From the IMG/VR virus record IMGVR_UViG_3300045970_000794, positions 298,103 through 362,102 of that record: a stretch of DNA of 64,000 nucleotides. One strand, written 5' to 3'. The position numbers and the translations under genes were made by a program. The notes below the pieces were generated by a model. The model saw only the letters and a program-made list of their open reading frames with translations, did not search any database and had not been told where the DNA came from. Positions 1-64,000 of the stretch are shown piece by piece (positions within the stretch are counted from its first letter, which is position 1; each line of letters starts with the position of its first letter).

Positions 1-83
1 TTAATCGGGTGGAAGTGGTATAACTAATGTCCCTAATGAAAAAACAATTGCTAATACTAATAGAAATAATATAAGTCCCATGA

Positions 84-452
84 TTAAAGAATATTAGTTG
101 AAATAAAAATTGCGGCTGGTTTAACATCTAAATAGATTACTAATCCATTACCACGTTTAATACCATACTTAGCATATGGCATATTAACAACACGCACCAA
201 TGGCTTTCTTACACCACTTGCTCTCCAAATGGCTTCGAGGTCTTCTTGAGAAAGAACATGGAATGTATTTCTACCTTCGGTTCTGAATATAGGTTTACCC
301 CTTTCAGCATCTTTAATTATCCTTAATTCAATTGATAACTTATTTGCTTTATTAGCATTAGATTTCCATTTAAAAGAATCCACTGTTAACTTTTCCCTTT
401 TCTTATCGAGTGCCTTTATTTCAGCAGTCAATTCATCAATGTTCTTTTTCAT
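84..452 (-). CDS. hypothetical protein
   Basis: ORF track 84..548; ATG at 452 (MKKNIDEL) preferred because the upstream part overlaps a 57-aa ORF. Confidence 0.6.
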   Translation of the reverse strand: MKKNIDELTAEIKALDKKREKLTVDSFKWKSNANKANKLSIELRIIKDAERGKPIFRTEGRNTFHVLSQEDLEAIWRASGVRKPLVRVVNMPYAKYGIKRGNGLVIYLDVKPAAIFISTNIL

Positions 453-456
453 ACCT

Positions 457-630
457 TTATGTTGTTTTAAAATTACCACACGATTTACATCCATTTTTAC
501 GACCATCACCTGGTGCATATAAACACCCTCGACATTCATACCAATCAATCACTCTAGGATTTTTTTTAGGTTTGATTTTAATACCCTTTATATTTGCTAC
601 AATGCTTGGTTTAATTATAATACCTTCCAT
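457..630 (-). CDS. small Cys-rich hypothetical protein (57 aa, not in ORF track)
   Basis: Read manually: MEGIIIKPS...YECRGCLY...GCKSCGNFKTT*; tiles between neighbours. Confidence 0.55.
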   Translation of the reverse strand: MEGIIIKPSIVANIKGIKIKPKKNPRVIDWYECRGCLYAPGDGRKNGCKSCGNFKTT

Positions 631-635
631 GATTT

Positions 636-1103
636 CTATTTTTTAAGTAATTGAATATAACCAACCCAATATTCCATAACATCAAATTTTTCGCTTGGTT
701 CTGTATCATCGTCAGTATCATTACACAAATCTTGAAAATCATTTAATGAGTATACATCAACTATACAATTAAATGCACTATGAACATCTTTTAATGTATT
801 GAACTTTTCATTTGCATATGTTTCAACAATCTTACGACCACTACGATTATCTCTAATTGGAACTAAAGCAATATGTGTTTCATATACCTTTTCTTTTTCA
901 TCAATGGTAATACCATGTCTATTAAGAAAAGTAGTCCATTGATGATATAATAAAGGGTGACAAGCTGTAGCCCCAACAAATTTACCGTCTTTAAGACGAA
1001 TTTCACCCATTGAATCCCCAACTTTGAATCCAGTTCCTTCTAACTCGACATCACCTTTTTCAGCGAAGGCAACTATTTTTGTTTTGGTTGTTTTGAATTT
1101 CAT
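636..1103 (-). CDS. hypothetical protein
   Basis: 155-aa ORF directly downstream of promoter at 1135. Confidence 0.7.
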   Translation of the reverse strand: MKFKTTKTKIVAFAEKGDVELEGTGFKVGDSMGEIRLKDGKFVGATACHPLLYHQWTTFLNRHGITIDEKEKVYETHIALVPIRDNRSGRKIVETYANEKFNTLKDVHSAFNCIVDVYSLNDFQDLCNDTDDDTEPSEKFDVMEYWVGYIQLLKK

Positions 1104-1134
1104 AACAATTTAGTTTAATTGGTTAATAATACTA

Positions 1135-1166
1135 CAAAGATAATAAATTAAATTGACATTACCAAA
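1135..1166 (-). promoter_or_regulatory. Bacteroidota primary-sigma promoter (TTTG -33 / TAnnTTTG -7); representative of ~20 copies
   Basis: Minus strand TTTG..N20..TATCTTTG. Further minus-strand -7 boxes start at + coordinates 2034, 2450, 3850, 4608, 6459, 9134, 11886, 15241, 21405, 26020, 30343, 33129, 36485, 40510, 44674, 54459, 55050, 59950, almost all just upstream of a minus-strand gene. Confidence 0.85.
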
Positions 1167-1189
1167 TATTATTTAATATATTTTAATTA

Positions 1190-1387
1190 TTATTTTAATT
1201 CTTTTACATCCTTTGATATCACTACATATTCTTTAAGAAGCTCCTCATATAATGCCTCATCTTGCTCATGCAGCTTATTAAATAATACGCCAATGTTGCT
1301 ATCTTTGGGGGTTAATGATTTATTTTTAATTGCTCCCATTTTACCCCGAATAAGGAATTCCAGTTTTTTAAGGTCTTTACTACTCAT
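1190..1387 (-). CDS. hypothetical protein
   Basis: 65-aa ORF, co-oriented. Confidence 0.6.
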   Translation of the reverse strand: MSSKDLKKLEFLIRGKMGAIKNKSLTPKDSNIGVLFNKLHEQDEALYEELLKEYVVISKDVKELK

Positions 1388-1399
1388 CGCTAATAATAT

Positions 1400-2005
1400 T
1401 TAAACGTTATCAATTTTCTTTAACTCATTATCAATGTAATCATATACCTCCTTGGCAATGTCACCTGTAACTTCTGAATAAACGCCAGTTCTGAACCGCT
1501 CTTCTGTAGCATTAACATGAACCTCAAGCTTTTTTCCATTATAATCCACATCGTAAATCTCAATCTTAGTGGTAAGAGTCATTGAACTATTTTTAGCTTT
1601 CTTTTCTTTTACCCTAGCCAAGACATCCATAACACCTCGCTTTGCGATATAATTAACATCCATTACCGTGAAACCATTAGCATACATTAAAATGATTTCT
1701 GATATTGGAACGGAGGTTACAATTAATTTATCTGGATTTCTCCAATCTGAACCCATTATTAACGTTTGTCCATCATCCTCTGGATTAGGAATCAAATTCA
1801 CATATTGGAAATTGTATGTTACTGTGTCACCACTCATGTCGTCATCAATCTGAACATCAAATAACGGCTCATCATTCATATCGTTAACCGTGTCCCAATC
1901 CGAAAAACTTTCGAACTCTATAACTTGAACAGGTAAGTTGGTACCCACTACTAAATATTGTTTCTCCTTAACATTTAGGTATACTTTATCAATTGTTGCA
2001 TCCAT
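1400..2005 (-). CDS. hypothetical protein
   Basis: 201-aa ORF after promoter at 2034. Confidence 0.7.
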   Translation of the reverse strand: MDATIDKVYLNVKEKQYLVVGTNLPVQVIEFESFSDWDTVNDMNDEPLFDVQIDDDMSGDTVTYNFQYVNLIPNPEDDGQTLIMGSDWRNPDKLIVTSVPISEIILMYANGFTVMDVNYIAKRGVMDVLARVKEKKAKNSSMTLTTKIEIYDVDYNGKKLEVHVNATEERFRTGVYSEVTGDIAKEVYDYIDNELKKIDNV

Positions 2006-2057
2006 GGTTTATATTGTTTTAAATGATTAATTACAAAGGTATGTAAAATAATTCTTA

Positions 2058-2417
2058 TTACCAAATCTTATTTAATATATTATCAGTTTTTTCCACGGGC
2101 TTCTTTATGCTATTCAACTCAATTCTTTTTGGTTCAATTGTTACCTTTACATATTCACCAATAATTAATGTATTCTGGTTTTTAACATATGCATTAACAC
2201 CATTACGAATATATTTTTCGGCACTATCCAATTGAACTACATTGGTACAACTGTCCACAACCTTTTTAATCCGTAAGGAATAACGCTTGAGGAATTCATC
2301 CAATTCAATTTTATACTTCGCTTGTCTGACCTCAGAATCAAAACTATTAAATGTATCGCTAATTGTTTTAATTACACTATCAAACGTATCATTCGCTTTA
2401 TTAAGAAGACTTTCCAT
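2058..2417 (-). CDS. hypothetical protein
   Basis: 119-aa ORF after promoter at 2450. Confidence 0.7.
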   Translation of the reverse strand: MESLLNKANDTFDSVIKTISDTFNSFDSEVRQAKYKIELDEFLKRYSLRIKKVVDSCTNVVQLDSAEKYIRNGVNAYVKNQNTLIIGEYVKVTIEPKRIELNSIKKPVEKTDNILNKIW

Positions 2418-2610
2418 AGTGTAAAAAAGGTTAATTGGTTAATATGATGCAAAGATAAAACAAATAAATGACAATTCCAAATATTATTTGATATATTTTT
2501 TATAATGTGAAAATTATTAAATTTCCCTAGGGGACAAAACTCTTACATCCCTTGATAACCCATTATATACATTTTATCTATATCCTTCTGAAAGCCCATA
2601 TGAAAATAAA

Positions 2611-2719
2611 TTGAAAATAATTCACTTTTTATTTGGTAGTTTAATTTATTTTTTGTACCTTTGTTCTGTCATTATAAGACATGTTGGTACCACCACAGTA
2701 CCAAGAGGTATACTCCAAC
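2611..2719 (+). repeat. copy 1 of ~110-bp imperfect duplicate (plus-strand promoter + hairpin + AGGTATACTCCAAC); candidate sRNA unit
   Basis: 29 nt identical to 4767-4795; TACCTTTG at 2656; TTGGTAC/GTACCAA stem; no ORF downstream. Confidence 0.6.
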
Positions 2720-2838
2720 CTACACCATATTTTTTTTACCATATATTTAGATATATACATAACCTACATACGTATCAATAACAAAAAGGGAATGAGTATT
2801 ACACCCACCCCCTTAAAGAAAATAATATTAACTAAAAA

Positions 2839-3819
2839 CTATCTTAATACATAATCATTTTGACCTGTAACTTCTAATGCAAAATTAAATGATTGCATAT
2901 TAGTTCTATAATTAGTACCAACACTTAAACTTTCAAGTTGACCATTCTCACGTTTTGGGTGTGATTTAGCATGATTAGTCCAACTAGTTACCCCATTGTG
3001 TAATCCAAAAATTGTATTACCTTTTTGGTTCATTTCTTTTTTAATGTGGGAATATAATGTGTCCATTGCATTTAAAGTTTTACCACTATCAACACCAACC
3101 TTAGCAGTCAATCTATCAACACCTAATAATTCTCTTACTAAACCATCAACTAAATTTTGTGTACAGGCTGTTGAGTGGAATTTATTATAAATCTCAATTT
3201 GTTTCATACTTTCGTTTAATGCTAAACGAATTAAACTTGGTAACTCAACCATTTTACCCTCTAACGACGCACTATGTTTTAACTTCATTTCACCCCTTTT
3301 ATAAAAACGAAAAAATTGATTTGAACAGCTCATTACCATATCTGAAATTCCTACACCTAATCCAGTGCTACCATCATTAGAATCAATAATGGTAATGTAC
3401 TTTTTAATGCTATCATTACCAACTTTTGAAAATCCATCAATAGCTAACTGAATAAACGTTTTACGCCCACCATTCAAACAACCAGCTTTGCTTACATTTA
3501 ACTCACCAAAACCATTCATACCACGTAACACCAATTCAACAACATCATCATTTTGGCTCACATGATAACTAGCTTTGGTAGTGTTAATGATTTCCATACT
3601 TTGAGTATTTAATAACCCAAAATATGTGGTGCGAATTGATTTCTGTTTTTTAGCTTTACCAAATAAGCCAACCATTGGAACTTTCTCAATACGAAAATTT
3701 AAACCATTGTCAACCAAGATTTTTTTCACTTGATTTTTAAGTGCTCTTTCTTGCTTTTTAGCATTATTAGTTTTTTGTGCCATAGCTTCTTTTTCAAAAT
3801 TTACGATTTCTGTTTTCAT
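2839..3819 (-). CDS. DUF932/DUF945-like phage/plasmid protein (TIGR03299-like)
   Basis: Y..SQN, AGCLNGGRKTF, DSNDGS, CSNQF, LKHS, GT.FGLHNGVT.W motifs; start moved to 3819 because 3852 overlaps the promoter. Confidence 0.75.
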   Translation of the reverse strand: MKTEIVNFEKEAMAQKTNNAKKQERALKNQVKKILVDNGLNFRIEKVPMVGLFGKAKKQKSIRTTYFGLLNTQSMEIINTTKASYHVSQNDDVVELVLRGMNGFGELNVSKAGCLNGGRKTFIQLAIDGFSKVGNDSIKKYITIIDSNDGSTGLGVGISDMVMSCSNQFFRFYKRGEMKLKHSASLEGKMVELPSLIRLALNESMKQIEIYNKFHSTACTQNLVDGLVRELLGVDRLTAKVGVDSGKTLNAMDTLYSHIKKEMNQKGNTIFGLHNGVTSWTNHAKSHPKRENGQLESLSVGTNYRTNMQSFNFALEVTGQNDYVLR

Positions 3820-3911
3820 GATATATAGTTTTAATTGATTAATATAATGCAAAGGTAAGTAAAATATTTTAATCTACCAAATATTATTTAATATATTTTC
3901 AAATTATTTTA

Positions 3912-4574
3912 CTAATGTTGTACGAAACACACGTTATTCTTAGTTATACAGTAAGTACACTCCAAACCACATTTAATGTTTTTACTACTTGTAACAGGGC
4001 AAATAAATGATTTATGATTTGCTTTTAACTCATTGCAATACTCAATACTACCAAAATTCAATTTACCATTGATGAAACTACTTATTAAATTGAAATTGCT
4101 ATTAGTCTTAATAACACTAAAATCTAATAAACTTTCTACCTTGGTATATACATAAAATTTAATATGTGGAAATAAACCAATAATATCATTCCAAAAATCA
4201 ATATATGATTGACTGAAAAAGTCACCACTAGAATGAATCCTTACCACAGTCCTTTTTGTTTCACTTAATTGTGTTACAATTAATTCCTTTAATAAACTTG
4301 GATTGTTTAAAAACAATTCATGATTAACAGTACGATACAATTCAGTATCTACATATTGAACCTCAGCCTTTTTTGCATAGCAACTTGCTTTGCAGTCCAC
4401 ACAATTTAAACAAGTTTTTACACTTGGTAAATCAAAGATAAGAATATTATGTAACTTGCTATTACCATTAACTAATCTATTCTTATTAATATAGATGTAA
4501 TTAAATAGTAATTCACGAGTATTGGTTTGTTTGCTGTAATCTCTGAATGTCCTAGATAAATCAAAATTGTTCAT
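3912..4574 (-). CDS. GP88-family protein (Cys cluster + RIHxSGDF)
   Basis: GNSKL, FDLP..TC..C..C...CYA, VRIHSSGDFFSQSYIDFW, FYVYTK. Confidence 0.75.
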   Translation of the reverse strand: MNNFDLSRTFRDYSKQTNTRELLFNYIYINKNRLVNGNSKLHNILIFDLPSVKTCLNCVDCKASCYAKKAEVQYVDTELYRTVNHELFLNNPSLLKELIVTQLSETKRTVVRIHSSGDFFSQSYIDFWNDIIGLFPHIKFYVYTKVESLLDFSVIKTNSNFNLISSFINGKLNFGSIEYCNELKANHKSFICPVTSSKNIKCGLECTYCITKNNVCFVQH

Positions 4575-4661
4575 AGTGTTTCGGTTTAAGTGATTAATAA
4601 CATATTGCAAAACTACAAAAAATATTTCATATAAACAAATATTATTTAATATATTTTTCAT

Positions 4662-5548
4662 ATACTATATAAGATATTAATTGTTGGCTCAAACCCTCTG
4701 AAACCCCTATGGCAACTCAAAAACATTCTTATTCCGTGAATAAGAATGATAGCAAATTAAAATATTTTGAAAATAATTCACTTTTTATTTGGTAGATTAA
4801 ATTATTTTCACTACCTTTGTATTGTCATTAAGACGTGACGATACCCACAACGGTCTCGGAAGGTATACTCCAACATGCAATGTTGTCGGTGGAACACTCC
4901 AATATGCCCGCTATTTTCCTATGGGGAAATATTTGGAATTGTAAATTATTATTTGTAAGTTTGCATATGATTTAAATGGGACTGCGGTCCCACTGAATTT
5001 GCTCGCTCATTAAATAAATGGGTTAGCCTTGCCATTCCTATTACTGAATATATCAGCGATACGGATTCCTATACCCATTTTTTTGCGAATTTGGGCATCG
5101 GCATAGCTATTTCCAAAAATTTCTGGCGAAAAATATTAACAAAAATTTTTGCACAAGTCCGATTCCTATTAGAATATACTATGGAATCTACTGTGGAATA
5201 TACTATGGAATATATTGTAAATTCCCTATAGGTGTAGGTAATTTTCTTAGGGGCTATAAAGGTGATTTTATATCATTTTTATGGGGAGTTATAGCTATGG
5301 GAAAAATAAAACGATGAAGCATATACACAATTGTGTACTTATGCTGGCATAGAGGCTCTTAGGAATCTCCATTTTTTACCACATTTTCCCACAAAGCCCC
5401 ATACTTACCCCCATATAGTAAGGGGAACGTGGTTTAGAATGTATAGGGGCATATCTTATTATATTAGGCTATATAAAGCTCTGTAATGGATTAAAAAGTA
5501 TATGGTGGGGCAGAAGTATAAAGATACACATTTGTGTATTAGAGGGGC
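4662..5548. other. long non-coding region with plus-strand promoters, short direct repeats and palindromes
   Basis: No ORF >=60 aa; (T)ACT(A/G)TGGAAT repeats at 5176-5215; TACACA(A/T)TTGTGTA palindromes. Confidence 0.55.
4767..4874 (+). repeat. copy 2 of duplicated promoter/hairpin unit
   Basis: TACCTTTG at 4812; CGATACC/GGTCTCG stem; AGGTATACTCCAAC at 4861. Confidence 0.6.
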
Positions 5549-5830
5549 TTAAAATGAGTTAGTATTATCTAGTTCATTTTGTATAAATTGTATGGCTTCC
5601 ATGGGTGACAATTTATTAATATCTCTATATAGCAGTTCATGAGATTGTCTAAGGAGGTGTTTTTGTATAGTTGATTCATCGAATGATTTGGATATAGATT
5701 TAATGGACTCCAAGTACCTTACCCAATTAGAGTTGTTATTATAGTAGCCTAAATTTTCAGAGAATGTTTTAGCTATTCTATCATACTCGATATATTTGAA
5801 TAGATTATATTGTTTATCTTCAAGTGCCAT
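5549..5830 (-). CDS. hypothetical protein
   Basis: 93-aa ORF. Confidence 0.6.
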   Translation of the reverse strand: MALEDKQYNLFKYIEYDRIAKTFSENLGYYNNNSNWVRYLESIKSISKSFDESTIQKHLLRQSHELLYRDINKLSPMEAIQFIQNELDNTNSF

Positions 5831-6493
5831 AATAATTTTTTATTGAATAAGTACACATTTGTGTACCATGGGATGGGTATTATTCGGTAATATATATACC
5901 ATCAAATTCTTCATCACAAATACAATCATAGTCTTTAATAAATCTTTTTGATTGTGCTATTATTTTATGACCATTGACGACCATTGAAAATTCTATGTAG
6001 TAATACATTTTTCTTCTCTAAGAACTTTAATTTCGAAAAATTCTTGGGTTTTTCTTTGACCTTCTTCTGAGTCAAGGAACTTTTTTAATTCATCTATATA
6101 GCTCATAATATTTATTTATTTTCGATATGATTATGCATTAATTTCAATACCCAAGCGTTTTCAAACTCATACAGTCCACATTCTTCATTAGCTTTTTCTT
6201 CGGTATCATAATATTTTATTTTACCTTCTTTATTTTTCATGAAGTCCATATTTCTAAGGTCTATTATTACAAATTGTCCTTTCATTATAATAATTCTTCA
6301 TTTTTATGTACATTCAATCTAAGAAAATCATTACAAACTCTTTCACCTTCATCGTTATAATAAAGTAAATGAATATAGTCATCAGTTTTAAGTGCTTTCA
6401 AGTCACTCATTTTTAAAACTTCACCTTTTCTCATAAGATTATGTATTTGATTAGAGCACAAATTTACAACAAATAATTTAAATAACCAAATTT

Positions 6494-6862
6494 TTATTCA
6501 ACTATTTTAATTTGCCCTCTCATTTCATTGAGTTTATCGTAATGTTCTATCATAATTTTACAGCTATGCGTATGATTGAGCTCACAATTATAATGTATGT
6601 CATCCCAATGGTCTTTTTTATTAATTGTGCATGTGGTACATGGGTTATTTTTCTCATGCCATTCTTGTATTGGTTTATGTGCAATAGCCCACTTTTCATT
6701 ATAAGCATCACGTTTATCCCATGAATCGGTTAATGATACTCTGGTTTCATCATTACCAACATTCGTGATATCAATCTTAATGTATTTGAGCATTTGTTCT
6801 AGAAAATTCAAATTATTTTCTTTTTCGATTACTTCTATGATTTTATCTTTATAACTTCCCAT
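6494..6862 (-). CDS. hypothetical protein
   Basis: 122-aa ORF, Cys/His-rich C-terminal half. Confidence 0.65.
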   Translation of the reverse strand: MGSYKDKIIEVIEKENNLNFLEQMLKYIKIDITNVGNDETRVSLTDSWDKRDAYNEKWAIAHKPIQEWHEKNNPCTTCTINKKDHWDDIHYNCELNHTHSCKIMIEHYDKLNEMRGQIKIVE

Positions 6863-7292
6863 TTTCCATTAGTTTTTCGATTAATATTTTACCTTCATTA
6901 AAGGTAGTATCTTTTAGTGTGTCACAGATTTCAGCATAGAACTTTTTGATATAGATGATAGCTTCATCAAAAGGAAGGTTGAACATATCTTTAAGCTCTT
7001 CTGTTGCTGCTACGACATATAAATACTCATGTTCAATTGGTTTTTCTGCATTTACTATATTATCGTATATTGTATCGATAGTAGATTTAAATAAATCATT
7101 ATCACCATGGACTTGAGTGGTTAAATAATTGAATAGATAGTTATAAAACCAAGTTAATTCGGTTTGTCTGAACAATTGATATTGTTTATCATCAATCAAT
7201 TTAGCATCTTCTGGAAAATTAAACATAGGTTGCCAATCAGTTCTGATACAACCATACTTCATTCTCATTCCCTCACCATTAAAATCTCTCAT
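6849..7292 (-). CDS. hypothetical protein
   Basis: 147-aa ORF overlapping next gene. Confidence 0.65.
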   Translation of the reverse strand: MRDFNGEGMRMKYGCIRTDWQPMFNFPEDAKLIDDKQYQLFRQTELTWFYNYLFNYLTTQVHGDNDLFKSTIDTIYDNIVNAEKPIEHEYLYVVAATEELKDMFNLPFDEAIIYIKKFYAEICDTLKDTTFNEGKILIEKLMENGKL

Positions 7293-7294
7293 GG

Positions 7295-9594
7295 TTATTG
7301 TTCTTTATGGAAGACAGTATTGCCGATGATGATAATATTATAACCATATTCTCTCATTCGATAGTCAGAGATACCCATAGCGGTTCTGAGTTGGTCGAAT
7401 TCGTCTTTAGTTAGTTGATGCACTTCACCTTCGAAAAATTTTGAAGGAAGTAGCTCCAATATTGGCATGCTTAATGCTTTTTGTAATGCTTCGTCTTTAG
7501 TCATATTGTTTAGTATTTAAGATTTTCTTTGAAAATTTAGTGAACCACTGGCAACGCAACCCCATACATGATATTTTTTACCATAAAATAGCGTAATATC
7601 ATCAATTAATGACCAATCCATATCGCAACCATTAACATTTCCTAGGATATTTGTACTAGAAGTTTTGGAACCGATTATCATATCCAATACCGCATCAATT
7701 GTATATGGTGCAATTTCACTATGGTAATGATAGTATTCACCCATTTTCAAGTGAACCAATTCAGTCATTATGTCATTCCTAATAATCTCATATTTTTTCT
7801 TCTCTTCACTAGTCATAGTCTATAGTATTTACCATTTACGTTTAAATTTATCAATAGCTTCACCGATACGATTAAAATTACCTAGTCGTTTGCCATCTGA
7901 ATCATCATATACACCACCACCACCATAATGATATGTTCTATTAGCGTCCTTATATTGTTGGGTGAACTCTTTAAATCCGAATAATTTTTCAAACCAATTG
8001 GGTGTAAATGTTACCTCAAAAATCAGTCGATTTGATGGTCTAACCTCCACTACTTGTTTAACATTAGTTATTTTCATTAGATTTCAGTTAATAATTGATT
8101 AATAGTCTCATCAATATCTTTACGAATACCTATGTTTTCTTCTAACATAGATTTAAAAAACTCTCTATAAACAACATCTGTCATTATGTTTTCTACGTTT
8201 ACCTCTGAGTAACCAAATTCTTTTAGGTTTTTTACACCACCCTCTAACAAATGTTTTCTAATACCTTTGCTTGTTGTTAAATCCATAATATTATTACTTT
8301 ACGATTTCTTTTAATCTTTTTAATTCAGCACGCAATGTTGCTTCCCATTGTGTAATATGATGTTTTTGCAATCTTATTGCTTCATCCTTATTGAGGGTGA
8401 ACCATTTATTTATTTTAGTAGGACCATAAAGAAAGACATATAATACATTTTCACTATCATCATAGTTATTATGATAATTCCAGCTACCGTTATTAGCTAT
8501 CAATCCTTTACATTCAATAATTTCCAAGTCATCATCTAAAGTGAAAACTGGGTATTCAGTATTAGCTTTCAATACTTTAAGATAGTCTTCAACTATTTGA
8601 CCTCTATTAGAGGGTAATATTACTTTATGTTTTAATTCCATTGGTATTATTTTATTTTAAGTAAATAATTTAATATTTAATCTCTTGGAATATTCTTTAA
8701 AATGAATGCTTTGTTTTCCTGTTGGCAGTGAGGACAATCAAGCCCGATATATGCATAAGGTCCATTAGGACATCCACATGGCATGTCACAATCGCATACG
8801 AAGTAATCAGTTCTAAATTCAGCATCGCCAGTGAATGGTTGACCACATTTGGAACATTCAAGTTCAAGAGTTATTTTTGTTATTTTATTTGCCATCGCTA
8901 TTTTTTTTAAAAGATAATTTACCAATCTTTTTAACTGGTGTACATACATCACACCTAGTATATTGTGTTTGTTCTAGGTCACCAGTATTATTAGGCTCAT
9001 GATTACCTTTACGTCCAATACCAATTGAGTAATTCTCACTTATTTTAATGAAAATATTTCCATTTGGTGACTCCCAAACATCATAAATGTCTAAATCTTT
9101 TTCTAGTTTCATGGCTATAGTATTAATTTTTTACAAAGATATATAAAATAAATTAAAAAACCTAATAAAATTATTTTTTTCTTGTGAAAAAATGTTGTAT
9201 TATTTGTAATGGGAATACCCAAGGGCCAATAAGTGCTAACCACCCATCATTTTTAGATGGTGGTGATTTAGTTTTGCTAGATAATCTATAATAATAGATA
9301 AAATAGATAGAAACAATTAAACCTATTAGGTAATAAGAAATTAAGTAAATCATAATTTTAAAACTTTAAATTGTTAATATTTTAAACGGTACCTAATGTA
9401 TCACCACAATCATTTACAATCCATATAACACCATTTTGATTATCATCAATGTATTTGATTCGATTTCTACACGGTTTATCAGTAAAGCCATCGGCGAACA
9501 TAAGCCCAAAGAAGAATAGGAATGCAATTGTTATTATCATTATTTTACCAGTTAATGTTAATCCATCACCGATATCAAAGCTTGATTTCTTCAC
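7295..9594 (-). other. run of short co-oriented hypothetical phage genes (7295-7504, 7517-7816, 7829-8077, 8077-8286, 8294-8641, 8677-8895, 8885-9112, 9171-9353, 9382-9594)
   Basis: Tightly tiled 60-115 aa minus-strand ORFs; no recognised families. Confidence 0.65.
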
Positions 9595-10048
9595 GTTCTT
9601 TTAGTCTTTTTTTATGTTTTAACATTCGTCTATATAATTCTTCAACAATATCGAATGATACCTGAGTACATCCAATAATAAACTTATCAATACCAAGGTT
9701 TACAATATGTTCACCAATTTTAATTGGAAGGTCTGGTACTTCATAACCTTCTGGCATATCTGATAATTCTAGATTTTTTACAGAATAACTTACGTTTGCA
9801 AGGTCATCAGTAGTTTTAACATCAGCATAATCAACTGGGTATGCACTGAAAAAGCCAAGTCTTCTTAACTCATCATGAGCTGATTCAATAGCATTTTGGC
9901 AAAGGTATATTTTTTTATGTTCAACATCATTGAAGATTAAACCATCTATCATCTTTGACCGATACATAGCAGTAAAATAGGTACCACTGGGTACTTTATC
10001 CCAATGTATCACATGAACAGTTTCTTCTGTTAAATATTTTTTATCCAT
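9575..10048 (-). CDS. hypothetical protein, tandem paralog of 10053-10496
   Basis: IHWDKVPSGT..GLIFND..LCQ..PDLPIKIG..IGCT. Confidence 0.7.
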   Translation of the reverse strand: MDKKYLTEETVHVIHWDKVPSGTYFTAMYRSKMIDGLIFNDVEHKKIYLCQNAIESAHDELRRLGFFSAYPVDYADVKTTDDLANVSYSVKNLELSDMPEGYEVPDLPIKIGEHIVNLGIDKFIIGCTQVSFDIVEELYRRMLKHKKRLKEREEIKL

Positions 10049-10052
10049 GGGA

Positions 10053-10496
10053 TTAATCTTTTTTATCAATTAAGTTATCAGCGATTTTACGTACCAAATC
10101 ATTGTCAATAGTTGTACAACCAACTTTGATGTGACCTTCCTTTATTTCAAGTTTATAGTCACCAATTCTTATTGGTAAGTCTGGTGTAACAAAACCTTCT
10201 TGTACATCAAGAATTTCAATATTTCTCATACTACCATAACCACCAAATTCCAATTCAGCAACAGTTCTTATAGTGTTATAATTTAAAGTGAATCCAAATT
10301 TATACCCTAAATTGTTTGGTGCATCTGAACCTTGAGCAAAATCTTGGCATAAAATTATCTTTTTATCATCTACATTATTAAATATAAGACCAGATATTGG
10401 GTTTTCGTTATAAATCGCTCTAAATTCAGTACCAGTTGGTACATTTTCCCATCTGATATATTCAGTAACTTGTTTTCTAATACAATTTTCATTCAT
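10053..10496 (-). CDS. hypothetical protein, tandem paralog of 9575-10048
   Basis: IRWENVPTGT..GLIFNN..LCQ..PDLPIRIG..VGCT. Confidence 0.7.
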   Translation of the reverse strand: MNENCIRKQVTEYIRWENVPTGTEFRAIYNENPISGLIFNNVDDKKIILCQDFAQGSDAPNNLGYKFGFTLNYNTIRTVAELEFGGYGSMRNIEILDVQEGFVTPDLPIRIGDYKLEIKEGHIKVGCTTIDNDLVRKIADNLIDKKD

Positions 10497-10508
10497 AATA
10501 TTATAGTT

Positions 10509-10721
10509 TTAAAGGTTAACGTATTTGTTAATAAATTTCATGTTGCACGTTATATTGGCTAATGCAAAACAAACTGGAATTGATATTAACATAAGGAACA
10601 TCCAGTTTGGATTCTCAGTAATTAACATAAGGATTGCTGGTGCAACTCCAATGATAAATGGTGTTAAAATACAAAATAATATCCAATAAAAAGAAACCAC
10701 TCCTAATAAAAATTTTTTCAT
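10509..10721 (-). CDS. small membrane protein
   Basis: Two hydrophobic stretches. Confidence 0.6.
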   Translation of the reverse strand: MKKFLLGVVSFYWILFCILTPFIIGVAPAILMLITENPNWMFLMLISIPVCFALANITCNMKFINKYVNL

Positions 10722-10723
10722 AA

Positions 10724-11122
10724 TTATTTTTTAAAGGTTAATAATATTACTTCAAGTATATGAATTCTTTTTAGAATATCTTCACTAGTATATGATGGAA
10801 ACCAGAAGCATGAGCTATTGAAGTGTGGGTCATAGTAATTAACATATGGTTTATAAGCCATTAGTTCAATGAGCCAGCAATCGTTACTCTCTAGGTCAAA
10901 TCTATTCTCATTAGCATCCCGCCAATTTACTATTGGTCTGGCACCGTATAGAATACCATTACAAAATCCTTCACCAAATACATCATTCTCTTTAAGTTTC
11001 ACTATAAGATATTTGAGCATTGCTTTATAGATTCGTTTCCTTAAAGCTGGAGTATTTTTAGTGCTTTTAGTTAGTCGTATCATTGCAAACGGCTTTATCT
11101 TTAAGTTGAAAATCCATTTCAT
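10724..11122 (-). CDS. hypothetical protein
   Basis: ORF with YKP..Y..FWF..KRI.IL motif shared with the adjacent frameshifted gene. Confidence 0.6.
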   Translation of the reverse strand: MKWIFNLKIKPFAMIRLTKSTKNTPALRKRIYKAMLKYLIVKLKENDVFGEGFCNGILYGARPIVNWRDANENRFDLESNDCWLIELMAYKPYVNYYDPHFNSSCFWFPSYTSEDILKRIHILEVILLTFKK

Positions 11123-11269
11123 TAATGATGGTTTTCAATATTTTAATTCTTTTTGTCATACCACGCTTATTATCATTGAACCAGTATCCAAAATAACCAC
11201 CATAATTATTTTTTGGCTTATATTTAAGAAGCCCAGTAAAAATAATACTCTTGATAAAAAATTTTTCAT
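11067..11269 (-). pseudogene. paralog of 10724-11122 with apparent 1-nt deletion in the A-run after ATG
   Basis: ATG-A5-T6; one extra A gives MKKFFIKS...KYKP..YWF..KRIKIL. Confidence 0.45.
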
Positions 11270-11271
11270 AA

Positions 11272-11508
11272 TTATTTAGTTTTATTACGTTTAGCACAGA
11301 ATTTACAATTACCTTTGTGAGCGGCCCAGTCATTGTTTTGACCATAAATAGAGCCAACATACTCACAGCCATCAATGACATATGTATTGATAGGAGTATA
11401 GTTAACAGAATAGCCACTAGGCTTTGTAGCCACATTATCCTCTTGCCGTTTTGGTAAACAAGATGTGATTAAGATTGATATAAGAATCAATGGAATGTAT
11501 CTTTTCAT
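11272..11508 (-). CDS. putative lipoprotein
   Basis: Signal peptide with lipobox LITSC. Confidence 0.65.
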   Translation of the reverse strand: MKRYIPLILISILITSCLPKRQEDNVATKPSGYSVNYTPINTYVIDGCEYVGSIYGQNNDWAAHKGNCKFCAKRNKTK

Positions 11509-11509
11509 A

Positions 11510-11854
11510 TTAGTTTACGATTTGTGATTTCTTTGCTACGATGATACTATCATTTTCTGATATGATGGATTCAATATTAATAACCTTACCAGTGTTTTGG
11601 TTATTGATGATAATAGTTGATTGGTGGCTTTTACCAACGCTATAGGTTGTTGAGTTAACAGCTCCATTAAGTACAGCAACTTTAACATAACTACCGCTAC
11701 CAGTTGACATATCATAAATTTTAAGACCTTTTAATTCTTGAGAAAGCTTTTCTTCAGCACCATTTAATGTATTTCTAGTGGTACCAGCATCTTCACAAGA
11801 AGAGAAAGCGATTGCTAATAATAATACACCTAAAACTAATGTAATTTTTTTCAT
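11510..11854 (-). CDS. putative lipoprotein
   Basis: MKK + hydrophobic core + AFSSC; start follows promoter at 11886. Confidence 0.7.
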   Translation of the reverse strand: MKKITLVLGVLLLAIAFSSCEDAGTTRNTLNGAEEKLSQELKGLKIYDMSTGSGSYVKVAVLNGAVNSTTYSVGKSHQSTIIINNQNTGKVINIESIISENDSIIVAKKSQIVN

Positions 11855-11863
11855 AGGATATAA

Positions 11864-11894
11864 GATTTTAAGTATTAATTTGATGCAAAGATAA
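11864..11894 (-). repeat. 31-bp exact repeat (promoter -7 box + leader), second copy at 15219-15249
   Basis: gattttaagtattaatttgatgcaaagataa identical at both sites. Confidence 0.85.
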
Positions 11895-11945
11895 ATAAAA
11901 TATTTTAATCTACCAAATAAAAATGCAATTATTTTTATAGCTATA

Positions 11946-12317
11946 TTATTTTTTATGTTTAACTTCACTTGCTCTACGTTTAATATCAGCATCAAGCCAT
12001 ATCATATTAGTATGTTTTATAATTGCCTCATTAACCCATTTAAGGACATCAGTTGGGTTATAATAATGCACATGATTAATATATTCGGATTCTATTTTAT
12101 CTTCAAACATTGCATTAGTACCAATTAAATAATCATCACACCAATCAACAACTTTAATTTTAAACCATAATATCTTAACGATTTTATACGCTTTTAGATT
12201 AACATAATGGCTTGTTGACCAATCTCTAGTCCAAAACTTACTACGCATGTGAGCTTTATAAAGAACACCATCAATTGTTGTGGTGAACGTCTTATTTTCT
12301 TCAATTAGTTCTTTCAT
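11946..12317 (-). CDS. hypothetical protein
   Basis: 123-aa ORF. Confidence 0.6.
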   Translation of the reverse strand: MKELIEENKTFTTTIDGVLYKAHMRSKFWTRDWSTSHYVNLKAYKIVKILWFKIKVVDWCDDYLIGTNAMFEDKIESEYINHVHYYNPTDVLKWVNEAIIKHTNMIWLDADIKRRASEVKHKK

Positions 12318-12318
12318 A

Positions 12319-12531
12319 TTAGCAATGTAGTACTAGACAAGATACCATCCAATAAATTAAAAAACAAATAGCTAAACATGCCGCAATACCAAACCAGCAT
12401 AATATACCAAACAAGGTATTTATAATGCGTTCCTCTAAATCTTCATCAAATGTATGTAATACACCGTTACCCATATAATAGGCCCCAACAAAGAATATTG
12501 CAATGCCTATAAACGTTAAAATTGCTACCAT
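12319..12531 (-). CDS. small membrane protein
   Basis: Two TM-like segments. Confidence 0.55.
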   Translation of the reverse strand: MVAILTFIGIAIFFVGAYYMGNGVLHTFDEDLEERIINTLFGILCWFGIAACLAICFLIYWMVSCLVLHC

Positions 12532-12542
12532 AGTTTTAATTT

Positions 12543-13460
12543 TTAAATTTTATTATTTCTTACTGAATCTTTTATTTCGATATAAATGGTTGATGCCATT
12601 GGATATTTCTTCGTGACATCAAGTTTGATTTGCTCAATAGTATCTTCAATATCATAAGCTACTTCATCATCTTCAATATCCAATGATAATAATAACATGA
12701 ACTGGTTTTTACCTATGAACATTGTTTGAATCTTATTGATATGTTTTACCATATGATATTGCCCGATAATATGTTTAATATCATTTCTTATTTCCCTCGG
12801 GGCACTCTCACCAATAATTAACTTTCTGAGCTCATTAGAGAGCGTATAAGCGATTATCATCAGAATTAGACCTACAACTATGGAACCGATTGCATCGAAC
12901 ACTGGAGAGACTGTAACAGCTAAAATTGTGGTGATGGCTACAACGATTAATCCGAATAATGCAACCATATCTTCTAGGATAATAACCAATAGGTTTGTAT
13001 CACTAGTATCAATGATTTTACGGAAGAATGAATCCTTACTGATTGTTTTGAATTGATTATAAGCAACTCTGAATGAGTTGAACTCTAAAATGATACCAAT
13101 ACCAAGAACGATGAAGGACCAATAAACATGATGTATTGGTTCTGGCTTTGATAGTTTTTCAATTCCCTCATAAAGCGAATAGAATCCACCAACAAAGAAT
13201 AATAGTATTGCTACCATGAATCCCCAGAAATATTCTTCCTTACCATAACCGAATGAATGTAGTTCGGTTGGAGCTTTAGATGTTCTTTTATTACCAATCA
13301 ACAAGAACACTTGATTGCAACAATCAGCTGTTGAGTGAATGGCTTCGGCCAACATAGCAGTACTAGTAGTAACGACAGCTACAACGAATTTTATGGCTGC
13401 GATGATTGCATTACCAATAAGTGCGACCATAACGGCCTTCATTGAATTAGGTTTAGACAT
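12543..13460 (-). CDS. cation diffusion facilitator (CDF) family transporter
   Basis: AMLAEAIHSTAD, HSFGYGKEEY, ILED, FDAIGS; 6 TM segments plus C-terminal domain. Confidence 0.9.
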   Translation of the reverse strand: MSKPNSMKAVMVALIGNAIIAAIKFVVAVVTTSTAMLAEAIHSTADCCNQVFLLIGNKRTSKAPTELHSFGYGKEEYFWGFMVAILLFFVGGFYSLYEGIEKLSKPEPIHHVYWSFIVLGIGIILEFNSFRVAYNQFKTISKDSFFRKIIDTSDTNLLVIILEDMVALFGLIVVAITTILAVTVSPVFDAIGSIVVGLILMIIAYTLSNELRKLIIGESAPREIRNDIKHIIGQYHMVKHINKIQTMFIGKNQFMLLLSLDIEDDEVAYDIEDTIEQIKLDVTKKYPMASTIYIEIKDSVRNNKI

Positions 13461-13764
13461 TTTGTTTAAGTATTTCTATTAGTTTAATACGCTTAGCTAG
13501 GAACCAAAGGCCACCTTGATTAGTAGGTCTTTTAAATTCTTCGAACTCTTCAATTTCAAGTTTAATCCAGACTCTACCTTTTTCGGATAGATGTGGTGCC
13601 ACTGGCTCTGATGTACAATGCCAAAACGGTCTCACTTTATAACCATTTGTTGGATGACATTCAGCTTCCATCCATTCATTAAATGGAAGGACCTTTGATT
13701 TATTAATGAAGAGTGGTGTTATATCACCATTCTTTTTTACTCTACAAAGTTTATATGCTAGCAT
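13453..13764 (-). CDS. hypothetical phage protein
   Basis: 103-aa ORF, translationally coupled. Confidence 0.65.
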   Translation of the reverse strand: MLAYKLCRVKKNGDITPLFINKSKVLPFNEWMEAECHPTNGYKVRPFWHCTSEPVAPHLSEKGRVWIKLEIEEFEEFKRPTNQGGLWFLAKRIKLIEILKQNV

Positions 13765-14102
13765 TATCTATATATTTTTCTAGTTTGACTATTAATACAT
13801 TTTGGGTTGATGCATTTGTATTCACCGAATATCCCTAGGAATCCGCTACGAACAACTGATGAGCCACATCTAATACAACATTTAGTACTACCTTCACGTT
13901 CCATTCTACTTAATGGTGGTTGTGGTGGTGGAGGTGCAACAATAAATGGTTTAATAACAATTGGTGTCTCTTGTGCCAGTTCTTTTTCAGCTGATTCAAT
14001 ATGTGCGCATAATGCGTAATACCCATTACATTTGGTACTGAAATCGCTTTGAATTTGAAAAGCGAACTGAATGAATTTTAGTGTTTCTAGGTGTAGTTTC
14101 AT
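13764..14102 (-). CDS. hypothetical protein with C-terminal zinc ribbon
   Basis: CIRC...CINPKC. Confidence 0.6.
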   Translation of the reverse strand: MKLHLETLKFIQFAFQIQSDFSTKCNGYYALCAHIESAEKELAQETPIVIKPFIVAPPPPQPPLSRMEREGSTKCCIRCGSSVVRSGFLGIFGEYKCINPKCINSQTRKIYR

Positions 14103-14285
14103 AATATTAGAGTAAAATTAATGAGTAAATGGTCCACATACTTAGTGATTGATAAATTAGTATTGTCCACATATGCTTCTTTATAAAATTATCATTATCC
14201 CCATATAGCATGAAGAGGCCATAAATCCAGCCAACTAACGGTATCAAATAGATTAATTTATTCATTTTATTTAGATTTTTAGTTA

Positions 14286-14615
14286 TTACTTTCTTGGAAT
14301 ATACTCACAATATGAGGTGTGTATACCATTGACACAACCACAATATTTACAATGGGTTTCAGCTTCAACCTCTTTAATAACATCGAATATTGTTAATTGA
14401 TTAGTTGGTTCTTCAGTGTTCTTTTTACAAGTACAATCACTGAATTTAAAGCTTTTAACCAAATTAACTTCACCGCCATTTAATACGTGTTCACTTAGGT
14501 TTTCCTTCCAGATAGTATCAGTATAACAATCTGGCTCACGACATGCGGCAAATGTTGCCCCACAATGACATTTCATTACTTGAATTCGATTCATGTTAAA
14601 GCTTTTTGTAGTCAT
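14286..14615 (-). CDS. Cys-rich hypothetical protein
   Basis: 109-aa ORF with several CxC/CxxC. Confidence 0.55.
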   Translation of the reverse strand: MTTKSFNMNRIQVMKCHCGATFAACREPDCYTDTIWKENLSEHVLNGGEVNLVKSFKFSDCTCKKNTEEPTNQLTIFDVIKEVEAETHCKYCGCVNGIHTSYCEYIPRK

Positions 14616-14796
14616 TTATACCAGTGACCATGAAGTATATCCCAAATAATATAGTTATGACCCATCTATGGGGTTCAACTGTTACATCAGTATTAAGTGT
14701 ACTATATATATATATACGCACCTAGTGTGATACATGATAAGCATCCTAGAAGGATTGAGCCTATTGCAAATATTTTATCTCTCATAATTTATTTAT

Positions 14797-15000
14797 TTAT
14801 TGAAGTTTACCTTTACAAATAACCATATCCAATTCATAGTTAGGTGGAAATTCACCTCGCCAATCACCATCAACGTTATGTTGACCTATATCAAAGCGAA
14901 CTGAATCGGCTATGATACCTTTGATTCTAAGATGGTCTTTAATTATATCAGAAATTTCTTCTGGAGTTAATCTAACTGTTATTTCTTTTTCGATTTCCAT
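14797..15000 (-). CDS. hypothetical protein
   Basis: 67-aa ORF. Confidence 0.55.
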   Translation of the reverse strand: MEIEKEITVRLTPEEISDIIKDHLRIKGIIADSVRFDIGQHNVDGDWRGEFPPNYELDMVICKGKLQ

Positions 15001-15035
15001 GACTATTTTGCTATTGATGTGTCTTTATCTTTAAG

Positions 15036-15218
15036 TTAAAAGATTTTGTTTTTAATATCACTTATAACATATAAAACAAGGCCAATGGCCATAGCAATTA
15101 AGAATATGACTGACTTAGTGTAGAAAATTTCAAAGTCATTGGCGTTAGCATTAACTAATGCTTGGATATAAAACCCAATAAAGAATGCCATTATGAATTT
15201 TGCGATATGTCTTAACAT
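15036..15218 (-). CDS. small membrane protein
   Basis: Two TM segments; follows promoter at 15241. Confidence 0.55.
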   Translation of the reverse strand: MLRHIAKFIMAFFIGFYIQALVNANANDFEIFYTKSVIFLIAMAIGLVLYVISDIKNKIF

Positions 15219-15289
15219 GATTTTAAGTATTAATTTGATGCAAAGATAATACAAATATTTTTAATAACCAAATTTTTTGTGAATTATTT

Positions 15290-15472
15290 TTAAAATGGTA
15301 ATATTTCTTTTGATTGTTCTTTTTCGTATTCCTTTTTGAATCGTTCAAATTCAGCATCAAATCCATTTCTAATAATGACAGCTGGATTGAAATTCTTAGT
15401 TTTCAACCAAGCAATTTTTCCCATTTGCTCAGCTGAAAACCTAATTGATTGAACTTGAGATTTTTGTTTCAT
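15290..15472 (-). CDS. putative ribbon-helix-helix DNA-binding protein at head of cassette array
   Basis: VQSIRFS (strand) + helix + NPAVIIR helix pattern. Confidence 0.5.
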   Translation of the reverse strand: MKQKSQVQSIRFSAEQMGKIAWLKTKNFNPAVIIRNGFDAEFERFKKEYEKEQSKEILPF

Positions 15473-15516
15473 ATTTGTAATACAATTATAACAGCAATAA
15501 GTAAGTTAGTGAGCAT

Positions 15517-15780
15517 TTAAGCATCACTATATTTAATAAACATAGTATCCATGAATTTTTTAACATCATTTAATTCACCTTGATAACATCTTCCCATACC
15601 ACAAATCGTATAAATTGGAAATTCGTTATCTTTTACATTTTCAAATATATTCAAGTTATGCTCTATTACAATCTTATAATCCCTATATGTTTCAATTTCT
15701 TCAATTTTCCCTTTAACAAAACGCTCACTAACATCGTGTATAGCACATTGCTGTTCATTTTTCAAATTATCTTTTTCCAT
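15517..15780 (-). CDS. cassette 1 hypothetical protein
   Basis: Starts inside site 1 (QCAIHDVS encoded by the arm). Confidence 0.7.
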   Translation of the reverse strand: MEKDNLKNEQQCAIHDVSERFVKGKIEEIETYRDYKIVIEHNLNIFENVKDNEFPIYTICGMGRCYQGELNDVKKFMDTMFIKYSDA

Positions 15781-15843
15781 ATTATTAAATTTAGTATTTC
15801 AAATTAAGTTCTCGTTGGCAACGTGCTATACACGCAGCCGTTA
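15729..15843 (+). repeat. attC-like site 1
   Basis: TAAC-at-CGTGTATAGCACATTGC ... GCAACGTGCTATACACG-cagcc-GTTA. Confidence 0.85.
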
Positions 15844-15851
15844 TGTTTAAT

Positions 15852-16016
15852 TTAATTTTTTAACCGCAATTTATCTCCCACCCATTCAAGTTCTATCATT
15901 TCATCATGTTTTCCCTTGTTAATAATATCCAGTGCTGTATCAACATCAGATAAATTGCTAACTACTTTCACCATTTCATCAAGAGTCATACATTTTAACA
16001 TTTCAAGTTTTTCCAT
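15852..16016 (-). CDS. cassette 2 hypothetical protein (54 aa, not in ORF track)
   Basis: MEKLEMLKC...GDKLRLKN*; fills the cassette. Confidence 0.6.
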   Translation of the reverse strand: MEKLEMLKCMTLDEMVKVVSNLSDVDTALDIINKGKHDEMIELEWVGDKLRLKN

Positions 16017-16047
16017 AAGTTTATCTATTAAAAATTAAACTAAAACA

Positions 16048-16160
16048 TAACAACAAATATAAGTTATTATTTTCAGTGTTCCAAATTAAATTATCTGTTT
16101 ATTTATACGTTTGTTTTTTAATTAAGTTTCAGTTATAACAACTTATATTTGCAACCGTTA
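16048..16160 (+). repeat. attC-like site 2
   Basis: TAAC-aa-CAAATATAAGTTATTAT ... ATAACAACTTATATTTG-caacc-GTTA. Confidence 0.85.
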
Positions 16161-16196
16161 GCAGCTATTAAAACAGTACGCTCGTTCCTCGCCTGC

Positions 16197-16457
16197 TAAC
16201 ATCGAATAAGAAAAATAAAAATTACTACTGTTGTGGTTCATCGAGTGGTGGTGGTTTTAAATACCATTTTCCGTTATCATCAACAAAAAAACTTTCAGGC
16301 TTCATCTGTTCATATCCCCAAGAACAAAAACCTTTGCAGTTTTTATTTTCGCATACATTATTAAATTCTCCCCATTCCTGTCCACACAATACACATATAA
16401 GTTTTTTTTCGTGTTCCATATACCGTAATTTTTACATTTTCTTATTCGCAGCCGTTA
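16197..16457 (+). repeat. attC-like site 3 (loop contains a whole gene)
   Basis: TAAC-at-CGAATAAGAAAAATAAAAATTAC ... GTAATTTTTACATTTTCTTATTCG-cagcc-GTTA. Confidence 0.8.
16225..16419 (-). CDS. small zinc-finger-like protein nested in site 3
   Basis: CVLC...CENKNC. Confidence 0.65.
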   Translation of the reverse strand: MEHEKKLICVLCGQEWGEFNNVCENKNCKGFCSWGYEQMKPESFFVDDNGKWYLKPPPLDEPQQ

Positions 16458-16670
16458 GGCGTAATTAAAAGTAATCCTAACTTTAGCCTTAAATTCTCTA
16501 TATCCGTTTTCGTTTTCAATAGTCATTTCTTGTAATATGTCCTGAATGAATATCAGTGCATCATCTGTTATTTCAGTTCCTTTAGGGTAAGTCTTTGAAT
16601 AACTACGCCTAACACCACCTATATTTAATTGCTGGCTATCTGCGTTATTAAAGGTCTGTTCGTTGTTCAT
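16455..16670 (-). CDS. cassette 4 hypothetical protein
   Basis: Starts in site 4 loop (QLNIGGVR); its stop TAA is the TTA of the cassette's GTTA. Confidence 0.7.
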   Translation of the reverse strand: MNNEQTFNNADSQQLNIGGVRRSYSKTYPKGTEITDDALIFIQDILQEMTIENENGYREFKAKVRITFNYA

Positions 16671-16734
16671 AATTTCGTGTAATTTGATAGTTTAGTATTT
16701 CAAAATCAGCAACTAAACATAGCTGTAACCGTTA
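16610..16734 (+). repeat. attC-like site 4
   Basis: TAAC-ac-CACCTATATTTAATTGCTG ... CAGCAACTAAACATAGCTG-taacc-GTTA. Confidence 0.85.
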
Positions 16735-16741
16735 GCAACAA

Positions 16742-16951
16742 TTAGTGCTGCCCATACCTCAAATGAATGTTATCATAATCTGTATCGTGATAAGCACCGT
16801 TCTCTTGTTTATGTTTCTTTATACATTGATATAAGTATATTTCGGTTAATCCTACCAAAGAACAATCACCTTTATCCCAACTATTATACAGTTGTTTAAT
16901 CTCATCATCGTTCAAATCTAATAAACTTTCTATTGTGTTCTTTTCATCCAT
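16742..16951 (-). CDS. cassette 5 hypothetical protein
   Basis: ATG at 16951 (MDEKNT). Confidence 0.6.
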   Translation of the reverse strand: MDEKNTIESLLDLNDDEIKQLYNSWDKGDCSLVGLTEIYLYQCIKKHKQENGAYHDTDYDNIHLRYGQH

Positions 16952-16966
16952 AAATCTAACTGTTGC

Positions 16967-17052
16967 TAACAAGCAATATATGTAATTGCCTATTAAGGTT
17001 TGTAAAATTTTTAAATTTTGTGCAAGGCAACTACATATATTGCCAACCGTTA
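16967..17052 (+). repeat. attC-like site 5
   Basis: TAAC-aa-GCAATATATGTAATTGCC ... GGCAACTACATATATTGC-caacc-GTTA. Confidence 0.85.
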
Positions 17053-17059
17053 GGTTCAA

Positions 17060-17353
17060 TTAAATTATTGTTTTGATTTTATTTAGATAATCAATATATC
17101 GAGAAGATGAACCGCTACCATACAATTTTTCAGCTTTCTCAGACATACCATATAAAGATATTAAAAAATAATCACCATATTCAGATGCTTTGTTCCTAAA
17201 TCCCCACATTTCATGTTGTCTTATCTGAAATTCATCTTCAGTGAGGTTATCCATATCAATAAATAATTTATCGTATGCTTCCCAAAATTGTGTCATCACA
17301 ATTCTAACTTCTTCTTTTAATTCTTGTGAAGTTGTTTGTTCTCTTATATTCAT
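17060..17353 (-). CDS. cassette 6 hypothetical protein
   Basis: 97-aa ORF filling the cassette. Confidence 0.7.
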   Translation of the reverse strand: MNIREQTTSQELKEEVRIVMTQFWEAYDKLFIDMDNLTEDEFQIRQHEMWGFRNKASEYGDYFLISLYGMSEKAEKLYGSGSSSRYIDYLNKIKTII

Positions 17354-17389
17354 ATTTTTTAATTTGTAAAATAATTATTTAACTAAACC

Positions 17390-17437
17390 TAACAAATGAT
17401 AAACAACATTAAAACGATTGTTTATCATCGGACGTTA
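17390..17437 (+). repeat. attC-like site 6 (minimal, 48 bp)
   Basis: TAAC-aa-ATGATAAACAA-cattaaaacga-TTGTTTATCAT-cggac-GTTA. Confidence 0.8.
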
Positions 17438-17458
17438 TGGCTCATTAAAACGAAGCCA

Positions 17459-17950
17459 TAACAGCAAATATAACCAATGCTGTCAGTGCTTCGATTTAAG
17501 TTTTGCGATTAAAAGTTTTTAAAAATTGCCATCGCACTTAAAAAGTTTCAAGTATTTTTCCTGTTGGTTCAACAAAATCAATTACACTTGTTTCACCATT
17601 TTCTTTTTCTACACCTATTTGCCCAGTTAACCTAGAATTAATAGTTTCAAATTTATGCAATTCGCATCTAAAAGAAAATGTATCTTTTAACTTGGTTTGC
17701 AACTCAACATTCCAACCGTCATTGGATTGGTCAAACAAATGGTTCAATGCAAATTCTTTAACAATCAATTTAACCATTTTCATTCTTAATGATTTTTTAC
17801 TTTTTACTTTCATACTTTTAATTTTAAATTTATATAAATATAATGTTTTTATTTAAGATAATCAATATTTTCTCACGCTATTTTTAAAAACTTTTTTGCG
17901 GTGTTTCAATTAAGCATTAGTGTTAGCACTGGTTATATTTGCAGCCGTTA
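17459..17950 (+). repeat. attC-like site 7 (loop contains a whole gene and an inner 16-bp inverted repeat)
   Basis: TAAC-ag-CAAATATAACCAATGCT ... AGCACTGGTTATATTTG-cagcc-GTTA. Confidence 0.8.
17538..17813 (-). CDS. hypothetical protein nested in site 7
   Basis: 91-aa ORF. Confidence 0.65.
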   Translation of the reverse strand: MKVKSKKSLRMKMVKLIVKEFALNHLFDQSNDGWNVELQTKLKDTFSFRCELHKFETINSRLTGQIGVEKENGETSVIDFVEPTGKILETF

Positions 17951-17953
17951 TGG

Positions 17954-18223
17954 TTAATTACCAATTCCAGCTTTGCATTTTGGACATTTAATATAACTAT
18001 CATGATTGTATCCGCAAAATGAACACTTACGTAATGGTAACTCAACCATAACATTAGATAAATCCAATTTTTTGATGTCATTAATTAAGCACAAAACTTC
18101 GTCTGCCCTTATATTATACGTTAGTGCATGGATATAATTATTTGCTTCGCTATTTATTTTTTCGTTATCTTTATAGTCACGAAGTTTTTTTTCCAATTCA
18201 TTAATTATTTAGTCTTTTTTCAT
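17954..18223 (-). pseudogene. cassette 8 gene with C-terminal zinc ribbon; in-frame TAA at codon 5
   Basis: ATG AAA AAA GAC TAA ATA ATT AAT GAA TTG...; could alternatively initiate at TTG 18196. Confidence 0.5.
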
Positions 18224-18261
18224 ATAATTCATTTTAAACTGTATTTATCTGAGTACCGTTA
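18049..18261 (+). repeat. attC-like site 8 (degenerate arms)
   Basis: TAAC-at-TAGATAAATCCAATTT ... AAACTGTATTTATCTG-agtacc-GTTA. Confidence 0.7.
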
Positions 18262-18543
18262 GTGGCAATTTTCTATGAACAGTCTAAACTTCTTACCATC
18301 TTTGGAAATAAATTCGATTGAGTTAGTATTTTGTTGTAAATTATCGTCTAACTCTTTTTGCTGTTGCATTTCTATTATAATTTTTCCGTAATCATGAATT
18401 GTCGCACATTCTTGTGGCTCATCGTTATCGAATTTAAACATAAGCCTTCCAGTTTGGTTAGCAAGTTTAAAACTGCCACTAACATCAGCTATATTCAATG
18501 CCGAGTTCTGTGGCGTAATTGAGTTTTGTTCTTCGTTTTTCAT
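18259..18543 (-). CDS. cassette 9 hypothetical protein
   Basis: Starts in site 9 loop (ALNIADVS); stop within GTTA. Confidence 0.7.
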   Translation of the reverse strand: MKNEEQNSITPQNSALNIADVSGSFKLANQTGRLMFKFDNDEPQECATIHDYGKIIIEMQQQKELDDNLQQNTNSIEFISKDGKKFRLFIENCH

Positions 18544-18603
18544 TTTATCTGTTTATTAAATTTTGAAATACAAAATTGGCACTAAATATAGCTGTAAACA
18601 TTA
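18480..18603 (+). repeat. attC-like site 9 (core G replaced by A)
   Basis: TAAC-at-CAGCTATATTCAATGCC ... GGCACTAAATATAGCTG-taaac-ATTA. Confidence 0.8.
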
Positions 18604-19575
18604 TACCCCATTTAAGAGCGACCCGAAAATGTGAGCGATTATATCAACAGTCCATCCGTTTCCGAGCATTTTTTTTGATTGGCTTTCTGAAACAATATCA
18701 GTAAAGTAATTTTCGGGAACTGTTTGTAATCTGCAATACTCTTTCAAAGTGTAATATCTAAATGGTAGCTTGTTTTTAAAAGCGTCCTTATGCCTACCTA
18801 TTGGCATTGTAGTTAAAACATTGTCTTTTTCAACAGTAGTTAGGCAGTTGCTTTTATTAGTGTTAGTTGCTCTTACTTCCAAGCATTGCGTAATCGGTAC
18901 ATCTTTGTTGTAGTCATCTCTTACACCTCGCTCATTCAATCTTCTACCTAAAATAGTAGCTTTATTCAACCTTCGCCCTCTTATTGCACTTGGGTTAATA
19001 AAATCGTCAGTTTCAAGTATATCAATAAGGTTTATTGCTTTGTCGGTTGGCTGTGTAATTTCAAAGTTTGCCCAATACAAACGAACCCTATTTTGTGCAG
19101 TAACTAAGCTACTGTTAATCGCAACAGGTTCAACCCCTAAATACTCGCTAATTACTTGCTCATATTCTTTTTTCATTACTACATTTTCAAGTAACCAGTA
19201 TTTAGGTTTCAATTCTTTAACCAATCTAACAAACTCAAAAAATAGTTTGCTTCGAGGGTCATCAAAGTTTAACTGTTTGCCACTAAAACTAAATCCTTGG
19301 CATGGGCTACCTCCAATCAATAAATCAACTTTAGGTAAGTCTTTTGCAAATACTTTAGTTACATCGCCTAATTGTATTGTTTTCGGGTAGTTGGTTTGTG
19401 TTACTTTAATAGCGTGTTTATCAATCTCACTCGCAAAGTAGTTATCATATTCAATCCCAACTCTATTAAGTGCTATTTGTCCACAACTCATTCCATCAAA
19501 AAGAGAAAGAACAGAAGAAAAACGGGGCATAACACCGTGTATAGGTAATGTGGGGTTTTGTGGTAATTCAATCAT
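18601..19575 (-). CDS. dcm: DNA (cytosine-5)-methyltransferase (cassette 10)
   Basis: LSLFDGM, EID, GGSPCQGFS, LENV, QNRVR, LGNGW motifs. Confidence 0.92.
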   Translation of the reverse strand: MIELPQNPTLPIHGVMPRFSSVLSLFDGMSCGQIALNRVGIEYDNYFASEIDKHAIKVTQTNYPKTIQLGDVTKVFAKDLPKVDLLIGGSPCQGFSFSGKQLNFDDPRSKLFFEFVRLVKELKPKYWLLENVVMKKEYEQVISEYLGVEPVAINSSLVTAQNRVRLYWANFEITQPTDKAINLIDILETDDFINPSAIRGRRLNKATILGRRLNERGVRDDYNKDVPITQCLEVRATNTNKSNCLTTVEKDNVLTTMPIGRHKDAFKNKLPFRYYTLKEYCRLQTVPENYFTDIVSESQSKKMLGNGWTVDIIAHIFGSLLNGV

Positions 19576-19653
19576 TTGTTCTCGTATTTAAGTTATTACT
19601 ATTTTGACAGGGTAGTGCTTCGTATTCCCACACTACCCATACACGAAACGTTA
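19530..19653 (+). repeat. attC-like site 10
   Basis: TAAC-ac-CGTGTATAGGTAATGTGGG ... CCCACACTACCCATACACG-aaac-GTTA. Confidence 0.85.
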
Positions 19654-19664
19654 TAAGTAATTTA

Positions 19665-19946
19665 CTAAATGTTTGGATGATTAGTAAAACATTTATTGCA
19701 TTGTTGATTATTTCTACTTATTTGAATTAATTCACCACCACAATCACATTTATTAAACATACTTATAACAGTAGGTATATTCAAATTTTTAACTCGTTCT
19801 TGTTCGTATTTAATACCTTCATCAAATGCTTCCAAAAACCAACCAAACCATTCGTCTTTAGCCATTTCACCACGCATATCTTTTGTTGGTAAATCGTCAA
19901 TTATCTTATTAATTATTTTATTTTTATCCATTTTAATTTCCTCCAT
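19665..19946 (-). CDS. cassette 11 protein with C-terminal zinc ribbon
   Basis: NLNIPTVI motif across half-site at 19766; CDCGG...CNKC. Confidence 0.65.
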   Translation of the reverse strand: MEEIKMDKNKIINKIIDDLPTKDMRGEMAKDEWFGWFLEAFDEGIKYEQERVKNLNIPTVISMFNKCDCGGELIQISRNNQQCNKCFTNHPNI

Positions 19947-22900
19947 TGTTAAGTAATGATTTTATGCCCTCATCTTTTAAAAGTAAGAGCATAATATCTA
20001 ATTCATTTTCTGTTATTGTTTCTTCGTCAAGTTCTGCTAATGACAAATACAATCTACGTTTTAAATCTAAAATTTCATCCATGTTAAATATCACCTTTAA
20101 GCCACAATTTATAATCATCTTCTGTCATTCCCAAATATGCTGATAAACTTAAAGTACTATCAGAATTATGCCATTCATCAATCTTATCATCAATGGTATC
20201 ACCAATGGTTTTAACATATTTAATTTTTAGATTCATTTCAATGGTGTGTTCTACCTGAGTAATCGCCCAGTCAATTTTATCAACATCCATTTGGTCAACA
20301 GCATCATTAATTGGTAAATCCAAATAATAATTAGAATACATTCTTTTAAACATTAAATGCTGCTCTTCAGTGCATTTAGCTAGAAGGTCTTTTAGAATAG
20401 TCTTAGCAGCTTTTATTAAAGTTTCGTTTTTCATATTATTTAAATAAAAGATTAAATAAATAATAGACTGGAGTTAGGAATGCGGGTGTTACATACAACC
20501 ACAATAAAACAGATACCCACCCTTCTTTATTGAATTTATACCTATCAAAAATATTAATATTTTTATTTTCGTCTTCTAGTGCCCACATAATTACGAAGCA
20601 ACTAACTACTAATGTATATCCCCACATATTATTTTATATTAAATTATTAAATATCATTTTCATCATCAATCACCCACCACATGAAACCACAGGCCAATCC
20701 AATTACCACTACTTGTATAAAAATTTCCATCATTATTTTATATTAACCAAAGTTTGTTAAAGTAATATATCTGATTATCAGTCAGATTCTTAACCCATTC
20801 ATCAAAATAGATATGATACTTAATCGAATTGTTTTCATACCATTCATATCTCAAATATTGATATAGCCTATCATTCATACTAATACAAATCAAAATCATC
20901 ACCAACAATTATCCACCATAGGACAATCAATACACCCATAAACATCATTAATTCCATGAGTTAAACTGTATTAATATTAAATTTAATAAGAATTACCATC
21001 TTCAACCAATCGTAAAACATTTCATCAGTGAACGATGCAGTCTTATCATCATTAGTTCTATAAACCGATTGACCATTTACTCTATAGAATAGGTCATAAT
21101 AGATTTTTAGAGTAACACCATCTTTACTGAAAACAACGTTGTTGAACTCACCGTCAGTTGGTGAATACGCTATACCGTATTTCTCTAAGGTAGTAACCAA
21201 TTTATTTATTGTATGCTCAAGTTTAGTAATTGGTGCCATTTTTATATATAATAAAGGTGAATATATTGTTTTTTATATGTTACCATTCCACTGCTATAGT
21301 GATGAAAATGAAATTCTCTAGTTATATCATCCTTATAAAGTTGATATGCGTAATCGACATCCATTAATTCTTTAGTTCCCATAATAAGATTAAATTAATT
21401 TCTACAAAGATAATACAAATAAGTTAATAAAACAAATTTTCTATCAAATATTTTTCATCTAAAATTTTGCGTGGGATTCCATGGCAGTCTAACCAATAAT
21501 GTATGATAATGTCAGTGAAGGGACTAATATTCCCAAACTCACCTTGCATTCTTCCATTTTTATCTGGAACCCTACCCATAAGTTGGTCATCTGTTAGTAA
21601 ATTCTTACGTTCTTCCCACGTCAATTCTCTATAATAATCCTCTTCATTCACTGAACTTATGACTTAACCTCAAATAAATCTTCGATATCATCATCATAAA
21701 TCCAATTAAGGGCTTCTTCAGCTCCACGATAGATAAGGTTATCTTCATCCATTTCTTCCCAATCACCTTCATTAATGTCCTCAAGGTTAGTTGAACCATC
21801 AAGAATTGATATCTTAGCATCAATGATTAAATGGTTAGGGTTACGAAATGTACTATACTCTGGTAGCCAAGTTTTCATGGCGGTTAAGCCATCAATTTGT
21901 CTTTGAATTGCTGCTTCTGTTCTCATTTTTGAAACGTTTATTAATAATACTTAAAACTTTATATAATATGAACAATACTAAAACTGAATCTACTATTGGC
22001 CATAAAATTGATAATATAATATAAGGTGTGACTCCATCGTCTTCATAATCATCTACATCGTAAGTGCTTTTAGCATTACTATTACCAATATTAATACTCC
22101 TAATAACCATTAGGAATATAAAGGTAACTACGAACCCGATAATATATGTTACTATGTATGTCATCACTCATTTAATTCTTCAATTATTGTATATTGTACT
22201 GGCGTTGATAATTCGATTTTATAACCATTAGTATTTCCACCATCGAATGTGTAAATGTTATCATAAAATAAATATGCGCCATCATCGATTTTGCAATCAT
22301 CACAATTAATTATTTCATCAAAAAGAAACCAACTGGTAGCACCACCAGTTAGCATTACTCTAACACGAAAAATCTTCTTTCTTCGATTCAAATATTCCGT
22401 TCGGAAGAAACCATTCATTACATGGGATTTGATTTGGTCAGCAGTTAAGCTTTCCTCACGATTTTCGGAACGATATAAACCATCATCACCTTTAAGCCAT
22501 AGTGAATCCCCATTCCTAGTTTTTGTAATGTCACGATATCCTATTTTATCCATATTTCCCATAATTTAATATTTTTATTATAATTTTTTCCAAGTAGAAT
22601 CTGGAATTTCATCTGGTTTTCTAAGATTATTGATAATTCCAACTTTACCATTATCCAATTCAAACCAAATAAATTTATTTTCTATGAATATACGAACAAT
22701 TTTATTAACGCCACTATCATATCCATATGAATATGTTCCACCCCATTCTATAGTATCACCAACACATATTTTACCATAAACAATGTGATTAGCTTCATTA
22801 ATACTATCTATACCCATTATTTTCCAATCTAATTTATCTTTCATAATTAAATTTTTACCAAACAAACCAAATAAAATACAAAGGTCCACCTATTACCATC

Positions 22901-25900
22901 AAACCTAATAGAGTCCAACTAGCTGATGCTACCTTATACCATAAGTCTTCTCTTACAGTATCATAGTCCATCAAGGACCAAGTAGCCGATGCTATTAATA
23001 AAAGAGTAAGTGTAATTGTTGAATATATTTTAAATTCTAACATGATTTTTCTTTTAAATAGTTTTTAAATTTGATTCTATCCTTTGCTTTTAATTCCTTA
23101 CCATTCCTTCCAACGTGAAATTTAAAGCACTTATAGCATTTATATGCAACAACTTTATGAATAATATGTGGTTTTGAATTAACATGCTTAGCGCATATAA
23201 TAGCTTCTTCCAATGTATTAAACTTCTTCTTTGGTTTCATCAGTGGAATACCAGTTTTAAAATCATAATGAATAATTGTTTCACATTCCATAACCTATTC
23301 TTTATTAATAGCCACCATTTGATTCTTCAAACCAACAATTGCTTTAGTTCTCATTGCTCTACTTAATAAAGCACCGCCAGAGGCAAACATTGTAATGCTA
23401 CAACTGTCTTTATTCCATTCTTCCATGGATTTAGTACCAGTCTTTTCCATTTCATTAATTAAGTCAAGGAATAAGTCTTCTAACTCTTCCCTTGTATAGT
23501 TTATGAGGTCTGTTCTTTCCATGAGTTAAATTTCCCCTCTATATTTTATTAATAATTTACTGAGAGACCTTCTTGTCTGATATTCTTTATCATCTTCACC
23601 ATCTAACCTATGGTTTGGTGAACCAATGAAGAATTCAATTTGCTCTGGTGAAAGATTCAATTGTCTCAACATATTAAGCTTATTTGGTGCTCCATTAATA
23701 TAATCCATATCAATAGTATCCAAGTAATCTCTATGATAATTACGAATCAACATCGGTTCTGGTTCACCAATAGGTCTTCCATTTAGAAAGTTACCATTAG
23801 CTTTAAGTTCATTGATAGCACCCTCATCCAGAGGTCTAACAACACCTTTATCAACACCATAAGCTTGATTACCATCACCAACAATAATAACATTATCTTG
23901 GTCCTTCAAGTGTTCAGCCGCCCTTAAAACCATTTCTGGGATATTATCATGTGGTGGAACAACAAGCACACCAATATTTTCGGGTTGTATTCCGATATAA
24001 CCACCGCCAATAAGGGAAGGGCCAGCAACACCAATTTTTTTTATTCTATTTTTAGCAATTTCCATGATTAATCTTTTGTTAATAGTAAACTAATAGCATT
24101 CATAGCTAAACCGAAATGATTATTAAACTCTTGGTTTGTCACTTCAACATATTCACCTGGTGCTATATCAATTTCAACACAATCATTTGTATCAATCATA
24201 ACATTACTATTGTTTTTACGGACATCAATTATAATACCGTCAACAGCTGCATGTGTTAAACTATAAATGTGTCTAATTTTAGTAATTTTGATTAGCTTCG
24301 TATTATTTAATTTATAACATTGACCAATAATATTGGGGAATGTCTTCATTAATTCTTTAGTTTCATCTTCATCAAGCTTTAATATTGCTTCATGAAGCTT
24401 TCGTCTTTCAGCTGAATAGTCCATTTAGTTATAAATTTTCAATTTCAGCTTTAACACCATACCAAAACACTTTACCAGTTTCAGCAATCATTTCGTCAGC
24501 AACAGCTGTTGCAGCTGCTTTAACTATTGCATTAGCTTTTTCAAAATCGGTTATTGGTTCTGGGAATATTATCCCAGCAAATTTAGCAAATAATTGCTTA
24601 GCTTTATCTCCCATCTTGTTTAATATTTAAATTTTATTAATGTAAAAGTTATTTTCACAGAGTCTATTGCCTTTACCTAGCTCAACGTTCTGTTCAACTA
24701 TGTCACGAATCATGGACTCTGTGATTATGAATTCTTTCTCGTCTTGATTCTGATATTCTTCATCAGTCATCTTATCATTTTCAATGAAAAATTGGACTTT
24801 AAGTACTGGCTTCATGTTAATTAACGTTTTCTCTTGTTGATAATATTTCTTTAATCTTATTATAGTAATAAGTTAAACCATTGAATTCTCTATAATCATC
24901 AATAACAGCAATAAGCTTATGGTCAATAACATTACCTTGGTCATAATCCCAAACAATTAGTTTAGCAACATCAAATGGATGCGTTATTGGCAACGACTCT
25001 ATGTTTCGATTAAACAGTGCCGATTGTTTAGCGGTTACTGACCTCTTCAAAGCTAAAAGCCTTTTAGTATCAAGCTTATTTAATTGAGCTTCATTTAAAA
25101 ATGTAATCTCTTTTTTCTGTGACATGATAATTTTATTTAAAGTTTAACAATAAAGCATCCATTTTTTAATTTGGTTAATTGTTTCAACATCTTCAACTAG
25201 CTTAACAGTTTTAATCATTAGTATGTGTAAATCGAAATTAATTTTAGTTTCAATACCATTACGTTTACCAACTTCAACAGCCACTACCTTATAAGCTAAC
25301 CTATCAAGGTAAATCTCTTTGATTTGGAAATAGTGTACACCATCATCCAATGGTCCCATTTCAACTATTTGGTCTATATTACATAACCAATTTGGTCTGA
25401 ATTCAATTATACAACCATTTAACCCATTTTTATTACCACTCTTAATGGTAACATTAGTGATTTCGCAAGCCATGATATTATTTAATTAAGTCTTTAAACA
25501 TTTTATCCGAAATTTTCTGATATGTAGCAGCCAATTTAGTCTGTAAGAATTTGAATGAACGTACAATTGGGTCATGAACTACAAACCATACTGCTGAAAA
25601 AGGCCAGTAACTCATCCAAACAAGGATTCTACTCTTATTACGCCAGAAGCTTATCTGTTCAGCATATACTTTATTACCATTTTCTTTACATTTAGCTCTT
25701 AAATCATTCAAAAATAGATACCATTTAACGAATGACCATACTACACCTAGTAATAAGTAACCTAAAAATACACCTATAATAGTAAATGGATTATCAATTA
25801 TCCAACTACCAGCGGATAAATAATCTTCTTTACCACCAAAAACACCAGTAAAAACAAGAAAACCAATAAGGAGTATGGTAGCTCCAGTTCCACTTTGTTC

Positions 25901-26613
25901 TTCTTTTTCAATAAAAGCAATCATTGCGATTACTACTGCGGTTAATAATAACCAAAACCATAAGGTACCTACTGCAAATAACATAATTTTTAAGTTTATA
26001 ATTTATTTAATTGAGACTACAAAGATATAAAAATATTTTAATAAAACAAATTTTTATTAAGATATTTTATAATGTGGTCCAGATTCCTTCACATTAACCA
26101 ATATATGTGGTGGTGTTGGAGCTAAACACATAGCATTATTAATTGATAATAGTATTTTAACATATTCAGCTTCTGAATAATTAAGATGCTTTAATGTCTG
26201 GCTAAATTTTATACCATTACCATCATCAAACATGGTCATGAACTTTTCATTCCTAATATGTTCACTCCAAATGTTAGAGTCTGATGCGAATATTGAGTAC
26301 TCAGTACCCTTTTTCTTTTCAGTAACAATAATAACATACTCGACATTGCCATCTTCATCTTTAGTGATGAATTTTTGAGGTTCTTTCATTGTAAATAATT
26401 TTTAATTTTAATTTTTGCTTGTTCAAACGTGAGTCCACCGAACTCATATATTAATTCTTGATTGAATCTTAATATAAATAACCTAGCAATTTCACCTTCA
26501 TACCCAAATAAATCATATATTAATGTAAAAGATAATGGATATCGCTCTTTAAGATATTCAATAGTTGAACCATATTCAACTTCCCAATCATTTTTATATG
26601 CAAACATTAGCAA
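19933..26613 (-). other. run of short hypothetical phage genes (19933-20082, 20084-20434, 20436-20627, 20961-21239, 21424-21651, 21657-21926, 21892-22167, 22164-22562, 22578-22844, 22855-23043, 23037-23291, 23295-23522, 23526-24065, 24068-24424, 24429-24614, 24627-24815, 24817-25125, 25144-25473, 25478-25984, 26057-26389, 26386-26613)
   Basis: Tiled co-oriented ORFs; several are membrane proteins (e.g. 25478-25984); 23037-23291 has a CxxCxxxH motif. Confidence 0.65.
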
Positions 26614-26704
26614 ATCCCACCTACTTGAATCAAGTTGGTTAATGGTTGTATGTATGAATAGTTCTTTAAACCGTTCTTTAGCATATAATTGGTAATGTTT
26701 TTCA

Positions 26705-28714
26705 TTAATTTCTTGCGTTGTCTAAAGGTTGGTATCTCATAACCAATACAGAGTGAGCTTTAAAAAATCCAATAATATTTTCATCCAACTCTCTGTAAGA
26801 TTCTTGAAAAACCCTAATAAAATTATCACTAAGTGTATATGAATATTTTTTATTAACTTTCCTCGGGTAATTATTAGCGTACTTGATTTCCATGGTACGT
26901 AAATCGAATTCATTACGATATATGTAATCATTACCAACAGTAGTTTTCTTAGTGAAAAAATAATATACATATTCACGGTCACTATGATATAGTGTGACAT
27001 CAGTATTATGATTAATAAATTCTAATGTTTCACTCATTCGTAGGAACGAATTAATCATATCTGTTCTACCATTAACATTACCTTTCTTCTTATCAGTCGA
27101 TGACATATTATCAGCTATTAGATTCGCATGTTCAATACTAATATTAGCAATTTCATCATCAAAGTTAATGCGTGTTAATATTGGATGATATAAGCTATGA
27201 ATACATGACCTAATATCTAATTCAATTGGGGTATTATTAACATCACACATTATTATTGCACCATACTTAGTCAATTTCTTTGCTTGCACTACATGTATAA
27301 CTGCTGAATTATTGAATTTAAATTTATCAAAATTAGGGTGATACGATAATATACCCATTAATCGCATTCTAACGTTATAATTAGTTAACTTTGAAGTGCC
27401 CTCAAATACAGAATCGATAAACTCGTAAGTATTAGTTTTTGGCGTATTTAGCAAAATATTTCTAATAGTATCAGTAATAACTAATTCTTCATCGGCAACA
27501 ATAACATTTCTAGTTGTATTAGATATTTCCGATATTTCATTTAATACTATATTAGTATCAGTACTCGGTAAGTTAATTGGGTTATTACTTTGGGTATACA
27601 CTATATGCATTAATTTAGCTTTATCATCCCATTTAGTAATACTTTCAACTTCCTTATATGTATTAATTGTATTACATAAGTAATGGTATTTAGCATTTAG
27701 ATACGATAATCTAGCACCATATTCAGTTTTACAGCGAGATAATCGCAATTTAGTGGCACTTAATTTAGTGTCATTATTGGGTATACATATAATTGGTACA
27801 TATGATTTAATATTTTGTGAGAAACCAATTGGGTCAGCTTTACCACCTCTTGGGATATATTTATTAGCCATTTCATTTGAAAATTCACTATCAGATACTT
27901 CATGGATTAATTCATCAAGATATCTGAATTGTCTAGATGCTGGGTTCATAACATCTGACGTAAATCCAAATCTTGATAGATTAATTTTAGCACCGTTTGA
28001 TTTACCAATCGATGATAAGTCCGATTTTAACTTCTTTAATAGTAAATCAGATTTATTCACCTTTATCTGAGTTGTGGGTAGTACATTATTAATTAATGGA
28101 TTCTGTTCAACAACTGGAATAATGTCAGCACTATTCATTTTATTTTGAATTCTAACTTTAGTGTCACGATTCAATTTAATACTAGCCATTATTGTTGCAT
28201 AGTAATTTAAGAAATTACCATTCATTAACTCTCTATGGGCTATATCATAAGCAGTCGAAGCTTCATTAGAGCTGTTAAATACACCTAAATTATATGCATC
28301 ATTTTCGAACATGATTCTAGACCTCCATTTTCCATTAGGCAATTCAGTACCACCTCTATTAGATTTAGTAGATACTAGTTCAACTTTAGCTACTGGTTCT
28401 GCAATATGTTCAACCACAGCAACAGGTTTAATTGATTTAATTAAATTCGCTGGGTCTGCCTTATACTCAACCTTTGAATTATCAATCGATATTGTATAAT
28501 CCTCAGTTTCAGCAATATTATATAAATCAAGACACTTTACAATCTCATTTTTTACATATTTGCTGAATCTAATCGATGAGAATAACGAATACTTATCATC
28601 GTAATGACTAACAATATTATTTTTTTTCTTATTAACAACTTTATAGCTAAGAGCTACTGTTGCTACTTCTTTTTCACCAAATAATTTTTTTGTTAATTTT
28701 TTAAATAGTCCCAT
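26705..28714 (-). CDS. large protein with AP2-like DNA-binding domain
   Basis: GKWRSRI....YNLGVF....EA..AYD.A. Confidence 0.7.
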   Translation of the reverse strand: MGLFKKLTKKLFGEKEVATVALSYKVVNKKKNNIVSHYDDKYSLFSSIRFSKYVKNEIVKCLDLYNIAETEDYTISIDNSKVEYKADPANLIKSIKPVAVVEHIAEPVAKVELVSTKSNRGGTELPNGKWRSRIMFENDAYNLGVFNSSNEASTAYDIAHRELMNGNFLNYYATIMASIKLNRDTKVRIQNKMNSADIIPVVEQNPLINNVLPTTQIKVNKSDLLLKKLKSDLSSIGKSNGAKINLSRFGFTSDVMNPASRQFRYLDELIHEVSDSEFSNEMANKYIPRGGKADPIGFSQNIKSYVPIICIPNNDTKLSATKLRLSRCKTEYGARLSYLNAKYHYLCNTINTYKEVESITKWDDKAKLMHIVYTQSNNPINLPSTDTNIVLNEISEISNTTRNVIVADEELVITDTIRNILLNTPKTNTYEFIDSVFEGTSKLTNYNVRMRLMGILSYHPNFDKFKFNNSAVIHVVQAKKLTKYGAIIMCDVNNTPIELDIRSCIHSLYHPILTRINFDDEIANISIEHANLIADNMSSTDKKKGNVNGRTDMINSFLRMSETLEFINHNTDVTLYHSDREYVYYFFTKKTTVGNDYIYRNEFDLRTMEIKYANNYPRKVNKKYSYTLSDNFIRVFQESYRELDENIIGFFKAHSVLVMRYQPLDNARN

Positions 28715-28743
28715 AATTTCTAGTTTTTAATTTTATTAATTTA

Positions 28744-29436
28744 TTATTCTCTTTCTGGATTGATAATCATACCCCCTACCGATGTATTCGCCAAATCAAA
28801 TCCATTGGCCTTTAGCAAGGTCTTTAGTTCGCTAATGTACCATGAAAATTCATGAGTCCCGACCTTTTTATGACCAACTTCATTAATATCATCCAGTAAC
28901 CGATACAATTTTGACAATGGTAGATTATGCCAAGTATACTTACTCGATGGTGATAGTATCTCATTCATTGTATTTATTGCTTGTTCAATACCAGCTTGTT
29001 TAGAATCATCATAACCACCTTTCACGGCTTTCTCTCTACCTTCATTAAGATATTCAACAATAGCATCAGCTATATCATGTTCAATTAATCCTAATGCACG
29101 ATTATATATTTCTAAATTACCATTTTGAACTAATTTAGTTAGTCTTTTCACCACAATATCAGCAATCAACCTAGCTTGAACCACTTCAATCAAAGAGGAA
29201 ATGGTTGGTAATTCTGAAACACATAATGATTTCATGCTATGACTGTGTTCGGTTTTTTGAACCAACCATATACCTGGGTACAAATCAATATCAGTATCTA
29301 TTCCAACTGGAACATACTTTCTACCTACTTTTTTATATAAAGTTTCACCATTATACATTTTTACTGGTATTCCATTTGTTAATAGCTTGCATAACTGCAT
29401 ATGTAAAATTAGCGAAATCACTATAATAATCAACAT
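28744..29436 (-). CDS. hypothetical protein (true start probably downstream, MYNGETL)
   Basis: 230-aa ORF; N-terminus overlaps the upstream gene. Confidence 0.6.
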   Translation of the reverse strand: MLIIIVISLILHMQLCKLLTNGIPVKMYNGETLYKKVGRKYVPVGIDTDIDLYPGIWLVQKTEHSHSMKSLCVSELPTISSLIEVVQARLIADIVVKRLTKLVQNGNLEIYNRALGLIEHDIADAIVEYLNEGREKAVKGGYDDSKQAGIEQAINTMNEILSPSSKYTWHNLPLSKLYRLLDDINEVGHKKVGTHEFSWYISELKTLLKANGFDLANTSVGGMIINPERE

Positions 29437-29830
29437 CTGGCCTAGCTAATGATGTTTGAATTATAACGTCCGATTTTCGTGTATAACCTTCTTCAATACC
29501 AATAACCATAGGCTTATTAGTAGTACTATACTTACCTAGTTCGTACAAGGTAATTGGACAATTAGTTGCATTAGTGAACCAGAAAACAATAATATCAGCT
29601 TTCGCCAATTTATCATGTTCCCAGCATATCTGCTCCATTTCAGTGTCTTTATTGAAGTCATCACGTCTAGGATTGTATACAGTTAATTTAGGTATCTTAC
29701 CTAACCTATTCACTAATTGTTCTTGCCAATCTGGACAGTTAGATATACCACCAGCAAGGAACAATTTACAGTTCTCGTTAATGGTTTCGATTGAATAATC
29801 TTCGTTGGGTGCTATTACTATTTTAGCCAT
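29351..29830 (-). CDS. nucleoside 2-deoxyribosyltransferase-like protein
   Basis: LFLAGGI..CPDWQ, YNPRR, QICWE, VFWF, PITLYELG. Confidence 0.85.
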   Translation of the reverse strand: MAKIVIAPNEDYSIETINENCKLFLAGGISNCPDWQEQLVNRLGKIPKLTVYNPRRDDFNKDTEMEQICWEHDKLAKADIIVFWFTNATNCPITLYELGKYSTTNKPMVIGIEEGYTRKSDVIIQTSLARPDVDYYSDFANFTYAVMQAINKWNTSKNV

Positions 29831-30312
29831 TATATCATGTGTTTAATTTTATTGTGAGCATAATCATTTAATTTATGACGAATTAAACGTTGCCCCAATG
29901 AATTGAAGAATGGGTAAATTACGATATCATTTGTTAATTTGCTAATATGGTCGCTAATTTCAGCCATATGACTATCAACATCACCAGTCATAAGATATTC
30001 TAACAGATGCTCTGGTACTGCTGTTGAGTGAAATTTTTCGAAATCAACTTCGGTTCTAACAAAGTTTTCATATATTTTAATAACATCAGCACAGAACTCA
30101 TCATAACTAGTGAAAAATAATTCCTTCTGATTAAGTCTCGTTAGGATAAAATAAGGCAATGTACATATCACTCTATTGAACGACATCATTTGTTCTTTAT
30201 AGGGTTTATACATTTCAACAAACGTATTTTCAATGTATTTCTTTACATTGTCGATAGTTTCTTCAGTAAACTGGTCACGTTTCTCAACGTATTCTTCATG
30301 ACTAGCAATCAT
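29830..30312 (-). CDS. hypothetical protein
   Basis: 160-aa ORF after promoter at 30343. Confidence 0.7.
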   Translation of the reverse strand: MIASHEEYVEKRDQFTEETIDNVKKYIENTFVEMYKPYKEQMMSFNRVICTLPYFILTRLNQKELFFTSYDEFCADVIKIYENFVRTEVDFEKFHSTAVPEHLLEYLMTGDVDSHMAEISDHISKLTNDIVIYPFFNSLGQRLIRHKLNDYAHNKIKHMI

Positions 30313-30392
30313 AATTTTTTATTTAATGGTTAATATTTTATGCAAAGATATAAAAAATATTTTAATCTACCAAATAAATTTACAACTATTTT

Positions 30393-30890
30393 TTACTTTC
30401 TTTTTAAAGCTTCCATTTTTAGTGCTAAATCAGCTAATCTATCTTGCGCTTTCTTCGCTGAAGAGATAGCATTTGAATGTGCTGTTCCTAAATTAGACTG
30501 CGCTTTCTCTAAATCCCTTTGAGCTCTTTTTATTTGATACTCTAACTCTCTTCGTTCTTTAGTAATCTTAGCACTTTCAACTCGAACGGATTCATCAACA
30601 ATCCGACACTCTCTGATTGGTAAAACACCAAGCATTGGCATTGGCATATCTGGTATATTACTAGAATACCAAGTTATAGTTGAGCGGGCTGGACCTATTT
30701 TAGTATAGATTTTAGCTTTCTTAATATCATCAGTCCAAGAAGTGTCATTATAATCTCTATTGCGACAATACTGCCCTTTATGATTAATAACAACAAACAT
30801 TTCAAGATTAACAGGTGCCGTTCTAATTAGAACAGCATCCTTATGCAAAATAGTTTTACTCATATAATTTATAGGTTGGGCTAGTTTCAC
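30393..30890 (-). CDS. hypothetical protein with coiled-coil C-terminus
   Basis: ORF track. Confidence 0.65.
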   Translation of the reverse strand: MKLAQPINYMSKTILHKDAVLIRTAPVNLEMFVVINHKGQYCRNRDYNDTSWTDDIKKAKIYTKIGPARSTITWYSSNIPDMPMPMLGVLPIRECRIVDESVRVESAKITKERRELEYQIKRAQRDLEKAQSNLGTAHSNAISSAKKAQDRLADLALKMEALKRK

Positions 30891-31410
30891 TTATTTTAAA
30901 AATTGATGGGTCTGCGGGGCTTAAATTAATTGACATTATCCAAACGGCATCCTCATCCCAGAACATTTTACCATTATGAATAAAGACACTAACTTGTGAT
31001 ATTTCAATAAGCATTCTCAATATCAATTGGTCAACAACTTCTGATTTAGATAAATTAGTTGAATTCCTTATAAAAAATTGTTTGAAGAATACTTCATCTT
31101 CAACCTTTTCAATGATACTATCATACGAATTACCTTCATACGATGGTTTAGATGTGATAGTTCGTAAGCAATCCTTAATTTTATGATAAATTATCCCTTG
31201 ACTAACATCTGGAAACCCGCTGTAATGCTGTTTAAATATTGATTGAATACATGTTTTATATTCTTCATCTGTTTCCCAATTATAATGACGTTTAGCCATC
31301 AAAATGATATGCGTTTCCAAATGCTCTGGTGTCCAGCAATTGCCATCGTCATATATTGGCTTTTTATTTTCTAAAAATTCACCAATTTGTTTAAGTGTTG
31401 TTGATTTCAT
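30856..31410 (-). CDS. hypothetical protein
   Basis: 184-aa ORF. Confidence 0.65.
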   Translation of the reverse strand: MKSTTLKQIGEFLENKKPIYDDGNCWTPEHLETHIILMAKRHYNWETDEEYKTCIQSIFKQHYSGFPDVSQGIIYHKIKDCLRTITSKPSYEGNSYDSIIEKVEDEVFFKQFFIRNSTNLSKSEVVDQLILRMLIEISQVSVFIHNGKMFWDEDAVWIMSINLSPADPSIFKISETSPTYKLYE

Positions 31411-31422
31411 ATTATTTATTTA

Positions 31423-31881
31423 TTAGATGTATAAACTACTTGAAAAAACTGTATTACCATAGGTAATCGTACCAAAACTATTAATAACATAGACCCTAGC
31501 TGAATACCAATTTTGTGGTAATGTGATATCAGTTGAGTAAACACCTAACCCAGTACCACATAATACATTGTTATTAGTTATATCAGGCATTGTTGGGTTA
31601 AATATACTAATTAGTTTATAGCAAATGCCTCGCTGTATTTGATGATTACCACCATCAGTCAATACTTTACCGAATAACGTTACATCAGTACTATGAATAC
31701 CATAAATCGTTGGTGCGCATGTGTAAACTGACTCTTTAATATACTGATTATTTGCATTAGTATTATACTCAGAATACCTTGAAGTTGAATCAACAGTACT
31801 TTTAATGACTGGTGAATCATCTTTTTTACATGAAACTAATGACAGAACTACTAGTACTAATAATATTTTTTCATATCCCAT
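31423..31881 (-). CDS. putative lipoprotein with FN3-like domain
   Basis: LVSCKKD lipobox; DGG...RGICY...Y.ARVY.INS.G..YG. Confidence 0.7.
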   Translation of the reverse strand: MGYEKILLVLVVLSLVSCKKDDSPVIKSTVDSTSRYSEYNTNANNQYIKESVYTCAPTIYGIHSTDVTLFGKVLTDGGNHQIQRGICYKLISIFNPTMPDITNNNVLCGTGLGVYSTDITLPQNWYSARVYVINSFGTITYGNTVFSSSLYI

Positions 31882-32230
31882 TTAATTTTTTAGTTATCCA
31901 TTCTTGAATTTTACCATCCAACACTTCTTTAATTACATCAGCATGACACGATTGGGGTGCGCAATAACAAACTAAATTAATATCACCTTTCTTCGCATGT
32001 TTATACATATTGTTTAATATATTGCAAATCTCTTCATCCTTATTAGCTATCTTATCCAGCAAATATTCCCTATACGATTCAATAGCTTCATCCCTTGTCG
32101 AACAATGGAACTCGGCTTTTGTTTGATTCAATGGTTTAATCGTAAACGGACATCCTAATACGGAACCACGACCAACATAATAATCATTTGATGTTTGAGG
32201 ATGTGTACGTTTATTAACAACCGTTATCAT
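31871..32230 (-). CDS. DUF4326 domain protein
   Basis: YVGRGS.LG.PF, R.EAI..Y, LVCYCAPQSCHADV. Confidence 0.85.
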   Translation of the reverse strand: MITVVNKRTHPQTSNDYYVGRGSVLGCPFTIKPLNQTKAEFHCSTRDEAIESYREYLLDKIANKDEEICNILNNMYKHAKKGDINLVCYCAPQSCHADVIKEVLDGKIQEWITKKLNGI

Positions 32231-32619
32231 ACAAATAAACCCTTTTCAACCAAATATGTTACATTCATTGATGTTGCAACAACCCAAAATGTATGCGTTT
32301 TTCTTGGTTCAAACATTGGTGGTTCTGGTTCACTATACCCAGTGGCACCGTAATTATAAGCCGATGAACCTGGTGTATACCAACCTTCAATCTTTTTGGT
32401 TTGACCAATTATAATACCATCCATTGTTTTATGTGGTTGAAAGAGAAGTTTCCTGTAAGCACACCCATACTTTGGTCCATCAATAGTTTCTTTCGGTTTA
32501 ACAATATCAAGCACCATACCTTCGTATGTCCTGTCAGACATTTCATTTTTAATGTATACAGCTCTAGAGAAGCTAACATCAAATTGAATCGCTCTACCAA
32601 ATAATTTATGTTGTTTCAT
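32227..32619 (-). CDS. hypothetical protein
   Basis: 130-aa ORF, coupled. Confidence 0.65.
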   Translation of the reverse strand: MKQHKLFGRAIQFDVSFSRAVYIKNEMSDRTYEGMVLDIVKPKETIDGPKYGCAYRKLLFQPHKTMDGIIIGQTKKIEGWYTPGSSAYNYGATGYSEPEPPMFEPRKTHTFWVVATSMNVTYLVEKGLFV

Positions 32620-32837
32620 AACATCGATTTTGATTTCATTAATATATCCCGACTATTTGTTGGGACCGCACCAGCATTCATTGCTTTGCTTCTAATCCAC
32701 TTATTTGTTAAATCATAGTGTGGGTGACCTTTTCTTACTCCGTGGAAGTAAATACGCTTTAAACCGATGCTACTGGCAAATGCATGTAACTCAGCTAGTG
32801 AATCAGCAACCATATGTACTCCATCAGTATAAATCAT
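32616..32837 (-). CDS. DUF4031 domain protein
   Basis: HMVADSLAELHAFA..IGL, HYDL. Confidence 0.85.
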   Translation of the reverse strand: MIYTDGVHMVADSLAELHAFASSIGLKRIYFHGVRKGHPHYDLTNKWIRSKAMNAGAVPTNSRDILMKSKSML

Positions 32838-32840
32838 AAT

Positions 32841-33107
32841 TTATTTATTTTCCTCACCTCTCAGTGCATTAGCAATTTCTTGAAACTGGTTCGCATGTGT
32901 TGAATCTAGAACGATTTCATCCCAGTTTCCAAACCTACAGCGATAGCCAAATATGTATTTAATCCCATACCATAATCGTTTCCAAAATGGTCTAGTAGCT
33001 AGGTATACGTGAATATATACCTCCCTTTCATCTGGCCATCTATGTATAATCCATTGATGTTCATCTGAATTACAAACACATAAAATAATATCTACTTCTT
33101 TTTCCAT
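32841..33107 (-). CDS. hypothetical protein
   Basis: FWKRLWYGIKYIFG; follows promoter at 33129. Confidence 0.65.
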   Translation of the reverse strand: MEKEVDIILCVCNSDEHQWIIHRWPDEREVYIHVYLATRPFWKRLWYGIKYIFGYRCRFGNWDEIVLDSTHANQFQEIANALRGEENK

Positions 33108-33182
33108 TAGTGTTTATGTTTTAAAATGCAAAGATATATAAAATTTACTTAAAATGCAAATATTTATAATAAAAAATATATA

Positions 33183-34154
33183 GTGTATATAAAAAATTCT
33201 TCAATAGCCAGTAAATTCAGTCATTTAATTAGAGAATATGACAATAATCAAGTAACCATTGATGGTGAACTTGATGATTATATATTCCCATATCTAAAAT
33301 ACGGTGAACGTGATGGTGCTATTAACTATATAATAAATAAACTACCTACTAGTGAAAGAACACTGTTTATTAACCTACTGGAGATATGTGACGAGTTAAG
33401 AAAGTATCGTATAGATACTTCAGAAATATTAAATACTGGTAATTGGGGTGTAAAACCTAATGGTAAGGTAGCATTATTCGATATAGGGTTCGGAAATTGG
33501 TTTGAAATGTTCGATGAAGAGCCTCAAGAACTAAATCTTGATGAAGTTTCTGATACCTATATACAAAAATATACCAATATAGCACAAAAAGTAACCCAAA
33601 AATTAAATTTTAATGATTTAAAGTACCTTGGAAGTGGTGCTAATGGGTCAGCATTCCAAGTTAATAATGATAAAGTGTTAAAAATTACAGCCGATAGGTC
33701 TGAAGCAGTCAATTCAAACAAGATTATAGGTAATAATTTGGACTCTATTGCTGATATATACGGTATATATTCATTAAAAATAGATGAAAAACCATATTAT
33801 GTTATAATTTTAGAGGAATTGGACCGAAGTAACATCAAAAACATCTTGAGGGTGTACAATAAATTAGAGAAATGGTTCACAAAACGGATGAATAGACACT
33901 ATGACCCTAAGATTTTGGGTGTAATAGGTAAAAAACACCCTATGGTGAGTGCTTTTCTAATGGATTTAATTAATACGGGGTATACTCCCGCATGGGAAAA
34001 ATGGGTAGATAAGCTTAGAACTAACGATACATATGATTGGAATCGTATAAGTGAACTATCAGAGTGGTTTAAAGGGTCAAAAACCAATGATAACTATATA
34101 ACTGATACACCCCCAGAGGATATACAAGCACTTATATCATCATTATATAGGTAA
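33183..34154 (+). CDS. protein-kinase-like protein with rearranged motif order
   Basis: GNWG..LFDIG precedes YLGSGANGSAF..VLKIT. Confidence 0.55.
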   Translation: MYIKNSSIASKFSHLIREYDNNQVTIDGELDDYIFPYLKYGERDGAINYIINKLPTSERTLFINLLEICDELRKYRIDTSEILNTGNWGVKPNGKVALFDIGFGNWFEMFDEEPQELNLDEVSDTYIQKYTNIAQKVTQKLNFNDLKYLGSGANGSAFQVNNDKVLKITADRSEAVNSNKIIGNNLDSIADIYGIYSLKIDEKPYYVIILEELDRSNIKNILRVYNKLEKWFTKRMNRHYDPKILGVIGKKHPMVSAFLMDLINTGYTPAWEKWVDKLRTNDTYDWNRISELSEWFKGSKTNDNYITDTPPEDIQALISSLYR

Positions 34155-34158
34155 TATA

Positions 34159-35235
34159 CTATATAGTTTCACCCAAATCCCTATATTTAAACTCCACAAC
34201 CTTATCAACTAGAACCGACATTCTATTTAATGTGGATGTCATCATTAAAAATCCATGATTTTTAAGGTTTAGTACGATTGATTCTGGAGGGTGACCAATA
34301 CTAGCAGTTAATTTATCCATATAATCACAGATAACATCAAATTCACGCATATCACCACATGGGTAATACTTATCCAAGGTTATTGCTATATCAATATATG
34401 CGTGTCCGTGAATCATAAAATTGAATTGTGGGTATCTTTCATACAATTTTAACTGAACTGGTGTGTCAATTGATGGTTTCTGTTCTTTTACACCATAATA
34501 TTGAACATCACCATTAACTAATTTAGTTGGAACAAAGTCAGTTACTTGTAGCTTATCCTTTGGGGTTGAACGTGCTGTAACTAACACACCATCATCCAAT
34601 TTAAACGATGGGAACATAGATGCACATCTAGTAGATGCATTGCCGAAGTAACGACCACCTCTTTCATTCTCAACCATTTTACTCACTTTATGAATGATTT
34701 TAATGAAATCATTTAACCCATTCATTTCATGTTCATGTGATGTATCTACTGATATTAGTAGCGTTTCATCAGAGTATCTAGCTGGAACTCTTATTGATTC
34801 ATTAGTCCACTTACATAATTTAAATATGGCAACGGATAACTCATTAATATAATATGTATCAACCCAAGCATTACCTAGGGCATCAATTAATTTAAACTTA
34901 AATAATTTACCTTTATCGATACTGATAACTGAGTTAGCATGCATTTTGAATATGCGGGCAACAGCTTCACCTTCATTACGGTCTTCTCTAAGAACTTTAG
35001 ATACGATTAATACTGACCCAACTTTCTTTATTGGGTATATTTTATCAACAGCATTATCAACATTAGGCATCCAGATAACTAAATCATAGATTTCAGCTAA
35101 CTTAGCAGCATTTTGTAGGTCTTCAATTGACCCACCGTTAATTAAATCAGCATTCAATAATGTCTCATCCATTTGGCTAACAATATTAGATGCTTTCGGT
35201 GTACCAAAATCACCACCAACGATTAATACTTTCAT
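34159..35235 (-). CDS. class II aldolase/adducin-domain protein
   Basis: GNAS.R, PSIDT, IHGH, LKNHG. Confidence 0.75.
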   Translation of the reverse strand: MKVLIVGGDFGTPKASNIVSQMDETLLNADLINGGSIEDLQNAAKLAEIYDLVIWMPNVDNAVDKIYPIKKVGSVLIVSKVLREDRNEGEAVARIFKMHANSVISIDKGKLFKFKLIDALGNAWVDTYYINELSVAIFKLCKWTNESIRVPARYSDETLLISVDTSHEHEMNGLNDFIKIIHKVSKMVENERGGRYFGNASTRCASMFPSFKLDDGVLVTARSTPKDKLQVTDFVPTKLVNGDVQYYGVKEQKPSIDTPVQLKLYERYPQFNFMIHGHAYIDIAITLDKYYPCGDMREFDVICDYMDKLTASIGHPPESIVLNLKNHGFLMMTSTLNRMSVLVDKVVEFKYRDLGETI

Positions 35236-35252
35236 ATTATTTAATATTTAAA

Positions 35253-35483
35253 TTAATATTCTAAAGCTTTAAGTTTATATTCAACAACTGTTATAACTTC
35301 TTCCATTCTAGCACATCTTTCAATCCACCGTTCTTCATCAGCCTCTCTTTCTGAGTTCACCCCATGAAACATAGCATCATGCAACATTCTAGTTGTTGGA
35401 ACTACTGTTTCGTAATACGTTAATATCGACTGTAAATCAGTAATCGATAATTTCTTTAATTTTTCTTTATTGAAGTGTGCCAT
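35253..35483 (-). CDS. hypothetical protein
   Basis: 76-aa ORF. Confidence 0.55.
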   Translation of the reverse strand: MAHFNKEKLKKLSITDLQSILTYYETVVPTTRMLHDAMFHGVNSEREADEERWIERCARMEEVITVVEYKLKALEY

Positions 35484-35486
35484 AGT

Positions 35487-35939
35487 TTAGTTTTTTAATT
35501 GAAGTTTACCACATATTGTACATATAAACACACCAGCACCATTATCCATAAAATTATGTTTACCATCAACGCATGGACTATAATTTGGTTCCACCGAACC
35601 ACATAATTGACATAATCTAGGACGTGGTTCATTAATTCCTCTGCTGTAGATGTGACTAGGACAAGTTTGTGGTGTATACTGATATGCTTTTTTAGTACTC
35701 AATGAGTCTAACACAGCTTCAGCGATGTCACATAGTTTACTTTCAAGCTTTTCATAGTCTTTTGAACCATGTTCGAATTCACATTGCAACCCGCCAAAGT
35801 AGCGATATTGGTCTTTATATTCGTCTTTAACAATATCATTTGCTGGTGTGTAACAGAAATCAAATGTTTTAGATTTAATGAAGATGGTATTACCAGCCAC
35901 ATCAATTGTTATGTTCTTAAAATAGTGTTGTAGATTCAT
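35487..35939 (-). CDS. hypothetical protein with C-terminal Cys/His motifs
   Basis: H..C..CG repeats. Confidence 0.6.
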   Translation of the reverse strand: MNLQHYFKNITIDVAGNTIFIKSKTFDFCYTPANDIVKDEYKDQYRYFGGLQCEFEHGSKDYEKLESKLCDIAEAVLDSLSTKKAYQYTPQTCPSHIYSRGINEPRPRLCQLCGSVEPNYSPCVDGKHNFMDNGAGVFICTICGKLQLKN

Positions 35940-35942
35940 AGA

Positions 35943-36464
35943 TTATTTCTTGATTGATTTAGGTAATTCACCTTTGCTTAATATTTCATTAGCCTTATCA
36001 AGCTTATCTTGGAATATCGGAGCATCCTTATATTTTTCTAGTGAATCATCAATTTGGATATTTGATAATTTATGAATAAAACGTCTAGGTAGTTTAACAT
36101 TTGATAAGTTAATAGCGACCTCGAATAATGGTGCCACTTCTTTTGGTTTTAGACCCGCAAGACCACAACCAATTTCTGTCACAAGAAATGTTAATTCTGG
36201 ATGGTTAATAGCACATTGAATGAATCTATCAACATATGGTTTAATTTCATCAATACTTAATGTTCTTCTGATTGAGTGGTCTTTTGTTGGAATACCGTAA
36301 GTCCTTCCTTGCAAACCATCGGCTTGCCCCCATTTTGCACCAAAGCCAAGTGCTTGTTTTGCAGCACCAGCACCATGTTTCCCACCTTGATTAGAACCGA
36401 AAACAAATATTTCATTTTCAGCTAATTTAGTGATATATTCTGGTGATGAATCTAAAATATCCAT
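35943..36464 (-). CDS. macrodomain-like phage protein (A1S_2505-like family)
   Basis: IFVFGSN..G.HGAGAA, G..YGIPT, FLVTEIGCGLAG. Confidence 0.75.
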   Translation of the reverse strand: MDILDSSPEYITKLAENEIFVFGSNQGGKHGAGAAKQALGFGAKWGQADGLQGRTYGIPTKDHSIRRTLSIDEIKPYVDRFIQCAINHPELTFLVTEIGCGLAGLKPKEVAPLFEVAINLSNVKLPRRFIHKLSNIQIDDSLEKYKDAPIFQDKLDKANEILSKGELPKSIKK

Positions 36465-36570
36465 AATTATTTTAATTTAAAATGCAAAGATATAAAATTT
36501 ATATTAAAAAAACAAGTTTTTTATTGACTATTTTAAAAAAAAATACGTATTTTTGGTAAAAATCAAACGT

Positions 36571-37242
36571 ATGGAAAGAAATATAAATTTTAATGTTAAT
36601 TTAACTATGTCCCTAGAGGATATAAAACTATTAGTAACCCTTGAAAAATATAATTATAGAGGTTTTACTGGTGCTGATATCAATGATGAAACTAGACCAA
36701 TACTGCATGGCTTCATTGCTAAGGGTATCGTATTCAATTCACAAAATGATGCTGGTGATGTTGCGTTATTCTTAACACCACTTGGTGAACAAATTTTAGA
36801 TAAATATCTTACTAGTATTAAAATTTTACATCATAGAAAAGAAATTTTAGATGAAATTAGTGAAGATATTGCAAAACTTAAAAATGAGAAAACTATCGAT
36901 GAATTAATGATTCATGATTATTACAAAATAAATCAAAAAATGTATCAACTCACTAGTGATAATGAGAGATTAAGTAATTCATCTTTAATCCAAATTTTAA
37001 ATCCTAACCCTATTGAATTTGAAAGTGATGGTGAAATGGAAGAATGTGTTATGGTGGGATGTAATGACGGAGTTCTTATTACTGGCCGTCAAGGTTATGG
37101 AGGACCAGACAAGTATACAGTACATAACCCATTGGCATATGAACCTACTAGTAAACTTAATATTAATATTGATGGTACTGTTGGTCTGGGTGACACAACA
37201 CCAAATGCTTTACTACAAGTAAAACGTAGTTCATTAGATTAA
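36571..37242 (+). CDS. hypothetical protein
   Basis: ATG 36571 after plus-strand TATTTTTG box; ends at terminator. Confidence 0.65.
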   Translation: MERNINFNVNLTMSLEDIKLLVTLEKYNYRGFTGADINDETRPILHGFIAKGIVFNSQNDAGDVALFLTPLGEQILDKYLTSIKILHHRKEILDEISEDIAKLKNEKTIDELMIHDYYKINQKMYQLTSDNERLSNSSLIQILNPNPIEFESDGEMEECVMVGCNDGVLITGRQGYGGPDKYTVHNPLAYEPTSKLNINIDGTVGLGDTTPNALLQVKRSSLD

Positions 37243-37246
37243 AAAG

Positions 37247-37273
37247 AAAAGGAGGTAATTTACCTCCTTTTTT
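37247..37273. terminator. bidirectional intrinsic terminator
   Basis: AAAAGGAGGTA-att-TACCTCCTTTT(TT). Confidence 0.8.
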
Positions 37274-37280
37274 ATTACTT

Positions 37281-37304
37281 AACCGTAGCGTTCTTACTCC
37301 AGAA
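37281..37304 (-). repeat. 24-bp duplicate of the DUF3228 gene 3' end (other copy 38432-38455)
   Basis: aaccgtagc(g/a)ttcttactccagaa; reads FWSKNATVK* vs FWSKNATVL*. Confidence 0.85.
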
Positions 37305-37344
37305 CGATTTTTTTTAAATTAACTGATATTTATAATTAAATATT

Positions 37345-38439
37345 ATGATAACTAAAACACAAAATTTCATATTAAAAGCAAAGCATATTCATGAAGATAA
37401 GTACGATTATTCATTAGTTGAGTATAATGGTTCTTATTACAAAGTTAGTATAATATGTAAAATACATGGAATATTTAAGCAATCACCAAATAATCATTTA
37501 AATGGGCAAGGCTGTGCTATTTGTGGTCGAATTAAAACACAAGCTAAACAAATGTCTAATGTTAATGATGTTATAGCTAAAGCAAAATATATTCATAAAA
37601 ATAAATATGATTATTCATTAGTTCAATATAAAAATGAAAAAAGTAAAATAAAAATAATATGCCCAACGCATGGTATTTTTGAACAAACACCTGATAATCA
37701 TATTAATAATAAAACTGGGTGTCCAAGTTGTAGTTGTAATAAAAAATTAACACCATTAGAGTATATTACAAAAGTAAATTTAATTCATAAATCCAAATAT
37801 AATTATTTAATTATGAATTATTGTGGTGTGAATAAGAAAATAAAAATAATATGCCCAATTCATGGTGTGTTTGAAATTAAAGCCTCTCACCACGCTAGCG
37901 GTGTTGGTTGCTCTAAATGTTCAAATAAACATAAATATACTACCAATGAATTTATCATTGAGGCTAGTAAAATTCATGGAAGTAAATATAGTTATAAATT
38001 GTCTGAGTATTTAAATGCGAAAACTAAAATAATTATTACTTGTCCAATGCATGGTGATTTCATGCAATCACCAACATCACATTTAAGTGGTAAAGGATGT
38101 CCAACATGTAATGAAAGTAAAGGTGAAAAAGCGATTAGAAATTACTTAAATAAACATAATATTAGCTTTATTCCTCAACATAAATTTAATGATTGTAAAA
38201 ATATTAAACCATTGCCGTTTGATTTCTATCTTCCAGATTATAATACATGCATTGAATACCAAGGTGAACAACATTATAGACCAATTAAACGTTTTGGTGG
38301 TGTTAATGCTCATGAAAAATTAAAAGAAAACGATAACATTAAAAAAGAATACTGCGAATCACACAATATTCTTTTGATTGTCATATCAAATATAAATGAA
38401 GTGATTTATAATTTAAAAAAATTAATCATAAAACCGTAG
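37345..38439 (+). CDS. putative homing endonuclease: DUF723-like zinc repeats + PD-(D/E)xK/Vsr-like nuclease domain
   Basis: Repeats of YDYS..Y...K..IIC..HG.F.Q.P..H..G.GC..C; FDFYLP...IEYQGEQH. Confidence 0.8.
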   Translation: MITKTQNFILKAKHIHEDKYDYSLVEYNGSYYKVSIICKIHGIFKQSPNNHLNGQGCAICGRIKTQAKQMSNVNDVIAKAKYIHKNKYDYSLVQYKNEKSKIKIICPTHGIFEQTPDNHINNKTGCPSCSCNKKLTPLEYITKVNLIHKSKYNYLIMNYCGVNKKIKIICPIHGVFEIKASHHASGVGCSKCSNKHKYTTNEFIIEASKIHGSKYSYKLSEYLNAKTKIIITCPMHGDFMQSPTSHLSGKGCPTCNESKGEKAIRNYLNKHNISFIPQHKFNDCKNIKPLPFDFYLPDYNTCIEYQGEQHYRPIKRFGGVNAHEKLKENDNIKKEYCESHNILLIVISNINEVIYNLKKLIIKP

Positions 38440-39220
38440 CATTCTTACTCCAGAAATCTACTGATGCCAAATACTTTTCTTTATTCAATGGAACTCCAGA
38501 ACCACCACACATCACACCTTGAAGACTTAATATTTCTCGAATATCTTTATTGCATACACCTTCGTCTGGCACTTCTATTAAATTAGCAATTTCATCAACA
38601 CCTTTTTCTATTAACCCCATTATCTGTTCAACAGCTATCTTTTGAAATTCTTCAGTGTTATATCCAGCATTCCTAATCATAGTCTCTGGCTTCATATGCT
38701 CTTCATTAGGATGAGATTGACCAAGAATGGCAACAATACCCCAATCAGCATCAAAACCGAATATTTCAGTAGCATTATCCTTACCTTTAGATTCAATTTC
38801 AATTTGTTCTTTTGAATAAAGGACCAGTACCAACCACTCAGCTATTGGTTTACCAAGAGGTAATTCCAACCAGCGAGAGAATATTGGTAATTCATCATCA
38901 GTTCTAGGTGAATAACCACTTCTTAAATACTGATAATTCTCAAGGGTAATAGGCATTGAACCGACCTTGACATCTGTAAAATTTGGTACAACTAATAATT
39001 TACAAAATGGAGCATATCCCTCTATAATTCTTGCATTACCAAGAATCGTTTTAAAATGATTATCACCATTTAATTTAATAATAGTATTCATATCTTCAAG
39101 GCATCCAAATCCAGTAGTTAGTATCGCTGTAAATTCTTCAATAGTCATATTCAATACCTTAGTACCACCAAAGTTTTTATCAAAATGTCTGTATGCGAAA
39201 TCGGTTACTTTAATATTCAT
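38426..39220 (-). CDS. DUF3228 family protein
   Basis: GYAPFCK, LRSGY..R...ELP...RW, LYSKEQI, GGSGVPL. Confidence 0.8.
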   Translation of the reverse strand: MNIKVTDFAYRHFDKNFGGTKVLNMTIEEFTAILTTGFGCLEDMNTIIKLNGDNHFKTILGNARIIEGYAPFCKLLVVPNFTDVKVGSMPITLENYQYLRSGYSPRTDDELPIFSRWLELPLGKPIAEWLVLVLYSKEQIEIESKGKDNATEIFGFDADWGIVAILGQSHPNEEHMKPETMIRNAGYNTEEFQKIAVEQIMGLIEKGVDEIANLIEVPDEGVCNKDIREILSLQGVMCGGSGVPLNKEKYLASVDFWSKNATVL

Positions 39221-39345
39221 TTGTTTAAGTTTTTATAACAGTTTTTAATTTACGAAAATCACAATCATCACACCACTTATCATCAAAAGGCGAACATTTT
39301 TGTAATGATGTTGCAGTACATTCAGTTTTATCTAAAAATTCATAT

Positions 39346-39710
39346 TTAGCTAATGTTAATTTCTGAATCAGTAATATTTTCATTGCGGATTACATCACCT
39401 TTATACTTTTTTATTTTCACTTTGCTATTAAAAATGCCTTTATTATATGATTTTCCATCCCTGTAATATTTTCTACTACTACCACTACTACCAGCACCTA
39501 ACGATATACCAGCAAATAGACCACCATAGATGATGATTGCTGCAACAAATTCTCTTCCAATGATGATAAGTAAATCCCAAAAGAATTGACCGAATGTTAA
39601 CGTGCTAAAGTTATGTACTATGTCCCAAAGGCCATATACCAACATATATACTCCCAAAAAAAACCCACTAATGATAGCGACTGCAATGATTAAAATACCT
39701 AAAATTTGTC

Positions 39711-39714
<4 letters not shown>
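39346..39714 (-). CDS. membrane protein
   Basis: Two hydrophobic segments. Confidence 0.6.
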
Positions 39715-39976
<262 letters not shown>

Positions 39977-39977
<1 letters not shown>

Positions 39978-40486
39978 TATTTTTTATTTAATATTGGTAA
40001 TAATTTTCTTTTAACGATGTCAATGGTTGCAATAACATTACGAGCATCCTCATCAGTAAATAGACTTTGTTTACCCTTATTATGGATTCTAGCTACAATA
40101 TTCTTCAATTCATTACCAGCAAGCATGGCACGCTCATTCTCGGTCATTTTACCCCTACTCTCAATCTGCTTTTTAAGTTCAGACATCGGAATGCGTCTCT
40201 TAACATTCTTATACCTTTCAACCTTATTCTTAGGTTTAGTAATTAAATTATTATACTCTTCAATGTAATTATCATCAGCTTTAATGATATCATTGAATAT
40301 TGATTCGACATAATTAGTTGCCTCATCACCAAACATATTTTGTTTAATTAATAAGAAATACTTCTTGAAATCATCACCATATTCATTAGTGAAAATAACA
40401 CCAATTCGCTTATTCTCTTGGATAAGCAACATGGTAGTGAATAAATCAAATTCATTTATTTTTACTTCATTATCGATTATTGCCAT
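39977..40486 (-). CDS. hypothetical protein
   Basis: 169-aa ORF after promoter at 40510. Confidence 0.7.
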
Positions 40487-40582
40487 TATCTTTAAATTTT
40501 AATTTGATGCAAAGATAATACAATTTATTTAAAAAACCAAACTTTTTTACATAAAAAAAGCCCCATTATTTTGGGTCCTATC

Positions 40583-41005
40583 TTATTGGGCTACTGCCAT
40601 CGCTTTTCCAGCTTTATTTACAATGTTTTTAATTTTAATTAATTCATCCAGTGTAAATTCATAATGACCTTCACCATTAGACATTTTTTCTCTATTTAAT
40701 TTTTTTCTGAACAATGACCTTGCCGATGCATTATCAGAATCTGACCATAATTGGCGAATAACTTCAGCATGATTAATCATAGGATTGTTCAATACTGAGG
40801 AAACTGAAGCATATAAAGCTTTTCCACCCTTTTCATCAGAATTAAGAGCTACACCAACATCAGAATCCTTTTGTGGTTCCTCAGTTTCTGGTTTCTTAAT
40901 ATGTGGCTCTGGTTTCCTAGGAGCTGGATTATTATTAGTTTCTTCCTTTTCTTCTAAAAAGCTTTCTCTTAACTTTAGTCTTAATTTTTCTTGAATATCT
41001 TTCAT
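40583..41005 (-). CDS. hypothetical protein
   Basis: 140-aa ORF. Confidence 0.65.
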   Translation of the reverse strand: MKDIQEKLRLKLRESFLEEKEETNNNPAPRKPEPHIKKPETEEPQKDSDVGVALNSDEKGGKALYASVSSVLNNPMINHAEVIRQLWSDSDNASARSLFRKKLNREKMSNGEGHYEFTLDELIKIKNIVNKAGKAMAVAQ

Positions 41006-41047
41006 GGCAATATCATTTTCATATAAATATCCAAAAAAATAGTAAAA

Positions 41048-41455
41048 TTAATCCTCAGAGTCGAATAATTCATTTAAACGTCTAACTCTATCATCTGGGT
41101 TTAATAGCAATAACCAATCAATTGATGACATGTAAGCTGAAAAATTACTAAATGCCAATGGTTCAGAAGCTTCAGCTATTCTTAATGCTGGCTCTTTCTT
41201 CAATTCAGAATACATATCATATTGTAAATCAACAATCTTATTCTGAATCTTAATTACTTCATCATTAAACCACGGATATATTATTTCATATACTTCATCT
41301 GCATTTAAATTACCGAATATTGATATTAGCTCAGAAATTAAATCACCAGGGTTTAACTTCTTACCATTCGCTAGGTCAAAAATGAAGATACTAGTTAATC
41401 CAGTAAGGATAAACCGATAATTTCGTTTAACATATTTTAATATAATCTCTTCCAT
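41048..41455 (-). CDS. hypothetical protein (resembles 44220-44663)
   Basis: ILKY..R.Y N-terminal motif. Confidence 0.65.
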   Translation of the reverse strand: MEEIILKYVKRNYRFILTGLTSIFIFDLANGKKLNPGDLISELISIFGNLNADEVYEIIYPWFNDEVIKIQNKIVDLQYDMYSELKKEPALRIAEASEPLAFSNFSAYMSSIDWLLLLNPDDRVRRLNELFDSED

Positions 41456-41460
41456 TGAAT

Positions 41461-41865
41461 TTATTCGATATCAATATAAGTATCTGGTAATGTTATGAAA
41501 TCCCAGTACTTTGCAGCGTTTTCAGTCATTCGAGTGTATATTACTTTTTCTCTAATCCATTCACTGTATATAGTATGAGCTAACATTTTGTCCAATCCGA
41601 ATGTTTCACTTAATAATGCAGTAATTTTATCCGAATCAAAATATTTTGTTTTACTAGTATCAGAATCGTGTAAACCTAAATCATTCTTCTTGAAAATATA
41701 AACCATCGAACCTTTTACCACAACATATGAATGCCGTTCAATCAGTCGAACCGCTTTATAATATAATTGAGCTGGGATGCCTAGACATTCCAACTCAATA
41801 TATCTTTTTTTAATTAATAAATTTCGCTCATCTTGTTTCATTATTCTTGGTAATGAACAGCCCAA
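41461..41865 (-). CDS. hypothetical protein
   Basis: 134-aa ORF. Confidence 0.6.
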   Translation of the reverse strand: MGCSLPRIMKQDERNLLIKKRYIELECLGIPAQLYYKAVRLIERHSYVVVKGSMVYIFKKNDLGLHDSDTSKTKYFDSDKITALLSETFGLDKMLAHTIYSEWIREKVIYTRMTENAAKYWDFITLPDTYIDIE

Positions 41866-42716
41866 TTATTAGAAATGGCTTTACGTTGAAGTATCTTAAT
41901 TGAATTATCCCTTATCTGTCTGATTCTCTCACGACTTCTTTCTAAGATTACACCAATCTCAGCCAATGTTTTTGGCTTTTCACCAGTTAAACCATATGAT
42001 AGTATGATTACCTCACGCTGAACTGGTGATAATACACTAAGCATTTTCTTAATTTTTTCAGTTTCATCTTCGGAAGTTAAGATGTAATCAGTTAATTCGC
42101 AGTTATTATCTGCTGTGATATCAACCAATGTACTACCATCCTCATCAAGTTTAAAGTCTAATGATTTAACTTTAGTTTGATTGATTTCATAGATTTGCTG
42201 AAGCTTATCTAATGTGATAGTACCTTCCAACAATTCGAAAAGTTCATCTTCACTTGGTTCACGATTAAATTTAATCTCAAATTTATTTTGAGCATTTCTA
42301 ACCTTATTAGCATCCATCAGTTTATTATTAGGAATCCTAATTAAACGGCCGTAATTGCTTTTATAAACCATAATACTTTGTCTAATCCACCATACCGCAT
42401 ACGAAATGAATTTAAATCCAGTGCTTGGGTCAAACTTTTTAGTTGCACTGATTAAACCCTCATTTCCTTCATTTACCAAATCTTCTAATTTACACCTATC
42501 ATCCACAAATAATTTTGCAACACTTACCACAAATCGTAAGTTAGATGTAATTAATATTTCATGCGCTACTTTATCACCATTAATTGCTCTTTCAGCATAC
42601 ATTAATTCTTCTTTAGGTGTTAATAATGGATATTTACTGATATCTTGTAAATATCTTTTAAATGCCTCTGAATCGTGCACTGTTATTTTAGGTGTAATAA
42701 CCAAAGTTTTCATCAT
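41841..42716 (-). CDS. RpoD/SigA-like sigma-70 factor (no region 1.1)
   Basis: YLQDI..YPLLT..EE, SNLRFVVSVAK, DLVNEGN.GL, GFKFISYAVWWIRQSI, TLAEIG..L.RSRERIRQI. Confidence 0.92.
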   Translation of the reverse strand: MMKTLVITPKITVHDSEAFKRYLQDISKYPLLTPKEELMYAERAINGDKVAHEILITSNLRFVVSVAKLFVDDRCKLEDLVNEGNEGLISATKKFDPSTGFKFISYAVWWIRQSIMVYKSNYGRLIRIPNNKLMDANKVRNAQNKFEIKFNREPSEDELFELLEGTITLDKLQQIYEINQTKVKSLDFKLDEDGSTLVDITADNNCELTDYILTSEDETEKIKKMLSVLSPVQREVIILSYGLTGEKPKTLAEIGVILERSRERIRQIRDNSIKILQRKAISNNWAVHYQE

Positions 42717-42798
42717 AATTATTTCGTTTTAATATTTAGTTCTCTATTTAGGTCTCGTTTTTTAATTGTGTTATAAACTAATGAATATAGCGTCAAGA

Positions 42799-43260
42799 TT
42801 ATAAATTTAAATTTTTAACACTTTTTAATAAATCTTTTTCTAATAAACTAATTCTTTTGTCATATAGTTTCTTACCTTTAACTAATGCGATTTTAATTTT
42901 AACCAATCCCTTTTTATTAATGAATAGTGAGAGTGGTACGATAGTTAAGCCACCAATTTTAATCTCATTGGTTAATTTGCTTAGCTCACGTTTAGTTAAT
43001 AGTAGTTTCCTATCTCTTAATGATTCAACATTGTTATATGTACCTTCTTTATATTCAGAAATGTGCATATTTTTAATGAATAACTCATTTTTAGTAAATT
43101 GACAATATGATTCTTTGATTGATACTTTGGTATTCCTAATGGATTTAACCTCTGGACCAACCAATTGAATGCCAGCAATAAATTCCTCGATTATATGATA
43201 CTCATACTTAACTTTCCTATTTTCAGAAATAGTTTTATTATTTTCACTAACAATTTTCAT
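42799..43260 (-). CDS. smpB: SsrA-binding protein
   Basis: NRK..YEY.I.E...AGI.L.G.EVKSIR, RKLLL.K.E, GLTIVPL, KGKKLYDKR. Confidence 0.93.
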   Translation of the reverse strand: MKIVSENNKTISENRKVKYEYHIIEEFIAGIQLVGPEVKSIRNTKVSIKESYCQFTKNELFIKNMHISEYKEGTYNNVESLRDRKLLLTKRELSKLTNEIKIGGLTIVPLSLFINKKGLVKIKIALVKGKKLYDKRISLLEKDLLKSVKNLNL

Positions 43261-43754
43261 ATCAATTTTAATTTATTATTAATTTCAAACCAATCTACCA
43301 TTGTCACACCACCAAAAGTAAACTCAGTTCTTAATTTTAAGATTTGCGTTTCTGTTATCATATTATGGTTTTTTTATTGGCTTCGCCTTTGTGGGTTATT
43401 AAAATGTTGCTCTTTTTTTAATTTTTTCATTTTGTTTATCTTCTTTCTCTTTGTCTAAAATTAATAATAATTGATGAGCTATCAAATATAAAAGATATAT
43501 TAGAAATTATTTAACTCGTGGAAAGCTTTTTTATTCGTCAATAATAGTTTATCAGTGTCCATTTAATTCAAATTCTTTTTAAACACGTCATCATATTTTT
43601 CTTTTGCACTACTGCTGAATAATTTCCAAACAATATACATTAAAAATACTAATGACAGTACAATTAATACTAGTTTCCATAAGAAACAAAATAACATTAT
43701 TAAAATTGCCATGGCCAATGCGGCCCAAAATAAAGTTTTCATAATTAATTTAAT

Positions 43755-44204
43755 TTAAGGTTTTATTAAATAAGCTAGTACCGAATCCCAATCTGGAAAT
43801 CGTTTACTACCAAAGAAAATTTGTTCCCACTCGGGTTTTAATAACCCTTTTTGTACACAATCATCAATCAAATACCTACCACGTGAAAGCGTTTTATCTA
43901 CACATATATGTAATTTATCACATTCAGCCAAACCAAGATGCTTTTCAACCCATAACCTTTTTTCCATATAACATAATGGATTATTAACTGAGGGTGCCGT
44001 CAGCAGAATAACATTGTATTGTTCTTTAAGCTTAAAATAAGCCTCAACAGCACCATCAATCGGTTCCAGATTTTCAAAAAACTTTAATTGAGATTGTGGG
44101 TAACTGATATTTGGGTTTTTATACCTAGCTAAAATGAATGCATGATAATAATCACACATAGTATCATCTAAATCAATATTACAAATCTCTTTCTCTAATT
44201 TCAT
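43755..44204 (-). CDS. 5'(3')-deoxyribonucleotidase (HAD, NT5C-like)
   Basis: IDLDDT, FF..LEPIDGA, LTAP, EKRLWV..HLG, LIDD. Confidence 0.85.
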   Translation of the reverse strand: MKLEKEICNIDLDDTMCDYYHAFILARYKNPNISYPQSQLKFFENLEPIDGAVEAYFKLKEQYNVILLTAPSVNNPLCYMEKRLWVEKHLGLAECDKLHICVDKTLSRGRYLIDDCVQKGLLKPEWEQIFFGSKRFPDWDSVLAYLIKP

Positions 44205-44219
44205 TTATATAATTATAAG

Positions 44220-44663
44220 TTAATATTCAGTATTAAGCAGTGAACTATACATAGTTCTTTCAGTTGCTTCAACAATTTTATCCTCTCTCCATTCCTCGTA
44301 AAAGGCCCGAATAATTGCTTCAGTATCATAGCACATTATTAGTGCTCTATAAAGTTGTTCCCAAGTTAATTCAGTGCCATAAGCATCAACCACTTTCCAA
44401 TCAACCATTGTTAATATAACATCACAATTTTTTAAAAAATCGTAAACATGACGGGCCAAATCTCTTCTAAGCCTATAGTACCAATCTTTAACGATTTCAT
44501 ACGTATTGCAGAAATTAAAAACATTTAAAACTTCGTAATAAACATCAGAATAAACATCAGAATATTGCTCACTAAACCTATTAAAAATTACAGTTCTAGC
44601 ACCATCAATACGAACATCGTAATGTCTATACAAATATTTTAAAATATATTGTTCCTCAGTCAT
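44220..44663 (-). CDS. hypothetical protein
   Basis: 147-aa ORF after promoter at 44674; contains a 12-bp tandem duplication (YSDVYSDV). Confidence 0.65.
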   Translation of the reverse strand: MTEEQYILKYLYRHYDVRIDGARTVIFNRFSEQYSDVYSDVYYEVLNVFNFCNTYEIVKDWYYRLRRDLARHVYDFLKNCDVILTMVDWKVVDAYGTELTWEQLYRALIMCYDTEAIIRAFYEEWREDKIVEATERTMYSSLLNTEY

Positions 44664-44710
44664 GTTCCAATTGCAAAACTATAAAAAAAAATTGACAATT
44701 CCTAATAAAA

Positions 44711-45307
44711 TTACAACTTTATCTTATTATCCTCAAACTCAGCGATTAATTTAATCCTACTCCTACGATGAATACCACGTATGGTTGATGCCTTCATCTT
44801 CAATTCAACAGCAATATCCTTCAATTGAATGGAATCAATTACGTGTCTATTGAAAATAGTCCGTTCCAAATCATTCAATTTAGTATCAATTAATTTCAAC
44901 ATCAATTCAGCATCTACTTGTTGACTATCCTCAAGTTCTTTCTCATTATAGTAACTTAATGATTTATTAGCAATGTCAACCTGACATTCATCACAATAAT
45001 TTAATGCAATATTCTTTTTAACACTCTTACGCCTATATTTATCAATGCAAAAGCATTTGAATAACATATAAGCCCAAGTGATAAATGCACCTTTTTCTGG
45101 GTCAAATTTATCTAAATTATTGAATAATTTAATATAAGCTTCTTGGCACCAATCACTAGCTTCATGAGAATCATTCGCATATTTGTAACATACGATGAAT
45201 AATGTACTATATGTCTTACGATATAATTCATAAAATGCTGAATGTTCACCAGCAATAGCTGATTTAATTACAGAATAGTCAATTAATATAGTGTTTTTAT
45301 ATTCCAT
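44711..45307 (-). CDS. ECF-type sigma factor
   Basis: AF.ELY, A.D..QE.YIKLF..L.KF, F.TW, region-4 HTH (LKDIA.EL). Confidence 0.85.
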   Translation of the reverse strand: MEYKNTILIDYSVIKSAIAGEHSAFYELYRKTYSTLFIVCYKYANDSHEASDWCQEAYIKLFNNLDKFDPEKGAFITWAYMLFKCFCIDKYRRKSVKKNIALNYCDECQVDIANKSLSYYNEKELEDSQQVDAELMLKLIDTKLNDLERTIFNRHVIDSIQLKDIAVELKMKASTIRGIHRRSRIKLIAEFEDNKIKL

Positions 45308-45308
45308 A

Positions 45309-47234
45309 TTAATTATATTTAGATAATTCGAACGCCCTTCTATCCAAAGAAACGCTCTTAACTTTAACCATTATCTCATCACCGAGTTTTAATTTATACC
45401 CACTACTACCAACAACGCAATAGTTTGATACATCTGATGTGAATTGTTCATCGGGAATGATATCACCCAATCTCATCAATCCCTCACATTTAGAATCAGC
45501 TAATTCAACAAATACACCGCTTTCAATTATACCAGTTACCACACCCATGAATATCTTACCAACTTTATCAGCCATATATTCAGTTTGTTTGTATTTAATT
45601 GATTCACGTTCGGCTTTCTGAGCTTTACGTTCTCTTTCAGATAAGTGAGAACATTTACCTTCTAATCGATTACCATTAACATTAAACTTGCTATCTAAGT
45701 ACCTAGTTAATAATCTATGTACCATTATGTCTGGATAACGTCTAATTGGTGATGTGAAATGACAATAATCTTGAAACCCTAAACCATAGTGACCAACATT
45801 ATGTGTTGTGTAGGTTGCTTTAGACATTGTACGAACGATTAATCGGTTAACCATATTTTCCAATGGTTTACCCTCAAGCTCTTTAATTATTTTTTTAAAA
45901 CTAGCTTTAGTATCAGCTGGGTTTTTAGTATTAACTTTTAAATCGAATTGAGCTAAGAATGTTTTTAATTCTTCAATCTTTTCATCATCTGGTAACTCAT
46001 GAGCTCTGTTCACCATCGGTAAACCATTCAATCTAGCGTATTCAGCTACTTTTCTATTAGCTAATAACATATATTCCTCAATCAAATTATTAGAATCCAA
46101 TGATTCCTTCACAATAATTTTAACTGGTTTCTTGTTTTCATCTAATTCGAATTTAAAGCTAGGGCTTTTCATTTCAATAGCACCTTTACTTATTCTAATA
46201 GCTCTCATTTTCTTAGCTAAATCATTTAGTATTACTAAATAATCACCTAAGAATGCACCTGATGGGTCACTAATAAATCTATTATCATCGCCACGGTCAA
46301 TACATTCTTGTGCGCTTTCATATGTAAACCTATGTCTAGAACATATTACAGTTCTACCCATCCAAGTGTTCATAATTTTAGCATCCTTATTCATTGTCAC
46401 AACCACTGAGAAACATAACCTATCTTCAAATGGTTTCAAAGAACAAATGTCATTCGACAAATATTCTGGAATCATTGGTATCACTCTATCAACTAGATAG
46501 ATTGATGTACCACGTGAATATGCCTCAGCATCGATAGATGTTTCTGGTCTTACGTAGTGAGACACATCAGCAATATGAATACCAATTTCATAACAACCCA
46601 TATCAACTTCTCTGAATGATAATGCATCATCAAAGTCTTTAGCATCAACAGGGTCAATCGTGAATGTAGGTACTTTACGGAAATCTCTTCTCTTTTTAAT
46701 TTCACGTTCAGTTATCTCTCTACTGATACCTTCAGCTTCGTCCAATACATCTTGTGGGAATTCGGTTGGTAAACCATATTCTTGGATAATTGCATGCATT
46801 TCAACATCATTATCACCAGCATCACCTAACACTTCAACAATCTTACCTAATGGACATTTATCTTGTGGTCTCCACTCGATTAATTCAGCAATAACTTTCT
46901 GACCATTTGTGGCTCCATTTAAGCGTGTTAGAGGCACGTAAAAGTCAACTGATAGTTTTCTATTATCTGGACGAAAAAATGCGAAATTATCGCTTATATC
47001 AATCCTACCGACAAATTTATCTTTGTATCTCTTAACAACTTTTATAACTTTAGCTTCTAGAGGTCTATCTTGAGACTCTATAACTTTTATTTCAACCGTA
47101 TCTAAATGTAACGCTTGATTAATATTTTCTTTTTGAACATAAAGGTCCTTAGCCATTTCATCCGATTGGAAATATGCTGACCCACTTAAATTCAATGTAA
47201 TTTTACCTTTATAGGTATCCCCTACTTTTATCAT
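45309..47234 (-). CDS. rnr: ribonuclease R
   Basis: FTIDPVDAKDFDDALS, HIADVSHYV, IEEYMLLAN, HFTSPIRRYPD, C-terminal S1. Confidence 0.95.
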   Translation of the reverse strand: MIKVGDTYKGKITLNLSGSAYFQSDEMAKDLYVQKENINQALHLDTVEIKVIESQDRPLEAKVIKVVKRYKDKFVGRIDISDNFAFFRPDNRKLSVDFYVPLTRLNGATNGQKVIAELIEWRPQDKCPLGKIVEVLGDAGDNDVEMHAIIQEYGLPTEFPQDVLDEAEGISREITEREIKKRRDFRKVPTFTIDPVDAKDFDDALSFREVDMGCYEIGIHIADVSHYVRPETSIDAEAYSRGTSIYLVDRVIPMIPEYLSNDICSLKPFEDRLCFSVVVTMNKDAKIMNTWMGRTVICSRHRFTYESAQECIDRGDDNRFISDPSGAFLGDYLVILNDLAKKMRAIRISKGAIEMKSPSFKFELDENKKPVKIIVKESLDSNNLIEEYMLLANRKVAEYARLNGLPMVNRAHELPDDEKIEELKTFLAQFDLKVNTKNPADTKASFKKIIKELEGKPLENMVNRLIVRTMSKATYTTHNVGHYGLGFQDYCHFTSPIRRYPDIMVHRLLTRYLDSKFNVNGNRLEGKCSHLSERERKAQKAERESIKYKQTEYMADKVGKIFMGVVTGIIESGVFVELADSKCEGLMRLGDIIPDEQFTSDVSNYCVVGSSGYKLKLGDEIMVKVKSVSLDRRAFELSKYN

Positions 47235-47285
47235 ACTTTTTTTTTTATTTTAATTCCATTGTTTACCTGATGGTTTTTCAACTGT

Positions 47286-48741
47286 TCACCCAGTATATGC
47301 ATCATATTTATAATAAAGATTATCTATATCATAAAGTCTTCTATTTATCTCTTCAAGTTTAGCTAACTGAAGGTCACGGTTTAATTCTGGCGTTGTTCCG
47401 TTAAATAAACCATTACCATAAGGAGCTTCATCATCATCGTCATCACAAACATCACCTTCTTGATTAACTAATATATCATCTAATGTGATACCACTATCAA
47501 ATGGTTTTGACATTCCAACTATTACTAGTTTATTTTTAAAACATTTAGTATATTCAAATATAAAATACTCAACGATTATATTATGGTTGAATCTAATAGT
47601 TATTTTTTCACTAGCACCATCAATATCCGACCAATCAATGTTATTATCCGTACAAAAAATCAACTAATATAGTTAAATTAGGGTGTACTTCATTAATTTT
47701 ATATTTTAACGTAACTTGATATTCGTTAATATTATTATTAGAGTTAAACACACCCATTTCAACATGTGATACATCTTTAAAAATATTATCACCACCGAAA
47801 TGAATGATACAATCCTCGAATGATATTAAATCAGAACATTGTGCCTTATCAGTCAGTAGTTTAAAACCTTCCCAAAATCTGGTTACACCATGCTTTTCAA
47901 AGATTTCTTTAATACTTTTATCTCTTTCTTCACTAGATGCATTCATTTTCAACTATGTACTTTTTCGCTTCTTCATATGTCATACCTTCTGACATACGTT
48001 TTCTTAGGATGTAAGCACCTAGGCATACGCAGTTTTCACTAGTACCCCATGGTTCACTAGTTTTATGACATGGGCAGAATTCAACGTGGAAATTAGAATT
48101 TTGATTAAGAATTGCATCATCCAATTCCAATCTGATTTGTTCTTTCCTTGCTTTATTTTGTGCTCTAACCATTACAATGCTAGCCATTAATGAATTCAAT
48201 TCATCTTCAGTCATTTTTAAAACGTTAGTAAAACGTTCATTTTGTGATAATATACCAGAATACATTGCTTTTTGGAATTTTAATCCATCAATGATTGATA
48301 ATTTATTTTTACCACCAGTTTCAGCATTACCATCCAATGAGAATTCATCATCAGCGATTGTTGTTAATTTTTTTAATTGAGCATTAACATCTTTTAAATC
48401 ATCAATAGTTTTAGTAGTTTCAGATTCCAAAAAGTTTAGCAATAATTGCAATTTCATTTCCATTCTTAATATTTTTTTTTAATTATGTTATTTTCCGTTA
48501 TGTAAAAATACCTAACGAGTTTTTGAGCAAATATTGGGTTATATCCAAAAGCACCACATAAAAATGAACTTTCAGAAAAAAAACAAGTGTTATTTGATAA
48601 ATTTATCGCAATACATTCGTTATCAGAAACCCAGTTTTCCCATGTCATTTCTGGGTCTACTTCTTTCCACGTATCAATAGCAATAAATTTAATGTACTTA
48701 TAATTTTTTTGATATTCGCTTTCTATTTCACTCATGTACAA
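47286..48741 (-). other. four hypothetical genes (47286-47663, 47644-47952, 47933-48463, 48466-48741)
   Basis: Tiled co-oriented ORFs. Confidence 0.6.
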
Positions 48742-48775
48742 ATATAATAAATTTTAATGTATAATGCAAGGAATA

Positions 48776-49000
48776 TTAAAGATATTTTGAATTGTAATAA
48801 GTTTCTGGCGTATCATTTAATAATATCTTCAAATCACCTAAAATTAATTCATTTATTTCTTTTTTCAATTTTAATTTACACCCCATTAATTTAATTGCTT
48901 CATATGTGCGATTAGGAAATAAACTAATTAATTCATTTTTAGTTGAATTTTTATACGTTTTAATTAATAAATTAATTTCTTTTTGACTCCATTTTATCAT
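48776..49000 (-). pseudogene. truncated homing-endonuclease-like gene
   Basis: WS..EI.LL...Y HTH-like start; ends just after LLNDTPETYY, where a W.G...ADG motif would be expected. Confidence 0.45.
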
Positions 49001-49119
49001 TTTGGTATTTATTTAGATTGTTGTTATCCTTTTAATATACCTTGATATTGAAAAAATCAACTTACTATAAAAATAAATTTGATAATTGAATGAACCCGCA
49101 TATATTCCAATTTTTCTCA

Positions 49120-49653
49120 TTATTCAAAATTTAGTTTAGTTTTACAATACTCAAAAAAGGTTAAACCACTCTTAGTTAAATCATCAAACATAAACTTAGC
49201 ATAACCCATATATTTACCAATAGCGTTCATATCTAACTGCATTGGCGAATCATCAATACGACCATTTAATTTATAAAATGTCATTGTCGCATACTTTTCA
49301 GCAAATCGTTCTTCTTCAATTAAATGATTTAAAAAATCCTCATATACTGTAATAGCACCAACTAAACTATCAATAGCATCAACACCTATTTTACGAATTC
49401 TAAGATAGTGACCAATCTCATGTAAAATAATATGATATTGATTAACCAATGAAACGTATCTGATTTCATTTAAATTTAATATGATACTAATTGGGTTAGT
49501 AGCGGCAAATGCTCTAGAATATGGTGGTGGAAATTTATACGCCTTAATTGGTATGTTCTCTTTATCAATTAAATCCACCAATCCAGTGAAATTTAAATTA
49601 TCAGCATTACCTAATGAAATTAAGTAATCTCTAACTGAAATATCTTCATTCAT
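49120..49653 (-). CDS. zinc metallopeptidase-like protein (HExxH)
   Basis: ILHEIGHY ... EERFAE. Confidence 0.7.
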   Translation of the reverse strand: MNEDISVRDYLISLGNADNLNFTGLVDLIDKENIPIKAYKFPPPYSRAFAATNPISIILNLNEIRYVSLVNQYHIILHEIGHYLRIRKIGVDAIDSLVGAITVYEDFLNHLIEEERFAEKYATMTFYKLNGRIDDSPMQLDMNAIGKYMGYAKFMFDDLTKSGLTFFEYCKTKLNFE

Positions 49654-49757
49654 AATTTAAAACATTAAAAATTTAAGTACCATTAATTCGTTTAATAGCA
49701 CTTTTGCAAAGATACATATATTTATTTAATATAACAAGTATTTTTAAACTTATTTTT

Positions 49758-50540
49758 ATGAAAATTTTTAGTCAAGAAGAAATTAATGAAATTATTAGAT
49801 TATACACTATTGATATGTTAGGTACACCAACGATTGGTAAAAAGTTTAATATCAGTAAAAGAACCATCAATAATTTATTAAATAAAAATAATATTATTAT
49901 TGGTAAATCTGGTGGTAAATTTAAGGGTGGTAAAAAAATATCTGATAAAAAATATCGTGAAAAAAATAAAGAAAAAGCTAAAAAATACCAAGAAAACTAT
50001 CACCCTATATATTATCAAGAAAACAAAGAAATGCTAATTGATAAACATAAAACATATCGTGAAAATAATAAAGAAAAAGAGCAAATACGACATAAAATAT
50101 ATCGTGAAAATAATGCAGATAAAATTAAAATATATCGAATTTCGTATAAAGAAATTAGAAATTTAAAACATATTGAAAAAATGAAAATAAACCCACTTTA
50201 TAAATTAAAACATAATATTCGAGGTTTAATAAAAAATGGATTTAAAAGTAAATATTATATTAAACAATCTAAAACACAAGATATTTTAGGTTGTTCGTTT
50301 GAAGAATTTAAACTACATCTTGAATCACAATTTGAAAATTGGATGAACTGGGATAATTTTGGTAACTCTATTGATGGTATTATTGAACCAAATAAAACTT
50401 GGGATATTGACCATATTATTCCAATATCTTTAGCTAAAACAGAGGAAGATATAATTAAATTAAACCATTTCACTAATTTACAGCCGCTATGTAGTTATGA
50501 AAATCGTTTCATTAAACGAAATAAATTACTAAAAACATAA
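49758..50540 (+). CDS. HNH endonuclease
   Basis: ILGCS.EE.K.HLE.QF, WDIDHIIP, LNHFTNLQPL. Confidence 0.85.
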   Translation: MKIFSQEEINEIIRLYTIDMLGTPTIGKKFNISKRTINNLLNKNNIIIGKSGGKFKGGKKISDKKYREKNKEKAKKYQENYHPIYYQENKEMLIDKHKTYRENNKEKEQIRHKIYRENNADKIKIYRISYKEIRNLKHIEKMKINPLYKLKHNIRGLIKNGFKSKYYIKQSKTQDILGCSFEEFKLHLESQFENWMNWDNFGNSIDGIIEPNKTWDIDHIIPISLAKTEEDIIKLNHFTNLQPLCSYENRFIKRNKLLKT

Positions 50541-50889
50541 ATAATATTACAGTCACACCAATAATAAACCCATTGAAAAAATCAGCTGGGCTAAATTTAA
50601 TAATTGTTTTTTTATTGTAATTATCTAATAGTGAACCATATATCCGTTTGGAGCAGCTTCCAATTAGTTGCATTGTGATGGGTCCATGAGCATTTATCGT
50701 TTGCCTTAGGGCTCCATTAATCTTATTTAATTCAATCTTCTTAACTCTTCTTAACTTCTCAATGGTATTCAAGTTATCCTTTTCATACTCATCGAAAATA
50801 GCTATTAATTGTTCGATATCTTTTTTAGAGAATTCATTAACAAGCTTTTGTTCCAATCTACCTTTTCTGGTTCTTATTACATTAAACAT
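50512..50889 (-). CDS. hypothetical protein with C-terminal TM segment
   Basis: 125-aa ORF. Confidence 0.65.
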   Translation of the reverse strand: MFNVIRTRKGRLEQKLVNEFSKKDIEQLIAIFDEYEKDNLNTIEKLRRVKKIELNKINGALRQTINAHGPITMQLIGSCSKRIYGSLLDNYNKKTIIKFSPADFFNGFIIGVTVILFMFLVIYFV

Positions 50890-50912
50890 TTAGTTCTTTT
50901 ATAATAAATATC

Positions 50913-51311
50913 CTAATCTAATTCTAAATGACTAGTTATTTTATCAATTTCATCAGCCCAAAATGGACCAATTCCAACGCAAGTATTTGTTGGATTACCT
51001 TTAAATTCAGTCAACCCAGCATCAGTGATTAAAATTGATGGGATTTTAGCTGATTGTGCGGCCGCATAAATGCTTAATAGTTCAGCTTCATCTTTACATT
51101 TAACAACAATTTTAGTGAATCGGCCATTTAACCAATTGTCCCAAGCACCACCTTTTTTAAGATGTAATATGAATTTACATGGGTCAAGTGTGCGCATAGC
51201 ATTAACTAATACCGCAACTGAAGCATGGGCAACTTGTGCACCATATTTACCACGTCTAACCTTTAAATCATTCCTCCAAACTAAAACCATTTTTGTTTTC
51301 CTATTTTCCAT
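50913..51311 (-). CDS. pth2: peptidyl-tRNA hydrolase, Pth2 family
   Basis: R.DL...GK..AQVAHA, KIVVK, DAGLTE, TCVGIGP, ID.IT..L. Confidence 0.92.
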   Translation of the reverse strand: MENRKTKMVLVWRNDLKVRRGKYGAQVAHASVAVLVNAMRTLDPCKFILHLKKGGAWDNWLNGRFTKIVVKCKDEAELLSIYAAAQSAKIPSILITDAGLTEFKGNPTNTCVGIGPFWADEIDKITSHLELD

Positions 51312-51318
51312 AATAAAA

Positions 51319-52146
51319 TTAAGATTTATATGTTTGATTATCTTTTAAAATTCGTCTTATCAAATAAATACTAATATTAAACATTTCAGATAATTGTTTA
51401 GTAACTTTAAAACCATTATTTTTATATTCACTAATAATTTCGTTAATGACTGCATTATCAAATTCAACATAATTTGGATTCCCACTTTTCAATTTACTAT
51501 TTGACATTAAAATTCTACCATTTTCAGTAATATCAGTACGCTTACCATTAATATCTAATCTTTTTTTACAACTAGAACTAATTAATTTTTTAAATGAATC
51601 AGTTTTATAATAACTATTTTCTGATTGTTTTTTTTTAATTTCATTAGCTTTAATTTCACCATATCTTTCAACATAATTTAATTTTAATTGCTCAATCATT
51701 TTATTTGCTTTTTCTTCACCCCAACGCTCAACAAGTGTTTTATCTTTTTGAAAATCAGATAATTTTTTACGCTGTTCATTAGTAAGTGGCTTGCGAATTT
51801 GTTCTTTTGATTTTTCACCAATAATTCGTTTAGTTTCTTCACTATGCTTCCAGCCACTACAACCATGACCACCTTTAGTTGAATTATATCCTTCACCAAT
51901 AAAAGTATTGTATTTTTCAATATAATAAATTTCTAAATAATTTAAATCATCAACCGATACAACCCCCTCCAATACTTCCCATTCAAAATTATCAGGTCCA
52001 TATTTTTTAATTGCACGATGAAAATGATATTTTGACCCACGCAATGCATTTTTAATGTGTTGATTTTTACGCTCTTCTAATGTTTTAATGGTCTGACCAA
52101 TATATTTCAATCCATTAATTTTGTTTGTTACTAAATAAATTACCAT
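51319..52146 (-). CDS. GIY-YIG homing endonuclease with NUMOD3-like motif
   Basis: VIY..TN..NG.KYIGQT, GYN.T.GG, HSEETKR.I. Confidence 0.88.
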   Translation of the reverse strand: MVIYLVTNKINGLKYIGQTIKTLEERKNQHIKNALRGSKYHFHRAIKKYGPDNFEWEVLEGVVSVDDLNYLEIYYIEKYNTFIGEGYNSTKGGHGCSGWKHSEETKRIIGEKSKEQIRKPLTNEQRKKLSDFQKDKTLVERWGEEKANKMIEQLKLNYVERYGEIKANEIKKKQSENSYYKTDSFKKLISSSCKKRLDINGKRTDITENGRILMSNSKLKSGNPNYVEFDNAVINEIISEYKNNGFKVTKQLSEMFNISIYLIRRILKDNQTYKS

Positions 52147-52229
52147 ATTTATATGTTTATATATAAATATAATGAATATTCTAAAAAGTCAAAGTATCAT
52201 TACCCCACACAATGACTTGTTTAACTTTT

Positions 52230-52745
52230 TTATTTAAAATAAATATCTTTATATAAATCGATAAAATAATTCCCAATATAATAAGCCAAATCTTCACTTT
52301 TTAAATAAAGGGCCGAGGGAACAATCATATCACTAATATTGTAATCAGTGCTATAACAGGAAAACACACCGCTATTTTTATTAAAATAAGCGAAATATTT
52401 CATTTGAGAGTCATTATCCCAATCTGGATACCAGCCTTCATTTAATGCTTCGATAATTATACTTAATTTATAATAAGCAATTAAATGTTTATCTTTAAGC
52501 AATTTTAAGTCAATTGGTATTATATTAAGTTTAATACAAGCATCTTCAAACGAAGTAACACCCAATTTTTCACCAAAAATATATAAATTAGCTTTTATTA
52601 TTTTATTTCGTTCATTTAAATCGCCAACGCCTAAAATATCAAATATTTCATCTGAGTTTTTAATTGATATATAACTGAACTTTTCTTTAATTGTGGTAAT
52701 CCACCCATCAAAAGTTTGGTGTGGATTATAAAAATCTGGTTTCAT
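52230..52745 (-). CDS. DGR target protein 2
   Basis: Contains VR2; paralog of 53885-54436 (SFEDAC..L, ALNEGWYPD). Confidence 0.9.
   Translation of the reverse strand: MKPDFYNPHQTFDGWITTIKEKFSYISIKNSDEIFDILGVGDLNERNKIIKANLYIFGEKLGVTSFEDACIKLNIIPIDLKLLKDKHLIAYYKLSIIIEALNEGWYPDWDNDSQMKYFAYFNKNSGVFSCYSTDYNISDMIVPSALYLKSEDLAYYIGNYFIDLYKDIYFK
52312..52373 (-). repeat. DGR variable repeat VR2
   Basis: 8 differences from TR, all at TR adenines. Confidence 0.93.
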
Positions 52746-53691
52746 TTATATGTTTTTTAAGTAAATGTTTTCCGTTACAATGTTTAATCCAACCATTATA
52801 TGATGCAAATGACTTTTTATTAGGATTATTTTTCATCATCCGAATGAAATTTATTTTAATACCTTTTCGTAATAATATATGGGTATGATAAAATTTATAC
52901 CCAACAAAATCAACACCTCTATCTTTAACTGGAAATATCTGATAATTAGATTTTATTTTTAATAATAGTTTAGATTCAATATACCACTTAATATCACCTA
53001 ATAATTTATGTAATTCACTTTTACTAGATGAGAATATTACCATATCATCAGCATATCTAAAATAATATTTAACTAATTTTTCTTCTTTTAACCAATGGTC
53101 AAAATATGTTAAATATAAATTAGCAAAATACTGACTAGTATAATTACCTATTGGTAGACCATCCGTTGAATCAATAATCTCATCTAATAACCATAATAAA
53201 TCACTATCTTTTATTTTTCGTCTAATTATTGATTTTAGTATATCATGACTAATACTAGGATAAAATTTACTAATATCTAATTTTAAACAATATTCAGTAT
53301 TTTCAATATCTTTTAATGATTTTTTAACCGCATTAGCGGCACCATGTATTCCCCTACCTTTTATGCAACTATAAGTGTTACTAGTAAATATATTTACAAA
53401 TATCGGTTCCAAAATATTCATAATCGCATGATGGATAATTCTATCTGGATAATATGGTAAGGAAAAAATTAAACGTTCTTTACCCTCATTTATAATAAAG
53501 GTTTTATATTTAGATGTTTTAAATGTTTTATTAATTAATGATTCATGTAATCTTAAAATATTTAAATTTCTATCTTTATCAAATGAAATAACATCACATC
53601 TATTTTTCTTACCTTTTCTAGCTTTAGAATCAGCCAATTCTAAATTTTCAATAGATATTATTTTATCATATAAATTATTAAATCGTTTCAT
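52726..53691 (-). CDS. DGR reverse transcriptase
   Basis: KLDISKFYPSI, GLPIGNYTSQYFAN, RYADD; start MKRFNNLY at 53691. Confidence 0.95.
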   Translation of the reverse strand: MKRFNNLYDKIISIENLELADSKARKGKKNRCDVISFDKDRNLNILRLHESLINKTFKTSKYKTFIINEGKERLIFSLPYYPDRIIHHAIMNILEPIFVNIFTSNTYSCIKGRGIHGAANAVKKSLKDIENTEYCLKLDISKFYPSISHDILKSIIRRKIKDSDLLWLLDEIIDSTDGLPIGNYTSQYFANLYLTYFDHWLKEEKLVKYYFRYADDMVIFSSSKSELHKLLGDIKWYIESKLLLKIKSNYQIFPVKDRGVDFVGYKFYHTHILLRKGIKINFIRMMKNNPNKKSFASYNGWIKHCNGKHLLKKHINETRFL

Positions 53692-53803
53692 CCCTTTGTT
53701 ATTAATAGTTACGGTCTCTAATGATACTAGCACCTATTTAAAATTTAAATTTTTTACCATGTTGGTAAGGTTTATGTTATTAAGTAAGATTTAATAACAA
53801 GTT

Positions 53804-53865
53804 GCTGAGGGAACATTCATATTACTATTATTGTAATTAGTGTTATAATATGAAAACACACCGCT
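53804..53865 (-). ncRNA. DGR template repeat (TR)
   Basis: Intergenic AAY-rich copy: AGCGGTGTGTTTTCATATTATAACACTAATTACAATAATAGTAATATGAATGTTCCCTCAGC. Confidence 0.93.
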
Positions 53866-53884
53866 AATAACATAAACCAGAATT

Positions 53885-54436
53885 TTACATATAAAGTATC
53901 TCATACTCTCTAAGCGCAATTTTAATAGCATGTTTAGCTAATCCTTCGCTTTTTAAATAAAGGGCCGAGGGAACATTCATATTACTAATATTGAAATAAG
54001 TGTAATAATATGAAAACACACCGCTTTTAATTTCAAACCAATTATAATATTTATAATCATTTTTAGTAAAATCTGGATACCAACCTTCATTTAATGCTTT
54101 AATAATCGTTTTTAATTTTTTATATGCAATATCATTTGGTGTATCATATTGTAAACTAAATACTCCGTTCTGGTCTACATTAAGAACATTACAAGCATCC
54201 TCAAATGACTTAACTCGCTCAATAATGTTTTTTTCTTGTTTGAAAAACTTAGATAAAACAATTTTTTGTTTCTCATCTGATGCTGCAAACATTTCATTTA
54301 CTTCATTCTCAGTGAATTCAATGAACTCATCAAAATGATTCCGACTAGCATATTCTTCCAATTTTTTTTTCCAACTAAAACATGCAATGTCATGTATTAA
54401 TTTTAAATTTTTTCTAGATATTTGTTGTGTTTTCAT
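53885..54436 (-). CDS. DGR target protein 1
   Basis: Contains VR1; first gene after promoter at 54459. Confidence 0.9.
   Translation of the reverse strand: MKTQQISRKNLKLIHDIACFSWKKKLEEYASRNHFDEFIEFTENEVNEMFAASDEKQKIVLSKFFKQEKNIIERVKSFEDACNVLNVDQNGVFSLQYDTPNDIAYKKLKTIIKALNEGWYPDFTKNDYKYYNWFEIKSGVFSYYYTYFNISNMNVPSALYLKSEGLAKHAIKIALREYEILYM
53964..54025 (-). repeat. DGR variable repeat VR1
   Basis: 5 differences from TR, all at TR adenines. Confidence 0.93.
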
Positions 54437-54501
54437 AATTTAATTATTTAATTTAATGCAAAGATATAAAAAATATTTTAATCTACCAAATAAAAATACA
54501 A

Positions 54502-55020
54502 CTATTTTTTTGGTATTGGTTTAAGCATAATAATTAATCTAGTACCTTCAAAAACTGGGGTTTTTTCAGCGATACAAACACCAGAGAGTTCATTAATCAC
54601 TTTCTCTAATATTTGATACCCGAATTCTTTATGAGACATTTCACGGCCTTTAAAAAAGACTGAGGTTTTAACTAAATTACCTTTAATTAACCACTCCTTA
54701 GCATGTTTAAGTTTAAAATTTAAATCATTCTCATCGATAGCTGGTCTTAATCTTAATTCTTTAACCTCAACCTTAACTGGTTTCTTCTCAGCTTTTTTCT
54801 TTTCGTAAATATATTTTTCAAAATCAACTACTTTACAGATTGAGATTTCTGGATTATTAGCATTTATTTCTAATAAATCTAGGTCTAGGTCATCAGCAAT
54901 TTTAATAGCTTCTTGAAGTGAGTAAATACCCACAGTTACATTATCACCAACAAGTCTAACTTGTTTAGCTCTAATATCGGAATTGATTTTATACCGATTA
55001 AATTTATTTTTTTCTTTCAT
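54502..55020 (-). CDS. infC: translation initiation factor IF-3
   Basis: IN..IRA..VRLVG, A...DLDL.EI, VKELRLRP.IDE.D..FK, FFKGRE. Confidence 0.93.
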   Translation of the reverse strand: MKEKNKFNRYKINSDIRAKQVRLVGDNVTVGIYSLQEAIKIADDLDLDLLEINANNPEISICKVVDFEKYIYEKKKAEKKPVKVEVKELRLRPAIDENDLNFKLKHAKEWLIKGNLVKTSVFFKGREMSHKEFGYQILEKVINELSGVCIAEKTPVFEGTRLIIMLKPIPKK

Positions 55021-55137
55021 TTAATTTTTTAGAAATTATTATTTAAATACAAAAGTATAAAAATAAATACAATAATGCAAATTATTTATTTTTTTTATAA
55101 TTTTATTATATTTATAAGTATAAACAAATTATAACAT

Positions 55138-55308
55138 ATGGAAAAAAATAGGCAGCGGTCACGTAAAAATGATGAAAATAAAACAGATTCAATGACAATT
55201 AGAATTGAACCTAAATTAAAAGAGCAATATTTGAAATTTTGTGAAGATAATGGATATTCATATGGAAAACGGTTGAGATTATTAATTAAAAAAGATTTAG
55301 ATAAATGA
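55138..55308 (+). CDS. small ribbon-helix-helix protein (56 aa, not in ORF track)
   Basis: MTIRIEPKLKEQY..FC..NG.S...RLR.LI; ATGA overlap with next gene. Confidence 0.65.
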   Translation: MEKNRQRSRKNDENKTDSMTIRIEPKLKEQYLKFCEDNGYSYGKRLRLLIKKDLDK

Positions 55309-56177
55309 GTAAAAAATTAACAATTGATGAGATAATTAATAAAATTATTGATAATGATTACGATTTTTCACAATCAAATTATGTATCATTAGATAAAAAA
55401 ATAATCGTAATTGATATTGACGGGTTTGAGCATTTAATAAGACCAGATAGTTTATTAGTTGGAAATAAATTAAATATTAAAAGTGTTATCAATAAAGAAA
55501 ATTATTTAATTAAAAAATTTAATAAAATTCACAAAAATTTATTTGATTATTCTAAATTCACATATATAAATTCTGACACTAAAATTGATATCATATGTCA
55601 GACCCACGGTATTTTTAAACAAACTATTAATAATCATTTAAGAGGTAAAGGATGTCCTAAATGTAATGGTAAAAATAAAAGTAATAATGATATTATCAAT
55701 GAGTTTAAATCAACTCATGGTAATAAATACAATTATTCAAAAGTAACATATAGTGGGATTAAAAATAAAGTAATTATTATATGTCCAAAACATGGTGAAT
55801 TTAAACAATCACCAGAGGAACATATTAAAGGTTGTGGATGTCCAATCTGTAAAGAATCTAATGGTGAACGTAAAATTAGGTTATTTTTAGAATCAAATAA
55901 TGTTTCATATATACCACAACATAAATTTAATGATTGTAAAAATATATTAAGTTTACCATTTGACTTCTATTTACCTGATTATAATACATGTATCGAATAT
56001 CAAGGTGAACAGCATTATAGACCTATCGAATATTTTGGTGGTATTAAACAATTCAATAAACAAATAATTAATGATAAAATAAAAATGGAATATTGCCAAA
56101 ACAACAATATTCCATTAATAATGATTAAATATGGTGAAAACATATTTGAAACATTAAAAAAATTTTCTAATATTTAA
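55305..56177 (+). CDS. putative homing endonuclease (DUF723-like repeats + nuclease domain)
   Basis: Same architecture as 37345-38439. Confidence 0.8.
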   Translation: MSKKLTIDEIINKIIDNDYDFSQSNYVSLDKKIIVIDIDGFEHLIRPDSLLVGNKLNIKSVINKENYLIKKFNKIHKNLFDYSKFTYINSDTKIDIICQTHGIFKQTINNHLRGKGCPKCNGKNKSNNDIINEFKSTHGNKYNYSKVTYSGIKNKVIIICPKHGEFKQSPEEHIKGCGCPICKESNGERKIRLFLESNNVSYIPQHKFNDCKNILSLPFDFYLPDYNTCIEYQGEQHYRPIEYFGGIKQFNKQIINDKIKMEYCQNNNIPLIMIKYGENIFETLKKFSNI

Positions 56178-57741
56178 ATGTTGTGAAATCGCCATTGGAA
56201 AATGTGATTAATTGAGCCTTACCATCTTGATGTATTATACAATGTGTTTGAGACCAACTACTTGGGCCTTCATTATACCCCACTCTAAGGTTTGTTGATG
56301 TTCCAACTTGTAGAACACCATCCTTTCTACCGCAACTATGGCTATGTCCAATAATCATCTTAGTATTTAATCTTCTAAATTGTTCTAATGAACCCCTAGA
56401 ACCATTAGCACCTACATCACCATGTTGAGCTAATTCCCATTTTTTAACTACATAACTATCTGAGCGATTTAACGTCTTAATTTTAGGGTAGTGTTTCTTA
56501 ATTATCCATGGAATTACACCATCTTTAGCTTCACCACTCAATATCGCAGCACTATATTGCATATATTCCAATGAATTTTTTGGGGTATTAGTTTTACGCC
56601 AATCGGTATTGATTAACCAACGGTCAACAAAATCATCATGGTTACTTCTAACAATAACAACATTATAGTTTTTGAATTTATCTAATTCGACTAACATTTC
56701 ATCAACTTCGTTTTTCAATGAATTTTTATTATTCATTTCTTTCTCATATTGAGTGAATGGGTTATCCATTTCATGATGATTAATTGAATGACCATTGAAT
56801 ATATCATGCATAATAACATGTTGTGGCTTTAATCTATTCAATAATTCTAACGTTTTTTCAATAACTTCATTGTCTTGGTCACCAACATGGTAATCACCCA
56901 AAACTATAGCGGCCGCTGAATCAATCGTTGTAACTTCACCTTTATCAACTCTATAAAATAAATCAGTAAAAGCACCAGCTTCATTGGCAGTTACCTGTCT
57001 TGCAAAAAATATTTCATCATCTTTTATTTCAACCACTACAAACCCGTATGTATGATGAAACTCACCCTTTTTACCAGCTTTAGAATCAGTGTAATCCTTA
57101 ATGGTGACAGCACCAGTGGTCATCATCATTTTAGGCTTTTGCGTATGTAACACAGGAATTGACATCATTTGCACTTTAGGTGCACCAAAAATACAAGAAT
57201 TAATACCTGACACACCTTCTAACCCAGACATTGGATTTACAGCTGTTGGTTGAATCTTAAAATCACCCATAATAGAAACGTACTTATGAACATTATGTCT
57301 AGCCGCATCTAAATATGGTAGGACTTCTTTTTCCCAATACTCATAATCTTTATCTGTGAAGATTGATGTTGGGTTTTTGTATCTACCAGCGATGATGTGG
57401 ATATCCGCATCTAAAAACTCAGCATATGCTTCCATATTTCTTAAAAGCCTTGTATGCACAGCGGTATTATTCTGGGCCCAACTAATAAGGAATCTTTTCT
57501 TTTCTTTATTAAAAACTCGCTGTTTAGCAAGTTCATATTGTTCTGAAGGTGTTTCAGTTACTTTTTCTTTAAAATGTAATCGTTCAAACCATTTTCGAAT
57601 AGTTCGTTCCGATACACCTAATTGAAGACCCAAATTAAATGCAATTTTTTCAACAGTTAAATTTGAATCTTTCCGACCATAATAAGCGTTTTTTAATGTT
57701 ATCTTATCTTGTTCAGTTAATTTTTTAAAACTTTTTTTCAT
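56167..57741 (-). CDS. metallophosphoesterase with N-terminal HTH
   Basis: GDYH, HD, SNHD, HGD, GHSH; VSERTIRKW. Confidence 0.8.
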   Translation of the reverse strand: MKKSFKKLTEQDKITLKNAYYGRKDSNLTVEKIAFNLGLQLGVSERTIRKWFERLHFKEKVTETPSEQYELAKQRVFNKEKKRFLISWAQNNTAVHTRLLRNMEAYAEFLDADIHIIAGRYKNPTSIFTDKDYEYWEKEVLPYLDAARHNVHKYVSIMGDFKIQPTAVNPMSGLEGVSGINSCIFGAPKVQMMSIPVLHTQKPKMMMTTGAVTIKDYTDSKAGKKGEFHHTYGFVVVEIKDDEIFFARQVTANEAGAFTDLFYRVDKGEVTTIDSAAAIVLGDYHVGDQDNEVIEKTLELLNRLKPQHVIMHDIFNGHSINHHEMDNPFTQYEKEMNNKNSLKNEVDEMLVELDKFKNYNVVIVRSNHDDFVDRWLINTDWRKTNTPKNSLEYMQYSAAILSGEAKDGVIPWIIKKHYPKIKTLNRSDSYVVKKWELAQHGDVGANGSRGSLEQFRRLNTKMIIGHSHSCGRKDGVLQVGTSTNLRVGYNEGPSSWSQTHCIIHQDGKAQLITFSNGDFTTFKY

Positions 57742-57742
57742 T

Positions 57743-58642
57743 TTAATTTTTTTTTAAAAGACTTATTATTTTATTAGGAATCTCATTATATTTAATTATA
57801 ATTAGATTTATATTATTTTTATCACAATATTTTTTTTTAATCACATCATTTAATTTAACATCAATTAAATACTTTTCACCACCAAAAAATTCAATTGGCT
57901 TATAATGTTGAATTCCGTTAAATTCGATGCATGTATTATAATCTGGTAAATAAAAATCAAATGGTAATGGTAGTTTATTTCTACATTCATTAAATTTATG
58001 TTGCGGAATGAATTTGATATTATTTTCCAATAATAGTAGTCGAATATTATTTTCACCTTTACTTTCTTTACAGATTGGACAACCAACACCTTTCAAATGA
58101 TTATGGGGCGTTTGGATAAATTCACCATGTTTAGGGCAAATAATTGTTATTTTGACATGTGATGTTATGTACTTAATTTTAGAATAGTCATATATTTCAC
58201 CATGAATTAACTTAGCTTTTTCAATAAAACACTTATTACCAACCCTTCTATTAAGAAAAGTACATTTTTCACAACGGCTACCTTTTAAATGATTATTTGG
58301 GGTTTGTTCAAACTCACCATGGGTGGGACATATTATTTTAATATTAGTGTTAAAATTAATATAATTAACCAATGAGTAATCATATTCATCACCATGAATT
58401 AACTTAGCTTTTTCGATAAAACACTTATTACCTAATCTCTGTTTTACATAACTACATTTTTTACATCCATCACCACTTAAATGAGCACTAGCCCTTTGAT
58501 TAAATATACCATGCTCTTTGCAAATAATATTCACATAATTTTTACTTTCAGTATAATTAACTAATGAATAATCATATTTTTCACCATGAATTAACTTAGC
58601 TTTTTCTATAAACTTTAAATTTTTTTCTAACATACTTACCAT
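57743..58642 (-). CDS. putative homing endonuclease (DUF723-like repeats + nuclease domain)
   Basis: FIEKAKLIHG..YDYS x3; FDFYLP...IEFNG.QH. Confidence 0.8.
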   Translation of the reverse strand: MVSMLEKNLKFIEKAKLIHGEKYDYSLVNYTESKNYVNIICKEHGIFNQRASAHLSGDGCKKCSYVKQRLGNKCFIEKAKLIHGDEYDYSLVNYINFNTNIKIICPTHGEFEQTPNNHLKGSRCEKCTFLNRRVGNKCFIEKAKLIHGEIYDYSKIKYITSHVKITIICPKHGEFIQTPHNHLKGVGCPICKESKGENNIRLLLLENNIKFIPQHKFNECRNKLPLPFDFYLPDYNTCIEFNGIQHYKPIEFFGGEKYLIDVKLNDVIKKKYCDKNNINLIIIKYNEIPNKIISLLKKN

Positions 58643-58666
58643 TTTATTATAAATATCCAGTAAAAC

Positions 58667-58822
58667 TTAAAATTCAAAGTTAATATATTTTCTAACTGTT
58701 CTTTCTGACCTTCCAAAGAATTTCATTAACGTTAGCATCCTATCATCCCAAGTTAATTCTTTGTTTATGTAAACGCTTTTTGCGTATTCAATGTCATTCT
58801 CACTTAAATCTTTAAACTTCAT
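58667..58822 (-). pseudogene. relic 5' end of the metallophosphoesterase gene
   Basis: MKFKDLSEND...GRSERTVRK vs MKKSFKKLTEQD...GVSERTIRK. Confidence 0.65.
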
Positions 58823-58891
58823 TATAAAACTGTATTAAACATATGCCAACCATCGTAATAATTAGCATTTTATTTTTAACCCCAATCGGAA

Positions 58892-59932
58892 TTACCCCTT
58901 ACCCTTCAAATCCTCAATACTATAGTTGTTGTTGATAGCTATCAACGCTTTTGCGATATGTTTCGATACGCTAACAACTTCAATTTTTTCTTTTCCTCGT
59001 TGTTCATCAAGATTGATATCATGCTCCATACTAGTAAATGATGCTAAATCATAATTCAATGAATCACTAACAATCAGTTTTTCTAGTTTAGAATTACCAA
59101 TATTGTAATAAGCTTTTCCCGATAATACGCCATGAGTAGCAATCGCTCTAACTGATGCACCACCTTCATCAATGATAAGGTCAGCCGCTTTACATAAAGT
59201 ACCAGCAGTATCAACTATATCATCAACAAGAATAACATGTTTTTCAGCAACATTACCAATAAGAACCATATCATCAATTTCATTGGCTTTAACTCTGGTT
59301 TTGTCAATAACAACATAACCCATTTGTATGGCGAACTTTTCTTTTAATAAATCTCGTAAGTATTTAACTCTTTTAGATGCACCAGCATCTGGAGCACATA
59401 GAACCCATTCTTTACCAGATTTATCTTCTTTTACCATTTCAGCAATGTGATGAGCAAATAAGTATCGACCTTCAATATGTGTTAATGGTATCTTGAAAAA
59501 TCCTTGAATCTGGTCCGCATGTAATTCAAACGTAACTACAGCATCAGCACCACGATTTTCAATCATTTCGGCGATTACCTTAGCACCAATTGGTGCTCTA
59601 GCTCTATCCTTTTTATCTTGACGAGCATATGGGAAATATGGTAATATAACAATAATCTCTTTAGCAGATGCTCTTCTAACAGCATCAATGGCTAGATTAA
59701 GAGCCATTATTTTATCGGATGAATTTGGTGATGTCATTATGTACACCCTAGCACCACGAACACTATCTTTAATATCAACAATTAACTCGCCATCAGAGAA
59801 CTTCTTAACATAAATCCCACCCTTAGTTAATGTACTACTGGTCGAATATTTCTTACATTGAGTTTGGAACTCAGTAATAACATTGAAAACTAAATCTTCT
59901 CTTTGGTCAACGGATAATAAAATTGATTTCAT
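58892..59932 (-). CDS. prs: ribose-phosphate pyrophosphokinase
   Basis: FSDGE, PYFPYARQDKK, ELHADQIQGFF, APDAG, LVDDIVDTAGT, ATHG. Confidence 0.95.
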   Translation of the reverse strand: MKSILLSVDQREDLVFNVITEFQTQCKKYSTSSTLTKGGIYVKKFSDGELIVDIKDSVRGARVYIMTSPNSSDKIMALNLAIDAVRRASAKEIIVILPYFPYARQDKKDRARAPIGAKVIAEMIENRGADAVVTFELHADQIQGFFKIPLTHIEGRYLFAHHIAEMVKEDKSGKEWVLCAPDAGASKRVKYLRDLLKEKFAIQMGYVVIDKTRVKANEIDDMVLIGNVAEKHVILVDDIVDTAGTLCKAADLIIDEGGASVRAIATHGVLSGKAYYNIGNSKLEKLIVSDSLNYDLASFTSMEHDINLDEQRGKEKIEVVSVSKHIAKALIAINNNYSIEDLKGKG

Positions 59933-60175
59933 ATTATTGTTATTTTTTGCAAAGATAGTAATAATTTTTTAATAAAACAACATTTTTTCAATTTTTATCA
60001 CATTAAAATCAATTACTTATACAATTATCACTAAATGGTTTCATAAGTTATTGAAACATAATTAATTACGTTTTGTAAAATTAAAAGATGTTTATGTATG
60101 GGCGTGAAAATGAATATTTATTATTGTAAACATTACATTACAAAATAAAATATAATACAAAAAAAAATTAAAATT

Positions 60176-61462
60176 ATGGCACAATTTATTAAAATTGAAT
60201 GGGATGCAAGTCCATCACCAATTTCGGGATATAATGTATATCGTGGTGGTGCTGACGGCAATGAATCAAATGTACCACTTAATACTTCACCAATTACGGA
60301 TACATTTTATGACGACTATACAATATTTCCTGGTAAGGTATATTGCTATACCGTTACAGCTGTTTTAAACGGTGTGGAAAGTACCAACTCACTAAAAATT
60401 TATACTGAGCCAATTGGATTTATTAATTCACCAGCACAATTAGATTTAGGTGCTTTCGCTGGATTTGGTTTGCTAGCAGCGACTACAATTACTAACGTTC
60501 CTGGAACTGGAACCACATCAGACGTAACTGGTGATGTTGGTGTATTTCCAGGTTCATCAATCACTGGTTTTGAATCAGTTAGAATTTCTGGTTCATACCA
60601 TTTAGCTGATTATGTAGCTGGTTATGCACAAAGTTCATTAACAAATACGTTTCTTACTGGTATGGCATTAACTGGTGCAACCTCAGTTCCAGCCGATTTG
60701 GGTGGCCTTGTTTTAATACCAGGAATTTATTCAGCCGCTACTTCAGCTGCCATTACTGGCGTTTTAGTATTGAATGCTGAAGGTAATCCAGATGCTGTTT
60801 GGGTTTTCCAAATAGGTTCAACATTAACTACTGCTGCTGGCAATAGCACTGTTGTCCTAGTTGGTGGTGCTCAAGCAACAAACGTTACTTGGTTAGTCGG
60901 TTCTTCAGCAACTATGGGTGTTGATACAATTTTCGCTGGTAATGTTATTGCATATGCATCAATCACAGTAAATACTAACGCATCTGTTTGCGGAAGATTA
61001 GGTGCTAGAACAGCTGCAATTACATTAGATAAAAATGCTATTATTATTTACGGTTCTTGTTATGAGCCTTTGCCAGCATCGCCAGCAAATACACCACCAG
61101 AACCACCAAGTGCACCAACAGGTGTTCACGTTGATGATTTAAATGCTGATGGTTTAGTTAATAATATTCCAATATTACCAATTGTTACAACGTCAGTTAT
61201 TAGTATGTTGTCAGAAACTTCCGCAAATGGTGGTGGTAACATAACACATGATGGTTATGATGTTATTATCGCACGTGGAGTTTGTTGGAGTACTAACATC
61301 AATCCATTATTAACTGGAAGCCATACAATTGATGGTTCGGGTGTTGGTGTATTCACATCTTTAATTGCAAATTTATTACCATTCACAACGTATTATGTTA
61401 GAGCTTACGCTGTAAACTCTGCTGGTACTGCTTATGGTGATAACGTAATGTTCATCAATTAA
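60176..61462 (+). CDS. ice-binding-like (DUF3494) protein flanked by FN3-like domains
   Basis: TGDVGV.PG.SITGF, DLGGL.L.PGIY, GNPDAVWVFQIGSTLTTA, GAQATNV.W.VGSSAT; FN3 GYNVYR and TTYYVRAYA. Confidence 0.88.
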   Translation: MAQFIKIEWDASPSPISGYNVYRGGADGNESNVPLNTSPITDTFYDDYTIFPGKVYCYTVTAVLNGVESTNSLKIYTEPIGFINSPAQLDLGAFAGFGLLAATTITNVPGTGTTSDVTGDVGVFPGSSITGFESVRISGSYHLADYVAGYAQSSLTNTFLTGMALTGATSVPADLGGLVLIPGIYSAATSAAITGVLVLNAEGNPDAVWVFQIGSTLTTAAGNSTVVLVGGAQATNVTWLVGSSATMGVDTIFAGNVIAYASITVNTNASVCGRLGARTAAITLDKNAIIIYGSCYEPLPASPANTPPEPPSAPTGVHVDDLNADGLVNNIPILPIVTTSVISMLSETSANGGGNITHDGYDVIIARGVCWSTNINPLLTGSHTIDGSGVGVFTSLIANLLPFTTYYVRAYAVNSAGTAYGDNVMFIN

Positions 61463-61475
61463 AATAATAATGAAT

Positions 61476-61500
61476 TCCCACAAAGGTTATCTTTGTGGGA
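61476..61500 (+). terminator. stem-loop between the two DUF3494 genes
   Basis: TCCCACAAAG-gttat-CTTTGTGGGA; no strong U tract. Confidence 0.5.
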
Positions 61501-61533
61501 GCTTATTAAATAAACATAAATAAACTTAAAATT

Positions 61534-62640
61534 ATGGCCTCAATATTTCAAAGATTAAAAATACCAACTTCAATTTCAACCGTATCAACAGGATTATTTA
61601 ATTCATTAATGGATTATTTTGATAAAGGTATAAGTGGTATATTTTTCACAACACCAATTCGTTATTCTACTAGCTATGGTATAACAGCAAATCCTAATGG
61701 TGGTCAAGCACATGCAACTAGATTGTTAAGTGAAATAAATAATGTAGATATAGTTTCAACAAACGGTGATAGTGTAAAATTAATGACTGCATTACCAGGT
61801 TATTCTATAACTGTAAAAAATAATGGATTAAAAAATTTATTAGTTTACCCATACGAATTGGATAAAATTGATGAAGAACTAGCTGACGTTCCAATAACAA
61901 TGCTACCAGAAGAAACAAGAGTCTTTAAATCAATTAGTGATTCTCGTTGGGAAAGTATGCCAAATAGTCTTCAAACTATTACCTACGTGTTGAGTGGTAA
62001 TTCATTGCCAACAACACCATCAGTTTATGACTTAAAATTAGCGTCTACTTTTGCCATTCTTACTGATGGTGCGATTACAATTAGTAATCCACAATTAATA
62101 ATACCTTATGGACGTTCTGGTGAAGCAAGTTTAACACCAACAACTGGTATAACATTTATCAATGGCTCTGATGCTGGATTAAGCGCTAGTGCTGTGACTG
62201 ATTCAAATACTTTATTTAATGAATTAGTTGTTTTGACTGGTTATACTTTCGGTGCAGTTAATTTAGAAACCGTGAATGTTGGATATGGTGCTGGTACATT
62301 TATGTCTGGCGTTTATATTGGCTCAACTAGTATAGTAACATCAGCCTCTCAAACTATAAAATTAGTTGGTGATGGTGATTATATTTTCATAAGTCAAGGT
62401 GCTATGACATTCGGTGCATCAACAACAATTGAACTAACACATGGTGCGCAAGCTAGTAGAGTATATTGGGTATCTGTAGGTGCTATTACTACTGGTGCAG
62501 TTAATATTCTTAAAGGAAACTTTATCACATCAGCTGCAATTAATATCGGAGCAACAAATGATATTGAAGGTAGACTATTATCAACATTAACCTCTGAAAT
62601 AACAATAGATGGTATAGCAACTAATATTTACTTACCATAA
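61534..62640 (+). CDS. protein with C-terminal DUF3494 ice-binding-like domain
   Basis: FAIL..GAI, F..GVY, YIF...GA.T, L..GAQASRVYW...GA.T, GRLLS. Confidence 0.75.
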   Translation: MASIFQRLKIPTSISTVSTGLFNSLMDYFDKGISGIFFTTPIRYSTSYGITANPNGGQAHATRLLSEINNVDIVSTNGDSVKLMTALPGYSITVKNNGLKNLLVYPYELDKIDEELADVPITMLPEETRVFKSISDSRWESMPNSLQTITYVLSGNSLPTTPSVYDLKLASTFAILTDGAITISNPQLIIPYGRSGEASLTPTTGITFINGSDAGLSASAVTDSNTLFNELVVLTGYTFGAVNLETVNVGYGAGTFMSGVYIGSTSIVTSASQTIKLVGDGDYIFISQGAMTFGASTTIELTHGAQASRVYWVSVGAITTGAVNILKGNFITSAAINIGATNDIEGRLLSTLTSEITIDGIATNIYLP

Positions 62641-62659
62641 TTAAAAATTTCTTAATACA

Positions 62660-62959
62660 ATGAAAAATAAACAACCATTAAAAAAATCAATAGTGATTGA
62701 ACCTATTATTGATGTTAAAAATGATATTGTAGTTTGGTCTTACAACACAAAACGCAATAAATCACAAATAGTTGATGAATCTAACCAATTAATTAATGAA
62801 ATTGGTGATTATAAACTTGAAAATTTAGATTTAATTAAAAAAATGATAAATCTTCATAATGAATATAGGTTCCCAATAGCTCAACTTACTGACACTAGTA
62901 AAAAAAGTGTTGATATAGCACACCAGTTTTTAATTTTCTTAAAAGAAACAAGTAAATAA
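62660..62959 (+). CDS. hypothetical protein
   Basis: 99-aa ORF. Confidence 0.6.
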   Translation: MKNKQPLKKSIVIEPIIDVKNDIVVWSYNTKRNKSQIVDESNQLINEIGDYKLENLDLIKKMINLHNEYRFPIAQLTDTSKKSVDIAHQFLIFLKETSK

Positions 62960-63029
62960 ACAATAATATGATATTAGTAGCCATTTAGTTGGCTATTAAT
63001 ATTGTAATTTGTAAAAAACTATATGAAAA

Positions 63030-64000
63030 ATGAACGATATAATTATTGATTACAAAAAACATCTTAACATAGGGCTAGGCGGTAGTATAATAACAAATGG
63101 ATTACCATGTATCTCCGCATGGGTAACTGTTGGTTCAAAAATACCGAATGTTCTTCGGACTACCTTATCCAATGAGACACCTAAAATAATTATACCAACT
63201 CCAACAATAAATAACAATAGACAATTAAGTTTTTTAAAGGTTAATAATTACGATACAGTTAGTACAATAGTTTTAATTAATGTAAATAGTGGTGATGGTA
63301 CTAGCTATAACATGAATTTAATTAATGTATTATTATCACCACAAGAAACATTATTTTACACCATTTTAGATGGGTTTTACATTATGGATTATAATGGTAA
63401 AACTAAAAATATACAAAATAATATTGAAGTGACACCCGTTACTGGTATTACTATTAGTGGTACGGTTAATTTAGATTTATACTATACAAAAAATGAATCG
63501 AATCTATTATTATTCGATAAATCTAATATCGGCCATACTCATTCACAATATTTAACTGGATATACAACTGGATATACAATTGATTTAAACTCGTATTCAT
63601 TAACTGGACATACACACACAATCGAATCATTAAGTGGTGTTAGTACTACTATTTTCAATAATTACACTGGTGCTACCAACCCACATGGTATTACAATTAG
63701 TCAGTTGAGTGGCGTATCATTGAATACTTTCACAACATATACAGCGACAACATTAAGTGCAGTTATAACAGCTTTAGATTCTGTATTAGCATATGCTTCT
63801 TTATATGAAAACAATGCAAGTGGAACAACTATAAATGTAAGTAACACAGGCCAAACAGGTTGGGTTACAGCTGTACTCGCTGCGAATCATTTAACTACTT
63901 TAACAAAGAATAGTAAATCTGATAGAATCACAATATTAAGTGGTGCTTCTGGAACATTTCAAATTGGATTTACAGCTAATGTTAGCGTATCAAACACAAC
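63030..64000 (+). CDS. partial structural/tail-fibre-like protein (runs off window)
   Basis: ATG 63030; in-frame GHTHSQYLTG and TGHTH motifs; Thr/Ser/Gly-rich. Confidence 0.55.
   Translation, partial: MNDIIIDYKKHLNIGLGGSIITNGLPCISAWVTVGSKIPNVLRTTLSNETPKIIIPTPTINNNRQLSFLKVNNYDTVSTIVLINVNSGDGTSYNMNLINVLLSPQETLFYTILDGFYIMDYNGKTKNIQNNIEVTPVTGITISGTVNLDLYYTKNESNLLLFDKSNIGHTHSQYLTGYTTGYTIDLNSYSLTGHTHTIESLSGVSTTIFNNYTGATNPHGITISQLSGVSLNTFTTYTATTLSAVITALDSVLAYASLYENNASGTTINVSNTGQTGWVTAVLAANHLTTLTKNSKSDRITILSGASGTFQIGFTANVSVSNT

Follow-up and report, generated by a model that had tools for sequence, protein, structure and literature searches.

Can a gene cassette carry its gene inside the loop of its own recombination hairpin instead of in the cassette body? 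This question is raised by positions 16197-16457 of a 64,000-nt stretch of phage DNA (the window), which is the last 64 kb (298103-362102) of the 362,102-bp virus record IMGVR_UViG_3300045970_000794. The record has direct terminal repeats, is rated complete, has about 30% G+C, and almost all of its ORFs are located on the minus strand. A sequence-only reading had proposed that a 64-aa zinc-finger-like ORF (ORF64) fills the loop of an attC-like site, that its stop abuts one arm and its ATG lies 5 nt from the other, that the associated cassette body is a 44-bp non-coding stub, and that cargo can therefore travel in the variable loop as an inside-out cassette. The observation was confirmed to the base. 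The interpretation was partly supported: the anatomy and the existence of an alternative cassette layout hold, but the arms do not travel with this gene, and the terms attC and integron apply by analogy only.

On the plus strand the region begins with the R' box of the preceding site 2 (GTTAGCAG, 16157-16164), whose G|TTA is the inferred left boundary of the cassette. It is followed by a 28-nt loop (16165-16192), which is the loop of the non-coding stub and begins CTATTAAAAC, and by the R'' box of site 3 (CTGCTAAC, 16193-16200), which pairs 8/8 with 16157-16164. After a spacer AT comes the left arm (L'', 16203-16225) with the perfect core CGAATAAGAAAA (16203-16214) plus a 10-nt extension, which overlaps the stop codon by 1 nt. 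ORF64 is located on the minus strand at 16225-16419, with its stop TAG at 16225-16227, followed by TAA, and its ATG at 16417-16419. Five nucleotides (ATACC, 16420-16424) separate it from the right arm (L', 16425-16448, core 16437-16448), which is followed by the spacer CAGCC (16449-16453) and the R' box GTTAGGCG (16454-16461), the inferred right boundary, where TTA is the antisense of the stop codon of the next ORF (16455-16670). The site runs from TAAC at 16197 to GTTA at 16457 (261 bp), and its arms of 23-24 nt pair as 12 perfect bp plus 10 more after a small internal loop. ViennaRNA folds of the minus strand, as DNA and as RNA, keep the long-range closing stem and the stub hairpin in both the MFE and the centroid structure. 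A chance inverted repeat was considered, because the DNA is AT-rich and a repeat search listed many weak inverted repeats. It is excluded by 5,000 shuffles of the upstream 870 nt, in which no in-register stem scored above 8, against 12 observed before counting the 10-bp extension, and also by the paired stub and the membership of an array.

ORF64 is a real gene. It has 16 metagenomic homologs at 63-77% identity, with invariant C12, C23 and C28 and near-invariant C9 and C32 (CxxC...C-x4-C-x3-C), and matches no Pfam or PHROG family. Used as a single query against the viral collection it returned nothing, as did the neighboring cassette ORF 16455-16670. None of the cassette proteins of the window recurred in the array loci retrieved first.

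The site is one of nine in an array at about 15.7-19.7 kb of the window, with no recombinase next to it. The motif CCGTTA[GT] is clustered at 15.8-18.3 kb. A genome-wide scan for TAAC - 1-3 nt - stem ... stem - 4-6 nt - GTTA gave ten convincing sites, eight in the window and two at genome positions 15.8-16.8 kb, all on the plus strand, against 0-3 weak hits per strand in shuffled genomes. Site 1 (15729-15843, 115 nt) holds the start of ORF 15517-15780 in its loop. Site 2 (16048-16160, 113 nt) is an ordinary site and reads TTTG-N20-TATATTTG on the minus strand, which matches a Bacteroidota promoter. Site 4 (16610-16734, 125 nt) holds the start of ORF 16455-16670 in its loop. Site 5 (16967-17052) has 86 nt, and site 6 (17390-17437) belongs to the 48-nt class with the loop CATTAAAACG. 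A canonical stub hairpin, GTTA-TGGCT-CATTAAAACGA-AGCCA-TAAC, is located at 17437-17462. It precedes site 7 (17459-17950, 492 nt), a second inside-out cassette with the 91-aa ORF 17538-17813 (minus strand) in its loop. Site 9 (19530-19653) has 124 nt, and its left arm overlaps the 5' end of the open frame of a C5 cytosine DNA methylase (18601-19575, minus strand). This frame runs 15 codons into the arm and loop of the site, but an in-frame ATG (M16) inside the R box GTTATG is probably the true start. Together with the ORFs that begin inside the loops of sites 1 and 4, these cases look like intermediates between ordinary and inside-out cassettes.

Next to the second small array, outside the window, lies a 116-aa ORF (genome 15083-15433, minus strand; positions 816-1166 of locus L003 of this genome) that consists only of the N-terminal SAM-like domain of a tyrosine recombinase. 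No catalytic tyrosine recombinase domain was found anywhere in the 362-kb genome. Homologs of this ORF in 63 viral loci are mostly complete proteins of about 267-276 aa (28 of the 32 examined have open frames of 266-295 aa) with the R-K-H-R-H-Y set. The copy in this genome ends ...NKIQLPI and the full-length protein ends ...KLPI, so it carries an in-frame internal deletion. The full-length enzyme is Xer-like. Its best NCBIfam hit is XerA at 177 bits, below the cut-off of 220, and it scores 147.5 bits against the integron-integrase model TIGR02249, below the cut-off of 265. It has 14 residues where VchIntIA has 64, so the IntI-specific insert of about 50 aa is missing. Its closest solved relatives are XerC-like, XerA, IntI4 and XerD. 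In 25 of 32 loci an array of sites lies upstream of the recombinase gene, always on the opposite strand, and the cassette ORFs point toward the recombinase gene. Apart from the orientation of the ORFs, which are antisense to the sites in the window and in 11 of 11 arrays checked, this is the integron layout. The two-site mini-array beside the deleted gene starts at an attI-like GTTATGTG (L003:1211), 45 nt from the start of the deleted gene, which pairs with the R'' of the first cassette and is the only attI candidate. The first cassette encodes a 69-aa protein (L003:1234-1443, minus strand) with a Hint/intein-like look (...ERGWLKAKEL...) and no match in Pfam or PHROGs.

About 400 similar sites occur in 70 loci of related uncultured phages and fall into length classes of 48, 79-92 and 113-139 nt and into shared sequence sub-families. 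An RNAalifold consensus of the minus strand of 41 sites predicts 24 pairs, of which 18 show compensatory changes, and two G.T pairs (TAACG/TGTTA, and stem position 13) are invariant. Among 324 unique sites the non-Watson-Crick stem positions are A.C on the plus strand (G.T on the minus strand) 444 times and G.T on the plus strand 42 times. The minus strand is therefore the one that folds; it is the bottom strand in integron terms, but also the mRNA strand, and the covariation and wobble signals would fit an RNA structure equally well. The bases after each GTTA pair with the bases before the next TAAC and not with those of their own site. Homology between phages starts and stops inside CCGTTA. 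The first cassette of the mini-array is 94% identical to a copy in two other viral contigs (L024 and L033), with homology beginning exactly at GTTATG and ending at GTTAT; the left flank is the recombinase-proximal sequence here and the site of a different cassette there. The mobile unit is therefore TTAxxx - body - xxxTAAC - NN - L'' - loop - L' - CARCC - G, which is the frame the sequence-only reading assumed. Recombination of these sites is inferred from such comparisons: assembled contigs of four pond or freshwater runs showed no excision joint or cassette circle, which, for assembled contigs, is not evidence of absence.

Gene-in-loop sites are rare overall (about 2.5%). In a first survey about 10 of 400 sites exceeded 200 nt with arms that had no nearer partner, and 8 of the 10 inspected held an ATG ORF of 50 aa or more on the usual gene strand. 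The arm family of site 7 encloses genes of 181 and 220 aa in two other phages and never occurs as a short site. These cassettes have a stereotyped tiny body, GTTA-N5-CATTAAAACGA-N5'-TAAC, and the same mini-loop caps the 48-nt site 6. A scan of the IMG/VR viral collection for this stub returned at least 119 stretches and 106 distinct stubs, 88 of them with all five N5 pairs compensated. The site that starts at the TAAC of the stub is long (212-1282 nt) in 49 cases, short in 14 and not found in 34, with 9 more at contig ends. Of the 63 sites that could be defined after a stub, 49 are thus long, and 48 of these 49 hold an ATG ORF of 35 aa or more in the usual cassette orientation, antisense to the site, covering a median 73% of the site. 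Only 12 have such an ORF on the other strand, and none contains a nested short site. The arms of the long sites show 786 Watson-Crick pairs, 58 A.C and 0 G.T on the plus strand, the same strand-specific wobble signature as in ordinary sites. By N-terminal motifs recognized by eye alone, the cargo includes several probable DNA methyltransferases and a ligase-like protein. One inside-out cassette (57-aa ORF) occurs at 93.5% identity in two unrelated contexts, the viral loci L352 and L373, with homology running from the stub loop to about 11 nt past the GTTA of the site, while the N5/N5' stem of the stub differs between the copies. More often, as in the locus groups L291/L324/L345 and L343/L391/L367/L327, the stub and arms are conserved while the cargo is unrelated. 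So it is the frame that persists, not the arms that follow a gene.

For ORF64 itself the homologs were examined for paired arms, the point on which the sequence-only reading had staked part of its own refutation, and the outcome went against it. About 13 distinct homolog contexts in 23 loci lack paired arms. These include positions after DnaB, RNase H, PolB or tail genes, after a tRNA, and fusion as the C-terminal part of larger proteins; in several phages (viral contigs L273-L283) the Cys-rich module forms the C-terminal part of proteins of 186-193 aa, so it also exists as a domain. Two contexts, L004 and L010/L011, keep only the homologous upstream leader of about 45 nt, starting exactly at CTAAC, and in L010 the stop codon runs straight into an ordinary 90-nt site. 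The upstream arm is thus the conserved 5' leader of the gene, and only this phage has a complementary copy downstream. No close relative of the arms of site 3 was found in 3.2 Mb of related loci, and nothing shows that this copy has moved. The stub of site 3 also departs from the canonical form, with 36 nt between GTTA and TAAC instead of 21, a 4-bp extension instead of 5, and a loop start that is a variant of CATTAAAACGA. On the other hand, site 3 keeps every conserved feature of the family: TAACG/TGTTA, a 4+1-nt bulge on the minus strand, spacers of 2 and 5 nt, a 12-bp core as in the 48-nt class, and a paired R extension.

The favored explanation, held with moderate confidence, is that 16157-16457 is a genuine inside-out cassette of a phage-borne, Xer-type, integron-like array. 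The anatomy, the covariation, the strand bias, the junctions at GTTA, the link to a recombinase gene and the recurrence of the class are established by the analysis, whereas the action of the recombinase on the folded minus strand, as IntI acts on the folded bottom strand of attC, and the use of long-loop sites as substrates, including recombination of the 261-bp site, are inferences. On the minus strand R''/R' and L''/L' pair into a bulged stem with invariant G.T wobbles, and in this view an excised single-stranded cassette would be a dumbbell with two loops. In ordinary cassettes the gene fills the loop beyond the R stem (the body) and the L-side loop has 10-80 nt; in this cassette and about 50 others the R-side loop is a tiny capped hairpin and the gene fills the L-side loop. 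A 222-nt loop should fold less readily than one of 10-80 nt, and since the recombinase gene of this phage carries an in-frame internal deletion, any movement would need a recombinase supplied by a co-infecting relative.

Two rivals, neither of which excludes the favored reading, were weighed against it. The hairpins might act as RNA, as insulators, terminators, processing sites or stabilizers with embedded promoters, in which case the untranslated ends of the ORF64 mRNA would pair into a 22-bp stem, for example as a target for double-strand RNase cutting or a protection against exonucleases, and cassette shuffling would come mostly from homologous recombination between repeated modules. The gene-sense orientation of the folded strand, the dominance of G.U-type wobbles by about 10:1, the position of the sites between small co-oriented ORFs, the Bacteroidota -33/-7 promoter that points into its own gene in one sub-family (site 2, minus strand), the persistence of the closing stem in the RNA fold, and the conservation of frames made of arms plus inner flanks around different cargo, as in PeSL-mediated modular shuffling (PMC2839356, PMC4122927), all fit this view. 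It does not explain why arrays abut a tyrosine recombinase gene in a fixed orientation, why homology breaks exactly inside CCGTTA, or why each R' extension matches the next R''. Moreover, only 42 of 324 sites have a TAnnTTTG box, there is no U-tract after the stems, and a consensus sigma-70 promoter and terminator scan, itself uninformative, found no terminator-like sites at them. This role, for which the support is from sequence alone, is considered unlikely as the main explanation.

Still less likely, site 3 could be a dead scar, in which an ordinary site of the 48-nt class was split when an ORF64 module with its own 10-bp terminal inverted repeat TAAAAATTAC/GTAATTTTTA was inserted into the loop by illegitimate or homologous recombination, the arms remaining complementary only because the event is recent and the site no longer recombining. 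The homologs without paired arms, the leader that travels with the gene without a partner in L004 and L010/L011, the 12-bp core and the deletion of the recombinase, which leaves nothing to select for site function now, are in its favor. The recurrence of the layout in at least 49 independent long sites with covarying arms, a strand-specific wobble pattern and a stereotyped covarying stub argues for maintained function of the class, and site 3 keeps every conserved feature. Chance is practically ruled out. The idea that site 3 joins two half-sites of one sub-family, as in locus L018 where a left arm also pairs with the right arm of a later copy, was rejected, because neither arm has a nearer partner and no short site is nested. 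A similarity between the first codons of ORF64 (16391-16421) and the arm and loop of site 2 (16053-16086) was judged possibly coincidental.

A bacterial origin of the sites was also rejected. A scan of one genome per species with the 17-mer TATATTTGCA[AG]CCGTTA from one arm family gave at least 120 hits, almost all in Bacteroidota, which are ordinary promoters without arrays. One arm sub-family of the phage sites therefore copies the -7 box and start region of the host, which points to a Bacteroidota host. The exceptions are three small MAG contigs (L122 and L144, binned as Methanolobus sp., and L206) that carry 5-13 of the phage-type sites and are probably mis-binned phage DNA. Among cultured phages the nearest integrases (Polaribacter phage Freya and Cellulophaga phage Ingeline, about 38% identity) have no such sites, and an 89-nt site found nothing in 50,697 phage records. 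An Rfam search gave no family, the only hit being a spurious miRNA-precursor match to site 9. Elsewhere in the genome a 25-49-nt motif (TTAATTTGATGCAAAGATAATACAAATATTTTT...; window 15230-15280) recurs at nine or more places, with a tripled contig depth there; on the plus strand it resembles TTTG-N18-TATTTTTA and may be a phage promoter. The phage also encodes two ice-binding-like proteins, one of them with a weak, sub-threshold fibronectin type III match, and a full RNase R/RNB-family exoribonuclease (60176-62640, plus strand, and 45309-47234, minus strand), which is unusual phage cargo and suggests a cold-water host.

A wider reading is tentative, and somewhat less likely than not: large uncultured phages, probably of Bacteroidota, might carry their own analogue of the integron, with a minimal Xer-like recombinase without the IntI domain and dumbbell cassettes that accept cargo in either loop, the inside-out form being a conserved frame (capped stub plus arms) whose cargo, often a DNA methyltransferase, is exchanged between phages. 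If so, hairpin-based cassette capture either evolved independently of IntI or survives in phages in a form that predates IntI. Integrons are the textbook system for capturing genes as cassettes, and their hairpin sites are thought to need the IntI-specific domain and a short variable loop. If the phage sites recombine, loop size is not a hard limit for hairpin-site recombination, there would be a second, simpler model for how such systems arise, and it would show how large phages trade small accessory genes, including methyltransferases that counter host restriction. It would also explain why standard integron finders, which cap site length, would miss such cassettes. No paper describing these arrays, this recombinase or genes inside the hairpin loop was found in a literature search of incomplete coverage, which is not proof of novelty.

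The closest known systems are integron gene cassettes with attC sites and CALINs, attC clusters without an integrase, which have been reported in phages, including a Polaribacter phage (Qi et al. 2023, PMC9892861). Shared are arrays of small cassettes, each ending in an imperfect palindrome with outer R''/R' boxes (..TAAC / GTTA..), inner L''/L' boxes and an unpaired spacer, structure conserved while sequence varies, junctions in G|TT with cassettes shared between arrays in different contexts, first cassette bases complementary to the cassette's own R'', a recombinase gene divergent from the top-strand orientation of the array, and a folded bottom strand. The cores read ..TAAC / GTTA[G/T/C].., so that many R' boxes (for example GTTATAA) break the GTTRRRY consensus. 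The window holds nine sites and no recombinase beside them, as in a CALIN if the sites are counted as attC. The phage system differs in the recombinase without the IntI-specific domain that an integron in the strict sense requires, in cassette genes that are antisense to the top strand of the site, not co-oriented and mostly promoterless as in integrons (where they are expressed from Pc), with some sites carrying their own promoter, in spacers of 2 and 5 nt, in discrete sequence and length sub-families shared between phages, and in two invariant G.T wobbles. Gene-bearing loops of 0.2-1.2 kb are not known for attC sites, which typically have about 57-141 bp. Apart from the few MAG contigs, the system was found only in uncultured viral contigs and not in bacterial chromosomes. 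The target-site duplication and scattered copies of a transposon or MITE with terminal inverted repeats are absent: no duplication flanks the arms, and arms of this sequence occur once in the genome and were not found elsewhere in the loci searched.

The PeSL (promoter-early stem-loop) mobile regulatory cassettes of T4-type phages (Arbiol et al. 2010, PMC2839356; Comeau et al. 2014, PMC4122927) likewise consist of repeated stem-loop and promoter modules that flank small ORFs of unknown function in plastic regions of large phages, with conserved modules carrying swappable genes. PeSLs have no dedicated recombinase, no R/L box architecture, no junction fixed at a 4-nt core and no gene inside the stem-loop. 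In the phage sites the hairpins are present, but only about 13% carry a host-type -7 box, and the association with a recombinase argues against pure PeSL behavior. Xer recombination on folded single-stranded DNA, as in integrating elements of the CTX-phi type, is similar in that a Xer-family recombinase would act on a hairpin formed by one DNA strand, and IntI itself is reported to derive from Xer-like enzymes (Escudero et al. 2016, PMC4792948). CTX-phi integrates a whole genome at dif using host XerCD, whereas here a phage-encoded enzyme, of putative activity, sits beside arrays of many cassettes.

What the first reader, a model, noticed from the sequence alone, without database searches (positions are those of the whole stretch)
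52230..54436. Compact two-target diversity-generating retroelement
Seen: order is promoter-target1(VR1)-TR-RT-target2(VR2). TR vs VR1 has 5 mismatches and TR vs VR2 has 8; all 13 fall at TR adenines. One (TCA>TCG) is shared by both VRs and may be an IMH/IMH* difference. TR has 21 A in 62 nt, including six AAY codons. Both VRs continue with CCTTTATTTAAAAAG(C/T)GAAG, which TR lacks (IMH-like). Established: adenine-specific mutagenic retrohoming as in the Bordetella phage BPP-1 DGR.
Basis: partly seen in the sequence, partly recalled or inferred. Interest (0 to 1): 0.85.

Follow-up and report, generated by a model that had tools for sequence, protein, structure and literature searches.

The report
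Phage retroelement diversifying two small proteins
This is a real diversity-generating retroelement in a 362 kb phage that probably infects Bacteroidota; it rewrites a 20-codon patch in two small non-structural proteins of an already catalogued but uncharacterised family, whose predicted fold is unlike the lectin fold expected for such targets.

Summary
On the minus strand the order is promoter, target A (VR-A), TR, structured spacer RNA, RT, target B (VR-B). The 62-nt TR differs from VR-A at 5 positions and from VR-B at 8, all at TR adenines. The RT is a DGR RT: its best solved relative is BPP-1 bRT (8e-43), it has the IGxxxSQ motif, and it is about 60% identical to crAss-like phage DGR RTs.

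The cassette is not new in kind. The targets belong to PC_00007 ("Phage_other", DGR clade 1) of Roux et al. 2021. The TR-RT spacer is a divergent Rfam RT-17 motif. Lack of Avd is normal for this lineage. In 34 related loci, 589 of 599 TR/VR mismatches lie at TR adenines. Near-identical relatives differ only within VRs (8 of 8 and 20 of 20 differences), so the class is active. For this element, the three assemblies are identical, so current activity is untested.

The most interesting result is the target fold. An AlphaFold model (pLDDT 95.9) shows a helical scaffold carrying the VR on a beta-hairpin and loop. It has no PDB match and is neither C-type lectin nor Ig. The gene sits in an early-type region behind a host-type promoter. 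Target function is unknown.

Verdict: a new member of a known kind, of moderate interest.

The parts
54459..54490 (-). Bacteroidota-type promoter upstream of target A: -33 TTTG (54490..54487), 20-nt spacer, -7 TATCTTTG (54466..54459), 22 nt before the ATG
   Evidence: TATCTTTG occurs 18 times in the window against 4.4 expected (0 of 100 shuffles reach 18). At least 13 copies lie 17-35 nt upstream of an ORF start and share the extended TTTG-N~20-TATCTTTG-CA consensus. The copy here is nearly identical to those at 30343 and 11886. TAnnTTTG is the Bacteroides -7 consensus (PMC4747536). The sigma-70 scan is not above its shuffles.
53885..54436 (-). Target gene A, 183 aa, member of the PC_00007 / phrog_11581 family
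   Evidence: ORF. phrog_11581 at 2.7e-18. 45 close homologs. 4,595 cluster representatives in the profile search. AF2 model with pLDDT 95.9.
53964..54025 (-). VR-A (codons 138-158 of target A)
   Evidence: 5 mismatches to the TR, all at TR adenines. It coincides with the hypervariable block of the family alignment.
53944..53963 (-). 3' flank of VR-A that is absent from the TR (candidate IMH continuation); encodes (A)LYLKSE
   Evidence: Sequence comparison. Shared with VR-B at 19 of 20 nt. Not separable from protein constraint.
53804..53865 (-). Template repeat (TR), 62 nt, intergenic, beginning 20 nt after the target A stop. The 46-aa ORF 53931..53791 that covers it is just the TR read in the VR frame.
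   Evidence: 21 adenines, 19 of them at codon positions 1-2. No stop codon is reachable. About 1.4e11 peptide variants are possible.
53694..53788 (-). Structured spacer RNA between TR and RT (a divergent RT-17-type motif). P1 hairpin 53768..53754, followed by an A-run. P2 is 53734..53730 paired with 53712..53708. UAGUA box 53729..53725. Small hairpin P3 53724..53717.
   Evidence: Rfam RT-17 at 25.1 bits and RT-14 at 28.3 bits; both are full-length but below the gathering score. The same spacer in six relatives passes the RT-17 gathering score at 40.8-57.7 bits. On 28 spacers, 89% of cells pair against 69% in shuffles, 10 of 11 pairs show compensatory changes, and slid controls give 32-48%.
52726..53691 (-). 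DGR reverse transcriptase, 321 aa, starting at ATG 53691. The GTG at 53733 listed by the ORF finder lies inside helix P2 of the spacer RNA.
   Evidence: RVT_1 at 9e-21. phrog_1423 at 4e-123. PDB 8ub7 (BPP-1 bRT) at 8e-43 over the full length, with IGNYTSQYFANLY aligned to IGSLTSQLFANVY and YADD present. Homologs start at residue 12-15. The JGI gene call is 321 aa.
52230..52745 (-). Target gene B, 171 aa, a paralog of target A (45% identity); its start overlaps the RT end by 20 nt
   Evidence: phrog_11581 at 5e-18.
52312..52373 (-). VR-B
   Evidence: 8 mismatches to the TR, all at TR adenines.
52292..52311 (-). 3' flank of VR-B that is absent from the TR (candidate IMH continuation)

Best explanation
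This is an accessory-gene-free (architecture A) diversity-generating retroelement of the crAss-related RT lineage (DGR clade 1). It is carried by a 362 kb phage whose promoters point to a Bacteroidota host.

How it works. A host-type promoter upstream of target A probably drives one transcript covering target A, TR, spacer, RT and target B. The TR and the structured RT-17-like spacer form the DGR RNA. [quoted passage not shown] The cDNA then replaces the VR in each of the two paralogous target genes. Direction is set by the fixed 3' boundary difference: TCG-GCC-CTT in the VRs against TCA-GCA-ACT in the TR.

What it produces. About 12 codons are diversified (residues 143-154, roughly 1e11 possible peptides). 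They lie on the second strand of a beta-hairpin and the following loop, displayed on a small helical protein of the PC_00007 family. This protein is most likely a non-structural, early-expressed ligand-binding protein used in phage-host conflict, not a tail fibre.

Shown: the anatomy, the adenine specificity, the RT family, the RNA covariation, and activity of the class in close relatives. Inferred: the single transcript, Avd-independent priming through the spacer RNA, current activity of this particular copy, and the cellular role of the targets.
For: - Adenine specificity: 13 of 13 mismatches at TR adenines, with no change at other bases.
- RT identity: a full-length match to BPP-1 bRT with the DGR-typical GxxxSQ motif and YADD, and about 60% identity to crAss-like DGR RTs.
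- Same cassette in other huge-phage contigs: L004 (540 kb) has 8 of 8 and L006 (352 kb) has 10 of 10 mismatches at adenines.
- Spread of the class: of 80 IMG/VR loci encoding the target family, 60 carry the related RT and 56 show adenine-specific TR/VR pairs. Pooled over 52 pairs, 589 of 599 mismatches are at adenines.
- Activity of the class: L016 and L017 differ at 8 positions in 8,549 nt, all in a VR and all at TR adenines. L036 and L038 differ at 20 positions in 8,789 nt, all in VRs, 19 of them at adenines.
- Spacer RNA: covariation and RT-17 matches. The BPP-1 spacer holds the analogous RT-10 motif (PMC5737381).
- No Avd: none in the window or in related loci. This fits architecture A, which is 29% of DGRs (PMC5758913), and Avd-less crAss-like DGRs (PMC12386605).
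- Non-structural context: IF3, PTH2, RNase R-like, sigma factor and endonuclease genes here. RecT, exonuclease, Ant, QueC-like and PNK-like genes in relatives. Labelled 'Phage_other' in PMC8144416.
- Promoter: host-type.
- Fold.
Against: - There are no population data for this element. The three assemblies that carry it are 100% identical over the cassette and probably come from one project. No variant VRs were found in the metagenome scan.
- The window's spacer scores below the RT-17 gathering threshold (25 against 40.4 bits), and one of its five P2 positions is a mismatch.
- Avd-independence is inferred from absence, not shown.
- Target function has no direct evidence. There are no Pfam, NCBIfam or PADLOC hits and no annotated homolog.
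- The single-transcript model rests only on the absence of another promoter copy or any terminator inside the cassette.
Confidence: 0.85

Rival explanations
1. The element is a DGR that is now inactive, and the VR/TR differences are historical.
For: The cassette is identical in all three assemblies that carry it. There are only 4 and 7 true substitutions among roughly 20 available adenines. The spacer RNA scores below the Rfam threshold. A 352 kb relative (L006) has its RT interrupted by an endonuclease-bearing insertion yet still shows 10 adenine mismatches, so adenine mismatches outlast RT integrity.
Against: The RT ORF is intact with its catalytic motifs. The TR has no non-adenine divergence from either VR, and drift after inactivation would add some. 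The P1, P2 and box elements of the spacer are kept. Close relatives are demonstrably active. The three assemblies are probably not independent populations, and consensus assembly hides minor variants.
Confidence: 0.25
2. The targets are virion receptor-binding or tail-accessory proteins, and the DGR switches host tropism as in BPP-1.
For: This is the classical role of phage DGRs. Sibling RTs in crAss-like phages diversify tail proteins, and the same RT OTU serves both PC_00002 tail targets and PC_00007. Two ice-binding-like/fn3 proteins lie 6 kb away.
Against: The targets are 171-183 aa, mostly helical, and have no signal peptide or tail-protein similarity. They lie among early, nucleic-acid and translation genes here and in small phages, behind a host-type promoter. 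Non-DGR homologs in LoVEphage sit among methylase and radical-SAM genes. Roux et al. class the cluster as non-structural.
Confidence: 0.2
3. The repeats are ordinary paralog homology or gene conversion, and the RT is an unrelated retron, group II intron or defence RT.
For: The two targets are paralogs (45% identity). The RT gives weak hits to group II, Drt and retron models.
Against: The third copy (TR) is non-coding and sits immediately upstream of the RT. 13 of 13 mismatches are at adenines of that copy only (joint chance about 2e-7). All non-DGR RT models score far below their cut-offs (124 against 300, 67 against 200, 64 against 235 bits), while bRT aligns over the full length. The same arrangement recurs in 56 loci.
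Confidence: 0.01

Closest known systems
Bordetella phage BPP-1 DGR (mtd-avd-TR-brt)
   Same: Homologous RT (E 8e-43 to 4.6e-46 over the full length, GxxxSQ and YxDD motifs). A non-coding TR upstream of the RT. Adenine-specific TR-to-VR information flow. A fixed difference at the 3' boundary (IMH against IMH*). A structured RNA in the TR-RT spacer.
   Different: No Avd. The TR is 62 nt instead of 134. There are two targets flanking the RT instead of one upstream. The targets have no detectable similarity to Mtd and are not predicted as C-type lectin. The VR is internal, at about 75-86% of the protein, so the IMH is coding. The spacer RNA is of RT-17 type, not RT-10.
DGRs of crAss-like phages (for example Buchavirus cr52_1, Suoliviridae)
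   Same: The closest annotated RTs, at 52-60% identity. No avd. The same spacer architecture: a CUUUACC...GGUAAAAAAU hairpin, a UAGUA box and a small hairpin. Bacteroidota hosts.
   Different: Their target is a 414-aa tail protein annotated as Mtd/sulfatase-like, with one VR of 85 nt. The genomes are about 100 kb, and some are stop-codon recoded.
DGR clade 1 with target cluster PC_00007 ('Phage_other') of Roux et al. 2021 (PMC8144416)
   Same: The same target family: the KALNEGW...PDW...KY motif, a hypervariable block, then a conserved closing motif and a C-terminal helix. Small proteins, often 2-3 per cassette. VR at 0.64-0.82 of the protein length. FCB (Bacteroidota) phages.
   Different: This copy is on a 362 kb phage. 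The targets flank the RT, whereas most relatives have tandem targets upstream; L015 and L016 share the flanking layout. The sub-branch closes the VR with VPSAL(Y/C)(L/F)K instead of the commoner VGSRLxFK.
Rfam RT-17 RNA motif (RF03020; Weinberg et al. 2017, PMC5737381)
   Same: The same position immediately upstream of an RT gene and the same architecture. Six relatives pass the gathering score. My independently derived helices match the family consensus.
   Different: The window's copy scores 25.1 bits, below the gathering score of 40.4. The published description did not assign RT-17 to DGRs; only RT-10 was assigned, and the rest were speculated.
Non-structural second target of Quimbyvirus (Benler et al. 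2021, PMC8008677)
   Same: A phage DGR target outside the structural module, among defence and counter-defence type genes.
   Different: That target carries a C-type lectin domain and belongs to a different protein family.
Ig1/Ig2 VR classes and architecture A of Wu et al. 2018 (PMC5758913)
   Same: Small motif-less targets, internal VRs, avd-less lineages in Bacteroides relatives, and a TR-RT core. The RT OTU that Roux links to PC_00007 is Wu's entry t122.
   Different: I could not verify that PC_00007 equals Ig1 or Ig2, because no supplement is held. The predicted fold here is not Ig, as it has only one long beta-hairpin.

Membership tests
Diversity-generating retroelement (DGR) | RT of the DGR clade (GxxxSQ in motif 4, YxDD) | tested here: met
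   Full-length match to BPP-1 bRT (8ub7) at 8e-43, with IGNYTSQ aligned to IGSLTSQ and YADD present. The next-best RT classes score 1e-20 or worse. phmmer with bRT gives 4.6e-46. All non-DGR NCBIfam RT models score below their cut-offs.
Diversity-generating retroelement (DGR) | A TR/VR pair: a near-identical repeat with one copy non-coding next to the RT and the other inside an ORF | tested here: met
   The TR (53865..53804) is intergenic, 112 nt upstream of the RT start. VR-A and VR-B lie inside target ORFs.
Diversity-generating retroelement (DGR) | TR/VR mismatches confined to TR adenines | tested here: met
   13 of 13 in the window. 589 of 599 in 52 pairs from relatives.
Diversity-generating retroelement (DGR) | Asymmetric 3' boundary (IMH in the VR, IMH* in the TR) | tested here: met
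   A fixed TCG (VR) against TCA (TR), followed by divergence, in all four VRs of three loci. An analogous fixed A/G difference occurs at the VR 3' ends of L036 and L038. Function of the boundary was not tested.
Diversity-generating retroelement (DGR) | Observed diversification of the VR between otherwise identical genomes | tested here: inconclusive
   For this element the three assemblies are identical. It is met for relatives: L016/L017 have 8 of 8 and L036/L038 have 20 of 20 differences inside VRs.
BPP-1-type DGR (architecture B: avd-TR-RT) | Avd accessory protein encoded in the cassette | tested here: not met
   phmmer --max with BPP-1 Avd against all 321 window ORFs of at least 50 aa gives a best E of 1.6. 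tblastn against all related loci finds nothing. No spare ORF is conserved within the cassette. A single-sequence query has limited sensitivity.
Canonical DGR variable proteins | The VR is displayed on a C-type lectin fold (or an Ig fold) | tested here: not met
   An AF2 model (pLDDT 95.9, pTM 0.82) shows helices plus one beta-hairpin. Foldseek against 350,542 PDB chains gives a best E of 2.5 and TM of 0.25 or less, with no Mtd, TvpA or TaqVP hit. hhalign against Mtd gives probability 0.1%.
PC_00007 / phrog_11581 target family | Sequence membership, including the KALNEGW-PDW-KY core, the hypervariable block and the C-terminal helix | tested here: met
   phrog_11581 at 2.7e-18 and 5e-18. The profile search finds 4,595 representatives. 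The motifs occur in proteins that PMC8144416 lists as PC_00007.
Rfam RT-17 RNA (RF03020) | Score at or above the gathering threshold (40.4 bits) | tested here: not met
   The window copy scores 25.1 bits (E 0.0074 on 261 nt), though the match is full-length. Six homologous spacers in relatives pass at 40.8-57.7 bits, and the window's spacer aligns with them and keeps the covarying helices. It works like an RT-17 RNA and is a divergent relative by alignment.
Retron / group II intron / defence RT (DRT, UG) | A family-specific RT model above its cut-off, together with the associated ncRNA or effector | tested here: not met
   Group II 124 against 300 bits, Drt3a 67 against 200, retron St85 64 against 235. 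The best PADLOC hit is the generic RT model. No group II or retron RNA appears in the Rfam scan.

The most novel reading that the evidence does not exclude
The PC_00007 family is a third DGR display scaffold, neither C-type lectin nor Ig. It is a compact helical domain of about 115 residues that presents a hypervariable beta-hairpin and loop, with the IMH embedded in coding sequence. It is expressed early inside the infected cell, so these DGRs would diversify an intracellular binder (for example of host defence or takeover targets) and not a host-adsorption device. This runs against the published expectation that uncharacterised VR domains are further C-Lec variants (PMC8144416).
Probability: 0.35. 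Interest if true: 0.75.

Novelty: new member of a known kind. Interest (0 to 1): 0.45.

Why it matters
As a DGR, this locus is ordinary. Its value lies in the class it belongs to. PC_00007 was among the 24 most abundant DGR target clusters in the 2021 global survey, and a profile search here finds more than 4,500 sequence clusters for the family. Yet it has no Pfam model, no solved structure and no known function.

The evidence here has three implications.
- The C-type lectin fold may not be the only scaffold DGRs use.
- One RT and spacer RNA module serves both tail fibres and these small proteins.
- Phage DGRs may diversify early, non-virion proteins, which opens the possibility of retroelement-driven counter-defence.

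The work also ties the orphan Rfam motif RT-17 to a defined role as the TR-RT spacer of Avd-less DGRs. That gives a compact two-component system (a 321-aa RT plus about 180 nt of RNA) that could be tested for Avd-independent mutagenic reverse transcription.

Tried and rejected
- Stop-codon reassignment in the window: code 11 gives dense coding, so I found no sign of recoding here. No tRNAs are present.
- Near-identical DNA in annotated phages: none.
- Pfam Pox_C4_C10 hit of target A (E 6e-4, below the cut-off): seen in 1 of 138 family members, so it is a chance hit.
- First AF2 model from 41 sequences: the VR stretch had pLDDT below 50 and looked like a disordered loop. It was superseded by the 138-sequence model.
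- Fold searches: no PDB match with either model. BFVD returned only uncharacterised crAss-like and other phage proteins. The ESM Atlas returned only unnamed viral clusters.
- Sequence-level C-Lec control with the classical cr52_1 target: the CDS has two in-frame stops, so the pieces were searched apart. The C-terminal piece has no PDB or Pfam hit, so this control is uninformative.
- Sigma-70 promoter and terminator scans: no better than shuffles, and no terminators. The generic TAnnTTTG count is not enriched; only the specific TATCTTTG is.
- VR variants of this element in other samples: none. Remote VRs on the 362 kb contig: none.
- Avd and Mtd homologs: none.
- Group I intron in the split RT of L006: no Rfam hit.
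- Functional annotation through annotated phages, using two family members: only 'hypothetical protein'.
- Link to Wu et al.'s Ig1/Ig2 classes: no supplement is held, so it is unverified.
- DNA hairpin or cruciform downstream of the VRs (needed in BPP-1): inspected by eye only, nothing obvious seen, and not tested formally.
Full report
**1. What is in the sequence**

Every component lies on the minus strand. Reading 5' to 3' on that strand, the parts are:

- A promoter, with -33 TTTG at 54490..54487 and -7 TATCTTTG at 54466..54459.
- Target gene A (54436..53885, 183 aa), which contains VR-A (54025..53964).
- After a 20-nt gap, the 62-nt template repeat (TR, 53865..53804).
- A 112-nt spacer.
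- The RT gene (53691..52726, 321 aa).
- Target gene B (52745..52230, 171 aa), which overlaps the RT end by 20 nt and contains VR-B (52373..52312).

The ORF finder starts the RT at a GTG at 53733. Three things place the real start at the ATG at 53691: homologs begin at residue 12-15, the JGI gene call is 321 aa, and the GTG lies inside a conserved RNA helix (see section 4). The 46-aa ORF over the TR is simply the TR read in the VR frame.

**2. Check of the observation**

- The TR differs from VR-A at 5 positions and from VR-B at 8. All 13 are at TR adenines and no other base differs. The hypergeometric probabilities are 0.0031 and 6e-5.
- A pattern with N at every TR adenine matches exactly three sites in the window, against 0 expected. 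It matches only those three on the whole 362,102-bp contig, so there are no remote VRs.
- The TR has 21 adenines, 19 of them at codon positions 1-2, including six AAY codons. No stop codon can arise by adenine substitution. About 1.4e11 peptides are encodable per target.
After it, TR and VR diverge. It is therefore a fixed boundary (IMH/IMH*) difference. That leaves 4 and 7 mutagenic substitutions; one of them (AAT to ATT) is shared by both VRs.
- The 20 nt that both VRs share beyond the homology encodes the family-invariant ALYLKSE motif. Its conservation cannot be assigned to DNA or to protein from this window alone.

**3. The RT**

- It matches Pfam RVT_1 and PHROG 1423.
- Its best solved relative is the BPP-1 bRT (8ub7), at 8e-43 over the full length. 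IGNYTSQYFANLY aligns to IGSLTSQLFANVY and the YADD box is present. Retron-type and group II RTs follow at 1e-20 or worse.
- The BPP-1 bRT sequence finds only this ORF in the window, at 4.6e-46.
- NCBIfam models for group II, Drt and retron RTs all score far below their cut-offs. PADLOC's best hit is its generic RT model.
- The nearest annotated relatives are RTs of crAss-like phages, at 52-60% identity.

**4. The spacer RNA**

I aligned 28 TR-end-to-RT-start segments from related loci. The alignment shows a hairpin P1 followed by an A-run, a 5-bp helix P2 with a central U-U, a YRGUA box, a hairpin P3 of variable length, a GAAM box, and GCAAAGG just before the start codon.

- RNAalifold recovers P1, with all four pairs covarying.
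- For the hand-specified P1/P2/P3 structure, 89.3% of cells pair against 69.2% in shuffles (0 of 500 reach the observed value). Ten of 11 pairs show compensatory changes. Sliding the partners drops pairing to 32-48%.
- Rfam matches the window's spacer over the full length to RT-17 (25.1 bits) and RT-14 (28.3 bits). Both are below their gathering scores.
- The homologous spacers of six relatives pass the RT-17 threshold at 40.8-57.7 bits. The Rfam consensus has the same helices.
- Weinberg et al. placed RT-10 in the BPP-1 spacer and only speculated that other RT motifs belong to DGRs (PMC5737381). Here RT-17 is shown to occupy the TR-RT spacer of this DGR lineage.
- The crAss phage cr52_1, which has a classical tail-protein target and 20 of 20 adenine mismatches, carries the same spacer architecture. 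The RT and RNA module therefore serves different target scaffolds.

**5. No accessory gene**

- No ORF of at least 50 aa in the window resembles Avd (best E 1.6), and no related locus does either.
- Neighbouring genes are not conserved between the window, L004 and L006. The conserved unit is target(s), TR, spacer and RT.
- This is architecture A of Wu et al., which accounts for 29% of DGRs (PMC5758913). It is usual for crAss-like DGRs (PMC12386605).

**6. The targets**

- The two proteins are paralogs at 45% identity. Both match the function-unknown phrog_11581. Neither has a Pfam, NCBIfam or PADLOC hit.
- Forty-five close homologs were found, including ones on contigs of 540 kb and 352 kb.
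- The family alignment has conserved flanks around a hypervariable block that coincides with the VR.
- An exhaustive profile search found 4,595 cluster representatives at E of 1e-3 or better. The core domain of about 115 residues occurs alone or in tandem. None of 138 members has a Pfam domain.
- The family is already catalogued. Proteins with the same motifs are listed in the target set of Roux et al. 2021 as PC_00007, class 'Phage_other', DGR clade 1, with FCB hosts (PMC8144416). That paper states that annotated VR regions are systematically C-Lec and that uncharacterised ones are probably new C-Lec variants.

**7. Fold**

- With 41 sequences, AF2 left the VR at pLDDT below 50.
- With 138 diverse sequences, the model reaches pLDDT 95.9 and pTM 0.82. 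It has helices from residue 8 to 116, a beta-hairpin (129-137 and 140-149), a loop, and a C-terminal helix (164-182).
- The variable residues 143-154 map to the second strand and the following loop.
- Foldseek finds no PDB match (best E 2.5, TM 0.25 or less). hhalign against Mtd is null.
- The fold is therefore predicted to be neither C-type lectin nor Ig.
- Caveats: this is a prediction. The sequence-level control was uninformative.

**8. Is the class active?**

- Of 80 IMG/VR loci that encode the family, 60 carry a related RT (53-72% identity) and 56 have adenine-specific TR/VR pairs in family genes. The usual layout is two or three tandem targets upstream of TR-RT. The window's flanking layout recurs in L015 and L016.
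- Pooled over 52 pairs, 589 of 599 mismatches are at TR adenines, against an adenine content of 27%.
- L016 and L017 differ at 8 positions in 8,549 nt, all in one VR and all at TR adenines. L036 and L038 differ at 20 positions in 8,789 nt, all in the two VRs and 19 at adenines. The class diversifies in nature.
- For this element, the three assemblies that carry it are identical, so current activity is undetermined.

**9. Context and likely role**

- The window is the last 64 kb of JGI contig Ga0485187_0000003 (362,102 bp).
- Nearby genes encode IF3, PTH2, an RNase R-like nuclease, sigma factors, a PRPP-synthetase-like enzyme, a C5 methylase, a T5 A1-like protein and several homing-endonuclease-like proteins.
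- In smaller phages the cassette sits among RecT, exonuclease, Ant, PNK-like and QueC-like genes. Non-DGR homologs in LoVEphage lie among methylase and radical-SAM genes.
- The promoter upstream of target A belongs to a set of at least 13 near-identical TTTG-N~20-TATCTTTG promoters in the window. These match the Bacteroides -33/-7 consensus (PMC4747536).
- From this I infer a Bacteroidota host, early transcription by host RNA polymerase, and a non-virion role for the targets. The specific role, binding a variable host or competitor molecule, is speculation.

**10. Verdict**

In kind it is already known: clade 1 RT, PC_00007 targets, RT-17 spacer, architecture A. What this analysis adds:

- The huge-phage setting.
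- The explicit link between RT-17 and DGRs.
- Direct evidence that the class is active.
- A high-confidence predicted fold that does not match the C-Lec paradigm.

Noticed in passing
window, 18 sites, e.g. 1135-1142(-), 2450-2457(-), 11886-11893(-), 26020-26027(-), 30343-30350(-), 36485-36492(-), 40510-40517(-), 54459-54466(-), 61488-61495(+): A recurrent phage promoter, TTTG-N~20-TATCTTTG-CA, occurs 18 times against 4.4 expected. At least 13 copies lie 17-35 nt upstream of an ORF start. It matches the Bacteroides -33/-7 consensus and so predicts a Bacteroidota host and a host-RNAP (early) regulon.
   Followed up: partly
window 54502-55020(-), 50913-51311(-), 45309-47249(-), 41841-42728(-), 58892-59968(-): The phage encodes translation and RNA-handling genes: IF3, peptidyl-tRNA hydrolase PTH2, an RNase R/II-like nuclease with CSD and S1 domains, a full sigma-70-family factor (regions 1.2-4) and a PRPP-synthetase-like enzyme. 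This set is typical of huge phages.
   Followed up: no
window 51319-52146(-), 55305-56177(+), 57743-58666(-), 37336-38439(+), 49704-50540(+): There is a high density of homing-endonuclease-like genes (GIY-YIG, DUF723/DUF4379 treble-clef, HNH-like), two of which directly flank the DGR neighbourhood.
   Followed up: no
L006:6732-8029 (352 kb relative): The RT gene is split exactly between residues 89 and 90 by a 686-nt insertion that carries an Endonuclease_7 ORF, and the C-terminal third was not detected. The VR still shows 10 of 10 adenine mismatches. No group I intron was found by Rfam, so whether the insertion is spliced out or the RT is dead remains open. L013 also has a truncated RT match.
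   Followed up: partly
L001:2543-3784 (crAss-like phage cr52_1): The annotated DGR target (tail protein) CDS contains two in-frame stop codons under code 11, consistent with stop-codon recoding in that phage. Its VR ends in ...VGSRL, the same motif that closes the VR in most PC_00007 proteins, which suggests an IMH-encoded motif shared across scaffolds.
   Followed up: partly
window 60149-61462(+), 61510-62640(+): Two adjacent ice-binding-like (PF11999) proteins, the first also with an fn3 domain, may be surface or adhesion proteins of the phage.
   Followed up: no
window 56167-57741(-): A 524-aa protein matches phrog_1745 over its full length (E 6e-155). That family is annotated 'DNA transfer protein'; from memory this is the family of the T5 pre-early protein A1, which I did not check. 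If so, it fits an early-gene region.
   Followed up: no
window 18601-19587(-), 12543-13475(-): A C5 cytosine DNA methylase, and a cation-efflux (CDF) family transporter, which is an unusual auxiliary gene for a phage.
   Followed up: no
window 54001-54003 and 52349-52351 (codon 150 of target A and the equivalent codon in target B): Both VRs carry the same AAT-to-ATT (Asn to Ile) change relative to the TR. This could reflect selection for a hydrophobic residue at that hairpin position, conversion between the VRs, or a later T-to-A change in the TR.
   Followed up: no

What the first reader, a model, noticed from the sequence alone, without database searches (positions are those of the whole stretch)
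53754..53878. TR enclosed by a perfect 14-bp inverted repeat that competes with a local hairpin
Seen: GGTTTATGTTATTA (53769-53782) pairs with TAATAACATAAACC (53865-53878), closing the TR in a loop. The same segment can instead pair locally (TGTTATTAA 53775-53783 with TTAATAACA 53791-53799). An adjacent hairpin is TTACCA-tgt-TGGTAA (53754-53768). Inference: an RNA scaffold or switch for priming and termination of cDNA synthesis, perhaps replacing accessory-protein function.
Basis: partly seen in the sequence, partly recalled or inferred. Interest (0 to 1): 0.6.

Follow-up and report, generated by a model that had tools for sequence, protein, structure and literature searches.

The report
Template-enclosing RNA stem of a phage DGR
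The inverted repeat is real and is the conserved RNA helix that clamps the template of a phage diversity-generating retroelement; it matches the "stop" element known from the Bordetella phage, here in a lineage that has no Avd helper protein.

Summary
The window is the end of a 362-kb pond jumbo phage. Its DGR reads target1/VR1, TR (53866..53804), RT (53691..52726), target2/VR2.

The 14-bp repeat (53878..53865 with 53782..53769) pairs the RNA just 5' of the TR with the spacer 3' of it. It is followed directly by a hairpin (53768..53754) and an A-run.

More than 100 related DGRs, mostly Bacteroidota prophages, have the same architecture with different arm sequences:
- About 95-97% of pair cells form standard pairs, against 70-76% in shuffles.
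- There are hundreds of compensatory changes, and G.U outnumbers A.C by about 7-10 to 1.
- A covariance model built without the window finds it at E=2.5e-13.

This matches the "cPRT Stop" of the Bordetella phage DGR RNA (Handa et al.): a long-range duplex, an adjacent stem-loop and adenosines. The rest of the spacer is a divergent Rfam RT-17 motif.

No Avd gene was found in the phage, and the RNA has no room for an Avd-binding hairpin. The competing local hairpin exists only in this phage and is thermodynamically minor, so the switch idea is not supported. Verdict: a new variant of a known kind, of moderate interest.

The parts
53885..54436 (-). Target gene 1 (183 aa, phrog_11581), carrying VR1 near its C-terminus. 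Its stop codon lies 6 nt before the 5' arm.
   Evidence: ORF list; PHROG hit; translation.
53964..54026 (-). VR1, the copy of the TR at an offset of +160. All differences in the core fall at TR adenines.
53865..53878 (-). 5' arm of the TR-enclosing duplex (GGUUUAUGUUAUUA). Its last 1-2 nt are the first nt of TR/VR homology. The first two G form the family-invariant G:C pairs.
53804..53866 (-). Template repeat (TR). Its 3' end (about 53811..53797) is IMH*-like, with fixed differences from both VRs.
53784..53803 (-). 20-nt linker between the TR and the 3' arm, with no room for an Avd-binding stem-loop. Positions 53799..53791 form the 5' strand of the window-specific competing hairpin.
53769..53783 (-). 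3' arm of the duplex (UUAAUAACAUAAACC): 14 Watson-Crick pairs plus one G.U. It ends in the invariant CC.
53754..53768 (-). Stem-loop directly adjacent to the duplex (UUACCAacaUGGUAA). The A-U pair here replaces the family's G-C pair, a compensatory change.
53750..53755 (-). A-run after the stem-loop (five family columns A in 46-52 of 52 sequences, three of them invariant). These are candidate A-minor donors to the GG/CC pairs.
   Evidence: analogy
53705..53737 (-). Conserved 3' spacer stem with a UAGUA internal loop, a small hairpin and GA(A). This is the RT-17/RT-14-like domain. By position it is the analogue of the RT-binding stem-loop.
52726..53691 (-). DGR reverse transcriptase (321 aa from the ATG at 53691; IGNYTSQ and YADD motifs). 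The GTG at 53733 is an ORF-caller artefact that overlaps the conserved RNA.
52230..52745 (-). Target gene 2 (171 aa), a paralogue of target 1, with VR2 at 52312-52374. All 8 of 8 differences fall at TR adenines.

Best explanation
The inverted repeat forms a long-range RNA helix in the DGR transcript on the minus strand. It joins the segment just 5' of the template repeat to the spacer 3' of it, so the TR is looped out.

Together with the adjacent stem-loop and the following adenosines, it is the counterpart of the cPRT Stop of the Bordetella phage DGR RNA. Inferred from that system, the helix sets the 5' limit of cDNA synthesis, and the two invariant G:C pairs next to the hairpin receive the adenosines as A-minor contacts. 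The whole module, with the downstream RT-17-like stem, docks on the reverse transcriptase so that the 3' end of the TR is placed for cis-priming.

Shown here: the helix, hairpin, A-run and 3' stem are conserved, covarying RNA features of a large DGR clade in which no Avd was found, and the window's element belongs to it. Inferred only: the stop, priming and A-minor roles, and binding to the RT.
For: - DGR identity. TR/VR1 and TR/VR2 differ only at TR adenines in the core. The RT carries IGNYTSQ and YADD.
- Fold. The MFE and centroid both keep the duplex and the hairpin, with pair probability 0.95.
- Unbiased alignment. RNAalifold on a plain MAFFT alignment of 52 loci returns a 12-bp bulged duplex around the TR plus the adjacent hairpin. 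Thirteen of 15 pairs show double compensatory changes.
- Controls on that alignment. 97.4% of cells are paired, against 76% in shuffles and 35-48% with slid partners.
- Independent IMG/VR set. 95.0% against 70.5%, with 313 double-change cells and 0 of 500 shuffles as high.
- Diversity and strand. There are 80 distinct arm cores. G.U to A.C is 51:5 and 72:11, so pairing is at RNA level on the RT-sense strand.
- Conserved receptor and donors. The GG/CC pairs next to the hairpin never change in the 52-sequence alignment and are near-invariant (72 of 77 and 73 of 76 cells G:C) in the independent set. The A-run is nearly invariant.
- Membership. A model built without the window hits 53884..53740(-) at 67 bits, E=2.5e-13, as the only significant hit in 64 kb.
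- Stop role. TR/VR homology starts 0-29 nt (median 10) after the 5' arm in 50 of 51 relatives, and at the arm's inner end in the window.
- Precedent. In the Bordetella phage, an avd:Sp duplex of 11 bp with one unpaired base, a stem-loop, and A80/A81 A-minor contacts into the C68/C69:G pairs stop cDNA synthesis just before the duplex and are required for priming.
- Spacer. The downstream spacer covaries and is Rfam RT-17 in relatives.
Against: - No RNA, cDNA or activity data exist for this phage. The public runs are DNA contigs only.
- No conserved template:primer duplex could be found between the linker and the TR, so how priming is set up in this clade is unknown.
[quoted passage not shown] The mechanism cannot be identical.
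- In the Bordetella phage, compensatory mutations in the duplex did not restore activity, so pairing alone is not the whole story.
- The window's match to Rfam RT-17 is below the gathering score (25.1 against 40.4 bits).
Confidence: 0.75

Rival explanations
1. Two-state switch. The 3' arm alternates between the 5' arm (closed form) and the local partner 53799..53791. This toggles priming or termination.
For: The 9-bp hairpin is real and unlikely for this linker by chance (p about 0.01). Its 5' strand lies at the IMH*-like 3' end of the TR, where the Bordetella template strand lies. Six base pairs of the long helix could coexist with it, stacked as in the Bordetella RNP.
Against: It is absent from 51 relatives, where the best alternative helices are 3-6 bp and equal to chance, and from the closest AT-rich relatives L083, L099 and L115. 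Its ensemble probability is 0.03 against 0.95. The family shows no conserved alternative pairing.
Confidence: 0.1
2. A general RNA stability, processing or expression element. The helix protects or delimits the TR transcript, or tunes RT translation, without a direct role in reverse transcription.
For: A long closing helix would stabilise the RNA. The conserved AAAGCAAAGG box and the 3' stem lie just before the RT start codon.
Against: The architecture matches, piece by piece, an element shown to act in reverse transcription. TR/VR homology always stops at the helix. The invariant GG/CC pairs and A-run point to a specific tertiary fold.
Confidence: 0.1
3. A DNA-level element: a cruciform, a recombination site or transposon-like ends around the TR.
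For: It is a perfect inverted repeat in DNA.
Against: G.U pairs outnumber A.C pairs by about 7-10 to 1, which makes sense only for RNA of one strand. The relatives' helices carry a bulge and wobbles. The repeat lies inside a transcribed gene cluster with no terminator-like site.
Confidence: 0.02
4. A chance repeat in AT-rich DNA.
For: About 0.29 such repeats are expected per 64 kb.
Against: Its placement around the TR is exact. It is conserved with covariation in more than 100 loci. The match to a model built without the window has E=2.5e-13.
Confidence: 0.01

Closest known systems
cPRT Stop of the Bordetella phage BPP-1 DGR RNA (Handa et al., bioRxiv 10.1101/2023.10.23.563531; cited elsewhere as Nature 2025, 638:1122)
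   Same: Both have a duplex between the sequence upstream of the TR and the spacer downstream of it: 11 bp plus one unpaired base in BPP-1, 12 bp plus a bulge in this family, 14 bp in the window. In both, the spacer strand ends in CC, runs into a short stem-loop and is followed by unpaired adenosines. The G:C pairs next to the hairpin are the A-minor receptors in BPP-1 and are conserved (nearly invariant) here. cDNA synthesis in BPP-1, and TR/VR homology here, stop just inside the duplex. A further stem-loop precedes the RT gene.
   Different: - No Avd gene and no Avd-binding stem-loop. The linker is 5-23 nt, against 46 nt in BPP-1.
- No recognisable template:primer duplex.
- The hairpin has 4-6 bp, not 2 bp with a UNCG loop.
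- The 5' arm lies after a target-gene stop codon, not inside avd.
- There is no sequence similarity.
- Function is shown only for BPP-1. The published survey covered only DGRs with Avd and used single-sequence folding.
Rfam RT-17 (RF03020) and RT-14 (RF02921) motifs (Weinberg et al. 2017, PMC5737381)
   Same: The spacer from the CC of the 3' arm to the RT start aligns over the full length of RT-17. It includes the hairpin, the A-run, the UGGUA/UAGUA loop and GAA. Relatives L075, L057, L068 and L137 score above the gathering threshold.
   Different: The window scores below gathering (25.1 against 40.4 bits, and 28.3 against 48.1). RT-17 holds no 5' arm, so the TR-enclosing helix is not part of the family. 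The authors gave RT-17 no function and tied only RT-10 to a DGR.
Retron msr-msd RNA with its a1/a2 inverted repeats (own knowledge)
   Same: Inverted repeats flank the template of a bacterial RT. Priming is from a 2'-OH next to the closing helix. The structure sets where cDNA synthesis starts and stops.
   Different: It is a different RT clade. The product is a branched msDNA, with no adenine mutagenesis and no homing into a VR. The RNA structures are not homologous.
Template boundary elements of telomerase RNA (own knowledge)
   Same: A helix beside the template physically limits how far the RT copies.
   Different: It is eukaryotic, unrelated in sequence, and does not enclose the whole template.

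Membership tests
Diversity-generating retroelement | A TR/VR pair whose differences fall at TR adenines | tested here: met
   VR1 has 5 of 5 core differences at A, and VR2 has 8 of 8. The same holds in 75 related loci.
Diversity-generating retroelement | An RT of the DGR type ([LIV]GxxxSQ in motif 4, YxDD) | tested here: met
   IGNYTSQ at residues 180-187 and YADD at 213. RVT_1 scores 9e-21. The RT is 55-72% identical to RTs next to adenine-specific TR/VR pairs.
Diversity-generating retroelement | Avd accessory gene (common but not universal) | tested here: not met
   PF05635 has no hit in the whole 362-kb genome. Pfam, PHROGs and NCBIfam give no hit for neighbouring ORFs. A very divergent Avd could escape these profiles. 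Avd-less lineages are known.
cPRT Stop element of DGR RNA | A duplex between sequences upstream and downstream of the TR | tested here: met
   14 bp plus a G.U pair in the window. It is conserved with covariation.
cPRT Stop element of DGR RNA | A stem-loop directly after the spacer strand of the duplex | tested here: met
   53768..53754, directly after the duplex in the window (one unpaired base intervenes in most relatives). It covaries (GC/AU/CG).
cPRT Stop element of DGR RNA | Unpaired adenosines after the stem-loop that dock into G:C pairs of the duplex | tested here: inconclusive
   The A-run and the conserved GG/CC pairs are present. The tertiary contact itself cannot be tested by sequence.
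cPRT Stop element of DGR RNA | cDNA synthesis ends just before the duplex, and the element is needed for priming | not testable with these tools
   There is only indirect support: TR/VR homology never runs through the arm.
BPP-1-type DGR RNA as a whole | An Avd-binding stem-loop at the 5' end of the spacer | tested here: not met
   The linker is 20 nt in the window and 5-23 nt in relatives, with no conserved hairpin.
BPP-1-type DGR RNA as a whole | A template:primer duplex between the TR 3' end and the spacer just before the stop helix | tested here: inconclusive
   No conserved pairing was found (median p 0.73). Only four pairs are essential in BPP-1, which is too few to detect.
Rfam RT-17 (RF03020) | A score at or above the gathering threshold | tested here: not met
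   The window scores 25.1 bits against 40.4 (E=0.007-0.011) with a full-length alignment. Four relatives pass.
TR-enclosing RNA family of this RT clade (models R1, R2) | A significant full-length match to a model built without the window | tested here: met
   R2 scores 67 bits, E=2.5e-13, covering model positions 1-159.

The most novel reading that the evidence does not exclude
In this Avd-less phage DGR, one RNA segment would do two jobs. The 5' half of the 3' arm alternately pairs with the 5' arm (full 14-bp closed form) and with the IMH*-like 3' end of the TR. That second pairing is a 9-bp hairpin stacked on the remaining 6-bp stop helix, and it would create the template:primer duplex that Avd helps to position in the Bordetella phage. 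More broadly, Avd-less DGRs would run on the RT plus a compact RNA of about 190 nt alone.
Probability: 0.1. Interest if true: 0.7.

Novelty: new variant of a known kind. Interest (0 to 1): 0.45.

Why it matters
The only DGR whose reverse transcription is understood in structural detail needs Avd. About a quarter to a third of DGRs have no accessory gene, and how they work is an open question (Wu et al. 2018).

This clade shows that the cPRT-Stop architecture survives without Avd while the Avd-binding hairpin is missing. The architecture is the long-range helix, the hairpin, the adenosines and the conserved G:C receptor pairs. It is backed here by real covariation rather than single-sequence folds.

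Two practical points follow:
- It gives a function to an orphan Rfam motif (RT-17).
- It defines a very compact system for reconstitution or for engineering targeted mutagenesis: a 321-aa RT plus about 190 nt of RNA.

The window's own element is one more member of this family, so the general point matters more than this single locus.

Tried and rejected
- Competing hairpin as a family feature: rejected. Relatives have only chance-level alternatives.
- Linker:TR primer duplex: none is conserved. The 9-bp TR:spacer pairing seen in the window's MFE (p=0.12) cannot be the priming duplex, because TR adenines 3' of it are mutated in VR2.
- Expression or activity from public reads: there are only four DNA runs, from pond and soil metagenomes, kept as contigs. 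None is RNA and no variants were listed. A second sample has the TR, the stems and VR1 identical. This says nothing about activity.
It was replaced by R2, built from 20 loci.
- The published Nature version of Handa et al. (PMC11995886) is not held. I relied on the June 2024 preprint, so I cannot say whether the final paper also surveyed Avd-less DGRs.
- Rfam at gathering threshold over the window: nothing.
- Terminator reading: no terminator-like site, and the hairpin is followed by A, not U.
- Avd near the relatives' DGRs: PF05635 genes are common in Bacteroidota genomes. Six of 30 genomes have none, and in three genomes where the DGR lies on a large numbered contig (L004, L019, L033) no hit lies within about 200 kb of it, assuming C1 is that contig. 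For draft genomes, positions could not be mapped.
- Assignment of the clade to Wu et al.'s Lineage 3 is an inference from its traits. It was not tested against their data.

Full report
**What is at the locus**

The window is the last 64 kb (298103-362102) of a 362,102-bp virus record with direct terminal repeats, rated complete. It is about 30% G+C and was found in pond metagenomes.

Around the finding, all genes are on the minus strand:
- A 183-aa ORF at 54436..53885.
- A 150-nt gap that contains the TR.
- A reverse transcriptase.
- A 171-aa paralogue of the first ORF at 52745..52230.

The TR (53866..53804) has one copy in the first ORF (VR1, offset +160) and one in the second (VR2, 52374..52312). 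The core differences are 5 of 5 and 8 of 8 at TR adenines. The RT has the DGR hallmarks IGNYTSQ and YADD. Relatives align from its residue 15, so the true start is the ATG at 53691, not the GTG at 53733. This is a DGR with two targets.

**The observation**

On the transcribed strand the order is as follows:
- The stop codon of target 1, then 6 nt.
- The 5' arm GGUUUAUGUUAUUA (53878..53865).
- The TR, then a 20-nt linker.
- The 3' arm UUAAUAACAUAAACC (53783..53769).
- The hairpin UUACCAacaUGGUAA (53768..53754), followed by AAAA.

The MFE and the centroid both contain the long duplex and the hairpin, with pair probabilities of 0.95. It is the only perfect inverted repeat of 14 bp or more with a loop of 150 nt or less in the window. 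Simulations expect 0.29 per 64 kb, so the repeat alone proves little.

**Relatives settle the question**

The RT has 80 relatives in a genome collection (mostly Bacteroidota) and 80 kept in IMG/VR (mostly 30-55-kb phage contigs). They are 55-72% identical. Seventy-five of the first 81 loci (the 80 relatives plus the window) have a TR within about 150 nt of the RT and one to four VRs with adenine-specific differences.

Nearly all show the same layout: A-rich sequence, GGYKG plus a variable 8-mer, the TR, a short A/U-rich linker, the complement of the 8-mer plus RRCC, a 4-6-bp hairpin, and AAAAA.

A plain MAFFT alignment of 52 loci was folded by RNAalifold. It gave a 12-bp helix with one bulged G around the TR, plus the hairpin. 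Thirteen of 15 pairs had compensatory double changes.

| Measure | A1: 51 relatives, window left out | A3: 80 IMG/VR loci not used for the model |
|---|---|---|
| Cells forming a standard pair | 97.4% | 95.0% |
| Same, in shuffles | 76% | 70.5% |
| Same, with slid partners | 35-48% | 33-46% |
| Covariation score, observed vs shuffled | 0.66 vs 0.22 | 0.332 vs 0.100 |
| Cells with a change on both sides | not counted | 313 |
| Shuffles reaching the observed value | 0 of 1000 | 0 of 500 |

A3 is fitted to the model's structure, so it leans slightly towards that structure.

There are 80 different 8-nt arm cores. G.U pairs outnumber A.C by 51:5 and 72:11, so the pairing is at RNA level on the RT-sense strand.

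A covariance model built from 20 IMG/VR loci, without the window, finds 53884..53740(-) at 67 bits, E=2.5e-13. It is a full-length match and the only significant hit in 64 kb. The window's version is bulge-less and 2 bp longer, like L143.

**What it corresponds to**

Handa et al. solved the Bordetella phage bRT-Avd-RNA complex. Its cPRT Stop has three parts:
- A duplex between avd sequence upstream of the TR and spacer residues 59-70, with 11 pairs and one unpaired U.
- A short stem-loop at residues 71-78.
- Unpaired A80 and A81, which insert into the minor groove of the G:C pairs formed by C69 and C68 at the hairpin-proximal end.

In that system cDNA synthesis stops just before the duplex, and the element is also required for priming.

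The family here has the same parts in the same order. The two G:C pairs next to the hairpin never change in A1 and are 72 of 77 and 73 of 76 in A3, while the other ten pairs covary. In the five columns after the hairpin, A is present in 46-52 of 52 sequences.

TR/VR homology begins 0-29 nt (median 10) after the 5' arm in 50 of 51 relatives, and at the arm's inner end in the window. This fits a stop.

The rest of the spacer also covaries. It holds a three-part stem with an invariant GGUA/AGUA loop and GAA, then an AAAGCAAAGG box before the ATG. That part is Rfam RT-17. Four relatives pass the gathering score, while the window scores 25.1 bits against 40.4. Weinberg et al. left RT-17 without a function and linked only RT-10 to a DGR.

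**How it differs**

- No Avd. PF05635 has no hit in the complete phage genome, and nearby ORFs have no Avd-like hit in Pfam, PHROGs or NCBIfam.
- Among 30 relatives' genomes, six have no PF05635 gene at all. In three genomes where the DGR lies on a large numbered contig, no hit lies within about 200 kb of the DGR.
- Wu et al. described such accessory-free DGRs (Architecture A, 29%) and an Avd-less Lineage 3, whose sublineage 3A is confined to Bacteroides and its relatives. That this clade is Lineage 3 is my inference.
- The Avd-binding stem-loop of the Bordetella spacer (residues 3-33) has no counterpart. The linker is only 5-23 nt.
- The survey by Handa et al. covered only DGRs with Avd and used single-sequence folding.

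**What remains open**

I found no conserved pairing that could be the template:primer duplex. Only four pairs are essential in the Bordetella phage, which is too few to detect.

The last 16 nt or so of the TR are IMH*-like. TR adenines there are never kept in the VRs (0 of 71, 0 of 82, 0 of 66), even at a synonymous Leu position. Upstream adenines map to all four bases. Priming should therefore occur in or after this stretch.

**The switch idea**

The 9-bp local hairpin is real and unlikely for this linker by chance (p about 0.01). No relative has anything comparable, including the closest AT-rich ones. It is worth -4.7 against -15.9 kcal/mol, and 0.03 against 0.95 in the ensemble.

Its 5' strand does lie where a template strand would be expected. 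A window-specific priming conformation therefore cannot be excluded, and I give it about 10%.

**No direct data**

The public runs are DNA contigs. None is RNA, and no VR variants are visible. The TR, the stems and VR1 are identical in a second pond sample.

**Verdict**

The switch is unsupported. The point of interest is that the element persists, with strong covariation, in a lineage without Avd.

Noticed in passing
window 52230-52745 (-), VR2 at 52312-52374: A second target gene lies directly after the RT and overlaps its end. It is a paralogue of target 1 (same phrog_11581) with its own VR, and 8 of 8 differences fall at TR adenines. One TR therefore serves two targets that flank the RT.
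   Followed up: partly
window 53797-53811 (-); alignment A1 columns 133-148 in relatives: The last 16 nt or so of the TR differ from all VRs by fixed changes. TR A becomes VR G, G and T, and is never kept as A (0 of 71, 0 of 82, 0 of 66 pairs), even at a synonymous Leu codon. Upstream adenines map to all four bases. This looks like an IMH/IMH* pair in which every TR-specific base is an adenine.
   Followed up: partly
window 53692-53733 (-): The ORF caller starts the RT at GTG 53733. The first 14 codons overlap the conserved spacer RNA, and relatives align only from the ATG at 53691. The conserved AAAGCAAAGG-like box lies just before that ATG.
   Followed up: yes
window 49000-58000: The DGR sits among translation-related and selfish genes of a 362-kb phage: IF3 (54502-55020), peptidyl-tRNA hydrolase PTH2 (50913-51311), a GIY-YIG endonuclease (51319-52146) and an HNH/DUF4379 homing endonuclease (55305-56177). 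G+C drops to 24-26% here, against about 30% elsewhere.
   Followed up: partly
L036, L043, L045, L046, L048, L050, L051, L053, L058, L061, L073 and others (spacer upstream of the RT): In a gut Bacteroidales subfamily with a TR of about 116 nt, the hairpin next to the duplex is expanded by a 50-60-nt insertion with further hairpins. A conserved 129-aa ORF of unknown function (phrog_11557, no Pfam hit) follows the RT. It may be the CH1 accessory gene of Wu et al.'s Lineage 3a.
   Followed up: no
window 52277-52892 in run X2: The second pond sample has identical contigs over the TR, VR1 and most of the RT, but none over VR2 and the RT 3' end. This could be an assembly break at a heterogeneous VR2 or a strain difference. 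Contigs cannot tell.
   Followed up: no
window 53700-53788 (-): There is also a sub-threshold match to Rfam RT-14 (28.3 bits against 48.1). RT-14 has the same CC-hairpin-AAAA-stem design, so RT-14 and RT-17 may be sister spacer RNAs of related DGR lineages.
   Followed up: partly

What the first reader, a model, noticed from the sequence alone, without database searches (positions are those of the whole stretch)
53885..54436. DGR targets look intracellular, VR is short and internal, and no Avd is encoded
Seen: the targets are 171 and 183 aa paralogs with different N-termini and no signal or fibre features. About 26 codons follow each VR. The locus sits between infC and pth2 under a host-type promoter, and there is no room for an avd gene. 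Established: characterised phage DGRs usually diversify receptor-binding proteins, use longer TRs and often need Avd. Inference: these could be diversified early proteins that bind host factors (counter-defence or takeover) in an accessory-free DGR.
Basis: inference. Interest (0 to 1): 0.7.

Follow-up and report, generated by a model that had tools for sequence, protein, structure and literature searches.

The report
Avd-less phage DGR, small non-lectin targets
A 362-kb pond jumbo phage, probably of Bacteroidota, carries an intact mutagenic retroelement that rewrites a 12-residue patch in two small soluble proteins whose fold matches no solved structure; this cassette type is common but undescribed in Bacteroidota phages and sits among replication genes rather than tail genes.

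Summary
On the minus strand lie infC, target 1 (183 aa), a 66-nt TR, an RT, target 2 (171 aa), a GIY-YIG gene and pth2. All 11 TR-to-VR differences in the 58-nt core fall on TR adenines. After the VR come 25 and 26 residues. No gap could hold an avd gene, and two Avd HMMs find nothing in the complete genome.

The RT is 52-62% identical to crAss-like phage DGR RTs. One of these, crAssphage LMMB, is placed in the published avd-less lineage 3. Mutagenic tracts of 30-100 bp are normal.

The new part is the target. It belongs to a large uncharacterised phage family (1,689 cluster representatives). AlphaFold models are confident (pLDDT 96), yet no solved chain reaches Z 5, so no C-type lectin match. 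Of 162 related loci, 99 carry the same RT type. In 53 viral RT-bearing loci, 84% of 1,448 TR/VR mismatches fall on adenines. Neighbouring genes are replication and recombination genes.

An intracellular binding role is supported by context only. A counter-defence role is untested. DGR activity could not be checked at read level. Most relatives, but not this phage, have an SSB-like gene coupled to the RT.

The parts
55050..55081 (-). Bacteroidota-type promoter-like motif (TTTG-N20-TACTTTTG) upstream of infC
   Evidence: Pattern scan; the motif is about 3-fold enriched in the genome over shuffles
54502..55020 (-). Phage-encoded translation initiation factor IF-3 (infC), upstream neighbour
   Evidence: Pfam IF3_N 2.8e-20 and IF3_C 3.5e-29
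54459..54490 (-). Bacteroidota-type promoter-like motif (TTTG-N20-TATCTTTG), 22 nt upstream of the target 1 ATG; likely drives target 1, TR, RT and target 2
   Evidence: no terminator-like site on the minus strand of the cassette
53885..54436 (-). DGR target 1, 183 aa. An N-terminal module (about residues 1-67) is followed by a conserved C-terminal VR-bearing domain (about 68-183)
   Evidence: AF2 pLDDT 95.9; phrog_11581
53960..54025 (-). VR1, encoding residues 138-159 (SGVFSYYYTYFNISNMNVPSA). It covers the second strand of a beta hairpin and the following loop. Its 3' end is IMH-like (CCCTCGGCCC)
53800..53865 (-). Template repeat (TR). It would encode SGVFSYYNTNYNNSNMNVPSA, with six AAY codons and 20 A in the 58-nt core. 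Its 3' end is IMH* (CCCTCAGCAAC)
   Evidence: the only TR in the genome
53692..53799 (-). Conserved spacer between TR and RT (presumed DGR RNA 3' element). It holds the hairpin TTACC-AACAT-GGTAA at 53754-53770 and the conserved block TAGGTGNTAGTAT
   Evidence: Alignment of 7 related loci and RNAalifold, (two compensatory pairs only, so weak)
52726..53691 (-). DGR reverse transcriptase, 321 aa from the ATG (the ORF opens at GTG 53733, 335 aa). It has LPIGNYTSQYF and YADD motifs
   Evidence: Pfam RVT_1 9e-21; phrog_1423 4e-123; 52-62% identity to crAss-like phage DGR RTs; the only RT in the genome
52230..52745 (-). DGR target 2, 171 aa, a paralog with a different N-terminus. Its start overlaps the RT end by 20 nt
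   Evidence: this N-terminus type recurs in other phages (P0058, P0050, P0132)
52308..52373 (-). VR2, encoding residues 125-146 (SGVFSCYSTDYNISDMIVPSA), with the same IMH-like end as VR1
51319..52146 (-). GIY-YIG homing-endonuclease-like gene between the cassette and pth2 (a neighbour, not part of the DGR)
   Evidence: Pfam GIY-YIG 4.5e-10
50913..51311 (-). Peptidyl-tRNA hydrolase PTH2, downstream neighbour
   Evidence: Pfam PTH2 1.4e-31

Best explanation
This is an intact diversity-generating retroelement of the avd-less, crAss-like (lineage-3-like) RT type, arranged target1-TR-RT-target2 and probably transcribed as one unit from a Bacteroidota-type promoter.

Proposed mechanism. The RT copies the TR RNA and misreads its adenines. 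The cDNA replaces the homologous 58-66 nt in two paralogous genes, with the G/C-rich IMH (CCCTCGGCCC in the VRs, CAGCAAC in the TR) fixing direction. This rewrites 12 codons (residues 143-154 of target 1), which allows about 3.5e10 protein variants per target by my codon count.

The targets. The variable patch lies on the second strand and following loop of a beta hairpin. The hairpin sits in a compact alpha/beta domain that is closed by a conserved C-terminal helix. The domain matches no solved fold and is not detectably a C-type lectin. The targets are soluble proteins of a large Bacteroidota-phage family whose cassettes sit in replication and recombination modules. I therefore infer that they act inside the infected cell as diversified binding proteins against a variable partner, such as a host defence or other host factor, or a competing phage.

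Shown: the DGR anatomy, the adenine bias, the absence of Avd homologs, the family, its fold and its context.
Inferred: current activity, co-transcription, intracellular action and what the proteins bind.

My estimates: real DGR with this anatomy about 0.9; non-virion intracellular role about 0.6; specifically counter-defence about 0.35.
For: Adenine-specific differences: 11 of 11 in the 58-nt core. In 53 related viral loci, 1,214 of 1,448 mismatches over 89 TR-VR pairs fall on TR adenines.

RT: intact, with DGR motifs, and nearest to crAss-like DGR RTs. The one examined, cr52_1, is also arranged target-TR-RT without avd (PMC7290462).

Single system: one TR, two VRs and one RT in the genome.

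No Avd: two HMMs find nothing in a complete genome.

Target family: 1,689 representatives at E<=1e-3. The VR block has entropy 3.05 bits against 1.63 for the scaffold, and contains no K or E, as expected from AAY-codon mutagenesis.

Models and fold searches: pLDDT 95.9 and 96.3. No chain reaches Z 5 among 48,161 PDB representatives; the best Foldseek PDB E-value is 0.58; no Swiss-Prot match.

Localisation: no membrane or signal segment.

Context: neighbours in related viral loci are exonuclease, helicase, DNA polymerase, RecT, SSB and methyltransferase genes, with no tail family among the top PHROGs. In this window the neighbours are sigma factors, nucleases, a T5 A1-like protein, infC and pth2.

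Host: 79 bacterial loci are almost all from Bacteroidota, and the promoter motif fits that phylum.
Against: No read-level evidence of ongoing diversification. Only assembled contigs were available. A second pond sample carries VR1 and the TR with zero differences, and VR2 is simply not covered.

No expression data and no virion proteomics, so a virion location is not excluded. Jumbo-phage structural genes are often scattered.

In LoVEphage the same TR serves a tail collar fibre and a member of this small-protein family. Both proteins could therefore face the same extracellular ligand.

No GC-rich hairpin follows the VRs (z-scores 0.4 and 0.7), unlike the Bordetella phage model. Target recognition is unexplained.

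Failure to match a lectin fold is negative evidence from predicted models.
Confidence: 0.6

Rival explanations
1. The small targets are virion-borne adhesins (tail-tip, whisker or decoration proteins) encoded away from the tail module. On this reading the DGR serves host-range switching as in classical phage DGRs.
For: The RT lineage otherwise diversifies tail proteins (cr52_1 tail protein; LMMB tail-collar fibre, PMC7290462). In LoVEphage one TR matches both the tail collar fibre VR and the small-family protein 14 kb away. The VR ends in the same VGSRL-type strand as the crAss tail VR. Structural genes of jumbo phages are dispersed.
Against: No similarity to any fibre, lectin or Ig fold. Similarity to the LoVEphage tail protein is confined to the VR itself. 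In about 50 smaller, modular phage contigs the cassette lies among replication and recombination genes, not tail genes. There is no anchoring or trimerisation domain, and many family members are only about 115 aa.
Confidence: 0.2
2. The element is not truly accessory-free. It depends on an unrecognised helper: a divergent Avd-like protein, a phage or host single-stranded-DNA-binding protein, or another host factor.
For: Of 99 related RT genes, 82 are followed by a roughly 100-aa, mostly basic ORF on the same strand in all 82 cases (median offset -4 nt; found without an RT in only 1 of 162 loci). That ORF has OB-fold, phi29-SSB-like structural neighbours. Avd proteins are poorly conserved (PMC5758913), so HMM negatives are weak. 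A 362-kb phage has hundreds of unannotated ORFs.
Against: No homolog of that ORF exists in this genome (best tblastn E 0.048), nor in the nearest jumbo-type relatives that have DNA left after the RT (L003, L010-L014). No Avd HMM match. Wu et al. also found no remote avd in avd-less DGRs (PMC5758913).
Confidence: 0.3
3. The cassette is a decaying or currently silent DGR. On this reading the TR/VR differences record past activity and the two targets now evolve as ordinary genes.
For: VR1 and the TR are identical in a second pond sample. VR1 differs from the TR at only 4 core adenines. Homing-endonuclease genes crowd the locus. A relative on a 352-kb contig has its RT gene interrupted by an Endonuclease_7 ORF.
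Against: The RT ORF is intact with catalytic YADD. Both targets are intact. The TR keeps six AAY codons and both VRs keep a perfect IMH. The two VRs differ from each other at 9 core positions, all TR adenines. Contigs report consensus only and drop minor variants.
Confidence: 0.15

Closest known systems
crAss-like phage DGRs (crAssphage LMMB, cr52_1 and others; LMMB is placed in lineage 3 of Wu et al. 2018)
   Same: Closest RTs, at 52-62% identity. Same order target-VR(IMH)-TR(IMH*)-RT, no avd, and a TR directly upstream of the RT (PMC7290462). Bacteroidota hosts. The VR ends in a V-G-S-R-L type strand encoded by the IMH.
   Different: There the target is a 400-490-aa tail or tail-collar fibre protein with a CLec3-type lectin domain and a near-terminal VR. 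Here the targets are two 171-183-aa soluble proteins with no detectable lectin fold, a 25-26-residue helix after the VR, a second target downstream of the RT, and a position outside any structural module.
Bordetella phage BPP-1 DGR (mtd-avd-TR-brt)
   Same: Adenine-specific mutagenic retrohoming from an invariant TR to a VR. AAY-rich TR. IMH/IMH* asymmetry at the 3' end.
   Different: BPP-1 needs Avd, and its Mtd tail-fibre tip is a C-type lectin with the VR at the C-terminus (PMC5758913). From my own knowledge, BPP-1 has a 134-bp TR and a GC-rich hairpin after the VR. Here there is no Avd homolog, the TR is about 66 nt, no significant hairpin follows the VR, and the target is not a lectin or fibre.
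Quimbyviridae DGR with a second, non-structural target (Benler et al. 2021, PMC8008677)
   Same: A Bacteroidota-phage DGR that mutates a protein encoded away from the structural genes, in a region with conflict-related genes. The authors made the same inference of a role in phage-host conflict.
   Different: The Quimbyvirus non-structural target still contains a C-type lectin domain and accompanies a structural target. Here both targets are non-lectin and no structural target exists in the genome.
phrog_11581 and the uncharacterised phage proteins of BFVD, AFDB and the ESM Atlas (for example LoVEphage QVQ57199.1)
   Same: Same protein family and fold: PHROG E 3e-18; BFVD TM up to 0.86; Atlas clusters 75-79% viral.
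   Different: None has an assigned function, and I found no paper that describes the family as a DGR target.

Membership tests
Diversity-generating retroelement (DGR) | Reverse transcriptase of the DGR type with an intact catalytic YxDD and the [LIV]GxxxSQ motif | tested here: met
   RVT_1 9e-21; the sequence shows LPIGNYTSQYF and YADD. phrog_1423 4e-123. 52-62% identity to annotated crAss-like DGR RTs. Scores lie below the NCBIfam cut-offs for group II intron, retron and DRT reverse transcriptases.
Diversity-generating retroelement (DGR) | A TR/VR repeat pair whose differences fall on TR adenines | tested here: met
   11 of 11 core mismatches at A (P 1e-2 and 2.6e-4). In related loci, 1,214 of 1,448.
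Diversity-generating retroelement (DGR) | IMH in the VR and a non-identical IMH* in the TR at the 3' end | tested here: met
   VR CCCTCGGCCC against TR CCCTCAGCAAC. Both VRs are identical here, and the element is conserved in relatives.
Diversity-generating retroelement (DGR) | Ongoing diversification in a population | tested here: inconclusive
   Only Logan contigs were available. VR1 is identical in a second sample and VR2 is uncovered.
Avd-dependent DGR (Bordetella type, architecture B) | An avd (four-helix-bundle, PF05635 / TIGR02436) gene in the cassette or genome | tested here: not met
   No room in the cassette. Zero matches in the complete genome with both models, while positive controls matched.
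Avd-less lineage 3 / architecture A DGRs (Wu et al. 2018) | RT groups with lineage-3 RTs; core order target-TR-RT; no accessory gene | tested here: met
   The best matches are crAss-like RTs; one of them, LMMB, is placed in lineage 3 by PMC7290462. The order and the lack of avd are confirmed. I built no RT tree, so the placement rests on similarity.
Avd-less lineage 3 / architecture A DGRs (Wu et al. 2018) | [quoted passage not shown] | tested here: not met
   Only the IMH-encoded V(G/P)S(R/A)L end is shared. hhalign of the family profile against a CLec3-type tail C-terminus aligns 14 columns at probability 1.5%. No lectin fold match.
C-type lectin-fold DGR variable proteins (Mtd, TvpA, AvpA, TaqVP) | The VR-bearing domain adopts the C-type lectin fold | tested here: not met
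   Whole-protein and domain-only AF2 models (pLDDT 95.9 and 96.3) were searched against 48,161 PDB representatives. No chain reaches Z 5 (best for the VR-bearing domain 3.5) and no lectin is listed. Foldseek PDB best E 0.58. This is negative evidence from predictions.
Phage tail fibre / receptor-binding protein | Component of the virion tail | not testable with these tools
   No similarity to tail families. The context is non-structural. Virion proteomics is needed.
SUKH / SMI1-KNR4 immunity-protein superfamily | Profile or fold match to SUKH domains | tested here: not met
   One AFDB cluster labelled SMI1/KNR4 at E 8e-4, TM 0.45/0.55. None of 117 family members hits a SUKH Pfam model, and the Pox_C4_C10 hit (19.5 bits, below cut-off) is in one member only. 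No PDB SUKH structure among the matches.

The most novel reading that the evidence does not exclude
Bacteroidota phages, from 40-kb prophages to this 362-kb jumbo phage, use an avd-less DGR to hypermutate a dedicated non-lectin scaffold expressed inside the cell. This would be a phage-encoded, antibody-like repertoire of intracellular binders aimed at fast-evolving host defence proteins or rival phages. In most members the DGR would be assisted by an RT-coupled OB-fold SSB-like protein instead of Avd.
Probability: 0.3. Interest if true: 0.85.

Novelty: new variant of a known kind. Interest (0 to 1): 0.55.

Why it matters
Current surveys state that DGR variable regions sit at protein C-termini in C-type lectin folds, and that phage DGRs serve adsorption (PMC8144416; bioRxiv 10.1101/2025.11.01.686033). 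This cassette type departs from that picture in three ways:
- The variable patch sits on a different, compact scaffold.
- A conserved helix is encoded after the IMH.
- The genes sit in replication modules.

It is also frequent: 315 viral and 157 bacterial stretches encode a relative of the target. If the targets act inside the cell, phages would be using targeted hypermutation for conflicts that come after entry. The small, confidently modelled scaffold could also become a second natural framework for DGR-based protein engineering. Several cultured Bacteroidota carry related prophage cassettes, so the question can be tested directly.

Tried and rejected
- Megablast of the locus against 50,697 phage records: no match.
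- Sigma-70 promoter and terminator scan: no signal above shuffles.
- Single-protein scan of viral contigs: nothing. The scan worked only with an alignment of close relatives.
- Pox_C4_C10 (Pfam E 6e-4, below cut-off) and a SMI1/KNR4-labelled AFDB cluster looked like a lead to SUKH immunity proteins. I rejected it because no other family member repeats the hit and no fold support exists.
- PDB profile search, NCBIfam and PADLOC: nothing for the targets.
- Read-level check of VR variation: only contigs were served and they were uninformative.
- DNA hairpin downstream of the VRs, as in BPP-1: not significant.
- My first two automated TR finders picked the neighbouring paralog's VR instead of the TR and gave a false lack of adenine bias. 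Restricting the search to the last 215 nt before the RT corrected this.
- No tRNA genes in the window.
- I did not run complex prediction, because no specific binding pair is claimed.

Full report
WHAT IS THERE

The window is the last 64 kb of a 362,102-bp virus record with 127-bp exact terminal repeats, rated complete. It has about 30% G+C and comes from a pond metagenome.

On the minus strand lie, in order:
- infC (54502-55020)
- a 183-aa ORF (53885-54436)
- a 151-nt gap
- a reverse transcriptase ORF (52726-53733 from GTG; more likely 321 aa from the ATG at 53691)
- a 171-aa ORF that overlaps the RT end by 20 nt (52230-52745)
- a GIY-YIG endonuclease gene (51319-52146)
- pth2 (50913-51311)

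The two small ORFs are paralogs over their C-terminal 128 residues (45% identity, E 4e-26) and have unrelated N-termini.

IT IS A DGR

A 66-nt intergenic repeat (TR, 53800-53865) recurs inside both small genes (VR1 53960-54025; VR2 52308-52373) and nowhere else in the genome.

In the 58-nt core, VR1 differs from the TR at 4 positions and VR2 at 7. All 11 are TR adenines, of which there are 20 in 58 nt (P 1e-2 and 2.6e-4).

The TR would encode SGVFSYYNTNYNNSNMNVPSA, with six AAY codons. By my own codon count, adenine-to-any-base changes allow about 3.5e10 variants over 12 codons.

At the 3' end both VRs read CCCTCGGCCC where the TR reads CCCTCAGCAAC. This is the IMH/IMH* asymmetry that gives DGRs their direction.

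The RT has the LPIGNYTSQYF and YADD motifs. It matches phrog_1423 at 4e-123 and is the only RT in the genome.

The stretch between TR and RT is strongly conserved among relatives. It includes a short hairpin (TTACC-AACAT-GGTAA, 53754-53770) with one compensatory change in a relative. Covariation support is thin.

- About 26 codons after each VR: confirmed, 25 and 26 residues.
- No signal or membrane segment: confirmed.
- No room for avd: confirmed by the gap sizes.
- Avd elsewhere: two Avd-family HMMs (PF05635, TIGR02436) find nothing in the complete genome, while their control genomes score.
- Host-type promoter: the sigma-70 scan is uninformative. A Bacteroidota-type -33/-7 motif lies just upstream of target 1 and of infC. 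It occurs 78 times in the genome against 14-30 in shuffles. Its minus-strand copies concentrate at 280-340 kb.
- Host: homologs in bacterial genomes are almost all from Bacteroidota. The host is therefore very probably a member of that phylum.

WHICH PARTS ARE ALREADY KNOWN

The RT's nearest annotated relatives are the DGR RTs of crAss-like phages, at 52-62% identity. In cr52_1 the order is tail protein, TR, RT, without avd.

Morozova et al. describe the same order for crAssphage LMMB and place its RT in lineage 3 of Wu et al. (PMC7290462). That lineage 'notably lacks avd', and 29% of 372 DGRs have no accessory gene (PMC5758913). Wu et al. also searched for remote avd genes and found none.

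The mutagenic part of TRs spans about 30-100 bp in that survey.

A missing Avd and a short TR are therefore features of a known DGR lineage, not novelties.

WHAT IS NOT DESCRIBED: THE TARGET

No Pfam, NCBIfam or PADLOC family fits. Only phrog_11581 (function unknown) matches.

An exhaustive phmmer search finds 1,689 cluster representatives at E<=1e-3 and 303 at <=1e-10. The consensus is LNEGWxPDWxNxNExKYYPWF...GFS-[about 12 variable]-VGSRLCFKSxELAxYA.

Across the family the 12-residue block is hypervariable (3.05 bits against 1.63 for the scaffold). It is rich in Y, S, T and D, has no K or E, and almost no Q, M or W. This is the repertoire AAY mutagenesis allows.

AlphaFold2 models are very confident, both for the whole protein (pLDDT 95.9, pTM 0.83) and for the C-domain alone (pLDDT 96.3, pTM 0.90). 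They show helices, a long beta hairpin (129-137 and 140-149), a loop and a 19-residue C-terminal helix. The VR covers the second strand and the loop.

Fold searches:
- Foldseek against PDB: best E 0.8 for the whole protein and 0.58 for the domain.
- Exhaustive alignment to 48,161 PDB representatives: no Z>=5. Best values are 4.6 on the N-terminal module and 3.5 on the VR domain. The tool's notes say typical unmatched models still reach Z 7-8.
- No C-type lectin, Ig or fibre fold appears.
- Swiss-Prot models: nothing.
- AFDB clusters, ESM Atlas and BFVD return only unnamed proteins, mostly viral and including crAss-like phages.

The literature states that annotated VR regions are 'systematically' C-type lectin and C-terminal (PMC8144416). 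A 2025 gut-virome atlas repeats the lectin and tail picture.

THE CASSETTE TYPE IS WIDESPREAD

- Close homologs (50-56% identity) lie on contigs of 540 kb, 352 kb and 94 kb, with the same target-TR-RT order and adenine-only core differences.
- A pattern scan of IMG/VR found 315 stretches that encode relatives. Of the best 80, 51 carry an RT 53-72% identical to this one within 4 kb.
- With the TR search confined to the region just before the RT, all 53 loci with a full-length RT match show at least one VR matched to a TR, and 40 show two. Over 89 distinct TR-VR pairs, 1,214 of 1,448 mismatches are at TR adenines; the rest lie mostly in alignment overhangs. The median aligned length is 78 nt.
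- In GTDB genomes, 157 stretches encode relatives. The best 79 loci are almost all from Bacteroidota and 47 carry the RT.
- About 40% of family members have no RT nearby, so the scaffold also exists without a DGR.

WHERE THE TARGETS ACT

PHROG matches of 78 flanking genes of RT-bearing viral loci are exonucleases, helicases, DNA polymerases, RecT, a Gp2.5-like SSB, a methyltransferase and QueC. No tail family is among the top 25.

In the window, the neighbours within 15 kb are two phage sigma factors, a large nuclease, homing endonucleases, a T5 A1-like 'DNA transfer' protein, PRPP synthetase, infC and pth2.

This supports a non-structural role but does not prove it.

One finding points the other way. 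In LoVEphage, one TR next to the RT matches both the VR of the tail collar fibre and the VR of a member of this family 14 kb away, in a DNA-metabolism region. The two proteins resemble each other only within the VR.

This shows that the VR is a portable cassette sitting in unrelated scaffolds. It also leaves open that both proteins see the same ligand.

Benler et al. raised the idea of a conflict-related, non-structural phage DGR target for Quimbyviridae. Their target was a lectin-domain protein (PMC8008677).

ACCESSORY QUESTION

- Across 162 related loci, 99 have the RT and 83 have a roughly 100-aa ORF (phrog_19665), and 82 loci have both.
- The ORF starts a median of 4 nt before the RT alignment ends and is on the same strand in 82 of 82 cases. 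It is mostly basic (pI 6.7-9.4 in eight examples).
- It has no Pfam match.
- Its Atlas neighbours are phi29-type SSB and other OB folds.
- This phage and its nearest jumbo-type relatives lack it. There the second target occupies that position.

The jumbo-phage cassette is therefore accessory-free as far as I can see. The wider class may use a non-Avd helper, so 'accessory-free' should be claimed with care.

ACTIVITY

Only assembled contigs of three pond runs were available. A second sample holds the TR and VR1 with no difference, and VR2 is not covered in the other two runs.

Current activity therefore rests on three points. All parts are intact. The two VRs differ from each other at 9 core positions, all TR adenines. 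The IMH is perfectly conserved.

VERDICT

The 'no Avd, short TR' surprise dissolves into a known lineage. What remains is a frequent, unstudied DGR target class on a non-lectin scaffold in replication modules of Bacteroidota phages, of which this jumbo phage is a two-target member without a helper gene. Intracellular binding is the best-supported reading (about 0.6). Counter-defence is plausible but untested (about 0.35).

Noticed in passing
L015:5992-6288, L017:6073-6387, L024:5654-5962 and 80 further related loci (not in the window): A roughly 100-aa, mostly basic ORF (phrog_19665, no Pfam match) abuts the 3' end of the DGR RT in 82 of 99 related cassettes. It occurs without an RT in only 1 of 162 loci. 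Its Atlas structural neighbours are phi29-type SSB and OB folds. It may be an undescribed DGR accessory protein. It is absent from this jumbo phage.
   Followed up: partly
L001:4992-5576 and L170 (Bacteroides phage LoVEphage MW660583.1): One TR beside the RT matches both the tail collar fibre VR and the VR of the 'hypothetical' protein QVQ57199.1, which lies 14 kb away in a DNA-metabolism region. The published description mentions only the tail gene next to the RT.
   Followed up: partly
L005:5732-7592 (352-kb contig of a related huge phage): The RT gene next to the target appears split into pieces around an Endonuclease_7 ORF. This could be a homing-endonuclease or intron invasion, or decay of the DGR.
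   Followed up: no
window 56167-57741: A 524-aa protein matches phrog_1745 'DNA transfer protein' (T5 A1-like, metallophosphoesterase) at 6e-155. It lies about 6-8 kb from the genome end, which recalls the T5 pre-early region.
   Followed up: no
window 41841-42716 and 44711-45307: Two phage-encoded RNA polymerase sigma-factor-like genes (phrog_351 3.5e-53; phrog_1740 6.8e-18) lie next to a 641-aa nuclease (45309-47234).
   Followed up: no
window 51319-52146, 55305-56177, 57743-58642, 37345-38439: There is a dense set of homing-endonuclease-like genes around the DGR: GIY-YIG, two DUF4379/DUF723 zinc-finger repeat proteins with similar C-termini, and an HNH gene. Part of the genome's first 5 kb (3826-4181) recurs at about 79% identity in the window, at about 38020-38375 and, inverted, at about 57878-58153.
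   Followed up: no
window 54502-55020, 50913-51311, 58892-59932: The phage carries translation and nucleotide auxiliary genes close together: IF-3, an archaeal/eukaryotic-type peptidyl-tRNA hydrolase (PTH2), and a 346-aa ORF that reads by eye like ribose-phosphate pyrophosphokinase (not scanned; a relative's locus, L007, has such a gene near its cassette). No tRNA gene lies in the 64-kb window.
   Followed up: partly
window 53885-54230 (target 1 residues 1-70): The N-terminal module of target 1 recurs as a separate domain in longer phage proteins (P0081, P0114, P0133 and others). There it is followed by an unrelated C-terminal domain that ends ...CLIPTKKK. Its function is unknown.
   Followed up: no
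window 53692-53865 and relatives (alignment A6): RNAalifold pairs the 3' part of the TR (ATACTAATAC) with a conserved downstream block (GTGTTAGTAT). If real, this would fold the template against the spacer. Only two pairs covary among seven close sequences.
   Followed up: partly
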